This document shows, one piece after another, positions 1-64,000 of a DNA stretch of 64,000 bases (within the stretch, counting starts at the first letter, position 1; every line of letters starts with the position of its first letter). Both the position numbers and the translations under genes were made by a program. The notes under the pieces are model-generated. The model worked only from the letters and a program-made list of their open reading frames with translations. It did no database searches and was not told the origin of the DNA. Location of the stretch: positions 1 through 64,000 of the forward strand of contig NGBS01000906.1 in the NCBI GenBank assembly GCA_002245135.1, in the 5' to 3' direction. The stretch is from Proteromonas lacertae (taxonomy: Eukaryota).

Positions 1-366
1 ATTACTACGTTTATTAACGACCTACACAAACTCTGAACAAAACAATAGAAAAAATATAAACTTCGAGAGGAAAGAATCTTCTTGTAAGTGAGATAAAACA
101 CAATAATTGAAAACTGTTAATATCTAGGAGATAAAAATCATTTTTATATACTAAGTACATAGACCTATATTATTATTTTCTTTCTTGTTAATTTATCTTT
201 CTTTGGGTGTCTTTTGAAGCATTCTTCCAACAGAGGATCTGTATAATTGCATAAAAATACAATCTGTATATTATAATGGATATACACATACTAATAGTAT
301 TCCTGAAATTAACAACAGAAGTTGAACAGCTTTTGATCTGTAGACTATCATTTTACGGAAGTGCAT
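1..366 (-). CDS. 5' part of a spliced gene, probable type II membrane protein; runs off the window
   Basis: ATG at 366 reads MHFRKMIVYRSKAVQLLLLISGILL, then a GT-AG intron, then IVFLCNYTDP, giving a hydrophobic N-terminal anchor. The downstream frame is uncertain. Confidence 0.35.
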
Positions 367-537
367 TCATTGATAAATATATTATAATGCTGATTATGTT
401 TTTTCTTTGTCTTTAAAACAAAGAAAATGATGAAAAAAACTAATTCGGTCTTTCAGTTTTCGGATAAAACTAAAAAACTCATTTTAAACTATATACAACA
501 TACAAATATCGGGAAAAAACATTCTATTTAGATAGTA

Positions 538-1707
538 CTACCAATTAAAACTTTTAATTATCTCTAAAAATACTGGCAATAGAATACATTCATAACTATA
601 AATTTCACTCTCTATTTTCACAGGAGGTACAGTTGGTAAAAATCTTGTTATTGCATTAAATGCATCCTCTATGTACAAATATCCACCAGTTTTCTCTATC
701 ATGAAATCTAAATAATTGTTCTATTTGTGTTACTAAACCGTTGGGTATGTCTTTTCTGAACTATTTAATGATAACATTTGTAGTGGTTGTTGTAGTTGTG
801 GTTGGATAGTTTTGGGTTGATAAGAAGGTGAATTTATGTTTAATTTTGGTAATTGTATATCTTTAAGTATTACATTCTCCTTTTTAACTTCTTCACTTAC
901 TTTTATTTCTTCTTTTACTATTGGAGTTTCTGTATTAATATTTATAGTGGTTGTTGCTGTTGTTGTAATTGGATTTGATATTGAATTTGCTTCTACTTTC
1001 TCTTTTAGTGGTAAAGTTTCTTCTTCTTCTTCTTGTTGTTGTTGTATAATTGGCTGGTGTAATATTAATTTGTGTAGTTTGTTCTTTATTATTATCTTGT
1101 TGAGTAGAATTTAATAAATCTTGTACAGAAATACGATTGTATTCTGTCTTTTGTTCTTCATTACTAGCAGGAAGTTGTGAAGATGCGACTGAATTTAATA
1201 ATTCTTTAACAGATAGTCTTCTTGACTGAGAAGTTGGATTTGTTACTGTATTTTGTAGTACTTGCTGTTTTCGACGTATTTGAATCTATTGTAACCGATA
1301 TATTTTCATTATTGTTAATATTTTCATTGTTATTAGATGGTTTTGTATCAGTTTTAATTGGAGTAATTATTGGATTTGAGTCATTAACAGTTTTGGGGGT
1401 AGTATTTGTGTTATTTTGAGTAGTATCTTTATTTTCAATAGTGAGGAATTATTTGGGGGTGTAGTATTGGAATTAGAAGATTCTTGATGGATGAGGTATT
1501 TGAATGATTTAAACTGTGATTTGAATTGTCATGATAATAATTTTGATGATGATATGAATTATCATGGTAATGGTGGGGATGATACTTACTGGAGTAATAA
1601 CGGCCTCTTCCTCTGTAACTATTGTATCCATAATAATAATTGTTATGATAATAACCATCATCATAATCATAACTATCTTTGTAGTAGGAATTATAACTCT
1701 TTCTCAT
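538..1707 (-). CDS. Low-complexity hypothetical protein (Y/H/N-rich N-terminus, T/Q/E-rich middle), broken by frameshifts
   Basis: ORF 1435-1707 continues in shifted frames with similar composition. The last exon (NNYLDFMIEKTGG...SFNW*) ends at 538. Confidence 0.45.
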
Positions 1708-2142
1708 TGTATCTCTTTTATTTTCATAAATTTGTTGTTATTATTCACGTTTTGTTTTTGGAAAAAAGATGGAGAAGAAGGGGAGGAGAGGAAGGAAGTA
1801 TCAAATGAAATAGAATAATACAATCAAAATACACTGAAATACAAATTAATACAGTTCACAAAAATAAACACAAAAACAAGTAACAAATACTATATAAACT
1901 ACTGATTTCAAAGTATGAATAGTAAATGCATAAATTAGTCGAATAATATTTACATTCTCTTAACTAATAATGAATGATCATAAATTCAATTTATTTGTTA
2001 TACAAGATAATAAAAATCCTGCTACATGCTTTACAATTATCATATTCATCATATTTAAGCACCCATTTCACTATTTAAATTAAACAAAAACAATAACAAT
2101 AACAAAAAAACATCATAAATAGGTTATTATATTTTATAGTAT

Positions 2143-4957
2143 TTATAATCTCACACACAAGTCATTGTTAGGATGGTGATTTTGGATTTTCATACACATT
2201 TCTTCTGCTTCAACTATTTCATTTCCTCCTATATATAACTCACTCACTTTTAAACATTTCCATAAATTATCTACCAATAAATCAAATCCAATTATGTCAA
2301 TCTTATTTTCTATTTATTTCATATTATATATTTATTTATATATTTATATACTTCTAATTGACAGTATTTTCAATTCTCTTAAATTTTCACATTTGTTTAT
2401 AAAATAAGATATTCCAATACTGCTGATTTTATTATCTTTATATTATATTGTTATAGATTTATACAAGATAATGTTATTTCTTTCAATCTATTTACTTTTT
2501 CAAACATATCACAAAAATATTCAAATCCATCATCATCTATTTCATTTTCTATTTCATTTTATTATTATTATTATTATAAATACTACTTATATCAATTATT
2601 TCAACTGATTTTAAACAACTCATTTTGTATAACACATATTCTAATCCACTGTTTTTCATCAATAATTTGCCTATTTACAAATATTATTCATTTCATTTAT
2701 ACTATCATAAATATATAAATCATTTTCTTTTAATAACATTTCACTTGATAATCGATTATTTAACCAATTCTCAACTCTTTTATCTAGTTTATGATATATA
2801 TCAAAATAGATTTTATCTTCTTTCATTCGATTTATATAATTTCTATTTCCCATTTCTTCGATATTCTCATTTTCCAATATCATTTCTTCTATACATTTTC
2901 TTTCTTTTTCTTTCATTTCATTCTTTTCTAATTTATTTATCAACTCTTTTTTATCCATATTTAATAATTCTTTTAATATTCTATTCTTATTCACATTTAG
3001 ACCAGTATTTACACTACTATTTGGTATTTCAACAAAAACACTATTCTCTTCTATTCTCATCTTCAACATTTCATCAAGCGATAAACACTTCATTACTTTC
3101 ACACATTCAATCACATATTTCTTATCACTCTCTTTCAATTCACTAAGTTCGTATGACTTAATAGTTACATCTCCATTTACCTTCATTTCATCTAGATCCT
3201 ACAATTTATCTCAATAATAATATGATAATCGAGATTAATCTTCACAAGGATGAGAAAATAAACTAAATTCAAAATAGAATTTGGCTTGATCTATCAAACA
3301 TATTATTTTGATTTTTCTGTTTTTTTCTTCATAGATACACACTCATAAACAATTTTTTATTTTATCATTATTATTGATTCGTTGTACTACTATTTGAATT
3401 ATCACTATTCATTATTATATTATTCACATAACAAATATCTTTCAAAAATACTAAACCATCGATTGACATTTTGTTTAAGATTTCATTACTTTCTATCTTC
3501 AATCCATTATTCATCTCTTTCTCTCGCAAGATTATATTATTTATTATATCTTCAGGATTTAACTCTTTATTGTTATTATTATATGTGTTTTTCATTTCAT
3601 TTTGAATTCTTAATATCTCATTATTTATATCATTCTCTTCTTCACAAACAAACGATTTTAATGTATTAGGAATTTCTTTTACTTTATTACTTTCACTAAA
3701 GGCTTTTACATATTTCATTTTACGATTATTTGGATGATTTAAATATCGATGTTCATCTATTCATTATATTATTATTATTATCATCATATATACTTCGAAT
3801 TGATAATCGACCATTTATCATTTCATCATCACTATCAACATCTTTCTCTTCTTCACATTTATTCTCTAATCCATAAGCTAAATATCGCCACATATTATGA
3901 TAATCAATTGTTTCTAAATGTAAATCAAATTCTTTTTCACATTCAATTTTTACTTTATTAAAATCGATTTTCACACTTCTCTCATTTCTTATTAATCTGT
4001 AGATTGTATCGATTATATATTCGATTTCTTGCATTGTTAAATTATTACAATAAACTCTCTTCAATTGATTTAAACTTTCAAAATAATGTTTCTTATAAAA
4101 TAATTCAATTGCACAACCACTATTATATTATATTAATAAATATACAATGATTTTTCATATTGATTGATTTGTCTCTGAGATGTTTCGATTGAATATAATT
4201 CTTTTAAGAATTTATTTACTTCTTCATATTCATTTCGAATGGTTGGAGATAAAGAATTAAAACATTGTTCATATAACATTGTCATTCCATTTCGATTTCT
4301 TTTTTCACCATTTAATAGTTTCTTTATTTCTCCTTTATGTAACATCGAATATAAAGATAAACCACTTTTACAAGGATTTCCAACTAAACGATTATGACAC
4401 ATGTTTAATCGCTTTTGTAAACATGCTTCTGTCACTTTCGGCATTTTGTTTAACATTTCAATAGGAATTATACTATCCATTCTTCGATTAATTGTCATTT
4501 CTCTATTGTTATTGTTGTTTGATGTTGTTGTTGAACTAACAGTCTTCAAAGAAGAAGAGTTACAAAACGAAAATGATCCAGAAGTAAACGGTTTGGCCAT
4601 TAAATTAGTAAATGGTGCAGATATTTGATTAGAAGGAGGTAATAAGGAAGAAGAACTATTTACTGGATGTTGAACTGGTAAACCAAAGAATGGAGATGGA
4701 ACTGGATTGACTATTGGAGTTGGATTGGTTATAGGTGTTGGGGAAACAGAAGTGTGTGAAATCAAGGGAGTTGAGAGTGGGGACGATAAAAGGGATAAAT
4801 TGTCAGAATATGACATTGATACATTTGATGAGGAGTTTGTTGAAACTGGAGGTGTTGAATATAAAAGAGGATCAGCTACTATCGTCAAATCACAACTCAA
4901 TAATCGACCACATCTACTTCGACCAAATAATGGTAATCTGATTGTTTTATAGTTCAT
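2143..4957 (-). CDS. Multi-exon protein with S/P-rich N-terminus, a degenerate HMG-box-like segment and a C-terminal LRR-like region
   Basis: ORFs 4133-4957, 3753-4064, 3371-3718 and 2671-3186 are collinear. HMG-like: PCKSGLSLYSMLHKGEIKK...FNSLSPTIRNEYEE. LRR-like end: CENLRELKIL, ENKIDIIG, VSELYIGGNEI. Stop at 2143-2145. Confidence 0.5.
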
Positions 4958-5063
4958 GGATCTTTCAATAAATGGAATTAATTAATTCTATTTTGATCAA
5001 ATCATTTGTTTGATAAAACGAATCAAAATTTCAAAAATCGATAATTCAAAATTGAGAAGTCAA

Positions 5064-7475
5064 ATGACTGAATTGAACAGTTCTGCGAGATATCCAATGA
5101 TAATGGTATGATTTTGAGAATAAAAGTGAATAGAAAAGTGAAACTTTTGTTGTTAAGAGTAAGAAAGCTATAGTATGAAATCTAAAATAATGTGAATAGC
5201 CTTACAATAAATACATTTCATCATACAAATATAAACCAGTGAATAATATTTTATCTAAGAACAAAAACTATGATTTAGAAAGTATAATAAAGATCCAAAG
5301 TGTAATTCGAGGATGGCTAATTCGACACTGTCATATGGAATATAAAAGTGAAGAGAATGAAAAGAGTGATATTGAGAGTGAAAATCCTTCATTTCTTTCT
5401 TCCTTAAATCCTCCAATTGGAAGTATATGTAAAGAAATGGATGATGGTGATATATTGAACAACACAATATCAAATTTGTTGATAAACAATAGTGAAATAA
5501 TCCATAAAAAGATAAGTGAATTACTAAAAGAAATAAATGAATTAGAAAGTGAAATAATGAAAAAAGACAAAGAAATAATGAAATTGAAGAATGAAATATT
5601 GAATAATGAGAATGAAAAAGAGATGTTAAATAAAGAAATGGAAGATAAGAATAAACTAATAGAAAAAGAAAAGAATGATAAAATGAAATTAAAGAAAGAA
5701 ATCAAAGATAATGAAGAAATCAAAGAAGAAAATGAATTATTAAGAGTATAAATATAAATATAATAATAATAATATGATATATTGAATAGAAAGAGATAAT
5801 AAAATTTGAAAAAGAGTTGAAGAATAAAATGAAAGAGAATGAAGAAATGAGTACAGAGAATAATGAGATGAAAGAGTTAATAGGAAATAACAAAGAAAAT
5901 TTGAAAGAATTAGAGAATATAAAAGAAGAGAATGAGATATTGAGTGATAATTTAAACAGTTTAGAAAGTGAATATCGAATATTATTAAATGAGAATGAAA
6001 AACTGAAAGAAAAGAATAAGAAAAGTAAAATAATAATAAAAGAAATGAATGATAGTTTAAACAGTAAAATATTAGAATGTGAAGAATTGAGAATGAGAAA
6101 TGGAATAACAAAAAGTGATGAATATAAAGAGATGTTAAATGATATAAAAATGAAAGATGAAGAGATAAATGAGTTAAAAATGGAATTGATAAAAAGTGTG
6201 AAAGAAAAAGAAGAGATATTAAAAGAGAATGAAATAATGACAAAAACAAAATATAACAAAGAAATAAGTGAATATTCAAAGAGAATGAAAGAAATATGTA
6301 AAAATATGAAAGAAGAGAAAATGACTATAAAAGAAGAGATGAGAGGATTAAAAGAAGAAATAATGAAAGATATAACAATGATCTATGATTTAATACTAAA
6401 ACTATCATTACAAAAATCCATCAATTCAATAATCTCTTGTTCATCTTCTCCATCTCCATATTCAATAAATAAAACATCATTTTCATCACCTTCACTTCCT
6501 TTTCATTCATCTTTTGTTTCTCAATCACCTCCACCACCACCACCAATTCCATTATCTTTATCATTTGATGAAAGAATGAATGAATCAATATCAATAAACT
6601 TCAACAAAATGGAAGTGATATTATATTGTAAAGAAATGGAAATGAAAGATAGTAAATATCCATATTTAAGAATAAATGATAATAATGAAATCTATTATTA
6701 TAAAGACAATTCATCAATCAGAACTCCATTGGTATATTCAATAAACCACATAATAAGAAAAGGAAATAAAATATGTAATTCATTATTAGAAAGAGAGAAA
6801 ATGATGTTGAAAAGTGATAGAAATATTTGTTTTATATTTGTGAATAATGAAATGAATAATATAATAATGAATAATGAGATGAATCAATTTATCAATTATT
6901 CAATTCAAAATCTATTGAAGAAAGAAGAGAATGAAGAAATCTCAATAAGTAGTTTAATAATAATCAATAATGAGATATATGATATATTTAATCCATTAAA
7001 AGTGAATGATGAAAATGAGATGAATGAAATGAATGATGAATTATTATTATCCAAATTAACATTTATCTCGTTTAATACAATAGATGAAATGAAATTGTTA
7101 ATAGAAAGAATAAATGAAGAATATAAAGAAAATCGAGAAAGTAAATTAATAATAATAATCAAAAGTGAATCAAAAGAAGAAGAAGAGAAATATGAAATAT
7201 ATTATGATATAAACTTGAAAAGAAATAAGAATGAAAAAGAAATGAAAGAATTAGTGAAATATTTAAATAAATATAAGAATAATGATAATGAGATAAGAAG
7301 TAATAATTGTTTATCAGTGTTAATAGAAGAATTAAATCCATCAATAATAGTGAATGGAATATTGTGTTTAAAAGAAAAAGAGAGTGTAGAAAGAGTGTTA
7401 GAAATATGTCATTCACTATCATCAAGATGTGTAAGAAAGAATAATAGTAATAAAAATAAAAACAAAATAATATAA
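5064..7475 (+). CDS. IQ motif + coiled coil + degenerate C-terminal kinesin-like domain without a P-loop
   Basis: ATG at 5064 splices via two short introns in frame into ORF 5239. IQ motif IIKIQSVIRGWLIRH; long E/K coiled coil; kinesin-like remnants such as ISISSLIIINNEIYDIFNP. Confidence 0.65.
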
Positions 7476-7479
7476 ATAA

Positions 7480-7487
7480 TGTTTGTT
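7480..7487 (+). promoter_or_regulatory. TGTTTGTT 3'-end/polyadenylation motif (Blastocystis-type)
   Basis: Exact TGTTTGTT starts 4 nt after the TAA at 7473-7475. Confidence 0.65.
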
Positions 7488-7598
7488 GATGTTTAAAAAG
7501 AAAATAATGAAATTACCAAAATTGACAAAAATTGACATAAAATGACATGGCTTGATATTCAAACAAGCTGAAACGACTATAAACGTATTTGAAAAATT

Positions 7599-10500
7599 AT
7601 GATTAAAGATATCTTCATAATAAGCTTGTTATTAGGTGTAGTGATAAGTGTATGTCCTAACAACTGTAATGCGCATGGTCGTTGTATTGATGGAAGTTGT
7701 GTTTGTTTTGATTTAACAGGAGTTGGTGATGGAAAGAGTTACACAGGAAATGACTGTAGTTTATTAAAATGTCCAGAAGGAAATCCGTTATTTGCAAGTG
7801 GTAGTTCTTATTCTGTAAGTAGTGGAAGTGATTTTGGTTATTTTGTTAGAGAATTGTATGAAAACAATACAACAAGTAATAGAGCATTGATTGAATCAAC
7901 TATGGTGAAAGTTGAAAAAGTAGATGGTGATTCTGTTGGTTTATATAAAATTGAAGTAACTGATGATTTTTTCAAGCCATTACCAAAAATTGGAGGATTT
8001 ATTCAATGCAGTTATACCGAAAAAAGTAAAAGTGGTGAAGTGAGTGGTAAAGTTGAAGTAATTGGTTTAACTGATGATAAATCAACTGCTTATGTGATAT
8101 TTAATAATGCAATAGATATAACTAGACCAGTTACATGTAATAGAATATTATTAGCAAGAAAGTCAATGGTTTATTATGGTCCAAATCATAATATTGATAG
8201 TTCTCAAGTAGGAAGACAATTAGCTGCAGATGATCAAACAATAACATGGGCAAATTATGGTATAGTGTTAAAAGAATTAGGATTATTACAACCACCTACT
8301 CCAACACCTACAACAGCTCCAACAACAACAACAACACCATCAGAAGGAGGACCAGAAGGAGATACTGCAGAAAGAGGAAGAAGAAATCTAGAAGGAGAAA
8401 TTACTTATACAAATGACAAATTTAAGTTTGTTTGTTATACATCATCCAATTTATTAGAAGAATATTCAGCTACAGCAACATATACGGAAGGTAAAAATGA
8501 TTTGGTTTTTACATTAAGTGCACCAGCATCAGTAAGACGAACACTAACAGAATTGACTACTTCTTCATATTGTTATTGTTTAATGGATGGTAATTTTAAA
8601 CCAACAACTGTTGATAAAACTGAATTAGTGGAAATAACTAATCAAAATGGTGGAAATTATGAAATCGGTAAATATTTAAAAACTACCGATCCACAAGAGA
8701 AAGATGAGAATGGAAATGCAGTAATTACTCTTCCAGGTATTCCTACAATATCCACCAATACTGCAACAACATCAATAACTTCTGAATCTCCATTTATTTC
8801 TTCAGGTAGAGTTGTTTATATAGATGTATTGAAAGATGGAAAAGTAAGTGAGAAAGAAGTAAAAATAACTGGAGTAACTACATCTAGAATGATTCGTCAA
8901 TTAGATGCATCATTTACATTAACATTTTCAGAATCTGTTAGTGGTATTATATTACCATATATCAAAATGCATTCATCAAATCCAACAAAAGATACAAAAC
9001 CAAGTGGTAGTGTTGTGGAGGGTAATTTGTATAGAGTTTATAGTTTAGCTGATGTGATGATTTCTCAATTAAATAAAAATGTTGGTGGAAAATTACAATG
9101 TAGTTATGATAAAGCAGAAAATGATAAAGATGTTAGTATTGTAGTTGATGTTAAAGGATATGAAAAATCTGAAAAGAATCATGTTTATTACAGTTATATT
9201 CAATTTCCAGTTGAAATAACTGCTGATAATATTGCTACAGTTAAATGTAGTAAAATCATCTCAAAACGTAAAGATTTCACTTTATACAATCCATTGAAAT
9301 TAGATACAGCTCTAACAGATAATAAATTAACATGGACAGGATATGCAGAAATATTGAAAGATATAAAATTTGATGGTGTTAATTTTGCTTGTTATAATCC
9401 TAATGATAATGAAAAAAATGAAAATAAAGATTTAATTACTGTTTATGATAAAGTGACAGTAACAAAACCTGATCCAGATGCAAATGGTAAAGATGTTTCA
9501 TTTACATTTTCTACTTCTAAACCAGATGCTAAGGATATTTGTTATTTATCAGCTACAAGTGATGGTAATGCTATTACTGATTTAATGGAAAGTGATTTAA
9601 GTTCTTATATTAGAAAAGTAGATGGAAACTATTATTATGGTAAATATGAAAAACCAAAACCAGGTGAAGGTAAAATTGAAGTTGTACCAGATCCTGAAAC
9701 TTTAACTCCTGTGTTTATATTAGATAATTCTAATAATGTAATAACCACTAATACAATCAAAATTGATGAAAGTCAGTTACAAAGTGATGATTTAGAATAT
9801 TTCGAAGTTGGTAAAACCATTTACATTGAAGTAGTTGGTAAAGATAATATTCCTTATTTCCATAAAGCAACAATAATACAACCAAAAGAAAGAATATTAG
9901 CTACAGGTGATAAAACATTAAAGTTTTCTCCTGCAATACCAACAAATACTAAACCAACAGGAGTTATTTCAGTATCTCCAGTAAATGAAGTTATTACTTT
10001 AGCAGATATCGACAGTGAAAATAACTTGTACAAAGTTACAAATTTCTTTGATGAATTAATCTCAAAATTACCACAAAAATTTGGTGGTAAATTACAATGT
10101 AAGTATGTAGAAACAAAAGATGGTAAAGAAACTGAAGCAGTAGCTGGTTTTGCTGATGTAAAAGGATATAAAACGAATAGTGGTGGAGTTATTGTAGAAT
10201 CATATATCCAATTTGATCATCCAGTAGAAAATCAACCAGAAACTCCACCATCACCTGCTTTACCAGAATCTGTTTATTACATTGAAGATGTTGTTTGTAC
10301 TGATATTATCTCAGAAAGAAATGATATGTCATTATATAATCCAACAACAGTAAGTGGTGATAAAATAACATGGACAGGATATGAATCAATATTAACTGAA
10401 ATTGGATTAACAACATTTACAGATTCAATTTCATTTACTTGTTATAATCCAAATCAAACAAATAAAATGATGAAGAATTATAAAACATCTGCTTTATCAT

Positions 10501-11549
10501 CAAGTGGTAATGTTGTATTTACATTCCCAGATGAAACATCAAATGGTTTTATGTGTTATTTATTAGCTGATAAAGAAGGAAAACCAATTATAATTCAATC
10601 AAGTGAGTTATTTGAATATGTTAGTGAAAAAGATGGTAATTATTATTTTGGTCAATATTTTGATGATGATGTTAAAGTAAATGAAAACACAAAAGAAACA
10701 ATCCAAAATGATGATGGAAGTGTAACTCAAATATTAGGAAAAGGTTTATTTACAATTGAAAAAGAAGAAAATGATAATAGTAAAGATAAGATAAATATAG
10801 GAAAGTTGAATAATCCTGACTCTCCATCAATTGCTTATCCTCCATCTTTAATAAGTGATGGAATAAAGAAATTAATGGTTGCTGGAACAACAATGATGTT
10901 TATTCAAGGTGTTACAACTCAATCTACTCAAATATTGAAAGTGATAGTAAATGAAAAAGGTAAATTTGAATTATCTTTAAGTAAACCAATATCTTATGGA
11001 CGTAGAAGATTGTTAAGTAATACTCGATCATTACAACCATCATCTCCATTAACAATTAAGTTTTCAAAAGAAGGATCAGTTCATAAATCATTAGAATGTA
11101 GTGGTCAAGGAATATGTGATAGAAGTAGTGGATTATGTTCATGTTATGATGGATTTAGTGGAAGTGCTTGTCAAAGATTAGATTGTCCAAATAATTGTAA
11201 TGGAAATGGTCGATGTGTTGCTTTAAGTGAATTATTATCAAATGAAGATTTGAAAGATTATGATGGATATGGAAATAAAAGAACAATTAATGAAGGTAGT
11301 AAAAATGTTGTTGAATTTGATGATCAAATATTTGGTTGTTTATGTGATAAAAGACATCGTGGATATGATTGTAGTTTAATAGAATGTCCATCTGGTTTAG
11401 ATCCAGAAGAAGCAACAAATGGAACACCAGGAAGTGATGAATATCGAGATTGTAGTGGAAGAGGTATTTGTAATTACTCAACAGGTGTTTGTGAATGTTT
11501 TGATGGATTTAGTGGAGAAGGATGTCAAAATATGGTTCAAATGATGTAA
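7599..11549 (+). CDS. Secreted EGF/tenascin-repeat protein of the stramenopile mastigoneme (Sig1/Ocm1/Mas) type, with a large three-repeat insertion
   Basis: Signal peptide; N-terminal CPNNCNAHGRC...GNDCSLLKCPEG; C-terminal ECSGQGICDRSSGLCSCYDGFSGSACQRLDCPNNC...RDCSGRGICNYSTGVCECFDGFSGEGC. Intronless, 1316 aa. Confidence 0.8.
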   Translation: MIKDIFIISLLLGVVISVCPNNCNAHGRCIDGSCVCFDLTGVGDGKSYTGNDCSLLKCPEGNPLFASGSSYSVSSGSDFGYFVRELYENNTTSNRALIESTMVKVEKVDGDSVGLYKIEVTDDFFKPLPKIGGFIQCSYTEKSKSGEVSGKVEVIGLTDDKSTAYVIFNNAIDITRPVTCNRILLARKSMVYYGPNHNIDSSQVGRQLAADDQTITWANYGIVLKELGLLQPPTPTPTTAPTTTTTPSEGGPEGDTAERGRRNLEGEITYTNDKFKFVCYTSSNLLEEYSATATYTEGKNDLVFTLSAPASVRRTLTELTTSSYCYCLMDGNFKPTTVDKTELVEITNQNGGNYEIGKYLKTTDPQEKDENGNAVITLPGIPTISTNTATTSITSESPFISSGRVVYIDVLKDGKVSEKEVKITGVTTSRMIRQLDASFTLTFSESVSGIILPYIKMHSSNPTKDTKPSGSVVEGNLYRVYSLADVMISQLNKNVGGKLQCSYDKAENDKDVSIVVDVKGYEKSEKNHVYYSYIQFPVEITADNIATVKCSKIISKRKDFTLYNPLKLDTALTDNKLTWTGYAEILKDIKFDGVNFACYNPNDNEKNENKDLITVYDKVTVTKPDPDANGKDVSFTFSTSKPDAKDICYLSATSDGNAITDLMESDLSSYIRKVDGNYYYGKYEKPKPGEGKIEVVPDPETLTPVFILDNSNNVITTNTIKIDESQLQSDDLEYFEVGKTIYIEVVGKDNIPYFHKATIIQPKERILATGDKTLKFSPAIPTNTKPTGVISVSPVNEVITLADIDSENNLYKVTNFFDELISKLPQKFGGKLQCKYVETKDGKETEAVAGFADVKGYKTNSGGVIVESYIQFDHPVENQPETPPSPALPESVYYIEDVVCTDIISERNDMSLYNPTTVSGDKITWTGYESILTEIGLTTFTDSISFTCYNPNQTNKMMKNYKTSALSSSGNVVFTFPDETSNGFMCYLLADKEGKPIIIQSSELFEYVSEKDGNYYFGQYFDDDVKVNENTKETIQNDDGSVTQILGKGLFTIEKEENDNSKDKINIGKLNNPDSPSIAYPPSLISDGIKKLMVAGTTMMFIQGVTTQSTQILKVIVNEKGKFELSLSKPISYGRRRLLSNTRSLQPSSPLTIKFSKEGSVHKSLECSGQGICDRSSGLCSCYDGFSGSACQRLDCPNNCNGNGRCVALSELLSNEDLKDYDGYGNKRTINEGSKNVVEFDDQIFGCLCDKRHRGYDCSLIECPSGLDPEEATNGTPGSDEYRDCSGRGICNYSTGVCECFDGFSGEGCQNMVQMM

Positions 11550-11617
11550 TATTCTTTTCATTATTTTTATTATGTGTATTATTTAAAGAGAAAATAAAAA
11601 CTAATACAATCAAATAA

Positions 11618-14600
11618 TTAATATTCATCTTCATAATCATCAATTATTCCATTCGATCTTCTTTCAAATTTTGATAATGGTGGAGAAATAATATTACTAC
11701 TTTCAATTTCATTCAATTTATATGATTCATCAGATATATGATGTTTTATCACATTTTTACCTATTACATTATTATTATTATTATTATTTCTATTGTTATT
11801 AACTGGCTTAATTAACATTTTTTTATGTAAATTATTACCAAATTTCTTCCTTCTTTCAGCTGCAGAGATTAATGCTGGATTCTTATTATTCACTATTACT
11901 GTATTATTATTATTAATAGTAATTCTCTTTGATGTATTTAGTGGCTTTGGAATATTACTCATCTTGACATTTCTTACTGGAATTCTTACTGGTTTAGCCA
12001 TTGTTGGTTTTGTTGTTTGTTTTACAACTATTTTTCTCTTTATTTGTTGTGGTTGTTGATGATTTTGTGATGGTCTTGAAGTTGTGGAAGTAATGACTGA
12101 ATTCTTATGAACAATTATACTATTTCTCTCACTATTTCTTTCACTATAATTACTCTTATATTTTGTATTAATTATCTTATCATCATCATCTATTTGTGGT
12201 GGTAAAGTGGAAGAATATTTTGGTTTTGAATTATTATTACAATATTTCCTTTCATTATTATTATTATTATTGTCATAATCAAAAATAGAACCAACTGTTA
12301 AAGTCTTTCTATAATCTTTCATTGAATTTTGTAAAGTCATCAAATCTTTATTTTTACATATTCTCTTCAATTGAGCTATTTCCATTTCTTTATCTTGTAA
12401 TGATTGATGTAAAGCATTTTTCTCTTTTGTTAGTCTAATTACTTTCAATTTATTGTTTTCTAATAATCTTGACATTTCACTTCGATTTTCATTGGAGGAT
12501 ATTTCTTCATTTTTCTGTTGGATTTCATATTCTAATTCTCTTATTTTCACTAATGAACTTTGTAATTGTTTTGATATTTCACTATTCTGTAACTTATGTT
12601 CAATTGTTAATTGACTTATCTCAAGCTTTTGGTTTGACTTTATATTGTTTATTTCTGATTTATAAGAATCTATCATAACTTTTAACTCTTCATTTTCTTT
12701 GGTTAATTTCTTAATTTCACTATTTAAACTCTGAATCATTTTATTATCTTTTTCTTTTTCTTTTTCTTTATTATTGTTATTGTTATTCATTATTGGTTCA
12801 GTTTTTTTAATCATTTTATTACTCATTCTATCATTCTCTATCATTACAAATTGATTGATAAAATTCAACATTATAAAATTATCATCAATATATTCATTCT
12901 TGGGTTGTAAATTACATATAAATGCAACTTTACTGAACGAATCTGACAGAATTGTTGTTAATTTACTATTCCTATATGGTATATGCTTTAATCGTTTATC
13001 CATTGCTATTATGACATCAGAAATAGCATTTTGGACTTTAGTGACAGATTGTGATTCTTTTACTTTTGCTTGATTCGATTTATTCTTTTTATTTACTTCT
13101 CCATTTCCTAAATCAACGAAATTGATTTTATTTTTTATGATTTTTTCACTATCATTCAATTTCTGTTCAATATTAACTGTTACAATCAATTGTGAAAATG
13201 GATTTTTATATTTTTCAATTATTTTATATATTATTTGTTCAAAATGTTCAATTTTTTTAATTGGTAGTTCATTTATTCCATTTAACACATTTCCTATAGT
13301 GGAAGAAATCTTAATTTTCGTTGGTTCCGTTGATAATAAATCCGTTACATCTTCATTAATGATATTACATACAGTAAATGAAATATTATAACTTTTAACA
13401 TCACTACTGGAAGATAATTTATTGATTAAATTATCAATTATTAACGTACTTATTCCTCTATTATTCTTATTTCCAAATAGTGTATAAGTTTTCCCACTTT
13501 TCTCCAATCCACAGCTGAAGATGGAAATATTATTTCCTTTTAATATGGAGATTAATAATGAGGAGATTATTTCCATACTTATATCTTCTTGATTATCTAC
13601 TGTATCTTTATCAATAAATACTTTATCAAATGAATAATTGATCCATTTATCATTCACATAATCTAATAGAGAAATATTATTATCAGAATATTCGTAACTT
13701 TTTACTGTTAATTTTGGTGTTACAACATTCGATCTTTTCCCTTTGTTCAAATTATTATTATTATTATTATTATTTACTCTTAAATAGAAGAACATATTAT
13801 TTGATTTTAATTCAGATATTTTGTAGAGTAAATCATTGTTTTGTTGCTGTATTTTCATATATTTTGATAGTAAAGAATCGCTCTTTGATTGAGAATTATC
13901 TTTGATTAGTTTTGGTATTTTTAACTTCGTATTTGTATCAGAATTGATTTTATTTACCATTTCTTTAACTATATTGTATAGATCATTAGTTGATGTAACT
14001 TCATTCAATTTTGAGATTTTATTCAGAATATTCTAGAATACATATTAATACAGTGTATTATACTTGTATTTCTGTTTGATTGATAGTTGTTGTTGTTGTT
14101 GTTATTGGTGATGAATCAGGTGGTGCAAAGGGTGTTGTATTTGTTGAATTACTGTCTTTAGTTGTAGTTTCATCATCAGGAAATGTAAAGAATAATGGCA
14201 AAGTATTAGTCTATTAATAATATAATATAATATTTAATAATAATATATAATACTGATCTTAAACTCTTATTAATTTGATCTGAAAGTGTTATTGTTTTAT
14301 TAATTGGTTGTCTGATTGGAATAACAGTTTTAATTGGTGTAGAAGGTTCAGATACAGATAATGAAATTCCATTCTAAATAAATATAATTCAATAATATAT
14401 ACAATATCAAATGGTATTTCAATAAATGAAGTTGATATTTCTAAATATCCATTATTCATTTCTATTTCACTACCTCCAATTTCGACCTTTGTATTTACTG
14501 GAATATATTCATGTTTTAATAAATGATCAGGTGGAATATTGATTTTACATATATCAACATTATTATTATTATATTTCATTTCGATTATGAATGAAGAGAT

Positions 14601-17600
14601 ATAGGATGAACGAATTACACTTGATGATAGAAGATTCATCCATTTAGTCTTAAAAGAAGGTGACTATAATGATTAAAATAATTAAAACAATATATGTATA
14701 TATATATATACAGTAATATCCATTGAAAATGGATCATAAGATGGTAATGAAATATCAACTCTATAAAAATACAATAAAATACACAAAAATACAATGAATC
14801 TGTATTAGGATCATAACATACAATAATCTTATTGGATAATAATAAGAATAAATATTGTTTCTTATTTCTAGTATATAATTCAGAATATTCTATATTATTA
14901 TATTCTAAAGGTTTATTTTTTATAGGAAATTGAAAACTAATTGGTAATATTGGATTTGAACCGATGTTATAATATTCACTACTTTTTAAGCCATATTCTG
15001 GTATTTCAAATATACTATATATATATATATATATTATAATAATTAATATTTTATACACTGGAGAATTATCTATTAATAATGACTGTAATCTAGTCCATGT
15101 TACTTTCTGTGATATATTATTAATACAATCCAATATTTCAATAAACAAATTACATTTTAAATCCAATATTTGATTCTTAATATTATTATTATTATCTTTA
15201 TTGATTTCAGTAATAAAAATATCTAAAAAACTAAACTTAGAATTTAAAGGATTATTCATAACGAATATAATTTTTGAAACATCATCTAAAAGTTGATATT
15301 TAAATGTATTGAATATTGATCTTATATTAGAATAAATATTAGGTTTTTGTCTTATAATAATTGAATAATCACTCCAGTAATTTATAGATAATGAATTTAT
15401 TAAATCATTTAATAATAAGTATAAATCATGATAGCAAGTTGAATTTACTATAAAACTAGAGTTTGGACTATTATATAATTGATTATCTAAGATGCTTTCC
15501 ATTTCTATTTTATTATATATTTTATCATAACTTTGTCCACTTTCAACATCATTTATTTCAATGTTAAATATCTTACTGGATGGAGTGTATAAAATTCTTA
15601 CATAGAATTTCTCTATATTTGAATATAATCTGTAATACTTTTTACATTTTAATGTTAATTTTGATTGCAATACTTGAATCTATATATATAAATAAATATA
15701 TTATATAATATATATAACTATATACATCTTTTAAGTTACTTAGATAATTCCAAGTTTCTTGAGTAATTTCATTATTACTAATTCCATATGAAGCTAATAC
15801 ATATCGATAATAAAACACGATTTGTCCAAATGGATTAACTATATTCTCAATAATATCAATACCTATACAAACAATAACTATTATAATAAAATATACTTTG
15901 ATAATAATCTTGAATTAGATTATAATATTCATTTTGATCATATATTAACACAACAATAAACTGATCAATATCTAATGATATATTGTTATTATTAATATTA
16001 CTGTTGTTATATATCTGATTATATCTATCCACTATTGCATCCCAACTGTTTAGTGGATAATTTGAATTTAGTGTATAAATAATTTCCACTAACTTTTTAT
16101 TATAAATTTCATAATATTCATCAAAGTTAGGGATTAACTGCTGTTCTAAATATCCAATTAATATCTTATTATGATGAAATATGAGTGATATATAATCAGT
16201 AAAACACTCATCATATCCACTGTACAAATACTTTAAGAATGAACTGAATATAGTATTATTATTGATTATTTCATTACTGTTATCATACATTATTGAGTTA
16301 TAATATATGTTCTTTTCATTCCATTTATTCTTTTTTACACTATTTCTTATCTCCACAAATATCTTTGATAAAATGTCTTTTCTATTATTCTTAAAGAAGG
16401 TTATTAAATCTGTTTTCTTTATATTTGTCTTATTTGATTGGTTAATAGCGGATATTATTATATTTGCATCTTCATAGGAGAAACTGTAAGGTCTTTGAGT
16501 GATGATTCTATTGAATTGATTTATACTAATCGTATCTTCATTATTGGAAAAGAATATGAAATTAATATACTATAAATATATATATAATTATAATATATAC
16601 ATCTTCAAATGTGGAGTTGATATTTTCTTTTGAATCTAATGAGGAGGATGTTATCTTCACATTGGTTATAATATTGTATAAACAAATCATATCAGTAGAT
16701 TGTTGGAATAAATCATTATTATAAGAATGTAAAATATTACGATTTGGATCTTCTAATATACAATAAGCATCGTCAAAATACTATTTAAATAAATAATAGG
16801 AAAAAAATAAATAGAAAATATGTAATACTTTTTCAATAATATTTGGTATAAATTCTACAGCTTTATCATTCTTTTCATTCATCTGATTAATCTCTTCTTT
16901 TGACATATTATAATGTTCCAATACATTATTCGATATTATTTTATAATATAACGGAAACTGGATAGATTTCTCATAACAATTTGGACAATATTGATACATC
17001 AATTCACTTAGACAAGTATGACATATTATATTATCACATGTTGTACATTTATATAACTCATCTTCTATCTCATTTTGTTGTAAAACACTTCTACAAACAC
17101 AACAGAATAATGACTGTTGAGATGTGGTGATATTCTGAAAACTGGAAGTATGATGATTACGAGTGTTTAAGATATCTAACAATAAGAAATTATAAGCGCA
17201 ATTTATATCAATATCATCATCAACAAAGTCCTATAAAATAATTCATTTATTAATAATATATATATATATATATACATCATAAAAATATTGTGATATTGTA
17301 GTATAATATCCAGAACAATATGTCATTATATACATTATTTCTAAATGTGTTATATATACACCAAGTGATTGAAATTCTTTGGATATTTCATTGATTCTTC
17401 TATCATTGAATAAATCAAATGATATTATATTGGTTATTGTACTGATATTGAGTGTAGACATTACTGGTAGAGTGATTGTATCTTTATAATATAATTTGTA
17501 ATTACTTTTAGCTATTTTAAACTTTAGCACTGAACGTAAATATAATTTTCTGTAGAAATTATTGTATAAGAAATTCGAATTATTCTATTGTAATATATAT

Positions 17601-19841
17601 ATATAATAATAATTACATACAGTTTTAATAAAGTAATTATCAGGAATTCCTCTATCTATCATTATTTCATCACTGCTATTCTCTAATTCATTGTTATACC
17701 CTTCACAGGTGAATAAATCTCTACCTCTGTATATATTCAAATCAATAATTCCATCTTTTACATATTTAGTGTAAATCACATCATTAATATTGATTTTATC
17801 CACAAACTGTTGCTTGATTGTATTTAAATACTTCCTTTCATCCGCTTGAGTGTATAAATCTGTGATATCTTTAACATAATAATGAATTCTATCTAAAGAA
17901 ACATCTTTTAATATTTGATCGTTTATTTCATTGATATTCAAACCACTTTGTCTGATTTCATCTTCAAATGTTAAAAAGAAGAATCGATCTGTTTGATTTC
18001 GCAATGATAATGATTCTATTATTGTTGGTATTGGCAAACGTTGTTTGATTATTTCATCTGTTATTACATCAACACTATTCTCATAATTTACTATATATAA
18101 TAATTATTAAAAATATATACGTTTCGCATAGTAATCATCATGTAATTGTTGATTTGAGCTATTATTCTCTTTAGTGATAATAACAACATCGCAATCGCAG
18201 TAAAATGCAATATTATAAGATGATTGAATATTACGATAATAAGTAGTAGGTAATAGGTAATATTCATCAGGTTTAACTTCAACATGATAATATTGATGAG
18301 ATGATGCAGAATAACTATACATACATAAATAATTAAACATACTTTTTCATAGATTTTCGATCTTTTAGTTTAATCACTGTATTAGCTGAATCTATTTGTT
18401 TCTTTGTTTGTATCATGTGTAATCCAATTATATTACTGTCATTAGGATGGTATTTGACTCTACAGTCACTTTCATAATCTAATTAATCAAATTAATACTA
18501 ATTATAAATACATTGTATATATAAATCACATTTTCTACTGGTTGATGTAATTTTCACTTTATATTTATTATCATTTATATAATTGGTCTTACTATCTATA
18601 TTTCCACCATTAAAATCACTGTTCCAATCTCCAGATAGATAATATCGTTGATAACAGAGTGGTGGATTTATGAGACAATATAAAGTAGTGAAATATTTCA
18701 AAAATGATTTGAAACTGATGATAAAATGAAGTGATTCGTTAAAATTGGGAAATGCTGAAAATATATCCGTTTCTTTAATTTTAAAATTTTGTAATTCTTC
18801 TTGATTATTGTATTTTCCTTTACCATAGAAATTGGATTGTAATAATACAAACTCTGTTGACTTGATTACCTTCAAATCGATTAATGTGTAGATATAGTGA
18901 GGAATTAAACCGTTTAGATTGAATCTAATTAAATCATCATCTATACATAATATAATATAATTGGATAATAATTAAATAAATATACTCTCTGGATCAATCA
19001 TACAACCAATTAATTGACAATACTTCACTTTTCTTTCTGTTAGTTCTTTAAATGTGATATTCTTATCTGTACCACTACTATTGATTGTATTTTCGTGTAT
19101 TATCTCAACAGTATCACACATTAATCCCCAACTTAAATCAACCAGACTAGATTGCATTGTTATATGCAATTTTGTATTTTTCTTAAAGTCATAGTTTAAT
19201 AGTTTAAGATATGCCTTTTCTATATAGCAAGGCCATAATTCATTAATATCGTTACAATGAGAGTATAATAGTTCATATGGACAGGATGGTGGCATGACAA
19301 TAGTACTAGGAACATTAGTTTTTACCCTTTTTACTACTGGAAGTCTATTATCTATCACAATGTAATAAAAACAATTATCTTTGAATAATTTGATTATATA
19401 AATTCCATTTTCATTCAATAAATCGATATCTATGTTTTTTGGTTTGTAATATAGCTGTTTTATCAATTCTATTCGATTACTCAGCAGGAGTAAAGAATTT
19501 ATTAGGTTTCCATCACTTAACTCACCTTGTACAACACCACTAGTAGTATCATTAAACAAATGACCTGCGGAACAAAATGATTCACCTATTAGTGTGTTAT
19601 CGCTCTTTGTAAAATGTGGACGCATCCATGATATATGCTTACTGATATACGAAGAAGGGAAGCTTGAGTCTTCGTACATTAAGCCACTTTGCTTGATATT
19701 GCTCAAAATTTGCTCTATCTGTGTAAATATAATAAAAACAATTATACATACATTTCTATCAACATCAGCTTCAAAAGATTCCACTGTTTTATACGAATAC
19801 TTTTGATTGGAGTTTAAATCTAGCTTAAAAATCGTTTCCAT
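11618..19841 (-). CDS. Single ~2,500-aa gene: inactive calpain catalytic domain + calpain domain III + Cys-rich zinc finger + divergent kinesin motor + coiled coil
   Basis: 16 short GT-AG introns traced by hand join all ORFs from 19841 to 11618 in frame. Calpain motifs VVQGELSDGNLI and ELWPCYIEKAYLKL; kinesin motifs GLEKSGKTYTLFG and HIPYRNSKLT. Confidence 0.8.
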
Positions 19842-20057
19842 GTTCTTAATAGATAATTTTCACGTTTATAATTCTTTGATATGCTATTCAACTTATATCA
19901 ACTGAATGGTAGTTGAAAATTTTCAAAACTTTTTTTAAATTTTTAGTCTTTCAGATTTACATACATTCATATAAAAATCTATTCATTGTTGCTATAAGGC
20001 ACACAAGGGGAGAGTATGATAATTTCAAAAATATTTAAAACCCAATTAAACAAAAAT

Positions 20058-22060
20058 TTAAGGAAGGACAGTTTCTAAATAAACTCTAGCTAAATCATCT
20101 TTAATATGGTCAATAGATGTTATATCTTGTTTCATCCTTTCTATAATCACTTTCCTCTTGAAATGGCATTAAGGCAATTAACTCAATATCTGACTTATTT
20201 CCAACAAAAAAAGATATGTAGATTTTTCACTAGCAGCTAAATTGCATATCGCTTTAGCAGTTGATCTTTGTAACGGCATATTATTATCTAATTCATACAA
20301 TAAGCAAGATAGATATATACTAATAATGGATACTTGAAGTAAAGAGATTAATACATACAATCCTCCACTACTTACAATCAAATTCTTATATGAATTAGTA
20401 ATTGATAATGCACATAAAATATCAGTAAAATCATACAGAACTTGACCCATTGGGATAGATTGGCTTATTCTCACAATAATAGGAACATATTTCTCAATTG
20501 GCATTGACTTAGTCTCTATTATATTGGTGATATATTTAATCACATTTCTTTGTAAATTTTCATTACCATTTTGTAAGCAAAGTATTAATGTGTCTAATGA
20601 AATATGTTTCTTTTCAACGAGTGATTTTATTATATTACAAACGATTGTAGTTCCTTCAATTTCAAAGGATAAATCAATGAGGAAGTTAATTATTGTAGAT
20701 TCTGTAATAATCTAAACAAATAGTAGAAAATGAAAAAATAATTATACATTATATCCTTTTGGTATTGTTTCTATAAGTGACTAAACAATGACCAATCAAA
20801 AATGAGAATTCATGAATATAATCACCTTCTTCTGCATATTCTTCTGAATTTGACTGATCCTGTAAATCTCTTATACAATCTTTTATAAACTATATATATA
20901 TATATATATATATATAACAATAAAAATATATAAAAAAATACTTTCAATAAAACATCAATTTCAATAGAAGATAAAAATATTTGACCATCTTTTGGATTTT
21001 TGTCAATTTCTTTAAGTAGAAATAACCTAATTTTTGTATCAGCTGTTGGTAAAAGTGGAACTAAATCTAATAATTCAACCTTCTTTTCTTCTTCTCTTTC
21101 TATTGCTAAAGTCTTTAATAAATTATTTGTATTATAGTAAAAAAAATATAGTAAAAGAAAACAATAAAATAACTAGAAAAAAAAGGATATTTCAACATTT
21201 CTATCTTTAGATTTTGCCAAGAATCTCAATACACTAATTCCTTTATCTTTTAAAAATATTGTTCTATATTCTTTATCACTACAGAGTGAACTACATAAAT
21301 TAAACATCAACACATGATCATCTAATGATATACGATTAATAACATCACAGATTGAGTTTATTATATCACTAAAATATATTAAAATAAAAGTGATATAATA
21401 CATATTCAACTGTTGTTCATCTTCTTCATATTGTATGTTTTGAAAGTGTTTATAATAATATTCCAATGTATTTCTTAGTAGTTTTCCTGTTGCACATCTT
21501 AGAATTTCTAATAGAATTGGTTTGAGTGGTTTTAAATCATCAAATTTCTTTGAATCGATTAAATTAGAAGCTGTCATTATGAATTTTGACTATTTCATTA
21601 GAAAAAGCAAGGATATTTATACTTGTAAATTACGATATTCAGTTATTAAATCATCTGAACTCTCTATTTTCACAATTTGTTTTTCTAAATTATGTAATTA
21701 AGTGAAATACGATATTCTATTTTCACATATAAATGTTGATTTTCTTTTAAAGAATCACCAACACATAAGTCATCTGGTAAGAGATAACCTTCTTCATCAT
21801 CAACTTCAGTACATTCAGCACTAGCATACTTTGTCAATGACAGAAAATTAGTAGCAATTCTAATAATATAATAAACTCACAATACTTTGTTTTCAAATCG
21901 TACACTGTCTTTTCATTTTGAACTGCTGTCTTGAATAAAGTCTCTCCAGCATGTATGTACAACAATACCATTTATATGTATTGTTTCTCTCTTACTCAAA
22001 AATCGCAAAAGCTTGTCACAACGTTTGATCACGATTTGATCAAGCCGTTTTTCATCTATT
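20058..22060 (-). CDS. Armadillo-repeat-like protein, multi-exon; 5' end uncertain
   Basis: IVSSGGLYVLISLL...LQRSTAKAICNLAASEK and IFLKDKGISVLRFL helical repeats. Stop at 20058. Confidence 0.6.
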
Positions 22061-22236
22061 TTTTTATAATTCTTAATTCAGCCACAATAGAGCAATAAAT
22101 ATTTATATGTTATTTGTCCAACAATAAAAAAATTTTATTTTTATTAATGCAACCAAAAAACAATGATAAAGAGAGTATGATTGTTATTTTGTTTATTTCA
22201 TAGTGTTAATCGATATAAAAGAGGTACTCTCCCCAC

Positions 22237-25200
22237 ATGAGCCTAAGTCAGCGCCTAGAGGTGTTCCAAAGGTTAGATTTAATCTACTTTCGAAAAAAGA
22301 GCGTATTATTTACTAGAATTATTTTTGCATTAGCTGTATATAAGAAACTATTTGGTTCACCTATAACCAAAAGGTCTCACTCTTCCAATAGCAAGTTATT
22401 TTTACCAATTTATGATGAGTTTCTGGATGAAGCTTCTAAAGAAGCAGCATTTCATATTATCTCATCCTGTGTTCCAAGATACATGTACAACATAATACCA
22501 ATCCAATCGTTTCACACATATACCACCAGGTTACAAAACATGTGAAGCAATTATCGGGTTTTTCGATTTTACAGGTTATACACGTCTAGCAGAGTTACTA
22601 AGTCAAAGAGAAAGACGAACCACGTTTGGTAATAGGATGGATCGTTCTAGAAGTGCTTGTATTGGAGCAGAAGAGTTAATGAAAGTATTGAATGACTATT
22701 TTACTGAAATAATTCGAATAATTCATGATAATGGTGGAGATGTAGTTAAATTTGCAGGTGATGCAGTGTTAGTATGGTGGCCAATAGAAACTGATTCAAA
22801 TCGTACAAAATGGAGTTATGATATAGATAATCCACAGAGTTATAATTGTGGTAAGAAAGTAAGAAATAAAAATGATAAAAAAGACAATTCAAATAATAAA
22901 GAAAAAGAAAAAGAAAAGAAGAAAATGCAGAAGAAGATGATGACAGTGATTATGAAGATAATAATGAAGATGTATTAAAAGAAATTAAAACAAAACTATC
23001 AGAATCAGCAATAATCACATGTTATAGTATAATCCGTAGTTTACATCGACTAAATAACCAACATGATTTAGAATTGAAAATAAAATTAGGTCTAGCATTA
23101 GGTGAAACAACATTCCTTTTATTTCAAAGTAAAGAATATAAACGAAATGAATGTCTAATATCTGGAGATGTAATAAGTACTGCAGGTCTAATGGCTGAGA
23201 AATCGAATAGTATTTACATAGGAATAGCTGATGAATTGTTTTCTTATATTCCTGATGTGAATATACTAGGACCACTAGTAAAAATAGATGGTGGATATTT
23301 AATAAAGAATGATATAGATTTACCTATAGGTTTTATTCCTGATTATAATTATAGTAACAGCAATTATAGTAATTTCAATCAATTGAATGAATCAAACCAT
23401 TCATCAAGCTTTTCACCATCAGCAAGTAAATCAGTTTATAAAAGTGAAGACAAGATTGTTCCTCTACTACCAAAACTACAAACATATAAAACATCAGTAG
23501 CTTATTGTCAAACATCCATACCATTTCAAATCCAACCAATTCTATTATCTTTTATTCCACTCTCTATTAGAGATTCACTCCAAGCTGGTCCTGGTTCAAC
23601 TGAAGCTACAAGAGTCAATCGTCATGTAGATGCTTATACAGGTTGGATATCTGAAATTAGAAGATTATCTATTATGTTTATATTATTTCCAACACTCAAA
23701 TGTTCTCCAGATCAATATGAGATAGTAAATGATACTTATCAAATAGTAATGAAAGCAATAAAACCAAGAAAAGGAATATTAAGACAATTTATAGTGGATG
23801 ATAAAGGATGTGTAATGATATGCGTATTTGGATTGAATTCTGTTTTAGGTTATTCATCTTATGCTGTAAAATCAGCAATGGAAATATTAGAACAATTAGA
23901 AGATATAAATGTTCCAATTTCAATAGGAATAACGACTGGAATATGTTATTGTGGAGTAATAGGAAGTGCGAATCGATGTGAATATACAATATCAGGAGAT
24001 ATAGTTAATTTATCAGCAAGAATAATGGTTCAAGGTAAGAAAATGATGAATCAATACAATCGAGATAATATAATATTATGTGATGAAGAAACAAGAAATG
24101 ATTCAAAGAATTTAATATATTATGAATATAAATCAAAGATAAAAGTGAAAGGTAAAGAAGTATTGATTAATATCTATGAACCATTTGAATTAGTATTTAT
24201 TGGAGGTGAAGAAAATGAATATGTAACCGATGAAGATAAGAAATATATCCATCCAGAAATATGGCGTGCTGGAATTCATTCTAAATATCAACGTACTTTA
24301 CAGGATGTAGATGGAGAAAATATGTTGTATGGTTCTAAATTTGGAAAAATGAAAAGAACGAGGAATTCTATTCATAGTTTACCTGTTAGTCAATCTCATT
24401 CTCCACTACCTGGCACTTCAACTCCAATAGTGGATAAAAGGAATTTAACTGATCCAAAAGTGATGGATATTCAGAATAAAAAGAATTTTTCAGCAACTTC
24501 TCCATTACCATTTAGTAATTTAAGTAAATATGTAATGATGAGACCATCTTCGTCAGCTAAGATTGGCTCAGAAATTGATCTAATAGATCCTACTACTGCA
24601 TTGAATAATGGTGTTGAAATATCAACAGATCTACAATCATTATCTTCTCCTCCTCATCCTCCTGCTCCACCTTCATCTGTTAAACAAACTAAACCAATAT
24701 TGAAATCATCACCACCATTATCACCTCCTCCACAACCATCACAAGATAATAATAATAATAATAGAAACAACTCTGAAACAGTATCAGTAGATAATAATTC
24801 AGAAGTAACAAGTGCTAAACATAGTAGTGAAATAATCAAACATGACTCAAGCTCAAATGGTGAATATCGAATCAAATCAATGGCAGTTGCAGCTTATGCA
24901 TTAAAAGCAGTTTTTACATTAGGTTCATCTGTACAATTAGCAAAATACTTAGAAAGAATGACTTCTTTACCATTAATGATATTAAAAGTATGTTCAGTTG
25001 TAGCACTATTCCGTAACAGAATTCACTTTGTTTTATTAAGTGATATTTTACCAATGAAATCATTTAAACCATTACTCAAAGCAACATTAGATGAATTGGT
25101 TGAAACAGGAATATTAGTAACATTAGATCCAAAGGCAACATCTCCTCAACATAGACAACAACATCAACATCATCGACAGCTCTTTGAAGATCAATTAAAT

Positions 25201-25995
25201 AATACTAATAATACACTGCCAAAAGGTAATAAACGAAGATCTAAACAAGAAACTGATTCTGTAGTATTATCAGATTTCTTACTCGAAGATAGTAATATGC
25301 CAATATATCGATTCAAACATGAACATGCAATAGAAGTTTTACATGAACAACTATTATCATCACAAAGACAAGATTTACACAATGCTGTAGCAACTTGGTA
25401 TGAAAAGAGTGTAGGAAATAGACTTAGTGAGATGGAAAGTCAATTATATGCTGTTATTGCTTACCATTGGTCAATGTCACCTGAAGAAAGAATTGCCTTA
25501 GCAAAATCAGTATTATATATGCATTTAGCAGCTAAAACAGCTTTGAGAGAACAAGCCTGGCATTCTGCGATAGATTATTTACTAAAAACATTGGAATTAT
25601 TAGATGCAAATAAGAAATATGGATTGAATGGATTTACTATTGCATTTGATGCTCCATTAGCACATTGTTATTTAGCTCGAGCTTATAGTCAAATTAATGA
25701 TTATGATAATACTTTAAAGCATATAAAATTATCATTTGAATCATATCATGCTCCTATTCCTTCGATTAGACATGATGTATACTTTGAATATGAAGGAGTG
25801 ATGCATAATTATTCGTTAAATAAAGGATGTAGTTGTTTTAAAAAGAAAGTGAAGTATTATCCGACTAATACCACACCAGTTGAAGATATTATATCGTTGT
25901 ATGAATTGTATATTCAACTGAAGAATAATACGAAGAAGAAACAGTGTGTTTCGACTAATCCATCATCATCTTTATCATCAAGATCAATGGTGTAA
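22237..25995 (+). CDS. Soluble adenylyl cyclase (ADCY10/sAC)-like protein: two class III cyclase domains plus C-terminal helical/TPR-like region; two frameshifts near 22520 and 22915
   Basis: C1 motifs FFDFTGYTRL and GDVVKFAGDAVL; C2 motifs FIVDDKG, EYTISGDIVNLSARIM and IKVKGK; distal YRFKH...QRQDLHNAVATWYE...AYHW. Confidence 0.85.
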
Positions 25996-26161
25996 AAGAG
26001 AGAGAATTCTTTAGATATATCTTTTCATTTTTTTTTAAGCAAAGTATCGTAATTTGATATTTAAACATTTATTATTTGTCTTTGTTATTTAAACATTATA
26101 TATATTAAAAACCTTCAAATAATTAAAAAAATACATAAAAGAATAAATAAATTTACTTAAT

Positions 26162-26833
26162 TTATATTATTTTCCTAGTTGTGGTAGCTTTGCCTCTAGC
26201 TTCGTTCATCGCTTCTGTTATGATTGATTTTATTAGTTGAATATCTTTCTTTAATTGAGCAACTGTAGCTTTATAATCTTCTACTCGTTTCTATTCATTA
26301 TTATATATTTATATATAGTTATACAGACTGTACAATCCATTCTTCATATTCTTTCTGTTTTAGTTTTGTCATTTGAGCAACTTTATCACTCAAATCTGTC
26401 AATCTTTAAAATATAATAGTTATATTTAAAAATATACTGTTCCTGTTGTGGTTTAACTTGAGAATGTACAGATTCCAGTATATATTGCATTTCACTATAA
26501 CTTTTTTCTAATCTTTTTCTTTCAGATTTCTCTCTTTGATATTGGAGTTTCATTACATTTAATGATTCTCTTTCTTCTTCTACAGTCATTATCATCAAGT
26601 CTTTTTCTCTTTTTGATTCTTTTATTGTCTTTTTCAGCCTTTTTTCTTCCTAAATAGGATTAATAGAATATTTTCAATACTGTCTGTAATTCCTTTTGTT
26701 CAGTTTTTAGTTTTGAGAGATATAAGTAATGCATGTCTATTTCTTTCTGAAGCTGACTATTTTGGAGTTTCATATCATCAAACTGATTCTTTACATTCTG
26801 TAATCTTTTCACAAAATCATCCAGTTCATTCAT
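26162..26833 (-). CDS. Small multi-exon coiled-coil protein
   Basis: ATG at 26833 (MNELDDFVKRLQNVK...), heptad-rich exons including ORF 26386-26598, stop at 26162. Confidence 0.55.
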
Positions 26834-26889
26834 AAGGCGGTTTTAAAATTCAAAAATCAAATTTCGGCTTGTGGTTTGAAAAAATAGAA

Positions 26890-28780
26890 ATGAGTTTTAT
26901 GGATGATGCGGACCTTTTTGATGAATGTAAAAGTATGTATAAGAAATATGAAGATAAGCAAAGTCGATTGAGAAAAAAATATGGTATTGAATCTCCCATT
27001 TCAACAATACCTCAAAACATTCAAGTAGTTAGTCCTATTCCAACATCTCCAATCCGTTCACCAGCTAATGAAGTCACTAAATCAGGCATTTTAAGTCCAT
27101 TTAGTGATGAAAAGTCTTCAACAACATCTGACTCTATCTTAGGTCCATCGTTCTCTTCAACTCCAATAAAATACCATTCAAGCCCACATGAAGGCAATCC
27201 TGAGTTTCCAGCGGTATGTGGTTTATTTTCTACAAGTATCACTGGAAGAAGTAAAATCAGAAAGATTTCTGTATTAACCAATCAATCCAATGTATTTGAA
27301 GAAAACCAATCAAAAGAAGAAGAGAATCAATTAGAAAAATCATTAAATCAAATCAATAATTCAATAGAATCAATGAGTGTTTCATTTCAAATAACTCACT
27401 CTCCAATTCATCATAATAATTTGAATGAAAATGAAAATGTGAATAATAGCAATTCTTTAGAAAGATCTCGAAGTTTTCGTATATATATTATTTAATATTT
27501 TTTTATATTTATTAATTTAATGAATAGATCACAAACGAGAATCAATCACTTCTTATTCTTCCAGAGATTCAAACAATTCCTTTTCCAATAATATAAATTT
27601 AATAAAATCCCTAGAGAATAATAATCATGTTGATGATTCAAATAAAGAAAATGAAAATAATAAAAGTAATCAAATCCATATAAACAATAATAACTCTTTC
27701 AATAATGAAAATAATAAAGAAAAAGAAGTTATTGATATTAATAATAATTCATCCAAACTCTATTCAGATTCTTCATTTCATTCAACTCCAAATGCATCAA
27801 TTAATAAAGATGACGATACTACTACTCGAATGCATGATATTCTTACTCCATTACCATCAAGAAATGTGATATATAATATCAATAATACTGACGATATATA
27901 TAATAATAGTTATGACATTCTAGCAACTCCAATATCAACAGAAAAAAGAGAAATAATCTACTTAAAACCAACTCCAATGAAAACTGGTGGTTCACCTCAA
28001 AAATTCTCTGATGATCCAGATGAAAATATCGAAATAACAGCTAGAAATCGAGAAAAATATGCTCAAAAAGCCTATGAAGAGTTTGATAAAAACATATTTC
28101 ACTTTAAATGTAAAATTCCAATTTACTATTCTAATACACTGAAAACAACAGCTGGAAATTGTTCTTGTTGTAGTATTGATGAACATTATCGAGAAGAAAG
28201 AAGAACAGAAGAAGAAGAAGAAAATATAGTTTTAAACAAGTATAATGACAGATACTGTATTGTAAGATTATCAATAAAAATAATTGATAATTATGAAAGA
28301 TTAAAATCAACTTTATTACATGAATTATGTCATGCTGCTGCTTGGCTAAACTATGGATATAGAAGAGGACATAAAGGAGCATTTTCTTATTATAGAAACA
28401 TATGCAATAAGTTTTATAATAAAAAGATAGTTACAACTTATCATGATTATAAAATATTTTATAAATATCAATATGAATGTGTGGATTGTCATACAAAATT
28501 TGGAAGACATTCAAAATCAATAAATATTGAATTTACTGTATAATATATATATATATATATCTCACAATAGAGATGTGGAAGATGTGGTGGTAGAATAAAA
28601 GAACTTGGTGAATTTAAGAAAGATGGAACTCCAATGATAAAACAAAATTTAAGTGGTTATAGTTTATTTGTAAAAGAGAATTATCATATAATCAAAGAAA
28701 AGAATAATGATCTAAATCAAAGTGAAATAATGAAAATACTTTCTGAAGAATGGAAGAATCATAAAATTGAAAATAAATAA
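26890..28780 (+). CDS. GCNA: GCNA/ACRC-like protein: disordered N-terminus + SprT metalloprotease + zinc finger + HMG box
   Basis: LKTTAG; STLLHELCHAA (HExxH); YECVDC...GRHSKS...RCGRCGG; C-terminal LSGYSLFVKENY...SEIMKILSEEWK. Confidence 0.85.
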
Positions 28781-28905
28781 TCAATAACATCTTTTTATGT
28801 AAAAATATACTCGTTTCATTTCAGTTATTCTTTTCATTCAATAACAAAACACATTAAATACATTAATTTTATAAAATATACAACAATTATATAGAAATTA
28901 GATAT

Positions 28906-29853
28906 TTATTTTTTGGATATTAATAAATCTCTCAAAAAGTCTTTCTTGAAGTCACTTAACAATTTCTCTTTACTATCAGATCCTAATATATTCTTTATAT
29001 CTTTCAACCAACTATAATGGATTAAATTAAGTTTAGATAAATTCAATTTTTCTTCTAACAACGACAAACCAATTCTTTGACTTTCTTGTTCCAATTCAAA
29101 TCCTTTGGCTGAAGCATTCTGTACCATTATTTTCCCTTCATTTAAAGCATTATTCATTATCACATTGGTATTAGCTACAGCTGTAGCATACAATTGTTCA
29201 CTTTCTTTTCTTATTACACTCACTTTGTTTTGATTCTCAGTCACTTTCTTATTTATTTCAGAAACTACTTTGTTAATTATTGAATTTGTTACTTTGGAAG
29301 AAATACTTAACATCCCTAGTTCAAATCCACCCATTTCAGAATAATTCTCATCAAAGAATTTATTTACAACACTTTTCATTTTATTATAAACATAATTCCT
29401 TTCGAAATACTGTTCCATATTATAAGATCTTGCTTCAGCAACTAATAAACTGTTAATTTGAGATTTATAGTAGGAACTATATGTTGTTGAAAACTTCTTA
29501 TATAGATTTACTAGTTCTTTTGCTTTTAATCGGTAATAACATGAATAAAAAAATGAAAACTCATTTCCATCCTATATGAAAATAAGTAATAAAATATATA
29601 CTGATGTTGTAGAAGTCAGAGTATCATTCAAAATTTGATAATTTGATGGGAACACTAGAAAATTAACCATAGGACCAATAAAATAATTTCCAGCTTTATA
29701 AACAGTAGTATAATCAACATGGCCTGTAATTGAGTTTTTCGTTATTCCTATTTCTGTTTGATCAAGCTTTGATAAACCGATCATAACAACGACATAAATT
29801 ATAATATACAAAATTGTTAGAAGAATAAACCCTCTGCAGTATTTTTTATTCAT
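28906..29853 (-). CDS. SPFH/band-7 (prohibitin/stomatin-like) membrane protein
   Basis: N-terminal TM helix, then KLDQTEIGI...VYKAGNYFIGP...FPSNYQ and a coiled-coil tail; one intron near 29572-29600. Confidence 0.7.
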
Positions 29854-29925
29854 TTTTATAAACCGTAACGAATATATTTCTATTTATTATTCCAAAATAC
29901 AAAAACAGTAAATAACAACAAATAT

Positions 29926-32900
29926 TTACACATCTACAGTTTCTAATCTATTATTTGACTTATCTGATCTACTAGAAGCTTCTGCAGATTTATTTATATT
30001 GGATGATTTTGACTTAGATTTATGATTATCAGATTTTAAAGTATCAGATGAATCAGAAAACGTAGAATTCCTCAAAACCAATATTTTCTCATGCAATGTA
30101 GCTCCATCACTTAATCCAACAGTTAATCTATTATTGTTATTATTCTTCAATTCATCTTTACTATTTCTACTGTTACTGTTCGCTTTATTATTATTATTTC
30201 TTTCATTATAATCATCAGCTGCTGGAATAAATTCTTGTTCTATTGGACTACAGATACTTCCAAATCGATTGTTGTGAATGTTTCTTGCTGTTGTATTACT
30301 GGATGAACTATTAAAATACAATTAAATACAAATAAATACAGTTGTATTAATGATAATCTTTGACTTTCATGAGTGGATGGTACTAAATATGAACTTTTCT
30401 TTGATCTTCGCTGTACAGACATTCGTTTGGGTATAAGTGATCGTTGTGATTCATTTCCTGAACAATTTGGTGGAGAAATACTTCTATATATATATATATA
30501 ATAATAATATAAAATATATACGGTCCTTGTTCATATTGTATCTGTTGTTGCATTTGTGTTTGAGTCTTTATCATTTTACCATAATTTGCTCTTAATGTTC
30601 TATTAGTAAAACTACTGATATTATAATTATTATCATTATTATTGTCGTTATTATTGTCGTGATTGTTATTCATATTCTTTGAGGATCTTTGAGAAGATTT
30701 TGATTTTGATTTTCTACCACTAGAGGATTGAGATTCTTTAGCATTCTTTTCATTCAAATAGAACATATACATTTTCTGTGAATTAATTAAACTGGAAATT
30801 AATATATTAATAATAATCAAGCCAATAGCTTGAATAATAGTTCTAATTGTTAGATTATCACTTAAATAGATGGATGATGGTAATATTATTAAAATTCCAA
30901 AGAAAATCAATACAATTGAATAGGTTATTTGCATTGATTCATTAAAATCTCTATCAGCATTTCTCACTCTAAATGAAACATATAAAATAAATAACAATGA
31001 AAAACCATCGATCAACAACTCAATAACTGAACATGCAACATTATAATGACATGTATAGATAATTGTCATTTTACTTATATCCGTTTCTTTTTCATAATAT
31101 TCTGAAGTGATTTTGGGTGGAAATGCAAAATTCCAAATTACTACATAAATAACATAAACAATCATTATGATTAATATCATATATAATAAATCCATTGTTC
31201 TTGCACTGACTCTCTTTATTCCAGTATTATTCAACACTTTATGAACTTTCCAAGTCTTTGTAAATAGTGTAACATACAGTAATTTCACTGAAATAATTAA
31301 GAATAATAATTGATTTCTACACATATTCACACTTTCAGCTTGTTCAACAAAGTATACAGCGGATAATGTAAGTAAAATTGATGATAGACATATCATATAT
31401 ATAAAGAATAAAAATGATTTTCTGATGATTTTAGAATGACGATAATAAGTAGCAAATGTAACAAATACTATATTCAATAATATCGATATTCCACCACATA
31501 TTAAAACAAATACATGAAGTGTTTGTGAATATTGATAAGTTGATTTTGGTGCTCCAAAATATAGATTATCACCATTGTTATAATAATAATAAATATTATC
31601 TGTTTTGTATCTTTCAAGTATTGTTAAAGTAAGGTAATGATTAATCTGAGCAAAATAACTATCTGCTTTTATAATATTCTTATCAGTTACTTCTACTTGT
31701 TCAATTGTAGTTTTCACTTGTGTTGAATATAATATATATCGAATAATATCTTTATCTATGTAATTATAATCATTATTATTGATATTAACATATTTCGGTA
31801 TTTGCTTTATTATTGTATCAATTGTATTAATTGTGGATGAAGTGTGATAGAGTAAATCATCAGGTTGTAATTGGTTATTAGACATCACTTTAATACTCTG
31901 GTTAAATTCATTCATCAATGAGTTAAAAATTGGATAATATGAAAACAACATGTAATGAGTATTTAAATGGTTTTGGAATTGTATAAATATATCGTAATTT
32001 GGATAGATAAATATCATTTTTATTGAAGAGTAATATAATCCAACTAGTTCATATGCATCAAGGAGATTCTTCATGCACTTTTCCTGTGAAATCATTACAA
32101 CAACTATTGATAATTATTATATATATATATATAATATATATACACGCCATTCTCCCACGTATTAAATAATATTCTCTCATTTTCACTGTTAATTCATCGA
32201 TTGCAGAAGGATTTGAACAATCATCAATAACAATATAATCCCTCATTCTGTAGGATGTATGATTCAATAATTCTTGTATAGTAACAGCTGTAAAAATAGA
32301 AATTAAAGAAAATAAATAAAAAAAATATATAAGTAAAAAATGATATATTTCATAATCTTTTGGTGCTAATATTGAATAACCATCTATTGCCAATTCTTCA
32401 AATTTCTTCATTAAAACATTAGCAATAAAACTATCGATCCAAGCAAATGGTATAATATTATATCTTAAGTTTTTATAACTGTAAATTCTACAGACATACA
32501 TCATAATTGTATTATCAAAATCATTTTGGACTTGTAACAAATCATCCATTGGTAATGGAGAAATATAACAGAAATAAGTGTTTTGATTAGATGACAAAAT
32601 ATCTCTTAATTCATCAATATACTTGTATTGTTTAACATATAAATTATAGTATATATCATTACTTTCTTGGTTTATTTTCGTTATTTCGTATTTCAATGTC
32701 ATATACAATCTTATATCAATATCATACTCACTTTCAGCTATAATAAACAACAATTTTATCTCTATTTTATTAAATGTATAAAGATATGTATTATCAACAT
32801 CACCATCATTATTTTCCATTGAGAATGAACAAAATAATTGTGGAGAATGAGTATAAGGATTATAATTCAACGGAACAATGGAATATTTCTCCACAAATTC

Positions 32901-35900
32901 AATTTCAAATGAGTAAGTCAAATGATATTCTTTTGTATAATTGTATTTCACCAACATATAATACTGTTGTACTAGCCTTGAAGGTAATAAACTAACATAA
33001 CCATAAGGACTTAGAATATTTAAATGTTTATTCAATAACTCACTCATTTCATTGTTATTATTAATACTTATAATATTTTGCAATAACAAAATACTCAAAG
33101 TTCCTATATAGATTGTAGAATCAATGATAAAATTATCACCAAATTCATTAACATATTTCATTAAGAAATTATTAGAAATATCTCTAAATTGGTATATAAT
33201 TTGATCAGAATTAGCTTGTAATATACTTCCAAAATAAGTGCCAAATAATCTGAATTTATTCAATAAATGACGTTTATCAAGTGATAAATGCAATAGAGAT
33301 AAGTCAGTTATAATTACTCTTTCATTTGGATCGAATATTGATAAAAATGATTCAGCAAATTCATCAGATATTTTAAATATATTTCCAAATAACAATAAAA
33401 TAGTTCCGTTATAATTCTGAATAAATGATTGGATTGATTGAATTGATGATACTTTTTCCCATTTCAAAACTTAAGGATGTGATATCATTATAATGATAAT
33501 TCAATAATATATCCCTTACAGATTGAACAAACTTAGCATGTTTGGCATTGTATATTATCACAATTTTCTTTGTTTTATCAAATAGATAATTGTTTATATA
33601 ATTTGTGAATGAATAAGGTAAATAATTAACAAAAAACACTTGTCTTTCACACACTTCACCAGCATGAGGGAATAAATAGAAGAAATATTTCATTCGTTAA
33701 ATAAAGTAATGGTAAAAAATACTTTTCTACAATTTCATAATCTGTTAAAACTAAATAAATTTGAATATTCGTTTTGCTAGTAAATATATTGATTAAATCT
33801 TTATAATAATAAGGTTTTGGTACAATAACTCTTCCATTTAATCCACCATTTGTGTTTATTTCAAAACATTCTCTTTGTATTGATATTATATATCCTTTTT
33901 CATAGTCTGATAAATCACTGAATTGATTCTGTATAATCACACCTATTGTTATTACATCTTTTGATGTTAAATAACAATAATTTGATCTTTTCATTTCTAC
34001 AGCATAGTTTAGATAAAGAAATTTATTTTTTTCTTCACTATAACCATTACATAATTTATAATCGAATAAAAATGGTTGACTTATTAATTTCTTATCTGTT
34101 ACAAAGTTTCTAACGTAATTTATTCTATCCAATACATTTGAAGGAGCAACTTTTATTATCCCAAATGGAGAAATTATTTCATTACTATAGAAATCATATG
34201 TTTTAATATCAAAACCAGAAATTGCTAAAGTATTCCTTAAAATATCAACGAATAGTATATTAATAAACTGATATTCAGCAAAATGTAGATTTTCTATATC
34301 TCCAGATAAATAATTAGTAATTAAACTATTAATAACATCATTATTCATTATATTATATTCATTATTAAAGTTGTTAATATAAACAGAATAATCTATTAAA
34401 TTGTAAGTTCCAATAATATAATTATTAATAAATGTTGGACAATTATCTAAATATTGCATTTGTCCTCTTTCTAATAAGTAATAATAAATATTTAAAATAT
34501 AGTCGTTACTCAATTTGCGATAGGAACACATCTCATCAGCAAATGATCCAACGGAATCATAATCTAAAATACATACAATTTCATGTACTATTTCTGTTTC
34601 AATATATCTAGCTATAAATTCATCAACATCATCAAATAGAGAATCTCTTGTCATTGGAATAAACATCAAATTATCCACTGGAAATTTGTTTATTATTTTA
34701 TCAACTAAATAATTGTTTACTTCTGAATATATAACGACTATATTTTTCTTTTCATATCCTTTTACTAAGTAATTTACCAACGGAATTAAGCTTTGAACTT
34801 CATTCACACCAATAATTGTATTCTTTGATATTTCACAATAACCAAACAATCTAAATGCAAAATAAATTATATTCGTTTCATTTATTGCTGGAATAACAAT
34901 TGGATGGTTCATATTTTGATAAACCACCAAAAATTGCAATTATTTGATTGTTATTTTTCTTATTAAACAACTTAATATCATCTACTGCTTCTTCTATATC
35001 TTCTTTAGCATGACATGGGTATGTTTTAATAGATAAACTGTTATAAGAATCTTCATTATCATATAGTGATATATAATGAATAGAGTTTATTAAAGTTAGA
35101 AGAATTGGTCGAGTTAATATATAATCTCTTCTCTTTTGTACAGCTTTTGTATTGTATAAAACGGCTATATATTTTGGAATAGATGGAACTATTTTGAATT
35201 CTGAGTTACAAATCAAGCCGAAATATTCTGGTTGGTTCTTAGAATAAGATTCTGAATATATTTCCATATCATTACTATATTTCTTTAATAACTGATATTC
35301 ACGATTATTATTGATTATCACTAAATACAGTGGATTTAACGTGTAATGATTCTTATTCAATCTCATTGAAATATTTGCGAATTTATATTCCATTTTATTT
35401 AAAGTCTTTCTCTCCAATATTTCATTGTAATTTGTTGAATTATGAGCTTCAACAATAGAATTGTATAACATCAACTGGAAGTATCCTAAGTAACTGTAAT
35501 AATTGGGATTTTCACCATATAAAAGTGGATAAATCTCTTCAAACATATCATATTCATTCTCCATAAAGTTAGGAAAATAAGTTGAAATAGAGCATGCATT
35601 ATACAAATAATATTTTGGATTATTCATATAGGAAAATATACTAAAAGTACAGAAGGAAATTGTCCTATCTAAACCTCGAGTTGATAAGAAGTTAAATATA
35701 TCAACATCTAAATCATTTATTGTATTAATAACCAACATTTTATTTCCTGTAATTTCATCAAAATATGATTTTATTGAGTTTATTGTTGGGTTGTAGATTA
35801 TATCATAATTAATTCCTAAGATATTACACCAATATTTAAATGCTGAAGCATCTAATCCTATTTCACTGTTAGTTATTAATAAGAAATATTGATAATTCAA

Positions 35901-38900
35901 CGCATAATAATAATTCAATAAATTAATCCAATATGCATTAATAGTTGAAACAGTGGAAATGACATATTTATTACATATTCCAGATTCATAATTATAAGTA
36001 AATAATGGCAATTGATATTTAATTAATATTTGATTTATACTTAATACACAACTCCTTGTTAAACATCCAAACAAAGCAATTACTTTATTATTACTACATA
36101 ATGTATTAACTTCATTTAAAAACTCATCAATAAATACTTCGTAATAGATAATATGATAGTTTATAATATGATGTTTCAACTCATATAATGCAGTATAATA
36201 TCCTTTCAATATTTGAGTAGTAAAGTTATAATTTCTTTCTTTTATAACAACGATTATTTTGTGTGTATAGTTATCTGTATTATTGTATTCTTTTGATACA
36301 TTACAAGTTTGGTTTGATAATAATACATGATTAGAATAATAAAAAGGTTCAGGAATAATATAATCAGATGAATTATAGATTAAATTGATTGTATAAATTT
36401 CTTCTTCAATTATTAGTCCATTATCATTATTATTATTATTATCGCCATCTCCATCAATGACTATATTATCACCATCTCCACTATCTATTTCAATATTCAA
36501 TTCTCTATTTCTTCTTCTTCTTCTTCTTTCATTAGTATTATCATCATCAACAATAGTTGAATTATCAATTATCCATACATTCAATTCAAATTGGCCTATT
36601 CTCATTATTCTACTGAAATAATTTGATGATTTTAGTTGGATATTACCTTCAGGAGCATAATAAAATTGATCTATTTCTAATACACTTTGAGTGCGCATTT
36701 TGTGAAAATAATCTAATGCGATTGAAGCAAATTCATAACTATTGGATAATGTTAATAATTTCAAATGTGGAAATTGTACACAATTAGTGTATTGATCATT
36801 ATATTTCAAGCCATAGGTTTGAGTGATGGGTGTAATTATGCAATTATTGTCAATGTAATTAAGAATTGGAGCAACTTCAGTTTGTTGTAAATATAAATCA
36901 AATATTGTGAATGTATTGAATTTATCTTCCTTAACTTTACTGTATAGTCTATTTCTGTCATAAATTAGGTTTAAATTATAGATATCTTCATATACACCCT
37001 CATTATACTCTGTGCTTATTGCTAATATTACTACATTTATATCTTCCATATTTTCTACTAAGAAATTTGTTAATAATTTCAATTTGGACAAATTTGATAA
37101 TATGAATGACTGAACATTAGGAATGAAATGTTCAGTCATTATTGAATCATAAATCCTTGATATAAAAGACCTAATTGGTTTTGCTGATTTATCATATTCA
37201 ATTTCATACACTAAAACAGTTCTTTTGATGTTTTTCAACGCACAATATTCACCTATTACTTGTAATTTCTGATGTAATAATGACCCAAATATGTAAAAGT
37301 TACTATAATAACATTCTTCTTGATCAACATCGTAGAAGTAATAGAATTCAATATCTTTATCTTTAATTGTCTCTGCTATCATTTTTCTACCACTTTTACT
37401 AGGGATAACCTCCAAATATGGCAATTACCTTTTAATTCGATTAATTCTTCCACTGCTTCTTTTAAAGTACTTAAATCATCGGTTGTATCTTTATAAATCA
37501 TGAATAATGCTCTTCATCATCATCCAGTTGTCGATTTAGAAATTCAGCATTAGTAGCAAATATGATTGGCAAATCATTGTATACTGTTTGATATTTTCCA
37601 CTGAAAGGATGCAAAAATCCAATTTTCACTATTTTAATCTCTTTTTTGGTGAATTTACTTGAATCTGTGTCATTTGGTATACAAACATATCTACCATTAT
37701 TTTTAATAGAAGAAAATGCCATCTGTTTAAATGTATATGCATTACTATATAAATTGACATAATCGCCTGTAAATGAATTATATCTCAATATATAAGCAGA
37801 TATAGCTAAATACATATTATCAGTAACAATAGTATCACCTAAAGGGGTCCAATACACATTACCCTCACCAAAAATCAAACTTTTAATTTCTGTAAATTTA
37901 GTCGTTTCATAATTTTCATACCCCTCATATAGTATTTTGAATAAAGAATAACATATTACTCCTGTATCTGATGGAAATGATTTCATTGAAGTAAACGCAT
38001 CTAAATATGACAAAAATAGTATATTTTCAGGTAATTGATTATTTGGATCATAATTTGACATAAAAAACATATTATCTGGAATATTTTCACTTACTAACTG
38101 ATAGGATTTAGTTATAAATAAAGGAGAATAATATACAAACAGGTGATAAGACAAATACTCCGAGTCTTTATCATAATAAGAATAAAAAGCTTGAATGATG
38201 TTTGACAAAAATTCAAAATCTTCTGTTAAAACAACAATTATTCCACCTGAACTCATTGATATTCTTATATCTTGGAATATTTCATACATATTGTAATTAT
38301 TAACATCAAATTGGTAAGAATGAAAATTATAACTGAATATTGTCAATAATTTAGACAAAGAGTCTCTATAATCCATTGAAAATTCAGCATGAATCTAATA
38401 ACATATAAATATTATATCTCTGTTTTTGAGTAAGTGGTGAATTAATGAAAATTTCGGTATATGGTACAGACCCACCACGTATCACATGACTTGAACAAGT
38501 TTCTCCACCTGATTTATATGGATGAATTAGTGGAATATCATATTTATCCAGTAATTTATTATTTTCAAAAAATTCTACACATTTTGAAGTATAACAACCA
38601 AAAATAGTGGAAATATTGTAAGTGGAAAAAATTTCTTCTAAAGATGGTAGGAAAATTGAATAATCTTCCACTGATTCATTGATATACAGTATATGAGGAA
38701 CCTATATATATATATATATATATGTTAAATAATATATATATATACATAAACACTAAATGATTTTTCAGCCATCTCATAAATTGCCGTTTGGATTGAAATA
38801 ATATGCAAATAATCATTAACATTATCTTTATCATATAATATTAAACAATGAAATGTTTTGGTTAACAACAATTTATATTTTGCTCCACATTTATATCTTT

Positions 38901-41900
38901 CTATATCATCTAAATTATCATTTACATTATTGTATGTGATTGTTAATCTATGTGGAGGTTGAATAAATCCATTCTTATTGAAGGTAAATAAATAATAAGC
39001 ATTTATAAACAAATTAGACACTTTAAGTAATTCTAAAATATTGTTATAATAGTGTATTATTGATATTCTATTTATTGGAATTGACTTTAAATTTCTAAAC
39101 AAATAATCACCTTTTGGTGTTTCTATCTTATAAGTATTTAAATCAAATTCACTTTTATAATCTCTCAACAATAACAATCCAATATAACTATTAACAACAT
39201 GATTCTGTAATAAATAAGTACCATTGTAATAAAATACATTTAAATTTGTTAAATTCAATCTTAAACTATATTCTCTCATTGCATAATGTAATTGTCTATT
39301 TGCTTCATTATCTAATGAATTGTAATATGAATTAATGATATAAGAATCATTATAGAGTTGAGTATAATTATTATTAGCGATTAATACACTTTCATCTATT
39401 CTCAATAAGATTAAAGTCATATTATTATCTTTTGATTTTATTAACTTTGTCATTTCATTCAAATCAGTAGAATATAATGTTGAAATGATAAAGGTATTAC
39501 TACATTCATTTATTATTTCAATTATTTCACTAGAACTTGAATCATATTCTCGATGATGTTCTATCAATATTTTTTTAGGTTTATATCTTATATATAACAT
39601 ATTATTCTTTATTAATTCATAGATATTGTGAGTATACTTCCTATTATAACCTACTATACAAAGCTGGAATATTATCTTGTATAAATTGAGCATCATTATT
39701 GTTAATTAGTAAGTGATTAATTCCTGTTAATGTTTGCTCAATACTGTCACCTAATTGGACGAATTTTGAATTACATATTGATTCTGAATACCACCATGTA
39801 TTCATAAATGTAATGTTTGACTTGGTGATATATTCACGAATTATATCAATTACTTCATCTCTAATAAGGAATAAAATAAAATAAAATAAAGAAGAAGAGT
39901 GAAATATATATATATATATACTCAAATGCTCCAATAACATATGATTTATCCAAATACAAGTCAAATACTTCTTTATAACACTCCACTATCAATAACATCA
40001 CAGGTATAACTCTTAATTATTGGCATTTCAGCAAAATCAACATTCAAATATAAGTGTTGAATCACTGAATAAAATGGATCTAAGAATTGAGATGTGTATT
40101 TGGTTTTATCAGGAATAATGATTTTCACATGAACTAATGGAGTTTCTTCAACTATAATAAATAAATATAAATAAAAAGAATATAATAATTTATACTTTTC
40201 CCATTTTTTATATCACATAATGGCATACTCATTGTATCATAATTGTAATTGAAATTATAACTCTTCTGAGCTATCGTACTCATACTGACAATATTCAAAC
40301 TATCATCATCATCATCATCATTGAATGTATAATATGTAGGATAACCAATCACATTCAAATTACTGTCAAAATATAAATAATTTTTATCATTTGTTGAATA
40401 TTTTTCAAAGTATTTTTTATAAACTGATGAAATATACGATCCAGATTGATTTACAGAATAAATAATATTCTGTGAGAATGTATATGCCATTCTAAAATCA
40501 ATATTATTTTCATTGTTAATTTTTTTATTCTTTCTTTCCTCTATGAATTCATCTGGAAGTGGAATGTTGGGATAAATTGAAATGAAGAAATACTTTTTTA
40601 TTTTTATATGAAATGATTCAATTTTATAAGGTGTAGAATGACTAAATGAAAAAAATGAAACCATTTTACTATTACCTTCATTATATTCTTCAAAAAATTG
40701 TTTTGTACAATTAAAACCTTCTGTCCCATGTATTACTACAAATGGATCCGTTTCAGAATTTAAAATATTTAAAATTTCATTTAAAATTGTTACAATTCTC
40801 ATTGGTATGTAACTGTAAGAACTGAAAATGTATAAACTTTGATATTTCTCCATTTGTTATTAAATCTTTCAAATATTCACCATACCTTCCTTGCGAATAT
40901 ACTAAATAAGCTTTATATTTCTGACTACCCAACTGAGGTATAGTTTGGAAATGAAGAGTAAAAGAAAAAATATTGTGAATAAATATTGGAGTTTAAATAT
41001 ACGATATGATCATCACAAGTATTTGATTCAGTTTCTTCTACTAGGAAAATGATAATATTATGTTTATTAACGAAGGGAGTGAGAGTTGTAATGAAATTAC
41101 TATCGATTGCTGCTAAGATAGAAGTAAAATCATATCTTTGTTTCAATTCTTCAACCTAATAATGAATTAGATTTATATATATATATACCTGTTTTAGTAA
41201 TAATTCTGGTGTCTGAGATATACAGATTGGTATAATAATCATTTTAATCATATCAGAATCGTAGTTTAACCTCATTTCTTCCAATACATAATCAATTACT
41301 GAATATTTCTGTATTCTATTGGTATTCTTATAGCACATATAATTATTATAAATAACTAGTAAATAATGAAATGTATATATCCCATTTAACTGACATAATT
41401 CAGGATTATTTAAATCTGTTATAACAGGAGTATATTCTCTGATATCATTATCATCTTTGTAGTTATATTCAGTCAATAACTCAATTTTATTATTTCCATT
41501 CGTATTTCCATCACTTCCAACCATCAGGTAATAATTAGAATAGAAAAAATGGTTTTGATGGTAATAAAGTGTTATTTCTGGTGTAATTATATCAGTTTCA
41601 TATTTTTTATATATAATGGAATATTGAGGAAAATTATAGACTGTTACACAATCTAACCAATGTTTCATCATATAGTAACTAATATACATTGTACCAATAA
41701 TTTCATCAGAATTACCGTAGGCTTGTCTGTAGATTTGAGCAAATTCTGTATTTGTGTAGTTATACAGGTAATTCACTAAAATGTGGTAATTATTGGAGAT
41801 TTTGATATTAGGGTTATCAGTTGTATAAATTGACTCTACTGCATCGATTAATGAGTATATTTCCACTTTAGATATTATATCTGTCTTAGAATTCAACGAT

Positions 41901-42597
41901 ATGAAGAAATTTTCAGTATCTTCTTCCAGCAGAGTCAATATTATATTATATGAATCATAAGGAGTTGATGTTAGTATATTATCTATCTCTGTTATTGTAT
42001 TTGCTGCACTACTGAAATTAATAACTGAATATTCTTTTATTCTCCGTATGATTGAATAATAATTATTTTTTTCATTCAGCATATCTGATAATATATTTAG
42101 AGTAGGATTTCCTTCATAACCGACTAAAATTGTATATCCATTTAGTTCAGAAAGTACTATGGATAATAAAAACAATGATATATACACTTATATGCTTTAT
42201 GCAAAAACAATGCACCAAAATAAGCATTCTCTATACACTTATTAAACGTATAACTTTGTGCTACTAATAACATCGCTTTTTCTTCTTGATTCCTATCATA
42301 CACAACACTAACACATTTTTGATTTACTATTGAAAATATAACAGAGACTTTATTGGAATATAGCTTATCAACAGCTTCTTCACACGTCACATCACTTGTT
42401 ACATTCTCAATGTGTATAATAAAATTAGGCTTATAAATTGAAGAGTTGAATGCTAAAAGAATGGAGTTACTAACTAAATGACTGAAGTGACTAAATTTGG
42501 GTGAGAGATCTTGTAGGATACCAACATTTATATCATCTATATTTGCAAAAGTTGACAATAAACAACTGACAAACACTATAAAATTAAATAAATACAT
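29926..42597 (-). CDS. Giant class C (family 3) GPCR: signal peptide + ~9 tandem UrtA/AmiC-like periplasmic-binding (Venus flytrap) domains + 7TM + S/N-rich tail
   Basis: 7TM motifs RHSKIIRKS, LFTKTWKVHKV and RVRNADRDFNES. Repeated ligand-binding-domain motifs KIGFLHPFSG, TIFGCYTSKC, IALFGCLTRSC, GGETCSSHV, AGEVCERQV and EINTNGGLNGR. Segments are joined by short introns and single-base frameshifts. Confidence 0.8.
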
Positions 42598-43072
42598 TCA
42601 AGCTTAGTTTGAGAAAAAGTATAACGGAATGAAATGAAATGCTACTTGCATGAATTTGAGAAGACAAAACCGTATGTAAGTGATATAAATTAATGGAATA
42701 ATGTAGGTTATTACAATTGATTTACGGTTGAAAAACTGGTGATTAATTTTAAATTTTTTTGATGTTATATATCTTAATGCATTAGTTAATGCTCTATAAA
42801 ATTAAATACTGTAAAATTTAAGGTAAATTAACCTTTGAGACTTTCTCATTCACAATTTTAGTATAATGAAACGGTAATATTTTTAAAAAAATCAAAGTTG
42901 TATGCAAGATATTTAAAAAAATATTAACACACAATTATACATCTAAAATTAATTTTTATGACTAAGGAGATTGAATTTGATGTAAAACAAGACATGAAAA
43001 TTTGAATTTTACTCGAAATTACCACTCAAGCAAAAGCTTGAGTAATTAAATTCGCTTTTTTTGAGTCACAGA

Positions 43073-44903
43073 ATGGCTACTATGATGGAAGAATGCGATA
43101 CTGAAGAGGGCGCGTTTAATTTCACACAATATCCAACAGTATTCATTATCCACATAACGATTCATATTAGGTTCTCAAAAGACGTCCAAAAGCGAGGTTT
43201 AAGTATGTCAAATTCAATGGAGATAAACTGAACTTCGTGAGGTTCAATGAACACATAAGACTCGTAAGGCAACAAAGACCGCCTTTTTTAATGTGTTTGA
43301 AAGTTAGTAATCTAATCAACAATGAATTGCCAATTTTTAGTGATAAGAAAATGGAAGATCTTTTCTCTCTTACGTCAATGAATATCGAGAATGGAATTGA
43401 TCGAATAATAGTTTCAGTTGTGAAAAGCGTGAAAGCTTTACACAGCCTAGGTATAACTAATGGTAATTTAAAACCTTCAAACTATCATGTTCAATAAGAA
43501 GAATGATGTAATTGTTCACAGATTACTGTATTAATCTTATCAGAGATGTAAATATGCTATCTGCAAGTTGTTATCGTTACTTTAGTCCAGAACAGCTATT
43601 TGGTTATGAAGTTACAAATCTAACTGATATATATAATATCGGTTTGGTTATTTATTATCTAACCACAAGTTGTGATATGTATAATGGTAGATCAAGAGAA
43701 GAAATAATGGATCAAATCACTGAAGGGATGGAAATACCTTATGTATCAATAGATAAATATATAAAACTGGTTCAGAATACAGTAGTTTATAATAGTGAAG
43801 ATAGATTGAGATTGAATGAAATTTTAGAAGAATTTCCAAGTATATATATAATTATCATTACTTATAAATAAATAAATAGATATTGAAGAATATAATTCTG
43901 ATACAAGACATTTTTTTGATAAAAATGTAATTCTCCGATTATCCAATGATATTGAAGGAGATGGAGAAAAGAAGCATTTACTCACTTATCGTATAATAAT
44001 ATAATAATTATATATATATATATATTAAAATAGGAGATGTTGAAAGTGTGATAGACTTTTATGAAAAAACCAATCAAGATAAATACTTCTATTTTATTCT
44101 CAATATATTATTAAACAATAATAATGAAAAAGTTAGAAAAATAATTCAAAATAGATTTCATCTTGGAGAATTATATTATGGAATAAGAGGTAAAAGTTTT
44201 GTTCAGAAGTTATTGAATGCTTGTACTCCAAGTCAAGAAATGAAGTTTATGAGTATAAAAAATTATTATATATATATATATATATTAAAATAGTGTCTAA
44301 AATAACTCCTTATGAATTTAATTCTTTTATAACCAATCTTCATTCAATTAAAACATTGAAACTGTTGGATATTTCTTGCTGTCATTTACCTTATGCTCAA
44401 ATTTACTATCTTTGCAATAATCTGAATGTTCTCCCAAATTTGAAAAGCCTTTATGTAGACTGTATATTTATTTATTTTTATTATTTTTTAAAGATAATGA
44501 AGTTGGAGATGATGGAATCAAACTTCTCTCAAACTATTTATATTTAATGAAGAATCATATCGGCGACCATATTAGAGTGAATTTAAGTGGTATGCAAATG
44601 TCAAATACTGGCTTACATTATATTGGTGAAAATCTAACTCAGATTATGGATATTGATGAACTTAATTTAGAAGTTGAATGGGATAGATGATATGGGGTTG
44701 ATTGATTTTTCTAGATATTGTCGTATGCTTCCTTATCTTATTAGATTAAATCTTGATTGTATATATATATATATTTATATTGTGTGATAGTTAATCAATT
44801 GTCAATGAAGGGACAAAGCATTTTAAAAAGTGTTCAGACAGAAGGAAGGTTGAGTGACTTGTATGGTTATCTAGAAAGATATTATAGAACTTATGAGTAT
44901 TAG
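43073..44903 (+). CDS. Pseudokinase + RNI-like leucine-rich repeat protein, with frameshifts
   Basis: LHSLGITNGNLKPSN (HRD replaced), DYC in place of DFG, YFSPEQ...TDIYNIG; LRRs LKLLDISCCHL and LPNLKSLYVD/NEVGDDG. Confidence 0.7.
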
Positions 44904-45078
44904 TTTACATGGTTTAATTTTTTCTTGTTTTTATATTTTTGTTTATTATTTTATAAATTCAGCATAAGATATAATTTTTAATCATGTTCACTTTAATTAT
45001 TATCAATTAGATAAAGATAAAAATAATAATTAACTGAACTAAGTATTTATATTGGATAAAAAGAAGTAAATTTCAGAT

Positions 45079-45164
45079 CCGAACTTAGCTCAGTTGGAAG
45101 AGCAACAGACTGTAGAAAGAAAATTGTAATCTGTGGGTCGCTGGTTCGATCCCGGCAGTTCGGA
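45079..45164 (+). tRNA. trnY: tRNA-Tyr(GTA) with a 13-nt intron (45116-45128)
   Basis: Acceptor stem CCGAACT/AGTTCGG; D-arm GCTCAGTTGGAAGAGC; anticodon stem ACAGA/TCTGT with GTA at 45112-45114; T-loop GGTTCGATCC; downstream oligo-T Pol III terminator. Confidence 0.95.
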
Positions 45165-45376
45165 TTTCTTTTTTCTTTTTTCCTTAATTTTCATTATTTT
45201 CTTTTATTAAATTGGTTTTATAAGAAAATGTGATGAAATAAACATTTAAAATGCAGAAATGTAGGTTGCACAAAAAAGTAAGAATGTTTTGCAAAAAAGA
45301 TTTGAACGAACTTTTAGCTTGACTTTTTCTTATCATAAACTTTTTTAAAGATTCTGCTTGTATGAAAAATAATTAA

Positions 45377-48300
45377 ATGGATTCATGGAGATATTTTGAT
45401 GTTAATATGTATAGATTTTGTAAAATTATCTTTGTAATAGATATCCTGATCCACCTCTTCAGTTTGCTGTATACATACACGTTATTAGTAATAGATACAA
45501 AATAATGATACAGGTAATTGGGATTATTACCATACTGAATATTCAGAAGAAGGTTTTCCCTATTTTCTGAATGAAGAAGAGAAGTCATCGACCTGGGATG
45601 ATCCTCGTAAAGAAACTAAAGTATTTTTACAAATTATTATCTTAGTACTTTTGCGCTCCAGCTGATTCTTACCCAGAATTTAAATACTCAGAGAATTCCA
45701 AAGATTTCAAAGAATTGAAATACAAATACGACAAGCTATTAGAAAGTTATGATAAAGATATGAATGATTTAGAAGAAAAATTAAAAAATGAAATCAAACA
45801 AAAAGATACAATTATCAATACTCAGAAACAACAAATCGCAAATCTCTCCAACAAAGAGAAGGAAAGATTACTTACTGAAAAATACAGAACAACCCAAAAA
45901 GAGTTGGAACAAGTAAAATATCAAATCTCAGGTTTGGGTTTAGCTCAAGATAGTTTATTGAAAGAAAAACAGGAATTGGAGGAAAGGAATAAATTATTAG
46001 AAACTCAATTAAACGAAGAAGTAGAGAAAGCAAAAGGAGTGATGCAAATTGAAATTGATCGGTTAAAAGAAGAATTAAATACAACTAAAAATACCGATTC
46101 AACTTTACAATATAAAAATGAAATCAGTCAATTAAAATCAGAGATTAAAACATTAAAAAGTAACATGGAAGCTGATAAACAATATTATGAGAAAGAAGGA
46201 CAAGAAAAGATTAGATTAATACAAGAAAATGATCAATTAAGTATATATATATTATTATTATTATTATTTATTAATTTATTTATAGCTCAAAAATTATATG
46301 CTGGAAATCATGAAATTGAAGAGAAATATGTGAATGAAATTACTCAATTGAAAGAGAAAGTTGCTGATTTAGAATCAAAAGTAGAAAATGCTGTAGCAAA
46401 TGATGATTATTTAGAGGAATTAGAACATGAATTAGGTAATAATAAGTTAGAATGCAGAGATAGAGATGTTAAGATTGAAAACTTGACAAAAGAATTGCTT
46501 GAGCAGAAACGAGCCTATGAAGAATTATGTATATATATATATTTATTATTAAAATTTATTATTAAAATTTATAGATTCTAATTATACTGCAACAATTCAA
46601 GAAAAAGATAAAATGAATATCATCATTACTAAACAACAACGTCAAATCGATGGTTATGCAAGTCGATCAAGAGAAAACAAATTGACCGAAGAATTAGTAT
46701 CAATGAAGGATATGGTAATACAATTAAAGAATGATAATAAAGCCAAACAATCTGAATTAAAAGTTCTTCAAAGACAAATTGATAATGACAGTAAAGATAA
46801 TAGTGATATAAATAAAAAGAGTAAAGCATTATCTCAAGAAAATACGAAATTGTTGGAAGAAATATCAAAGATGAAAACACAATTACAAACTCAAAGTGTT
46901 GAATTATCTGCAAAGAAAGCTTTAGAAAATGAAAGAGATAGTTTGAATAAGATAATTGCAGGAAAAGATCAAAAACTGAGTAAATTATCTAAAGATATTG
47001 AAAAACTAACTCAGGAAATAAGAACAATTGCAACAGGAGCAAAGAAATTACAAAAAGAGAATGAAATGAAAGATGTGGAGATTAACAGATTAAAGAAATT
47101 ATCAGACAGAGGTGGTGTTGTTGTTGGTGGTGGTGCTAGTATTGATGGTGGTAAAAAAGGTGGAAAAGATAGTGGAAATAATAATGTAAATGGAACAACG
47201 AAGAATTATAAAGAATTATCAACTGTATATTATTATTATTATTATTATATTTAGCAATTAATGGATGTAAAGAGTGACAATATCAAATTAGCAAGTGAAA
47301 TGATTAAAATCAAACAGGATAGAGATAATTATAAGAAGAAAGCTGATACTTATGATAAGAACCTCTCCGCTTTAACAAAGTCATTAGATGTAAGAGATCA
47401 ATCTGCAGGTAAAACAAAAGAATTATTATCTGAACAAAGGAATAAACTGCAAACATTACAAAAGTCATTTGAAGCTCAAGTATTGAAGTTGAAAAAGGAT
47501 TTAGGTCAAGCTGAAGAAACTTTAGCAAAAAAAGATGCTGAAACGGCTAAATTACAACAAAATGTAATTACGTTGAAATCTGAAATGGAAGCAATGAAGA
47601 AGAATAATACAAATAATGTAAATGTCATGAAAGAAAACTACAAAAGACAAATGCAAAATAAAGATGAACAAATACAGAAGTTGGTTGATAAACAAAGTAT
47701 GTTTATAGAAGCAAGTAAGAATCCTGAAAAGATGAAAAATATTACTCAACAAATAGCAGCTCAAACTAAAGCTATGGAAGCTATTCAAACTAGTTTGTTC
47801 AAAAAAGAAAAACAATTGGATAAGAATAGAAGTGAGATTGAAGTGTTGAAGTTAAAGAATGAACAATTGAATGTACAAATCTTGTCCTTAACAGCTGATA
47901 TTTCAATAGCAAAACAGAGTGAGAAGTTGAAGAGAAACAATGAAAGTTTAAAGAGTGAATTAGAATCAGTAACTACTCAATTAATGACACAAATCCAAAC
48001 ATTAAAAACTGAAATTCATATATTAAAAAATGATCTAAAAGACAAAGAAGATGCTATGAAAGTATTAAGAGACGAGAATTCCAATATTTTATCCGTTTTT
48101 AAAGAAACTCAAGAAAGAAATTCTAAAGATATGAACGAATTTACATCAAAAATATTAGACAATTACTTGAAACTCAAATCTCTATTAGAAGATGATTCAT
48201 TTATTTCACCATTAGCTTCAGGTACATCAGCTGCTGGAGGAGGTGGTTCTTCTGGTGATCAGAGTTCTTCTCAACAGAATGTAATTAATGGAGTAGCAAG

Positions 48301-48419
48301 AGAAGATTATGATAAGATTAAACATGAATTAGAGTTGTTGAAGATAGATGATTTATCAAAAGCTGATGAAATAAAGACATTAAGAAGTAGACTTGAATTA
48401 CAAGGTATATATATATATA

Positions 48420-48455
<36 letters not shown>

Positions 48456-49255
48456 AATAGAAACTGAATTTCAAACTGAGAAAGCTCAAAGAGACAAAAT
48501 CTTCGAACAGAGAATCAAATCGTATGAATCACAAATTGAATCATTTTCAAAGCAATTAACAGTCAGTGATGTAGAAGACAGATTAAGACAACAATTAGCT
48601 GAATTGGACTTAAAGAATCAACAATTGAATGAAGAATTATTAACTAAGAAAAGAGAATTATCCAATATTCAAAGTACTTTGAAAGATATGACAAAAGAAA
48701 AACAAGAATTGATACAAGAGCATAAGAAAGAAATGAATATTTTATCAAAGAAACATTTGGAGGAAGTAAATGGATTGAATGAAGAATTGAAAGCACTTAC
48801 AAATGTAGCTGGAAGAGTATATATATATATATATTATTTTCTATTTTAGAATGATGTAATAATGTATGAACAAAATATTAAAAGATTAGAAGGTGAGATT
48901 GATAAATTACATCAAAATGAAACTCATACAGCCAAAGTACATGCTAGAGCTATAGAACAATTGAGTATAATAATGATATTTAGTTATTTATTATTTAAAT
49001 AGATACTGAATATCAATTAGAAAAACAAAAAACAGAAAAAATCTACAAGACAGAAATTGACTAGTTTAAAGAGTAAAGTTGCCTTATTATCATCTGATAA
49101 AACAATGACAGATAAAGAGGAAGAATTTATGGCTAAAATGGAGGAACAGAAGAATCAAATGAATATTGCATTGAAGGCTGTAGCTGATAAATCTGAACAA
49201 TGGAAAAAATTACAGGAAGAATTTGATGAGTATAAAAAGAGTAAAACTGAAGAAA

Positions 49256-49297
<42 letters not shown>

Positions 49298-49966
49298 TAG
49301 TTTCAAAAATTCGTATTGAAAATGATGAAAATATCAGAAAATTAAATGAAAAAATAAACAAATTAAAAGAAGAGAATCAAGAATTAACCAATCAAATCAA
49401 AGGAGATACAGTTCCAACAACTGTACAACAACAGTTGGATGAAGTTCAGAAGAAAATAGATGAAAAGGATTATGAAATATCTCGATTGAATAAATTAATA
49501 GAAGAAAATAGCTCAAAACATAAAGAAGAATGTATATTTACTAATATTGTTAATAATAGTGAGATTAAAAGAAGAAGAGATTGAAAAAGAATTAACAGAA
49601 ATAGAAAAGTGTAAAGATGTGATTAAAGAAAAAGATAATGACTTAAAAAATATAAATGATGAACTGAAATCTCATAAAGAGAAATATATTTCATTATTCA
49701 AGGAAAAGAATGAGTTAGTAGTTGATTATGAGAAGAAAATCAGTGATTTAATGGCCAAGAATTCAAGAATAGTTCAGCCACCACCAGGAGGTCATCCAAT
49801 TGGTCCTCCACCCACTAATAGACCTAGAGGACCACCACCAAGAGGTCCACCGCCAGGAATGCCACCACCACCAAGAGGACCTCCTCCAGGTGCTCCTCCA
49901 AGAGGTTTTGCTATGCCTCCTTCGCCACCAATTGGTCCACCTCCTGGAGCTCCTCCTCCAATGTAA
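45377..49966 (+). CDS. WW domain + very long coiled coil + proline-rich C-terminus, multi-exon
   Basis: WW-like WDYYHTEYSEEGFPYFLNEEEKSSTWDDPR; roughly 1,200 aa of heptad-rich exons; RGPPP-repeat tail. Confidence 0.75.
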
Positions 49967-50040
49967 TTCAAGAGAATGATTTATTTTTTTATGATTATTA
50001 ATATATTACTTTAATTAACTGTAGTTTTTATTATATACGT

Positions 50041-50048
50041 TGTTTGTT
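50041..50048 (+). promoter_or_regulatory. TGTTTGTT 3'-end motif
   Basis: Exact octamer ~75 nt downstream of the stop at 49966. Confidence 0.55.
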
Positions 50049-50181
50049 TTGATGAATATTAATGGAAATGACTAAAACAGAAGATTGTCCAAAATCGGTC
50101 ACCCAAAACAACCCCACAAAATTTTAATCGTTTTTTAAATTCTTTTATTTTTGGTGTTGCAATGAAATTATAATCACAAAA

Positions 50182-51496
50182 ATGGCAGTATAACCTCTTC
50201 TCATTAGTATTATCTAGCTTGAAACTACATCATGTTTTTGCATTAAGCATCTTGTACCAGAAGTTGATAAAGTTTCCCAAGAGTACTGTGCATCATTTTT
50301 TTGTATTTACTACTCATTTTATATCAATAGTAAGTTATCAAGATGTCTATGATATATACAATGTGTATATTTTCGTACAGAAGTATTACTAACTACTTTT
50401 ATAATGCTTAGTAATAAGACAATGCTTGCTCCTGTCGATTTAATTCTTCAAAGAATGAATTATATGCCAGATTCTTTTTCATGTAGTGTGTTTCGAATAT
50501 ATGGTATATATATTTAATAATTTTATTTATTTAAATTAGCCAAAGAAGGGTTGTCATGGAATGATTATTTGAAACTGAGTTTGCTGTTTGCATTTTGTCC
50601 AATTGAAAGATTAATACCTCGTATATATATAATTATAATTTAATATATATGTAGTAATATTACCAATGTATGGTTATTCGTTTAATACAATTTTCTTCAA
50701 AGATTTAGAAGAGATTTTCAAAGAATTTAATGAAAAATTTTATGATGAAGTTACACTTAAGAATTTATACTTATCTAAAGTTCCCAATATCCTAGTCCCA
50801 GTCAACTCAGATTCCATCGGAGAATTCGTCACAAAAGCACCACAACTATTTTATCCCATTATCAAATTCAAACAACAAATTCAACAAAATCTAATCCCTC
50901 GATCAACATTTAATAATGTTTTAATGCGACTGAGCAGAATTGATATATTACGAAAATATAGAGAAACAACTGGTAAAGATTACACCACAAAATATATAAA
51001 ATTTAAAAGTTTTTTTACATGTAGTAAAAACCCATATCATTATGATTATGAAACTGATTGTAACAATGAAACAGGTGGTTTCGCATATTCCCGCCAACTT
51101 TCAAACATATTGAACGATCTAAAGATGATTTATCAACCTAAAGTATTGACAAATCGACAATTAAAGCTAGTACAACAACAAGGAGAATCATTTACATTTA
51201 CTCGACCATATTATAACAATAACAATGGTGAAAGAAAGAAATCTCAATTAGGACAAAGATCATCAGAGACATCTACTGAAGGTAGTTATTCTAGTCCTGT
51301 TGTACCATTTAAATTTCCACAAATCACTTATACAACTTCTGAAAATTATAATAATGTTAGTGATGATCAATTGTTCCATATTGGTTGTGCATCTTATGCT
51401 ATTCCAATATTGTATTCTGCTTCTGATGACAAAAGTAATTTTGATACTTCTTCAGCTGCTGTTACTGGTAACAGTATGTTTATTCAAAAGAGATAA
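50182..51496 (+). CDS. Hypothetical multi-exon protein, probable paralog of 57449-58523
   Basis: ATG GCA, intron, LETTSCFCIKHLV...; GLSWNDYLKL...FAFCP; last exon is ORF 50666-51496. Confidence 0.6.
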
Positions 51497-51702
51497 AAAG
51501 ATGAATAATGATTGTAATTGTCGTGTAAATTTTAGATAGCTATTAATTATTATATATTATATATATAAATCAAATTAAATTATTAAATTCTTTATTGTTC
51601 TTGTTATTGTTGTTTTTTTATAGAATTATGAAACGATAACATTTTTAGAAATTCTTTTGGCTTGTCAAACACAATTTTGTAGTTTCTCTCATTTTCACAG
51701 CA

Positions 51703-52511
51703 ATGAGTGAATCGCTGAGCGAAACAGATGGTGAACTTCAATCATGGATAGATTGGTTCTGCGATTTACCAGAAAATGTATTTTTTTGTCGTGTTGATAG
51801 AAGTTATATCGGTATTAATGCTTCTTTTATTTTATAGAAGATACATTCAATTTATATGGATTGAGAGAAGAAATTCAAGAATTTAGAAAAGCTTATGAAA
51901 CAATATTAGATTTAGAGAGTGATAACGGTATTATTAATCATTTTTGACTAATATTTTATTCTATAGAAATAGATTCTGTTGATAGTGAAAGTAATGGATT
52001 ATTCAGACCTGCAGTTGATCTTTATGGTTTGATCCATGCTCGTTTTATAGTAACGGAAAGAGGTTTACAGCTAATGGCACAGAAATATGTAAATCGTGAA
52101 TTTGGTGTATGTCCTAGAGTACATTGTCAAAATCAAGCAGTATTACCAGTAGGATTTGATAACAGAATTGGTATTGCAGGAGTTAAAGTCTTTTGTCCAA
52201 AATGTAAAGATATTTATGTACCAAATAAACAAATTTTGAATGGTAGAATTGATGGTGCATTTTTTGGAACAACATTCCCTCATTTATTTTTATTAACTTA
52301 TTCAGAATATATTCCAAGAGAGAAGATAACTACCTATGAACAGAAAGTATTTGGATTTAAAATACATCCTTCATCCGATGTTTATAGATATAATAGATTT
52401 GAATCTTTGCAAAAGAAAATAAATAGTGGTAGTACAAATGCTAAAGAAGATGAGCAACAACAACAAAAATCTAAAATTGTCAATAATAATAATAATAATC
52501 CCAATAAATAA
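51703..52511 (+). CDS. CKB1: Casein kinase II regulatory beta subunit
   Basis: SWIDWFC...[64 protein letters not shown]. Introns 51812-51837 and 51928-51966. Confidence 0.95.
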
Positions 52512-52652
52512 TCTTATTTCACTCTTTTTTTATTTATTTGTGTTCTGGGGATGCGAAAAATAATTTTCGAAAACCTAAAGAAATGGAGTATTAAGAATGT
52601 ATATAAACGCTATTAAACTCTGCCTCACTTATCTTTTTAATAAATCTTGATT

Positions 52653-55600
52653 ATGTCAGTATATACTTATTATTTTACATCTATTTCATAGAGGTTCATT
52701 ATCCTTGCTGTTATTTTAGCATTTGCATCAATCGCTGTTGCTCAGGATCAAAAGTATTTTTAATTTTTATAATCAATAGAATGAACTTTGGTGGAGTACA
52801 TTTGGAAAGATCAGCTGATTTAAAGTCGAATATTGCTTTAGGAAAGATTACTTATGATAATTGGGATAAATGTGCAGAAGAGAAAGCTCATTTCTTAATA
52901 ATCTGTAAATTTGTTGATCATATTCCAGAAGAACGAGATTTCCATATTGAGAATTACGCTTGGGTTGAGTGTGAAGGAAATAAGATAAATATAACTCAAA
53001 AAGGTCGAAAAGATAATCTTTTCTCTTGTGAATTAATCCACAATGAAGGTCGAAAACAATATGATATGAAATACAAATCTCTTCCTTTGTTATCAAAAGA
53101 GTATGTAATAGAACGAGATGAAGATTTATCCAAATACCATGTTCGAAACAATTTAGCTTTAAACATGCCAGACTGTGATGCTGAGAAATCTAACTATGAA
53201 TTATACTGTGGTTTCTTTACTGATGTAGTAAAATCTGAAGAAGTGAAAAAATCCGAAAATAAACGAGAAATAACTGGTGATAAAACTCCTTTATCATTCT
53301 CTTCTAGTGGTATAGAAGATCATTATATAACATGTTATATATATCGATCATCTGATGGTAAAATAATCGATACTTACAGTTCAGGAACGCCTAGTTTAAA
53401 TATTGAGAATTGGTCAATGAAGATAGGAAAAGACTTAAGTAAATATGAATTGCGAGGAGATAATCGATTAGAATGGAAAACATGTAATATGAACAATGAA
53501 GTAATGGACTTTAGAATAACTTGTGGATTCTATAAAGATGTTCCAAGTCCATCTGATTTGCGAAATAGTTGGGAAATGGATATAGAATTAGAATGTGGTG
53601 GTTGGCCTTGGCAAGTGATGTGGACAAAAGATGCTTCTTACAAATACTGGGGATGTATGACCTATGATGGAAAAGATAAAGCTGTAGCTGATTTAAAATA
53701 TGTTGAAGCACCTAGTTTGATAATGCCAAATGCTGATTCAATTGAAGAGAAAGATAATAAATGGTATGTGAAAGATAAATTACAATTGAAATGGACTAAA
53801 TGTGAAGCAGAATCTAAAGATTATGGTTATGTATGTGAATTCTTCAAAAATATTCCAACATATGAAGAATTAATAGAAAAGAAAGATAAGATCGGTAATA
53901 TAAACTGTGTTGAAAACTCAATCGAAGATACATCTGATAATTTAAGTGAAGGATATTTAGTATGTGGAATATTGAGAAGATCAACCAATGATGTAATATC
54001 AATGGAATATATAAGTAAGAAAAGTATTGATATTCAAGAAATATCCATGTATAAAGATGATAATAAGATCTATGCAAATGGTGATATAAGATTGAATTGG
54101 GCTAAATGTGAAAATGAAAAGAATGATTATGAATTGATTGTAAACTTTTTTGATCATTCTCCCTCTGTAGATGAAGACTGGTCAGGTAAAAGTATTGAAA
54201 TAAGCTGTGATAAAACCAAAGTTGATCATGAATATACCTCTGATTTAAAGAAGATTCACTTTGTAGTAAAGTTGGTGAAGAAAGACAGTAAGATAGTATA
54301 TGATGTAGAATCAATAAAACTACCATCATTTGATATAAGTAAATTAAATGTATCTTTCACCAATAAATACCAAAATCATCGTATTATATCTGGTTTTATT
54401 CCAATTGATTTCCCTAATTGTGAACGAAATCATAATCAGTACAGTATAATCTGTGATTTCTCCACAACCACACCAACTTATGAATCATTAATGAATGGAT
54501 TTAAGAATAAGATTGTATGTGATGCTTGGGAATTAGAAGGATTAACATCCGTTGGAACAGATGATAGTGTATTTGGTTGTATGATGATTGAAAATGAGAG
54601 TAAAAAGCTGGTTGAATTAAAATCAATCGATTTCGATCCTCATCAAAGGTATGATTTATTAATTTTTATAATTCAATAGAATGGATTTCAGTAGTTTTGC
54701 TCTTTCAAGAACATCAGATTTAAAAACAATTAAAGCTGCTGGAAAGATTACTTATGTAAATTGGCCAAACTGTACTGCAGAAAAATCCCATTTCTTAGTA
54801 TTATGCAAATTCTTAGATCATGTTCCTAAAGAAACAGATTTTCATATCGAAGGTTATCAGAAAGTAGATTGTGATGGAAATGTATTTAATGTGTCAACTA
54901 CTGTAAAAGCAAATTCTGTATTTGCTTGTGAACTGATGCAAAAAGAGAATAGAAAACAATATGATATGAAATACAAATCTGTTCCAACATTATTAAAAGA
55001 ATATAAAGTAAAGAGAGAAGAAGACTTTTCCAAATTCAAAGCTGAAGGTATGTTAGGTTACACTTGGCCAGATTGTGATTTAGAAGTTCATAATTATGAA
55101 TTATTCTGTGGAATATTCGACAATATTCCCGAAACAGATGAAATCCGAAAAGAAGAATATAAACAAGCCATTACTTGCAGTGGAAATAAGATAAATTTTG
55201 AATCTAAAGGTGTTGAAGATCATTATTTGACTTGTTTAATATATCGTAAAACAGATGAGATGGTAATTGATAAAATCAGTTCAGGAACGCCTAGTTTAAA
55301 TATTGAGAATTGGTCAATGAAGATAGGAAAAGACTTAAGTAAATATGAATTGCGAGGAGATAATCGATTAGAATGGAAAACATGTAATATGAACAATGAA
55401 GTAATGGACTTTAGAATAACTTGTGGATTCTATAAAGATGTTCCAAGTCCATCTGATTTGCGAAATAGTTGGGAAATGGATATAGAATTAGAATGTGGTG
55501 GTTGGCCTTGGCAAGTGATGTGGACAAAAGATGCTTCTTACAAATACTGGGGATGTATGACCTATGATGGAAAAGATAAAGCTGTAGCTGATTTAAAATA

Positions 55601-57335
55601 TGTTGAAGCACCTAGTTTGATAATGCCAAATGCTGATTCAATTGAAGAGAAAGATAATAAATGGTATGTGAAAGATAAATTACAATTGAAATGGACTAAA
55701 TGTGAATCCGAACATGATGAATATGGTTATGTATGTGAATTCTTCAAGAATATTCCAACATATGAAGAATTAATAGAAAAGAAAGATAAGATCGGTAATA
55801 TAAACTGTGTTGAAAACTCAATCGAAGATACATCTGATAATTTAAGTGAAGGATATTTAGTATGTGGAATATTGAGAAGATCAACCAATGATGTAATATC
55901 AATGGAATATATAAGTAAGAAAAGTATTGATATTCAAGAAATATCCATGTATAAAGATGATAATAAGATCTATGCAAATGGTGATATAAGATTGAATTGG
56001 GCTAAATGTGAAAATGAAAAGAATGATTATGAATTGATTGTAAACTTTTTTGATCATTCTCCCTCTGTAGATGAAGATTGGTCAGGTAAAAGTATTGAAA
56101 TAAGCTGTGATAAAACCAAAGTTGATCATGAATATACCTCTGATTTAAAGAAGATTCACTTTGTAGTAAAGTTGATAAAGAAAGATAACAAGATAGTATA
56201 TGATGTAGAATCAATAAAACTACCATCATTTGATATTGGTAGTTTAGATTTCTCATTTACCAATCGGTATTATAATCATAGAATAATCTCTGGTTTTATC
56301 CCAATCGATTTCCCTAATTGTGAACGAAATCATAATCAGTACAGTATAATCTGTGATTTCTCCACAACCATACCAACTTATGAATCATTAATGAATGGAT
56401 TTAAGAATAAGATTGTATGTGATGCTTGGGAATTAGAAGGATTAACATCCGTTGGAACAGATGATAGTGTATTTGGTTGTATGATGATTGAAAATGAGAG
56501 TAAAAAGATGATTGGATTAGAATATGTCGAACTAGCAGGATTAATAATGGATGAGATAAAAATTAAGCATGCTGATAATAACAAAATCACAGTGAATGGT
56601 TTATTAAAATACAAATTAGGAAAAGATGCCAAAGCTGAAGATTTCCATTATGAATGTAAATTATCAAATGAACTTCCAACTCCATCATTATTCGATTATG
56701 AAAAGAGTGAGATAATAAATGTAGAAGGAAATGAAGTAAACTTCTTTGAAGAATCTAATGAATTCTTTGGTTGTATTTTATATCGAGTAAATGACAAAGG
56801 AATAATCGATTTACAATATAAAGAATTACCTGAATTCAATGTAGAACATTTACACTTGGAAGTGAATAAGAAAGATAAAGTGTGGGTTCCAGAAGGTGAT
56901 ATAACATATAAATGGTCTAGTTGTGGTATTAATAAAGATAAATTCGAATTAGCTTGTGAATACAGTGATAATGAACCAAGTTCTGTGAATTTAGACAAAG
57001 CTAGTAAATTTGATATTGTTTGTAGTGGAACAAATCTTACTTCCTTTACTACTGATCTAAATAATGAAGTTTACTTGGGTTGTTCTTTAGTGTCAAAAGA
57101 TGATAAAGAAGTTTATGATTTCCATTTCATCAAAGGAAAAGAAAGTCATGATAGTGATTCTTCAAAAGTATGGATGATTGTTGTTACTTCTGCTTCTTGT
57201 GTCATTGCATTCCTTATTATTGTTACATTGGTTTGTTTCTTTGTCAGAAGTATGAATCTTAGAAGAAGAAAGAATTTGGATGAAAAGTCTGACATTGCTG
57301 CTGAGAAATCATTACTAGCTAATGAGCAAGCTTAA
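52653..57335 (+). CDS. Type I membrane surface protein (~1,500 aa) built of ~100-aa Cys-containing repeats
   Basis: Signal peptide MSRFIILAVILAFASIAVA after splicing. Introns 52754-52779 and 54649-54679 join the ORFs in frame. Repeat pattern W..C....Y...C.F...P...C. TM helix WMIVVTSASCVIAFLIIVTLVCFFV; short tail ending EKSLL. Confidence 0.85.
53377..56507 (+). repeat. Near-identical direct repeat pair 53377-54607 / 55277-56507 (offset 1,900 bp) inside the surface-protein gene
   Basis: Line-by-line identity apart from a few substitution patches. Confidence 0.95.
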
Positions 57336-57448
57336 GATAAAGGTATCACTTGGTTTATCAATATGTGTTTTTATTTTAAAAAGACATTTATTCGTTTCAT
57401 ATAAAATACTTTACTTATTCTTAACCTTCTCGCCTTTTTTTGCACGAA

Positions 57449-58523
57449 ATGATAAATAATCGAGTACAACCAGATTATGGATTGAATGATACTTCTATAA
57501 ATAATGCAAGATATATAAATTGTAAATTTGTTTATAATTATACCTTAGATAACAATGAGGAAATAAGCATGATCTATAAATATTTTTATAAGAACGCTAT
57601 ACCCGATGAAAAGTATTAAATTATTGTTCTGTAATTAAACAGTGGTGAATTGTTTATGCCTACATGTAACATTATACTGGATAGTAAATTCAGCAAATTT
57701 GAGATCACATGTAATATATTTGAACCATTAAGTATTGATTAACAAAAATTACATTGAAATAGATGTTATAGAATGGAATGATTTCTTTCAGATATGGAAT
57801 ATTCTCTGCTTTTTCCCTAATAAGTATTGCTTAATGTGTATACATGTAAAAATATATAAAAATATTAGTTTTAATTTCAACATTAAAGATTTCTCCCTTC
57901 TCAATGATATCAGTCGTATATAATTATTTGGAATATATACTGGCTAGGATGATTTAATGAGATTTATATCAAAAGCAACAAATTACAATGATGAAAGTAT
58001 AAGGCAAGTGTTTAAAGAATTTGAAGTGTATAATAAATCATTATCAAATGCATATAGAGCTGCAGATACTTCCTGTAATATGAATGTTGTTATTAGATTG
58101 TTTAAGAAAGAGAAAAGACTTCATAATTCGTTGAAAATTCTAAGGAAACAGTTCAGAAGTACTATATTCAATAATTTTATGGTAAATCAAATAAAACAAA
58201 GAAGTAAGGTTATTAGAAGAGGTTGTAATACGATAAACCATTCTAAAGAATCAATTTTTCATAGATTGCAGGGATTATTGTACAAAGCTCCACCATTATA
58301 TAAGTTTGATTATACTATATATCCTGATAATGATAGTTACGATAATGAATCAGTTCACAGCTTTCTATATTATTTCACTGATTTGACTATAAGTAGGTTT
58401 TATATATACAAGCCTAGGATAAGAAGCTCAAGAAAATGCGATAGACAATCGAGAAAGCCTACTTTCCCTATAGTTAACACTCACAAAACATCTCCACCTT
58501 CTGAAAATAAAGCATCACCTTAA
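57449..58523 (+). CDS. Hypothetical multi-exon protein, probable paralog of 50182-51496; 5' end uncertain
   Basis: IEWNDFFQIWNILCFFP vs LSWNDYLKLSLLFAFCP; PPLYKFDY vs NPYHYDY; last exon is ORF 57957-58523. Confidence 0.55.
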
Positions 58524-59196
58524 AGTGTGTGTTTCGAGTTACTCTTTACAATTAAATATATGTATAACCGTAAGAATATCACTGTATGTGGGTAAACCGT
58601 ACCAGACTATTCTTAGGTGCCTTCTACAGATAAGAATAAGCGATTTGAGTGTGAATTAGTTTTTGGTACGGGTTATACTGGAGCAAGCGGTGAATTTAAA
58701 ATTCTTTATATATTTTAGTGTGTGAATAAATTTATGGGTTAAAATTTATTTTTATATTTTTAATAGTTTTTAGAGTAGGATAGTAGAAATAAAGTGTATA
58801 AATAGATAGGTAGCTACCTGTTCTACCCCGGCAGGGTAGCTACTTTATAGAATAAGAAATGTATTTCTATGTAAGTAAGTAGCGTGTCCTGTGTAGCCTG
58901 ACTAGGACTTAGTGATTAAATAGTGTGGTGGCCAAGCTACAGAATGCGTTCTTACTTTTTTTTGGTTTTTTTTTTCATTTATCAATTTATTTATGGATTT
59001 ATATAGTGTAGTTAAAAACATTCAAAAGAATTTAAATAGTATCAAAAATATATATTTAAAGAATTATCTGCAGTATTCTATATTTTTTACTAAATCGAAA
59101 TTCTGACGAGAAACTGTTGTTATAAACAGAAAAAAGAAACAGTTTTGATTTTCCTGATATTTTAGAAAAACCGTTTTTATCAAAAAATATATAAAT

Positions 59197-59653
59197 ATGT
59201 GTGCTTCAGTAAACTTTGCTTTCTTTTGTTCATTTAGAAATAATGAAGATTATTTAGATAAGTGTATATGTGGAACATGTAAGTTTTACTTATATTTTAA
59301 CCATAACATAAGTGCAGTTTTAGATAGCCCATTACCAAAGGAAGAGATAAAGTCTTATAATGAATTCTGTGCTATTTGTCATCAAAAGATGTGGACTAAG
59401 TATAGTGATAAGAGATATTACATGATGCTTTTCGATATTAAACCATCAGTAAAACCAAGAGGATTAAATAGACATTATTAAATGGTTAACACTACCTGAA
59501 GGAATGGGAAGTGTTCATTTGAAGAAGAATCCTATGTTGAAACATTATGTAAAGAAGAATTATATATTTGATGATAGTGATGATGATGAGGAAGAAGAAG
59601 CACAAGAAGAAGTTAAAGGAAACAATGATCAAACTACGATAAACATACTCTAA
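59197..59653 (+). CDS. Putative viral Cys-rich (zinc-binding) protein with acidic tail; one frameshift near 59467
   Basis: CICGTC and CAICH motifs. Removing one A at GGATTAAATAGAC extends the frame to DDSDDDEEEEAQEE...* at 59653. Intronless. Confidence 0.5.
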
Positions 59654-59788
59654 ATTTTAAAACGAATCTTTATCTTAAAATGATTTGGGACAGGGTTTAA
59701 AAATATGCGTAATTTAATAAAAATCATATAATATAATAAAAATATAATAAATTTTATAATAAACATAATAAAATAATCATAATAAAGA

Positions 59789-60574
59789 TTAAAATGGTTC
59801 TGTAACACCTGTATCCATCCACTCTGTTATAATAACTTGAGGTGGGAATGCTTGATATGAATATGCATCAAGACCTTTTCGTTCTATATAAAGATTACAT
59901 TTATTATTATTATTTCTTAATATAGGCCAAAAACATCCATAATCATTAATTGCAGGTTGTGAAGTTTCATTTATTACACCTTGTATAGGGAAGTATATTC
60001 CATTACTACCATCTACAAAGTATGTTTCTAATAATTTGTTATAATATTGTTGCAATAAATCTTCTTTACCTGGTTCAGCTTTAATAACATGATTGTCATC
60101 TAGATATAATATAAATCCATAACCATCATCATGATTTTTTAAAACAAGGCCATTGTATATCTTGATTCTCATAAAATGTTCAAACATTTGAATTTTTATA
60201 GGTACTTTTACAGTAGATTCATATTGATTGATGGAACCATCTTGAAATATATAGAAATTAACTGACCAATATGTATATTCAGTATGCAATAATTTAGGTG
60301 ATACAGAATTATTAACTATTGTAGTACTACCTCCAGAGCTATTATTTACAACATTATATATTTCTTGACATTTACCATATATAGTATTTGTAGTAGTTTT
60401 GATATCATTAACAGGTGTAATAATATTATTTATTTGAGTATCAGTATGATTATTAATAGGTTTAACAATAGTATCAGGATCAGTAGGTTGTATATTTATT
60501 TTGTCAGCTATATCTTTAGCAAGCTTATCTGTATCAATATTTATATCTGAAGTATTTCGTTCCCCAATAAACAT
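59789..60574 (-). CDS. Putative viral protein, possible fibre/spike (~260 aa)
   Basis: ATG at 60574 (MFIGERN...), directly downstream of the ATPase. N/T/I/D-rich N-terminal stalk-like part, SSGGS linker, aromatic beta-rich C-terminal domain. Confidence 0.5.
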   Translation of the reverse strand: MFIGERNTSDINIDTDKLAKDIADKINIQPTDPDTIVKPINNHTDTQINNIITPVNDIKTTTNTIYGKCQEIYNVVNNSSGGSTTIVNNSVSPKLLHTEYTYWSVNFYIFQDGSINQYESTVKVPIKIQMFEHFMRIKIYNGLVLKNHDDGYGFILYLDDNHVIKAEPGKEDLLQQYYNKLLETYFVDGSNGIYFPIQGVINETSQPAINDYGCFWPILRNNNNKCNLYIERKGLDAYSYQAFPPQVIITEWMDTGVTEPF

Positions 60575-60617
60575 TTTTTGAATTAATAAACAATAAAATA
60601 ACAAAATTAATAAAACA

Positions 60618-61381
60618 TCAAGAAACTTCAGAATGATCTTCAATCAAAATATTAAAGTTAGCTCTAAACACTTTTTTAACATTATCAATATATAAGAAGT
60701 TATATTGTGGCTTAGTAACAGCTAAATATAACTCTTTAAATGTTTCATATTCAGGTATCCATATATTCAATGAGTTGTATAAGTCAAACAAATTTCTATT
60801 ACTCAATCCATAAAATGTTAAACAATAATCTACTTGTGATCTTGCTGAAGGTACTATATCAGTAATATATTGACTACTAATTATAATTTTTGATTTTAAA
60901 TGTCTATTTTCTTTCATTAATACTGGTATGATATTAGCTGTTTTCAACTCTAAACTAAGATCATCAAATATTATAATATGTTCTGCATACTCAAAATTAT
61001 CTTTGTTTGTATCATCAATTGATTTCATTAACTTCTCTACTAAATTATCTCCTGAATAAGGTTCAAATAATGAATCGTTTTCATCATAACTAATTTCATT
61101 ATAATCTAATAACTCTTTAATTGAATCATATATCCTATCTTGTTTAATTGTGCCTACGAAAAAAATGTACATGTTGTTTTTTCTTATATTTTGGATCTAT
61201 AATATGTCTTAATATATTGTATATCAAAGTAGTTTTCCCACTGTTCTTACGAGCTACAATAAATATATTGCAGAAAGGCTCATTAAAGTAATCATATCCC
61301 AGAATTTTCTTAGGATCAAAAGACTCACCCACCATCAACAGGTTCAATTTGTATATTATTTATTTTTTCAAATTTAAACAT
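60618..61381 (-). CDS. A32/FtsK-HerA-type viral DNA packaging ATPase, two +1 frameshifts
   Basis: Reconstructed MFKFEKINNIQIEPVDGGESF...NIFIVARKNSGKTT (Walker A)...IIIFDDL (Walker B)...ENRHLKSKIIISSQY...ARSQ. Shifts at GGG (~61329) and the A7 run 61159-61165. Confidence 0.9.
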
Positions 61382-61451
61382 AGTGTGTGTATATATATAT
61401 TATGTAGTGAGAAATCAAAAATAAAAATAGAAGTCAATAATAAAGTGTTAT

Positions 61452-62872
61452 TTATACTACTTTTCTCAACACCTCTTGGTCCAATAACTAATTGTTTACC
61501 TGTAATAATATAGAATTTATGATGAATTGTATAAGTATTTTTTGCAGTATCAAAATCATGATTTGAGCAATCCAAAGTAATTTTTAAATCACTTGCTAAG
61601 TCTTTACCAGCTCTTAATTTTAATTCAGTTAATCGATCAGTACTGAAATTTAATACATCAAAGAATCTATAAGGAATGAATATGCTGAACATTTTTCATA
61701 TAATGTATTTTGAATAATATTTCTCATATATTCCCAAGTTTGGTATTTTGCAGGATATAAATAATCAGGAGTATAGACAAAATCATTAATTTGCCATCTA
61801 ATTCTATCTTCTTCTTTATCAAAAGGAACTATAGTTCTTATATAAGCATCATTTATGTATGCTCTGTATAATATAAACTTAACATAACTTCCAATGCTGC
61901 TATTAATACTGAAGTTATAGTTAAAAGTACTATTACCTGGAATAGGATCTTTAGTTATTTGAACTATGTTAAAATCAGTAAAGTCAATAGGATGATGAGT
62001 TGAATAATTGATGGTATTGGCATTGCAAGTTGGATCTTTGTTATAACAAACATAAAGATGAGGATTAACTATTTTCATTCCTAAAAATGCTTGCCATTGG
62101 TTTATATATTTATCTCCATCATTATGATGAACCCAATTCATTATAGGTGCAAATGTGAATTGTATGTATATTACTTCACCAAAATAAATATCATTCTTCA
62201 AAGCTAAAATAGTATTGTATATGTCTGCAAAATGAAATCTACACAGTATTTGACCATGTAATGTATCTGTCATACCATTTTGCATTACATAATAATTTTG
62301 AACACCTCCACTTGGATTTAATGTATTAGCTGAATGACATAATAAATTTTCACCTATTTTTTGATTTGCAGTATTAAATCCTAAACCATCAAATATTTTC
62401 TTGTAATAATCTGGTTCTTTTAAATCATAAGGAAATTGATTTGCAATTTCATGAGCTAAATCTCTATATTCATTATAACTAGTATCCAAATCACATAGCA
62501 AAGTTCCTGTTTTGTTGTATACTTTTAATGTACCAAAATTCATAGTATTCTTCAATGTTAGTTTATCTAAATTATTTGCACTAGTATCTCTTTTAGGTAC
62601 AAAAGGCATATCCCAATTACCTGAATCTGCAGCAGCATGAGCTCTAGTTTGACCTGTAGTATAATCTAATATGAATTCAAAATAGCTTTTGATAAGTTAA
62701 CACAATTATCACCAGATATTTCAAATGTAATAGCATCACTGTTTGAATTTAAAGATAAAACAGTCTCATTCCTGCTTTGGTTTGGAGTAACTAAAATATG
62801 GTTGTAAATTGGTATGTAAGCTGGCACAATGCTTTCATGCTTTTGTGAATTAGGTATAGCAGTGATTGACAT
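61452..62872 (-). CDS. Putative double jelly-roll major capsid protein (~470 aa), three frameshifts
   Basis: N-terminal ITFEISGDNCVNLSKSYFEF after restoring one base at 62687-62690; central LALKNDIYFGEVIYIQFTF; C-terminal GKDLASD...FYIITGKQLVIGPRGVE. Lies between penton and ATPase. Confidence 0.75.
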
Positions 62873-62925
62873 AATTTATGTTATTTTAAAAGATTAAAAA
62901 ATACTTAAAAATAGCAAGAAATTTA

Positions 62926-63892
62926 TTAATACAAAATAATCTCAAAATAAATAGGTAAGTTTTTTAAATAAATTGCATAACCATCTGTTGTGTGACTGAT
63001 ATAGTCATTCGTTGATATTCGTGATATTGCATCTTCTTAGCTGTCCATTCAATTTGTGGATTAGTGAATGTGGTGTAGTTAGTATTAAGATCTTTCACAG
63101 GTATGTTAGCTAAAACCATTGAATTCTCACCACTATTACCCAGTCACATCTAATTTGTATGAATGACACCCAAATTAAAGACGGTTGATTAGGCAATATT
63201 TTGTCATATTCTATATCAATATTATTAAAAATGCTTCAATTGGAGCTGCTGTATGATAAATATCTAACTTTTTGTTCATCTCATCTACACCATATAACTT
63301 ATAAACTAAGTTAGGGAATTCAATGCTAAAATCTGTGAAATATAATCTACCAAAATGAGTTAAGTATTTGAATTTTAAGTGTAATCTATTTTCTGAACTT
63401 TCACTAAATTGAAGTATATCTGTTTGATCATCTATTTTACGAAACGGATAGTTTTGTGAAAGATCTTCATCTGGCAATGGTCCTGCTGCACCTGCTATTT
63501 CTGCAAAACTTAACGATAGTAACTTATTACTAAAAAATTCTAATAATTCTTTACCAGTATAATTTCTTTGAGGTATTTTAGCATCAATAGTTTTATAATA
63601 AGGTCCAAGCTGATTCTCAGGTTTTTCCCATTCTGCTGGATTTGTTTTATCTGGATTTATGCATTCGTAGTAAGTGAAATTAAAGAGAATATGATCATTT
63701 ACTTCATCTTGTACTGTATAGAAGTTATTTGGAATAACTGCAGTAATTAACTCATATATTGATATTTTTCAGTAATAGTTGGAGTATTAATACATCTAAC
63801 CCATTTATTAGATAATTTTTCATTATAGTCTGATGTTGTTAAGAACAATGTTCTTCTATTAGCTAATATGTTGTTACTATCTTTGGTTGCAT
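62926..63892 (-). CDS. Putative penton / minor capsid protein (single jelly-roll), several frameshifts
   Basis: Reconstructed motifs LITAVIPNNFYTV, KIPQRNYTGKELL, IQIRCD, VLANIPV, FTNPQIEWTAKKM and TDGYAIYLKNLPIYFEIILY*. Confidence 0.75.
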
Positions 63893-64000
63893 TATGTTTT
63901 ATAATTGTTGAGAAATATTAAATATAATTTTATTTGAATTATTCTTTAATTATATATTGTTATATATATATGCAACCGCAACCTCAAGTTAACAATTCAA

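Follow-up and report, generated by a model that had tools for sequence, protein, structure and literature searches.

The minus strand of a 64-kb window (the whole stretch of DNA analysed, from a single-celled eukaryote; all coordinates are positions in it) carries a gene that we read, in what is close to an even call, as one intact locus encoding a class C G protein-coupled receptor (GPCR) of about 4,100 residues, whose eight, probably nine, bacterial-type flytrap modules would sense several small molecules. The gene runs from an ATG at 42597 to a stop codon at 29926-29928 and was assembled from 21 pieces, separated by nine introns and eleven breaks that are not introns. With the introns removed and eleven single-base shifts bridged, the frame comprises 4,094 codons with no internal stop. 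A signal peptide is followed by nine units of about 360-450 aa, a class C seven-transmembrane domain (7TM) and a cytoplasmic tail, as listed below (z, score with a bacteria-only profile).

42544..42597, minus strand: predicted signal peptide, aa 1-18, cleavage site placed by eye
41378..42540, minus strand: unit 1, flytrap module, one GT-AG intron, z 6.6
40141..41377, minus strand: unit 2, two introns and two +1 breaks, z 5.2
38860..40140, minus strand: unit 3, one intron and two +1 breaks, z 5.6
37642..38859, minus strand: unit 4, one intron and one +1 break, z 8.3
36273..37641, minus strand: unit 5, one -1 and two +1 breaks, z 11.6
35184..36272, minus strand: unit 6, the sole unit within one unbroken ORF, z 15.4
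33962..35183, minus strand: unit 7, one +1 break, z 4.2
32772..33961, minus strand: unit 8, two +1 breaks, z 7.4
31538..32771, minus strand: unit 9, next to the membrane, probable flytrap module with an AT-AC and a GT-AG intron
30773..31528, minus strand: class C seven-helix membrane domain, 7tm_3 match
29926..30772, minus strand: cytoplasmic tail of about 258 aa, Ser/Asn/Lys-rich, with two GT-AG introns and the stop
42185-42157, 41188-41156, 40195-40152 and 39921-39861, minus strand: GT-AG introns 1-4
38745-38702, 32143-32104, 30521-30484 and 30339-30308, minus strand: GT-AG introns 5-8
32290..32346, minus strand: AT-AC (U12-like) intron, 57 nt, in-frame, GC 9%
near 40929, 40805, 39984, 39667, 38393 and 37503, minus strand: non-intron breaks 1-6
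near 37429, 37404, 34907, 33670 and 33459, minus strand: non-intron breaks 7-11

The eight GT-AG introns are 29-61 nt long with a GC content of 5-21%. The AT-AC intron (32346-32290) has a donor one mismatch away from the U12 consensus and a branch-point-like octamer 12 nt from its 3' end; a neighbouring gene has another AT-AC intron, whose donor is perfect. Retention of the former, which the sequence-only reading had not named, would create a spurious membrane helix within unit 9; once it is removed, the signal peptide is the only hydrophobic stretch ahead of the 7TM. That reading had joined the minus-strand ORFs into a single gene leading from a signal peptide into a class C 7TM. Its coordinates prove right and the bridged frame is open and free of nonsense codons, but the eleven frameshifts outside introns had not been mentioned as such. 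The polyadenylation motif of Blastocystis occurs at six sites in the 64 kb, compared with about one per 3 kb in human subtypes, and is therefore no guide to where the organism belongs.

The eleven one-base frameshifts are probably sequencing or consensus errors of the assembly, an origin favoured because ten are +1 and one is -1 (sign test on the +1 bias, p 0.012) and because stops are absent. Under neutral decay with eleven indels, 2-7 stops would be expected at assumed ratios of 3-10 substitutions per indel, and the probability of finding none is 0.12-0.001 over these same assumed ratios. A recently inactivated pseudogene, in which the receptor architecture was once real and the shifts are true lesions, is nonetheless suggested by their density: eleven in 4,094 codons against three credible ones in 11,886 parsed codons of cellular neighbours (a rough count), an excess of about ten-fold over genes with intact ORFs 800-1,300 codons long. 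We regard inactivation as improbable, given the zero nonsense codons and the strong +1 bias, together with the preserved ends of all nine introns and the intact signal peptide and 7TM motifs. A virus-like and probably silent region at the end of the window shows a similar shift density, as would follow if polishing had been confined to well-covered genes, though decay would account for this too. Over-calling at GG or CC was not demonstrable as the source of the shifts, the allowed windows being 10-80 nt wide and the eight tested windows showing no preference. The breaks were also considered as non-canonical introns and rejected, since none of the eleven offers a candidate combining the donor consensus of this genome with low GC.

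Two further readings take the breaks at face value. Programmed +1 frameshifting occurs in euplotid ciliates, and decoding of real shifts by such a mechanism would accommodate the ten +1 cases, two of which sit directly at the stop codon of the old frame. The domain alignment, however, requires the breaks near 37429, 34907 and 33670 to shift well ahead of the old stop, a common shift motif was not seen, and the neighbouring genes are nearly free of shifts, leaving this explanation barely credible. Several separate genes, those for secreted binding proteins preceding one for an ordinary class C receptor with a single flytrap, would account for the stops and the 21 pieces of the region as assembled. 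This arrangement is very improbable, as all eleven breaks fall inside units (2, 3, 4, 5, 7 and 8, at offsets 47-180), while the junctions between units and between unit 9 and the 7TM are spanned by unbroken ORF, except for units 2-3, where a canonical intron lies; there is neither an intergenic gap nor a second signal peptide.

The membrane domain is that of a class C receptor, as had been proposed. The 7tm_3 profile matches over positions 2-246 of 251 with an E of 4e-28, and its 99.2 bits are far above the cut-off of 33.5; sequence matches include mGlu8 (E 1.5e-8) and GABA-B2 (E 1.7e-6). Hydropathy alone places seven hydrophobic segments within aa 3603-3851 and a further one at aa 2-20. Aligned to mGlu8, the domain contains the Lys of helix 3, the Glu that precedes helix 6 and the Cys pair of helix 3 and loop 2. 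These positions correspond to the class C marks of a basic residue ending helix 3, an acidic residue before helix 6 and a Cys pair joining helix 3 to loop 2 (Port 2013). In the helix-7 PK motif, which lies beyond the range aligned to mGlu8, Gln replaces Pro, and the Lys and following Tyr are present. Unit 9, with four Cys, runs directly into helix 1 without a cysteine-rich domain, and in searches with Pfam profiles no piece matched ANF_receptor or NCD3G at E values of up to 1. Judged from its sequence, the receptor falls outside the mGlu / CaSR / T1R subgroup, in which ANF_receptor is followed by NCD3G. No convincing Pfam match was obtained for the cytoplasmic tail.

Identity between units is 12-24%, and a plain pairwise search finds significance in 1 of 36 pairs (units 4 and 6); the repeat is thus real yet visible only with profiles. 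With the main, bacteria-only profile, units 1-8 reach z values of 4.2-15.4, compared with at most 1.4 in 34 controls that included eight out-of-register pieces of the receptor gene. An initial profile built from 26 bacterial proteins was clear for units 4-6 only. None of 300 shuffles scored as well as units 1, 3 and 7 with the UrtA HMM (P 3.6e-5, 6.8e-6 and 6e-5, respectively) or unit 2 with the all-PBP HMM (P 4.6e-5). Unit 4 matches Peripla_BP_5 at E 2e-4, under the cut-off, and the UrtA profile at 89.5% in hhalign; unit 5 gives P 1.6e-10 with the all-PBP HMM and 94.9% in hhalign, and contains a low-complexity insert of 47 aa close to its end. Unit 6 matches Peripla_BP_6 (E 1.6e-5), and its Atlas features score 0.94 to Peripla_BP_6/ANF clusters. 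For unit 8 the HMM alone is marginal (1-4 of 300 shuffles), and a leave-one-out profile of the units gives 16.7 bits (0 of 300). The matches span both lobes in several units.

These profile data assign units 1-8 to the type I periplasmic-binding fold, and unit 9 is probably a flytrap too. The latter scores z 1.9 with the bacteria-only profile and 5.0 when units 1-8 are added (26 controls, at most 1.7); no HMM detected it, and it had no Atlas match, its N-terminal half having been searched without a usable result. The earlier count of about nine flytraps of this fold is accordingly secure statistically for eight and probable for the ninth. Motifs described for every unit were less uniform: the FG(C/G) loop occurs letter for letter in four of the nine (units 4-7), and the Cys of the E-x-C motif aligns in seven, being offset by two columns in unit 7 and absent from unit 9. 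Units 1-8 all keep the Cys that follows the E-x motif and another in the linker, and the ectodomain carries 31 N-glycosylation sequons.

Modeled by AlphaFold with an alignment of bacterial binding proteins, unit 6 reached a pLDDT of 79.9 and keeps both lobes and the hinge. The top Foldseek matches of this alignment-guided model are UrtA proteins (UrtA1, E 2e-17; TM-score 0.77 to UrtA), and in VIA several UrtA, AmiC and LivJ members tie at Z 31-33. Since it was built on a bacterial binding-protein alignment, the model speaks for compatibility and is not independent proof. Modeled without an alignment, units 5-6 gave a pLDDT of 31.6, and a plain sequence search of the two against solved structures returned no match.

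The proposed parallel with UrtA and AmiC survives in part. Peripla_BP_5/6 matches occur in four ORFs and ANF_receptor matches in none, the best bacterial matches of unit 6 are of the UrtA type, and the UrtA profile outscores a profile of other periplasmic-binding proteins for seven of units 1-8. No unit reached a Pfam or NCBIfam binding-protein cut-off, and the best piece scored 13.3 bits with the UrtA family model TIGR03407, against a cut-off of 492.75. The urea pocket is not retained. In UrtA it consists of W120, S122, Y141, Q144, E146, Y190, F192, N246 and S274 (PMC10392092); units 1-9 keep 0, 3, 0, 2, 2, 1, 0, 1 and 0 of these nine residues, in a low-identity alignment whose single columns may be off, whereas UrtA-like rows conserve eight of the nine sites in 34-35 of 35 cases. 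Residues at the pocket positions vary from unit to unit across all nine. Such loss would fit new ligands and dead pockets equally well.

A quick, unrooted tree of 39 rows (nine units, 9 of 35 UrtA-like, 19 of 55 other bacterial and two fungal sequences) clusters the units together with a support of 89 and splits units plus UrtA from other binding proteins and fungal flytraps with a support of 97. As the tree is unrooted, with long branches and a skewed composition, we claim no bacterial donor. The suggested bacterial derivation is therefore retained as a greater nearness to bacterial binding proteins than to ANF_receptor, but not as descent from a donor.

We suggest that an ancestral module of the UrtA/AmiC/LivJ type became linked to a GABA-B-like 7TM by fusion, followed by tandem amplification, long ago given that the units are only 12-24% identical. 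The modules would since have diverged at the pocket, each binding a different solute or none. Class C receptors dimerise, and their dimers rearrange when a module closes. By analogy, this receptor would dimerise and respond to module closure in the same manner. Unit 9, tied straight to helix 1 without a cysteine-rich domain, would relay the movement to the 7TM and G protein, and distal modules would act via contacts between modules. The Cys after the E-x motif and the linker Cys of units 1-8 may form a disulfide fixing each module to its linker. What the data establish is that there is a single frame, in which order the domains follow, to which family the 7TM belongs and which fold class units 1-8 have; unit 9, on which coupling to the 7TM depends, is the least well supported of the nine. 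More tentatively, the gene may be expressed as a receptor larger than any class C GPCR described, its ectodomain having arisen by ninefold amplification of a UrtA/AmiC-type binding protein taken from bacteria; each copy would have been retuned to a different metabolite, and one 7TM would integrate many chemical inputs through a chain of allosterically coupled flytraps.

The same intact gene might instead encode mostly structural distal modules, a long, disulfide-stapled and glycosylated stalk or adhesion arm made of binding folds that no longer bind, in which case control of the 7TM would lie only with the part nearest the membrane or with a partner subunit. The pockets are not conserved, the units are extremely diverged while their Cys pattern is kept, and the many sequons of the ectodomain would suit such an arm; moreover, we know of no route by which a module eight domains away could couple to helix 1. 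On the other hand, the two lobes and hinge kept by unit 6 and the profile matches over both lobes in several units are less expected of a stalk, and we would expect a plain spacer to homogenise or shrink more often. We consider this combined stalk and proximal-control reading somewhat unlikely, and prefer a sensor of several small molecules.

One relative, P0001, was found in another organism, the only match among 1,367 candidates in a protein search with the 7TM near its own length. It keeps the C-terminal half of unit 9 and the 7TM junction at 40% identity and, being a fragment, is silent on the number of modules in that relative. Among longer proteins (449-2,000 aa) the 7TM search matched none of 2,259 candidates. 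A two-sequence profile applied to proteins of 773-2,205 aa matched 1 of 6,432 (P0004), which was rejected as a tandem array because its gene model merges two receptors with one flytrap each. The protein searches spanned lengths up to 2,205 aa, so that full-length relatives of about 4,000 aa lie outside their range. In scans of metagenome contigs none of 598 and none of 215 candidate stretches could be confirmed, and a literature search found no description of tandem-flytrap class C receptors.

To our knowledge, the class C receptors studied carry one flytrap per chain, and in the usual view of activation one flytrap per subunit closes on one ligand and pulls on the 7TM. Eight or nine modules on one 7TM raise the question of whether, and how, distal modules signal, which is directly testable because each module is a soluble domain of about 370 aa that could be expressed and screened alone. 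With several flytraps on its chain, one receptor could respond to several small molecules. Should different modules turn out to bind different solutes, the receptor would be a natural sensor with multiple inputs, could supply scaffolds for new biosensors and would reveal what is sensed by a protist that probably lives in a gut; dead modules would mean that a binding fold has been reused as a stalk.

Like UrtA, AmiC and LivJ (Peripla_BP_5, Peripla_BP_6), the units show in-register profile matches and, in the unit 6 model, the same fold; they differ in their 10-18% identity, the lost urea pocket and extra conserved Cys, and in being chained ninefold and fused to a 7TM. The receptor resembles GABA-B, Dictyostelium Grl and diatom class C GPCRs in its signal peptide, in the Lys, Glu and Cys positions of the 7TM, and in a periplasmic-binding-type ectodomain with no NCD3G, but those receptors have one flytrap per chain, joined directly to helix 1, against eight or nine here with no ANF_receptor Pfam match. 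Peripla_BP with 7tm_3 appears among the non-animal class C architectures in a supplementary figure list (de Mendoza 2014); that list names the same domain pair as here, gives no copy number, and neither describes nor excludes tandem arrays. Tandem flytraps on a single protist receptor are shared with the trypanosome receptor adenylate cyclases, which have two and whose ligands are unknown (PMC6027212), although the cyclases use a single membrane helix and a cyclase output in place of a 7TM with eight or nine modules. Reported class C ectodomain lengths are 40-730 aa (Port 2013), 57-1,667 aa (Krishnan 2012) and 200-1,600 aa (Seppala 2016). At about 3,560 aa, the ectodomain described here extends the known size about twofold, whether its modules sense or merely support.

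The architecture of the class C receptor gene is real and unusual, a conclusion tempered by apparent frameshifts and a weak ninth module. As assembled, the gene (42597-29926, minus strand) is in 21 pieces, and canonical GT-AG introns, 29-61 nt long, account for eight of the joins. We accept a ninth intron, AT-AC and inside unit 9, because its translation would be the sole hydrophobic segment after the signal peptide and before the 7TM, and because an AT-AC intron whose donor is perfect also occurs in a neighboring gene. The AT-AC and GA-AG introns of the window are:

Inside unit 9, minus strand: ninth intron of the receptor gene, AT-AC, 57 nt, in frame
21190-21137, minus strand: AT-AC intron of the neighboring gene, 54 nt, U12 donor
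Near 3215, minus strand: probable GA-AG intron, in frame

Low GC (20-30%), densely packed genes that use the standard code, and short spliceosomal introns rich in AT identify the window as DNA of a microbial eukaryote. Short GT-AG introns accompanied by AT-AC and GA-AG types are also described for Blastocystis (PMC5608401), which gives a hint, but no proof, of that lineage; the Blastocystis polyadenylation motif, however, was not enriched (6 sites across 64 kb). Several neighboring genes were recorded. An adenylate-cyclase-like gene (22500-25995, plus strand), called by sequence inspection rather than family scan, has one -1 shift near 22917 within an A-rich run. The protein encoded at 52700-57335 (plus strand) is large, repetitive and membrane-anchored and contains a long internal duplication whose copies are near-identical, and an intronless 1,318-codon ORF at 7593-11549 (plus strand) with Cys-rich EGF/tenascin-like ends likely encodes a surface protein. 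Intronless ORFs at 59789-63911 (minus strand) resemble those of an endogenous element of Polinton-like or virophage type. They include half of an A32-like packaging ATPase (Pox_A32 E 0.012), a capsid-sized ORF (61650-62872) and two more ORFs without a Pfam match, and apparent frameshifts lie near 62670 and 63763.

The ectodomain units are 363-456 aa each, with 12-24% mutual identity. A Pfam scan gave weak Peripla_BP_5 or Peripla_BP_6 matches in four ORFs, each below cut-off, and no ANF_receptor or NCD3G match in the receptor gene. For comparison, 35 UrtA-like and 55 other type I binding proteins of bacteria, 90 in all, were collected. Units 1 and 3-7 exceeded 300/300 shuffles with the UrtA HMM, as did units 1-6 with the combined HMM of all 90; unit 8 was marginal with both (1-4 of 300 shuffles scored as high), and unit 9 was not detected by the bacterial HMMs. 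With leave-one-out profiles, each built from the remaining eight units, units 1 and 3-8 scored above 300/300 shuffles and unit 2 above all except 3/300, while unit 9 failed against units 1-8 (266/300). End-to-end alignment to a profile of 22 of the 90 bacterial proteins gave z values for units 1-9 of 6.6, 5.2, 5.6, 8.3, 11.6, 15.4, 4.2, 7.4 and 1.9, respectively, with controls (26 pieces from other proteins of the window and 8 pieces of the receptor gene taken out of register) at or below 1.4. Unit 9 reached 5.0 once units 1-8 were added to the profile (26 controls ≤1.7), and a separate run was similar (reversed controls ≤2.0). Flytrap modules are thus supported for units 1-8, with unit 9 a probable ninth.

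For unit 6, an Atlas feature search returned exclusively Peripla_BP_6/ANF-type bacterial clusters (0.94). An AlphaFold model from an alignment with 74 bacterial rows (pLDDT 79.9, pTM 0.84) retrieved UrtA structures at Foldseek ranks 1-5; in VIA-align, a urea-binding protein tied with an amino-acid binder from Pseudomonas and a Rhodospirillum protein (Z 32.6-33.2), ahead of mGlu4 (27.0) and GABA-B (24-26). This structural ranking is not independent, since the model leans on an alignment in which 28 of the 74 rows are UrtA-like. Near its end, unit 5 carries a 47-aa Arg/Asp/Asn-rich insert (about 36545-36400, minus strand) including a run of basic residues, which, speculatively, might serve as a processing site where the ectodomain is cut in two.

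Matches to unit 6 occurred in 4 of 201 bacterial genomes, the top two being UrtA-type; the UrtA profile gave higher scores than the other-PBP profile for all of units 1-8 except unit 6; and a quick tree (39 rows, unrooted, with long branches and skewed composition) placed the units together on the UrtA side, apart from two fungal flytraps. Together these results support kinship with the UrtA/AmiC/LivJ group. Assignment to UrtA itself is not supported, since the units score 13 against a family cut-off of 493 and retain 0-3 of the nine UrtA pocket residues given in PMC10392092; urea is an unlikely ligand. Units 1-8 share a Cys after the E-x motif and a linker Cys, the latter lacking in unit 9, and the pair could plausibly form a disulfide. 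In a proteobacterial genome (L039:103-2453), a UrtA-type gene adjoins a response-regulator/PAS gene, a hint that this family may have a signaling role in bacteria too.

The membrane domain scores 99.2 bits against 7tm_3 (cut-off 33.5). Its nearest solved structures, with 53 sequences matched, are mGlu8 (E 1.5e-8), mGlu7, mGlu6 and GABA-B2 (1.7e-6). The helix-3 Lys, the Glu ahead of helix 6 and both loop Cys align, and the Pro of the helix-7 motif is substituted. The database protein P0001, a 424-aa fragment of which P0003 is a near-copy, shows 40% identity over a stretch comprising the C-terminal half of unit 9 plus the greater part of the 7TM. By this alignment the unit 9-7TM junction is present in a second organism, P0001 being silent on the number of units there.

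Most likely, the gene encodes an intact receptor in which one bacterial-type module was amplified in tandem, and the copies, now diverged, sit above a GABA-B-like 7TM. If it behaves like known class C receptors, it would dimerize, and signaling would follow once the closure of a module is passed to helix 1 via unit 9. That the distal modules feed in, as in a multi-input sensor, falls just short of an even chance; that they form a stalk is rather doubtful. Eleven breaks bear on whether the gene is whole. Each break window offers 8-35 formal intron candidates, none fitting the genome's donors and low GC, and one-base bridging yields 4,094 codons without internal stops. All eleven lie within units and no inter-domain junction is broken, so a region of several separate genes is highly improbable. 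Recoding of the shifts is scarcely credible.

The remaining choice is between assembly error and true lesions in a pseudogene. In favor of lesions, shift density is about ten times that of the cellular neighbors, where 11,886 parsed codons contain 3 credible shifts that are not introns (near 20215, 22917 and 49059), a rough count in which the other six flagged shifts were reassigned to introns and the parser may disguise a shift as an intron. Against this, 6.5% of random substitutions would give a stop, and neutral decay with 11 indels should leave 2-7 stops (assuming 3-10 substitutions per indel) where none is observed; no damage is seen to intron ends, the signal peptide or the 7TM motifs. 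Of the eleven shifts, ten go in the +1 direction against a single -1 (sign test p 0.012). Natural decay is usually biased toward deletions. Assembly error is therefore favored; the gene is quite probably intact, and a pseudogene unlikely. A post hoc idea, that the extra bases are GG/CC-run over-calls, failed its test on eight break windows.

The tandem-flytrap design is not unique to this gene. Repeated ANF domains occur in invertebrate 7tm_3 database entries. P0004 (Allomyces javanicus, 1,771 aa) comprises two complete single-flytrap class C receptors within one gene model, a case showing that an unusually long class C entry should be checked before it is counted as a tandem array. Protist and fungal class C 7TMs with periplasmic-binding domains are well known from PMC3971589, PMC3251606, PMC5168858 and PMC3727952, the first of which lists Peripla_BP + 7tm_3 for non-animal receptors. 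GABA-B and protist class C receptors have no cysteine-rich domain (PMC12716839, PMC3727952), as here. No account of tandem-flytrap class C receptors was found in the mostly open-access literature searched on this architecture or lineage; as far as searched, module type, module number and lineage are new. Tandem flytraps also occur in trypanosome cyclases (PMC6027212), and the class C N-termini reported in PMC3251606 and PMC5168858 reach 1,600-1,667 aa, whereas that of the present receptor spans ~3,560 aa.

Follow-up and report, generated by a model that had tools for sequence, protein, structure and literature searches.

What kind of element lies at the end of this stretch of protist DNA, and why do its genes fall apart into short reading frames? 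In the window, by which we mean the whole analyzed stretch of 64 000 nt, the final 5 kb hold a gene module on the minus strand that adjoins intron-containing host genes. The initial annotation had proposed an endogenous Polinton-like or MELD virus with four tandem minus-strand genes split by frame breaks. We recovered this arrangement, with read-throughs of 322, 474 and 254 aa (an X was put at each frame break) and one unbroken ORF of 261 aa, and all of the motifs that had been named are present on the minus strand (ARKNSGKT, IIIFDD, RH..IIISSQ, IPNNFY and IPQRNY). The locus is composed of the following features:

57449..58523, plus strand: last host gene, flank outside the element, intron-containing, ends at 58523
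58524..58960, no strand: GC-richer, self-complementary non-coding stretch, candidate left terminal repeat
59197..59653, plus strand: small Cys-rich ORF of 94 aa (59197-59481) and acidic tail in another frame (59468-59653), from the ORF list and translation
59789..60574, minus strand: ORF4, 261 aa, no visible break (783 nt), candidate fibre gene
60618..61381, minus strand: A32/FtsK-type genome-packaging ATPase gene, 254 aa read through, breaks near 61328 and 61162
61452..62872, minus strand: major capsid gene, 474 aa read through, from its relatives and the fold of an intact relative
62926..63892, minus strand: putative penton-like (minor capsid) gene, ~322 aa read through, from position, size and frame continuity

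Intact relatives used in tblastn tiled the capsid and ATPase pieces in order, and for the middle piece of the capsid we found six relatives with 45–76% identity. The intact relative P0004 is 50.2% identical to the window read-through over 420 aa, and its model (pLDDT 88.9) is a double jelly roll, a fold predicted for the relative and not for the protein of the window itself. This model aligned to the PBCV-1 capsid chain with a Z of 24.6 (rmsd 4.2, 363 aligned residues) and reached an E of 1e-13 in Foldseek. Capsids of PBCV-1, faustovirus and iridovirus were the best matches, Sputnik and mavirus scored lower than PBCV-1 (Z 19.5 and 18.8, 7–10% identity), and all matches were at most 13% identical. 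One MELD protein in the fold search, which may or may not be the Blastocystis one, is 12% identical. These predicted structures show that the capsid family has the double jelly-roll fold that had been expected. The Pfam families Capsid_N and Capsid_NCLDV were found neither in the window piece nor in any of 43 relatives scanned (3 + 40, from 115 in the alignment), and a comparison of capsid profiles with the PDB by sequence gave nothing. The earlier description of a ~470-aa capsid with an NLSKSY-type motif holds for the length and for NLSK, while the rest of the motif crosses a frame break in the window and appears in full, as NLSKSY or NLSKTY, in the relatives.

For the ATPase we found 43 relatives among 135 candidates, 11 of which carry PF04665, and the intact P0050 is 91.7% identical to it. 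Pox_A32 scored above its cut-off in two of the four intact relatives scanned and the family profile matches STIV B204 (E 7.6e-5), while the window piece alone reached only an E of 0.012 in the family scan. On these profile matches the ATPase is of the A32 type, as had been anticipated. The contrary outcome named in the initial annotation, cellular families without jelly-roll folds, did not appear for either protein. Five exact longest-contig sizes (10216, 8989, 9425, 5898 and 2748) are common to capsid and ATPase cluster members, which implies that relatives of the two genes sit on the same contigs. Contigs of 10.2 and 9.4 kb underlie the pairs P0008/P0061 and P0004/P0058. A related locus was not confirmed in viral contigs, metagenome contigs or prokaryote genomes; one Walker A pattern scan returned 0 loci and another 39, none of the 39 with an ATPase or capsid of these families.

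The two remaining minus-strand genes are less well defined. ORF4 shows a heptad pattern and is predicted to form a trimeric coiled-coil stalk (residues 15–77) with a C-terminal domain. As a homotrimer it scored 0.39 compared to 0.00 for the best control (pLDDT 45), a pass that rests on the coiled coil; the score mark had been calibrated with two copies, and 21 of 30 solved pairs attain it compared to 0 of 23 single chains. At least 52% of the contacts agree between the trimer runs. Atlas matches to unnamed viral clusters at 0.85–0.88 are a mere lead, and we found no match in phages and weak PHROG matches only. The trimer prediction lends weak support to the earlier suggestion that this protein may be a fibre. 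The penton-like gene was assigned from the properties listed above, and its motifs IPNNFY and IPQRNY presumably resemble those of Polinton-type pentons. As no relative was found among 46 candidates, its five breaks (near 63874, 63755, 63227, 63140 and 62986) were placed from frame continuity alone. There was no meaningful PDB sequence match, and the 179-aa middle piece, modeled without an alignment (pLDDT 45), had no match in BFVD or among 48,161 PDB chains; such blank fold searches do not mean that the fold differs.

Polinton-like viruses have linear genomes of 14–40 kb with terminal inverted repeats and are flanked by a target-site duplication. At the left side of the module, the stretch 58524–58960 has a GC content of 0.33, whereas none of 62 overlapping non-coding windows of the host exceeds 0.30. 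Its DNA fold has a z of –2.65, with 0 of 100 shuffles folding equally well, and it contains short inverted repeats at 58562/58671, 58597/58664 and 58808-58843. It could be a terminal repeat; a second copy was not found within the window. This candidate stretch is all that marks the left boundary of the element, and no exact position is fixed. The adjoining host gene has an open frame once GT-AG introns of 30, 31 and 45 nt are removed, and a fourth intron needs an AAG acceptor and at least 60 nt to keep the frame. Its last exon matched no Pfam family at 1e-3, and no Rfam family was found in 57000–64000. The Cys-rich ORF at 59197-59481 on the plus strand is absent from the initial annotation; with the acidic tail it probably makes up one accessory gene with one break, and its position suggests that it is part of the element. 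It matched neither a PHROG nor, at 1e-3, a Pfam family.

A module of capsid and packaging genes is the textbook one of these viruses, and protists commonly carry endogenous Polinton-like viruses. On balance we think it probable that the locus is such a block beside protist genes; it likely represents the left arm of a copy that has integrated, and its breaks are probably mostly consensus errors. By analogy with known Preplasmiviricota, the capsid would form trimers that assemble into an icosahedral shell, with the penton-like protein sealing the vertices. The ATPase would pump in a genome of linear dsDNA, and ORF4, as a predicted trimer, would serve as host-binding fibre. A polymerase or helicase and an integrase would be located past 64000. 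The host would be an Opalinata gut stramenopile that carries the family in multiple copies, which would explain why the indels are confined to the viral part of the contig.

The element is probably inserted in the host chromosome, and we regard as improbable that the assembler joined the host contig to a Polinton-like virus that was free or co-sampled, or to a copy from a different locus. Such a mis-join would fit the sharp change of the indel rate at the element, the awkward fourth intron in the flanking gene, the lack of a terminal-repeat pair or target-site duplication visible in the window, and the many short contigs on which intact relatives recur (for one ATPase as many as 59). However, base composition and third-position GC are like those of the host (0.11–0.16 compared to 0.09–0.22), a distinct terminal-like stretch lies between the host gene and the viral genes, and one protist assembly contains 285 occurrences of the named clade member. 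That the module is instead a fragment of a giant virus (Nucleocytoviricota) or virophage is very improbable. Although the ranking of the fold matches, with PBCV-1, faustovirus and iridovirus before the virophages, and NCLDV capsid clusters given by Atlas at 0.95 point in this direction, the low identity of every fold match, the lack of capsid Pfam families in the relatives scanned, contigs with sister-family capsids that reach 16.7 and 19.0 kb and the classification of Proteromonas capsids as PLV-type in two papers argue for a Polinton-like virus.

Whether the breaks are consensus errors or real mutations is a separate matter. In the three core genes we counted 10 breaks in 3129 nt (five in the penton-like gene, three in the capsid, two in the ATPase), of which seven are net one-base losses and three net one-base gains, and no in-frame stops. 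Seven of the 10 breaks are not spanned by any GTA..YAG intron candidate; the other three breaks have one each, two of these candidates falling within the capsid and ATPase genes and one within the penton-like gene. Introns as the source of the capsid and ATPase breaks were rejected, as the sequence there aligns to intact relatives. Homopolymers were not significantly enriched at the breaks (4/10, P 0.11; the tenth break was added by eye). Because there are no in-frame stops despite 10 breaks, our data lean towards consensus errors in a repeat rather than decay. The unchanged invariant columns of the ATPase and the long host ORFs, which are unbroken over 3954 nt (P 3e-6 at the rate of the element), also speak for errors. 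Bellas et al. 2023 (PMC10120064), in the part of the paper available, regard such frameshifts as polishing artefacts in multi-copy elements.

We consider it rather unlikely that the same integrated virus has truly decayed, with breaks that are real mutations in a copy that no longer makes particles, and several observations nevertheless speak for it. The 10 breaks stand beside host ORFs that are clean, and fragmented PLV remnants are known in Halocafeteria from a source available in part. Four of the 119 pooled invariant columns differ, a number in line with decay at 5 substitutions per indel (4.3 expected, P 0.57). All four are in the capsid, however, and the intact P0003 likewise differs in 4 of 51 columns. 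In the ATPase none of the 68 invariant columns has changed, and an intact protein matches it at 92% identity; ORF4 has no visible break over 783 nt. The tests for decay do not settle the matter: the probability of seeing no stop is P 0.38, 0.09 and 0.008 at assumed ratios of 2, 5 and 10 substitutions per indel. The capsid gene has 1 CpG compared to 27 expected, which could reflect methylation-driven loss, but host coding DNA is CpG-poor too (0.17–0.56).

How new is the element? At 100 bits the capsid clade stands apart from a wide sister family (10 versus 116 of 127 proteins), and a quick tree, with 21 sister rows picked from 117, splits the two with an SH-aLRT of 100 and a long branch in between. 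Five clade motifs occur in 8–11 of 15 clade proteins compared to 0–2 of 117 sister proteins. The sister family (440–470-aa PLV-type capsids, P0090–P0223) is colinear over 400 columns (hhalign 99.7%) and gives E values from 1e-15 with the clade profile, whereas its best pairwise identities to the clade are 21–29%; its member P0097 is expressed in Lithocolla globosa (EukProt name). The only named member that we found in the capsid clade comes from Proteromonas lacertae, which indirectly supports the earlier idea of a gut-stramenopile virus. In the available part of Tables S3-S4, Bellas et al. 2023 (PMC10120064) give a capsid cluster labelled ‘new’ with 285 hits in the P. lacertae genome (cluster 25 by our own column count), clustered at ≥25% identity over 30% of length. 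The P. lacertae capsid of Table S3 carries five of the five clade motifs, as judged by eye and with motifs picked after the Proteromonas sequence had been seen; two of them occur once each among the supplement entries listed, in the P. lacertae entry. Since these five motifs are shared, we place the window capsid with this unnamed cluster, and by motifs and eye the capsid type is likely already catalogued, though not described, in the gut protist Proteromonas. The cluster resembles the window capsid in length (450 aa), in PBCV-1 as best Foldseek match and in several short gene calls (304–371 aa, compared with the 341-aa piece in the window), whereas its representative seems by eye nearer to branch P0085 than to the branch of the window (P0001–P0006). 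Within the accessible portions of that paper, Proteromonas is absent from the main text, no account of gene order, ATPase, penton or fibre was found, and the capsid count is blank for 10 of 10 Blastocystis assemblies.

Among known viruses, the Blastocystis MELD virus (Starrett et al. 2021, PMC8502044; ‘Blastocystis MELD virus 3996’ in 10.1101/2022.05.25.493380) likewise comes, as far as the accessible parts of these sources go, from a gut stramenopile dataset; it is a linear dsDNA virus of middle size whose virion proteins only profile methods recognize. It has a pPolB and an integrase, genes that are not within the window here. Polintons/Mavericks and virophages share the module of capsid, minor capsid and A32 ATPase, and both also code for a Ulp1-type protease, Polintons in addition for pPolB and an RVE integrase (PMC11161782, in the part available). 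We found no pPolB or helicase and no RVE integrase or tyrosine recombinase within 58524–64000, and no Ulp1-type protease in the visible part up to 64000; such genes could be located further right. Our verdict is a new member of the Polinton-like viruses, in an undescribed clade; because the capsid cluster and the Blastocystis MELD virus are already in print, novelty is lower than first estimated.

Among the eukaryotes of the vertebrate gut, Blastocystis and its relatives rank with the commonest, and hardly anything has been published on their DNA viruses. It is possible, though doubtful, that this copy is intact within the cell, as a member of an undescribed virus lineage that is still active in gut stramenopiles (Proteromonas, Blastocystis) and circulates among vertebrate guts. 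In that case the intact relatives in many sequencing runs would be the other members of the lineage, and the locus would offer a handle to test for an inducible DNA virus in Blastocystis-type protists. Next to the egoviruses, which their preprint gives as the sole abundant clade of eukaryotic DNA viruses known in the animal gut, the lineage would be a second such group. The capsid cluster had been known from supplementary rows alone; through this locus it gains an ATPase, a likely penton, a candidate fibre and a gene order, and intact members of the clade are seen across public sequencing runs.

The viral block at 58524-64000 is preceded by a eukaryotic gene array (CK2 beta, kinesin, calpain, nucleotide cyclase and EGF proteins), in which the CK2 beta introns measure 26 and 39 nt. 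As described in the initial annotation, the last host gene ends with a stop codon at 58523 and is followed by four tandem minus-strand genes, in which all of the motifs named there were found again. Of the introns in this host gene, three are clean and the fourth has no clean solution. The genes are separated by spacers of about 45-75 nt:

Penton-like gene, minus strand: 322 aa, read through with X at each frame break
Capsid gene, 61452-62872, minus strand: 474 aa, read through with X at each frame break
Packaging ATPase gene, minus strand: 254 aa, read through with X at each frame break
ORF4, minus strand: 261 aa, free of breaks as far as visible

By its capsid and ATPase the element belongs to the Polinton-like virus (PLV) assemblage and works like one of its members. 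For the 341-aa middle piece of the capsid we found 6 relatives among 469 candidates, all in Logan assemblies and with 45-76% identity, and these relatives tile the pieces in the correct order. A profile search yielded 178 proteins at E <= 0.001 and 12 at E <= 1e-30; among 127 long proteins a group of 10 is separate from 116 others at 100 bits. In a quick tree of 36 rows the 15 rows of the capsid's own clade split from 21 rows of a sister family at an SH-aLRT of 100, with the relative P0002 (75% identity) as the neighbour of the capsid studied here. No capsid Pfam family was matched in the 43 relatives scanned. The fold was modelled on the intact clade member P0004, standing in for the window protein (pLDDT 88.9, alignment of 115 sequences). 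In agreement with the earlier capsid claim, this predicted structure matches the capsids of PBCV-1, iridovirus, Sputnik and PRD1 (Foldseek, best E 1e-13), with an identity of at most 13% to the viral structures among the matches listed; structural alignment gave Z 24.6 (rmsd 4.2, 363 aligned), compared to Z <= 6.8 for unrelated folds. The sister family also contains a full-length capsid, P0097, from a EukProt record of Lithocolla globosa; one of its members is thus expressed in a protist of a different lineage.

For the C-terminal piece of the ATPase 43 of 135 candidates are relatives, 11 of them with PF04665, and the intact relative P0050 shows 91.7% identity to the read-through. The proposed A32 type is supported by two of four relatives passing the Pox_A32 cut-off and by a match of the family profile to the STIV B204 packaging ATPase. 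Five exact longest-contig values, up to 10,216 nt, are common to members of the capsid and ATPase clusters, which makes it most likely that the capsid and ATPase genes are also carried together elsewhere.

The element is most likely a member of a Proteromonas-type capsid clade. The available text of Bellas et al. 2023 (PMC10120064) reports 285 capsid hits for Proteromonas lacertae, estimated at 5.7 Mb (11% of the assembly) and placed in a single unnamed cluster marked 'new', and a blank capsid count in 10 of 10 Blastocystis assemblies. The Proteromonas capsid printed there, compared by motifs alone, carries all five motifs of our clade, which were selected after that sequence had been seen. 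Proteromonas PLV capsids also appear in a network figure within the accessible part of a 2026 preprint. From Blastocystis, a MELD virus with pPolB and integrase is described in the available sections of Starrett et al. 2021 (PMC8502044) and named in those of a 2022 preprint (10.1101/2022.05.25.493380). The available text of Bellas and Sommaruga 2026 merges MELD viruses into PLV groups and describes replication modules as freely swapped, so that the right arm of the element would not be predictable from its capsid. The short introns and low GC of the window are compatible with the Blastocystis group, for which the accessible part of a genome paper gives an intron length of 30 nt for human strains and, for tortoise strains, longer introns whose GC is 21-23%; that part makes no mention of Polintons. 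This kind of virus was already known; we found no description of the gene content of the Proteromonas-type capsid clade in the literature searched.

The penton-like, capsid and ATPase genes together contain 10 frame breaks in 3129 nt and no in-frame stops, which probably reflects consensus error rather than decay. For the longest of eleven host ORFs, picked for length and totalling 24,039 nt, the probability of being intact at the element's break rate is 3e-6, which argues that the indels are a feature of the element only. False frameshifts are known to arise from polishing multi-copy viral insertions, according to the available text of Bellas et al. 2023 (PMC10120064). None of 68 columns invariant in relatives differs in the ATPase, and 4 of 51 differ in the capsid, where intact relatives range from 1 to 14. 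The absence of stops has a P of 0.38, 0.09 and 0.008 at 2, 5 and 10 substitutions per indel, respectively, and the pooled invariant-column count is compatible with decay at a ratio of 5; homopolymer enrichment at the breaks was not significant (P 0.11).

The capsid gene contains 1 CpG versus 27 expected, and none of 14 arginine codons in the capsid and ATPase pieces is CGN. CpG o/e of the element's coding DNA is 0.18, compared to 0.48 (median) and 0.20 (minimum) across 109 host windows. This shortage may stem from methylation acting on the element.

Judged by contiguity, matching composition and analogy, the element is probably integrated in the host chromosome. Its end might lie in 58524-58960, a non-coding stretch with features that a terminal repeat might have: its GC is 0.33, a value above 0.30 being reached by none of 62 non-coding windows of the host, and its folding beats 100 of 100 shuffles. 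No partner of this candidate repeat was found within the 64-kb window. A short AG/TG repeat (58524-58531) opens the candidate end right after the host stop codon; Polinton ends with simple AG-type repeats are known.

Both in position and in size the penton-like gene fits a minor capsid protein, and its two motifs look like those of Polinton-type pentons. The search for relatives of this protein found none, and its model was of too low quality for a structure search. ORF4 passed a three-copy test with a score of 0.39 versus 0.00 for the best control (pLDDT 45); in the calibration of this test, made with two copies, 21 of 30 solved pairs attained the mark, as did none of the 23 single chains. 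Trimer runs agreed on no fewer than 52% of their contacts, and the predicted interface comprises residues 15-77 only, which are heptad-patterned and would fit a candidate fibre stalk. Between 58524-58960 and ORF4 lies a Cys-rich plus-strand ORF (59197-59653) whose acidic tail is read in a different frame; no LXCXE motif is in view. It is loosely similar to the zinc-binding 'Oncoid' genes of MELD viruses, as presented in the available sections of Starrett et al. 2021 (PMC8502044).

Within the host flank, two tandem long ORFs at 52607-57332 (plus strand), for neither of which a Pfam scan returned a family, contain internal repeats, one of 300 nt with 92% identity and one of 155 nt with 72%, the copies of each lying 1900 nt apart. 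The series of long ORFs at 30386-42597 (minus strand), one with weak periplasmic-binding-protein matches (E 2e-5), could possibly form a single, very large gene for a receptor-like protein with domains of bacterial type. An unbroken 1318-aa ORF at 7593-11546 (plus strand), the most CpG-poor host stretch, likely encodes a surface protein, judging from its hydrophobic N-terminus and teneurin-like EGF domains.
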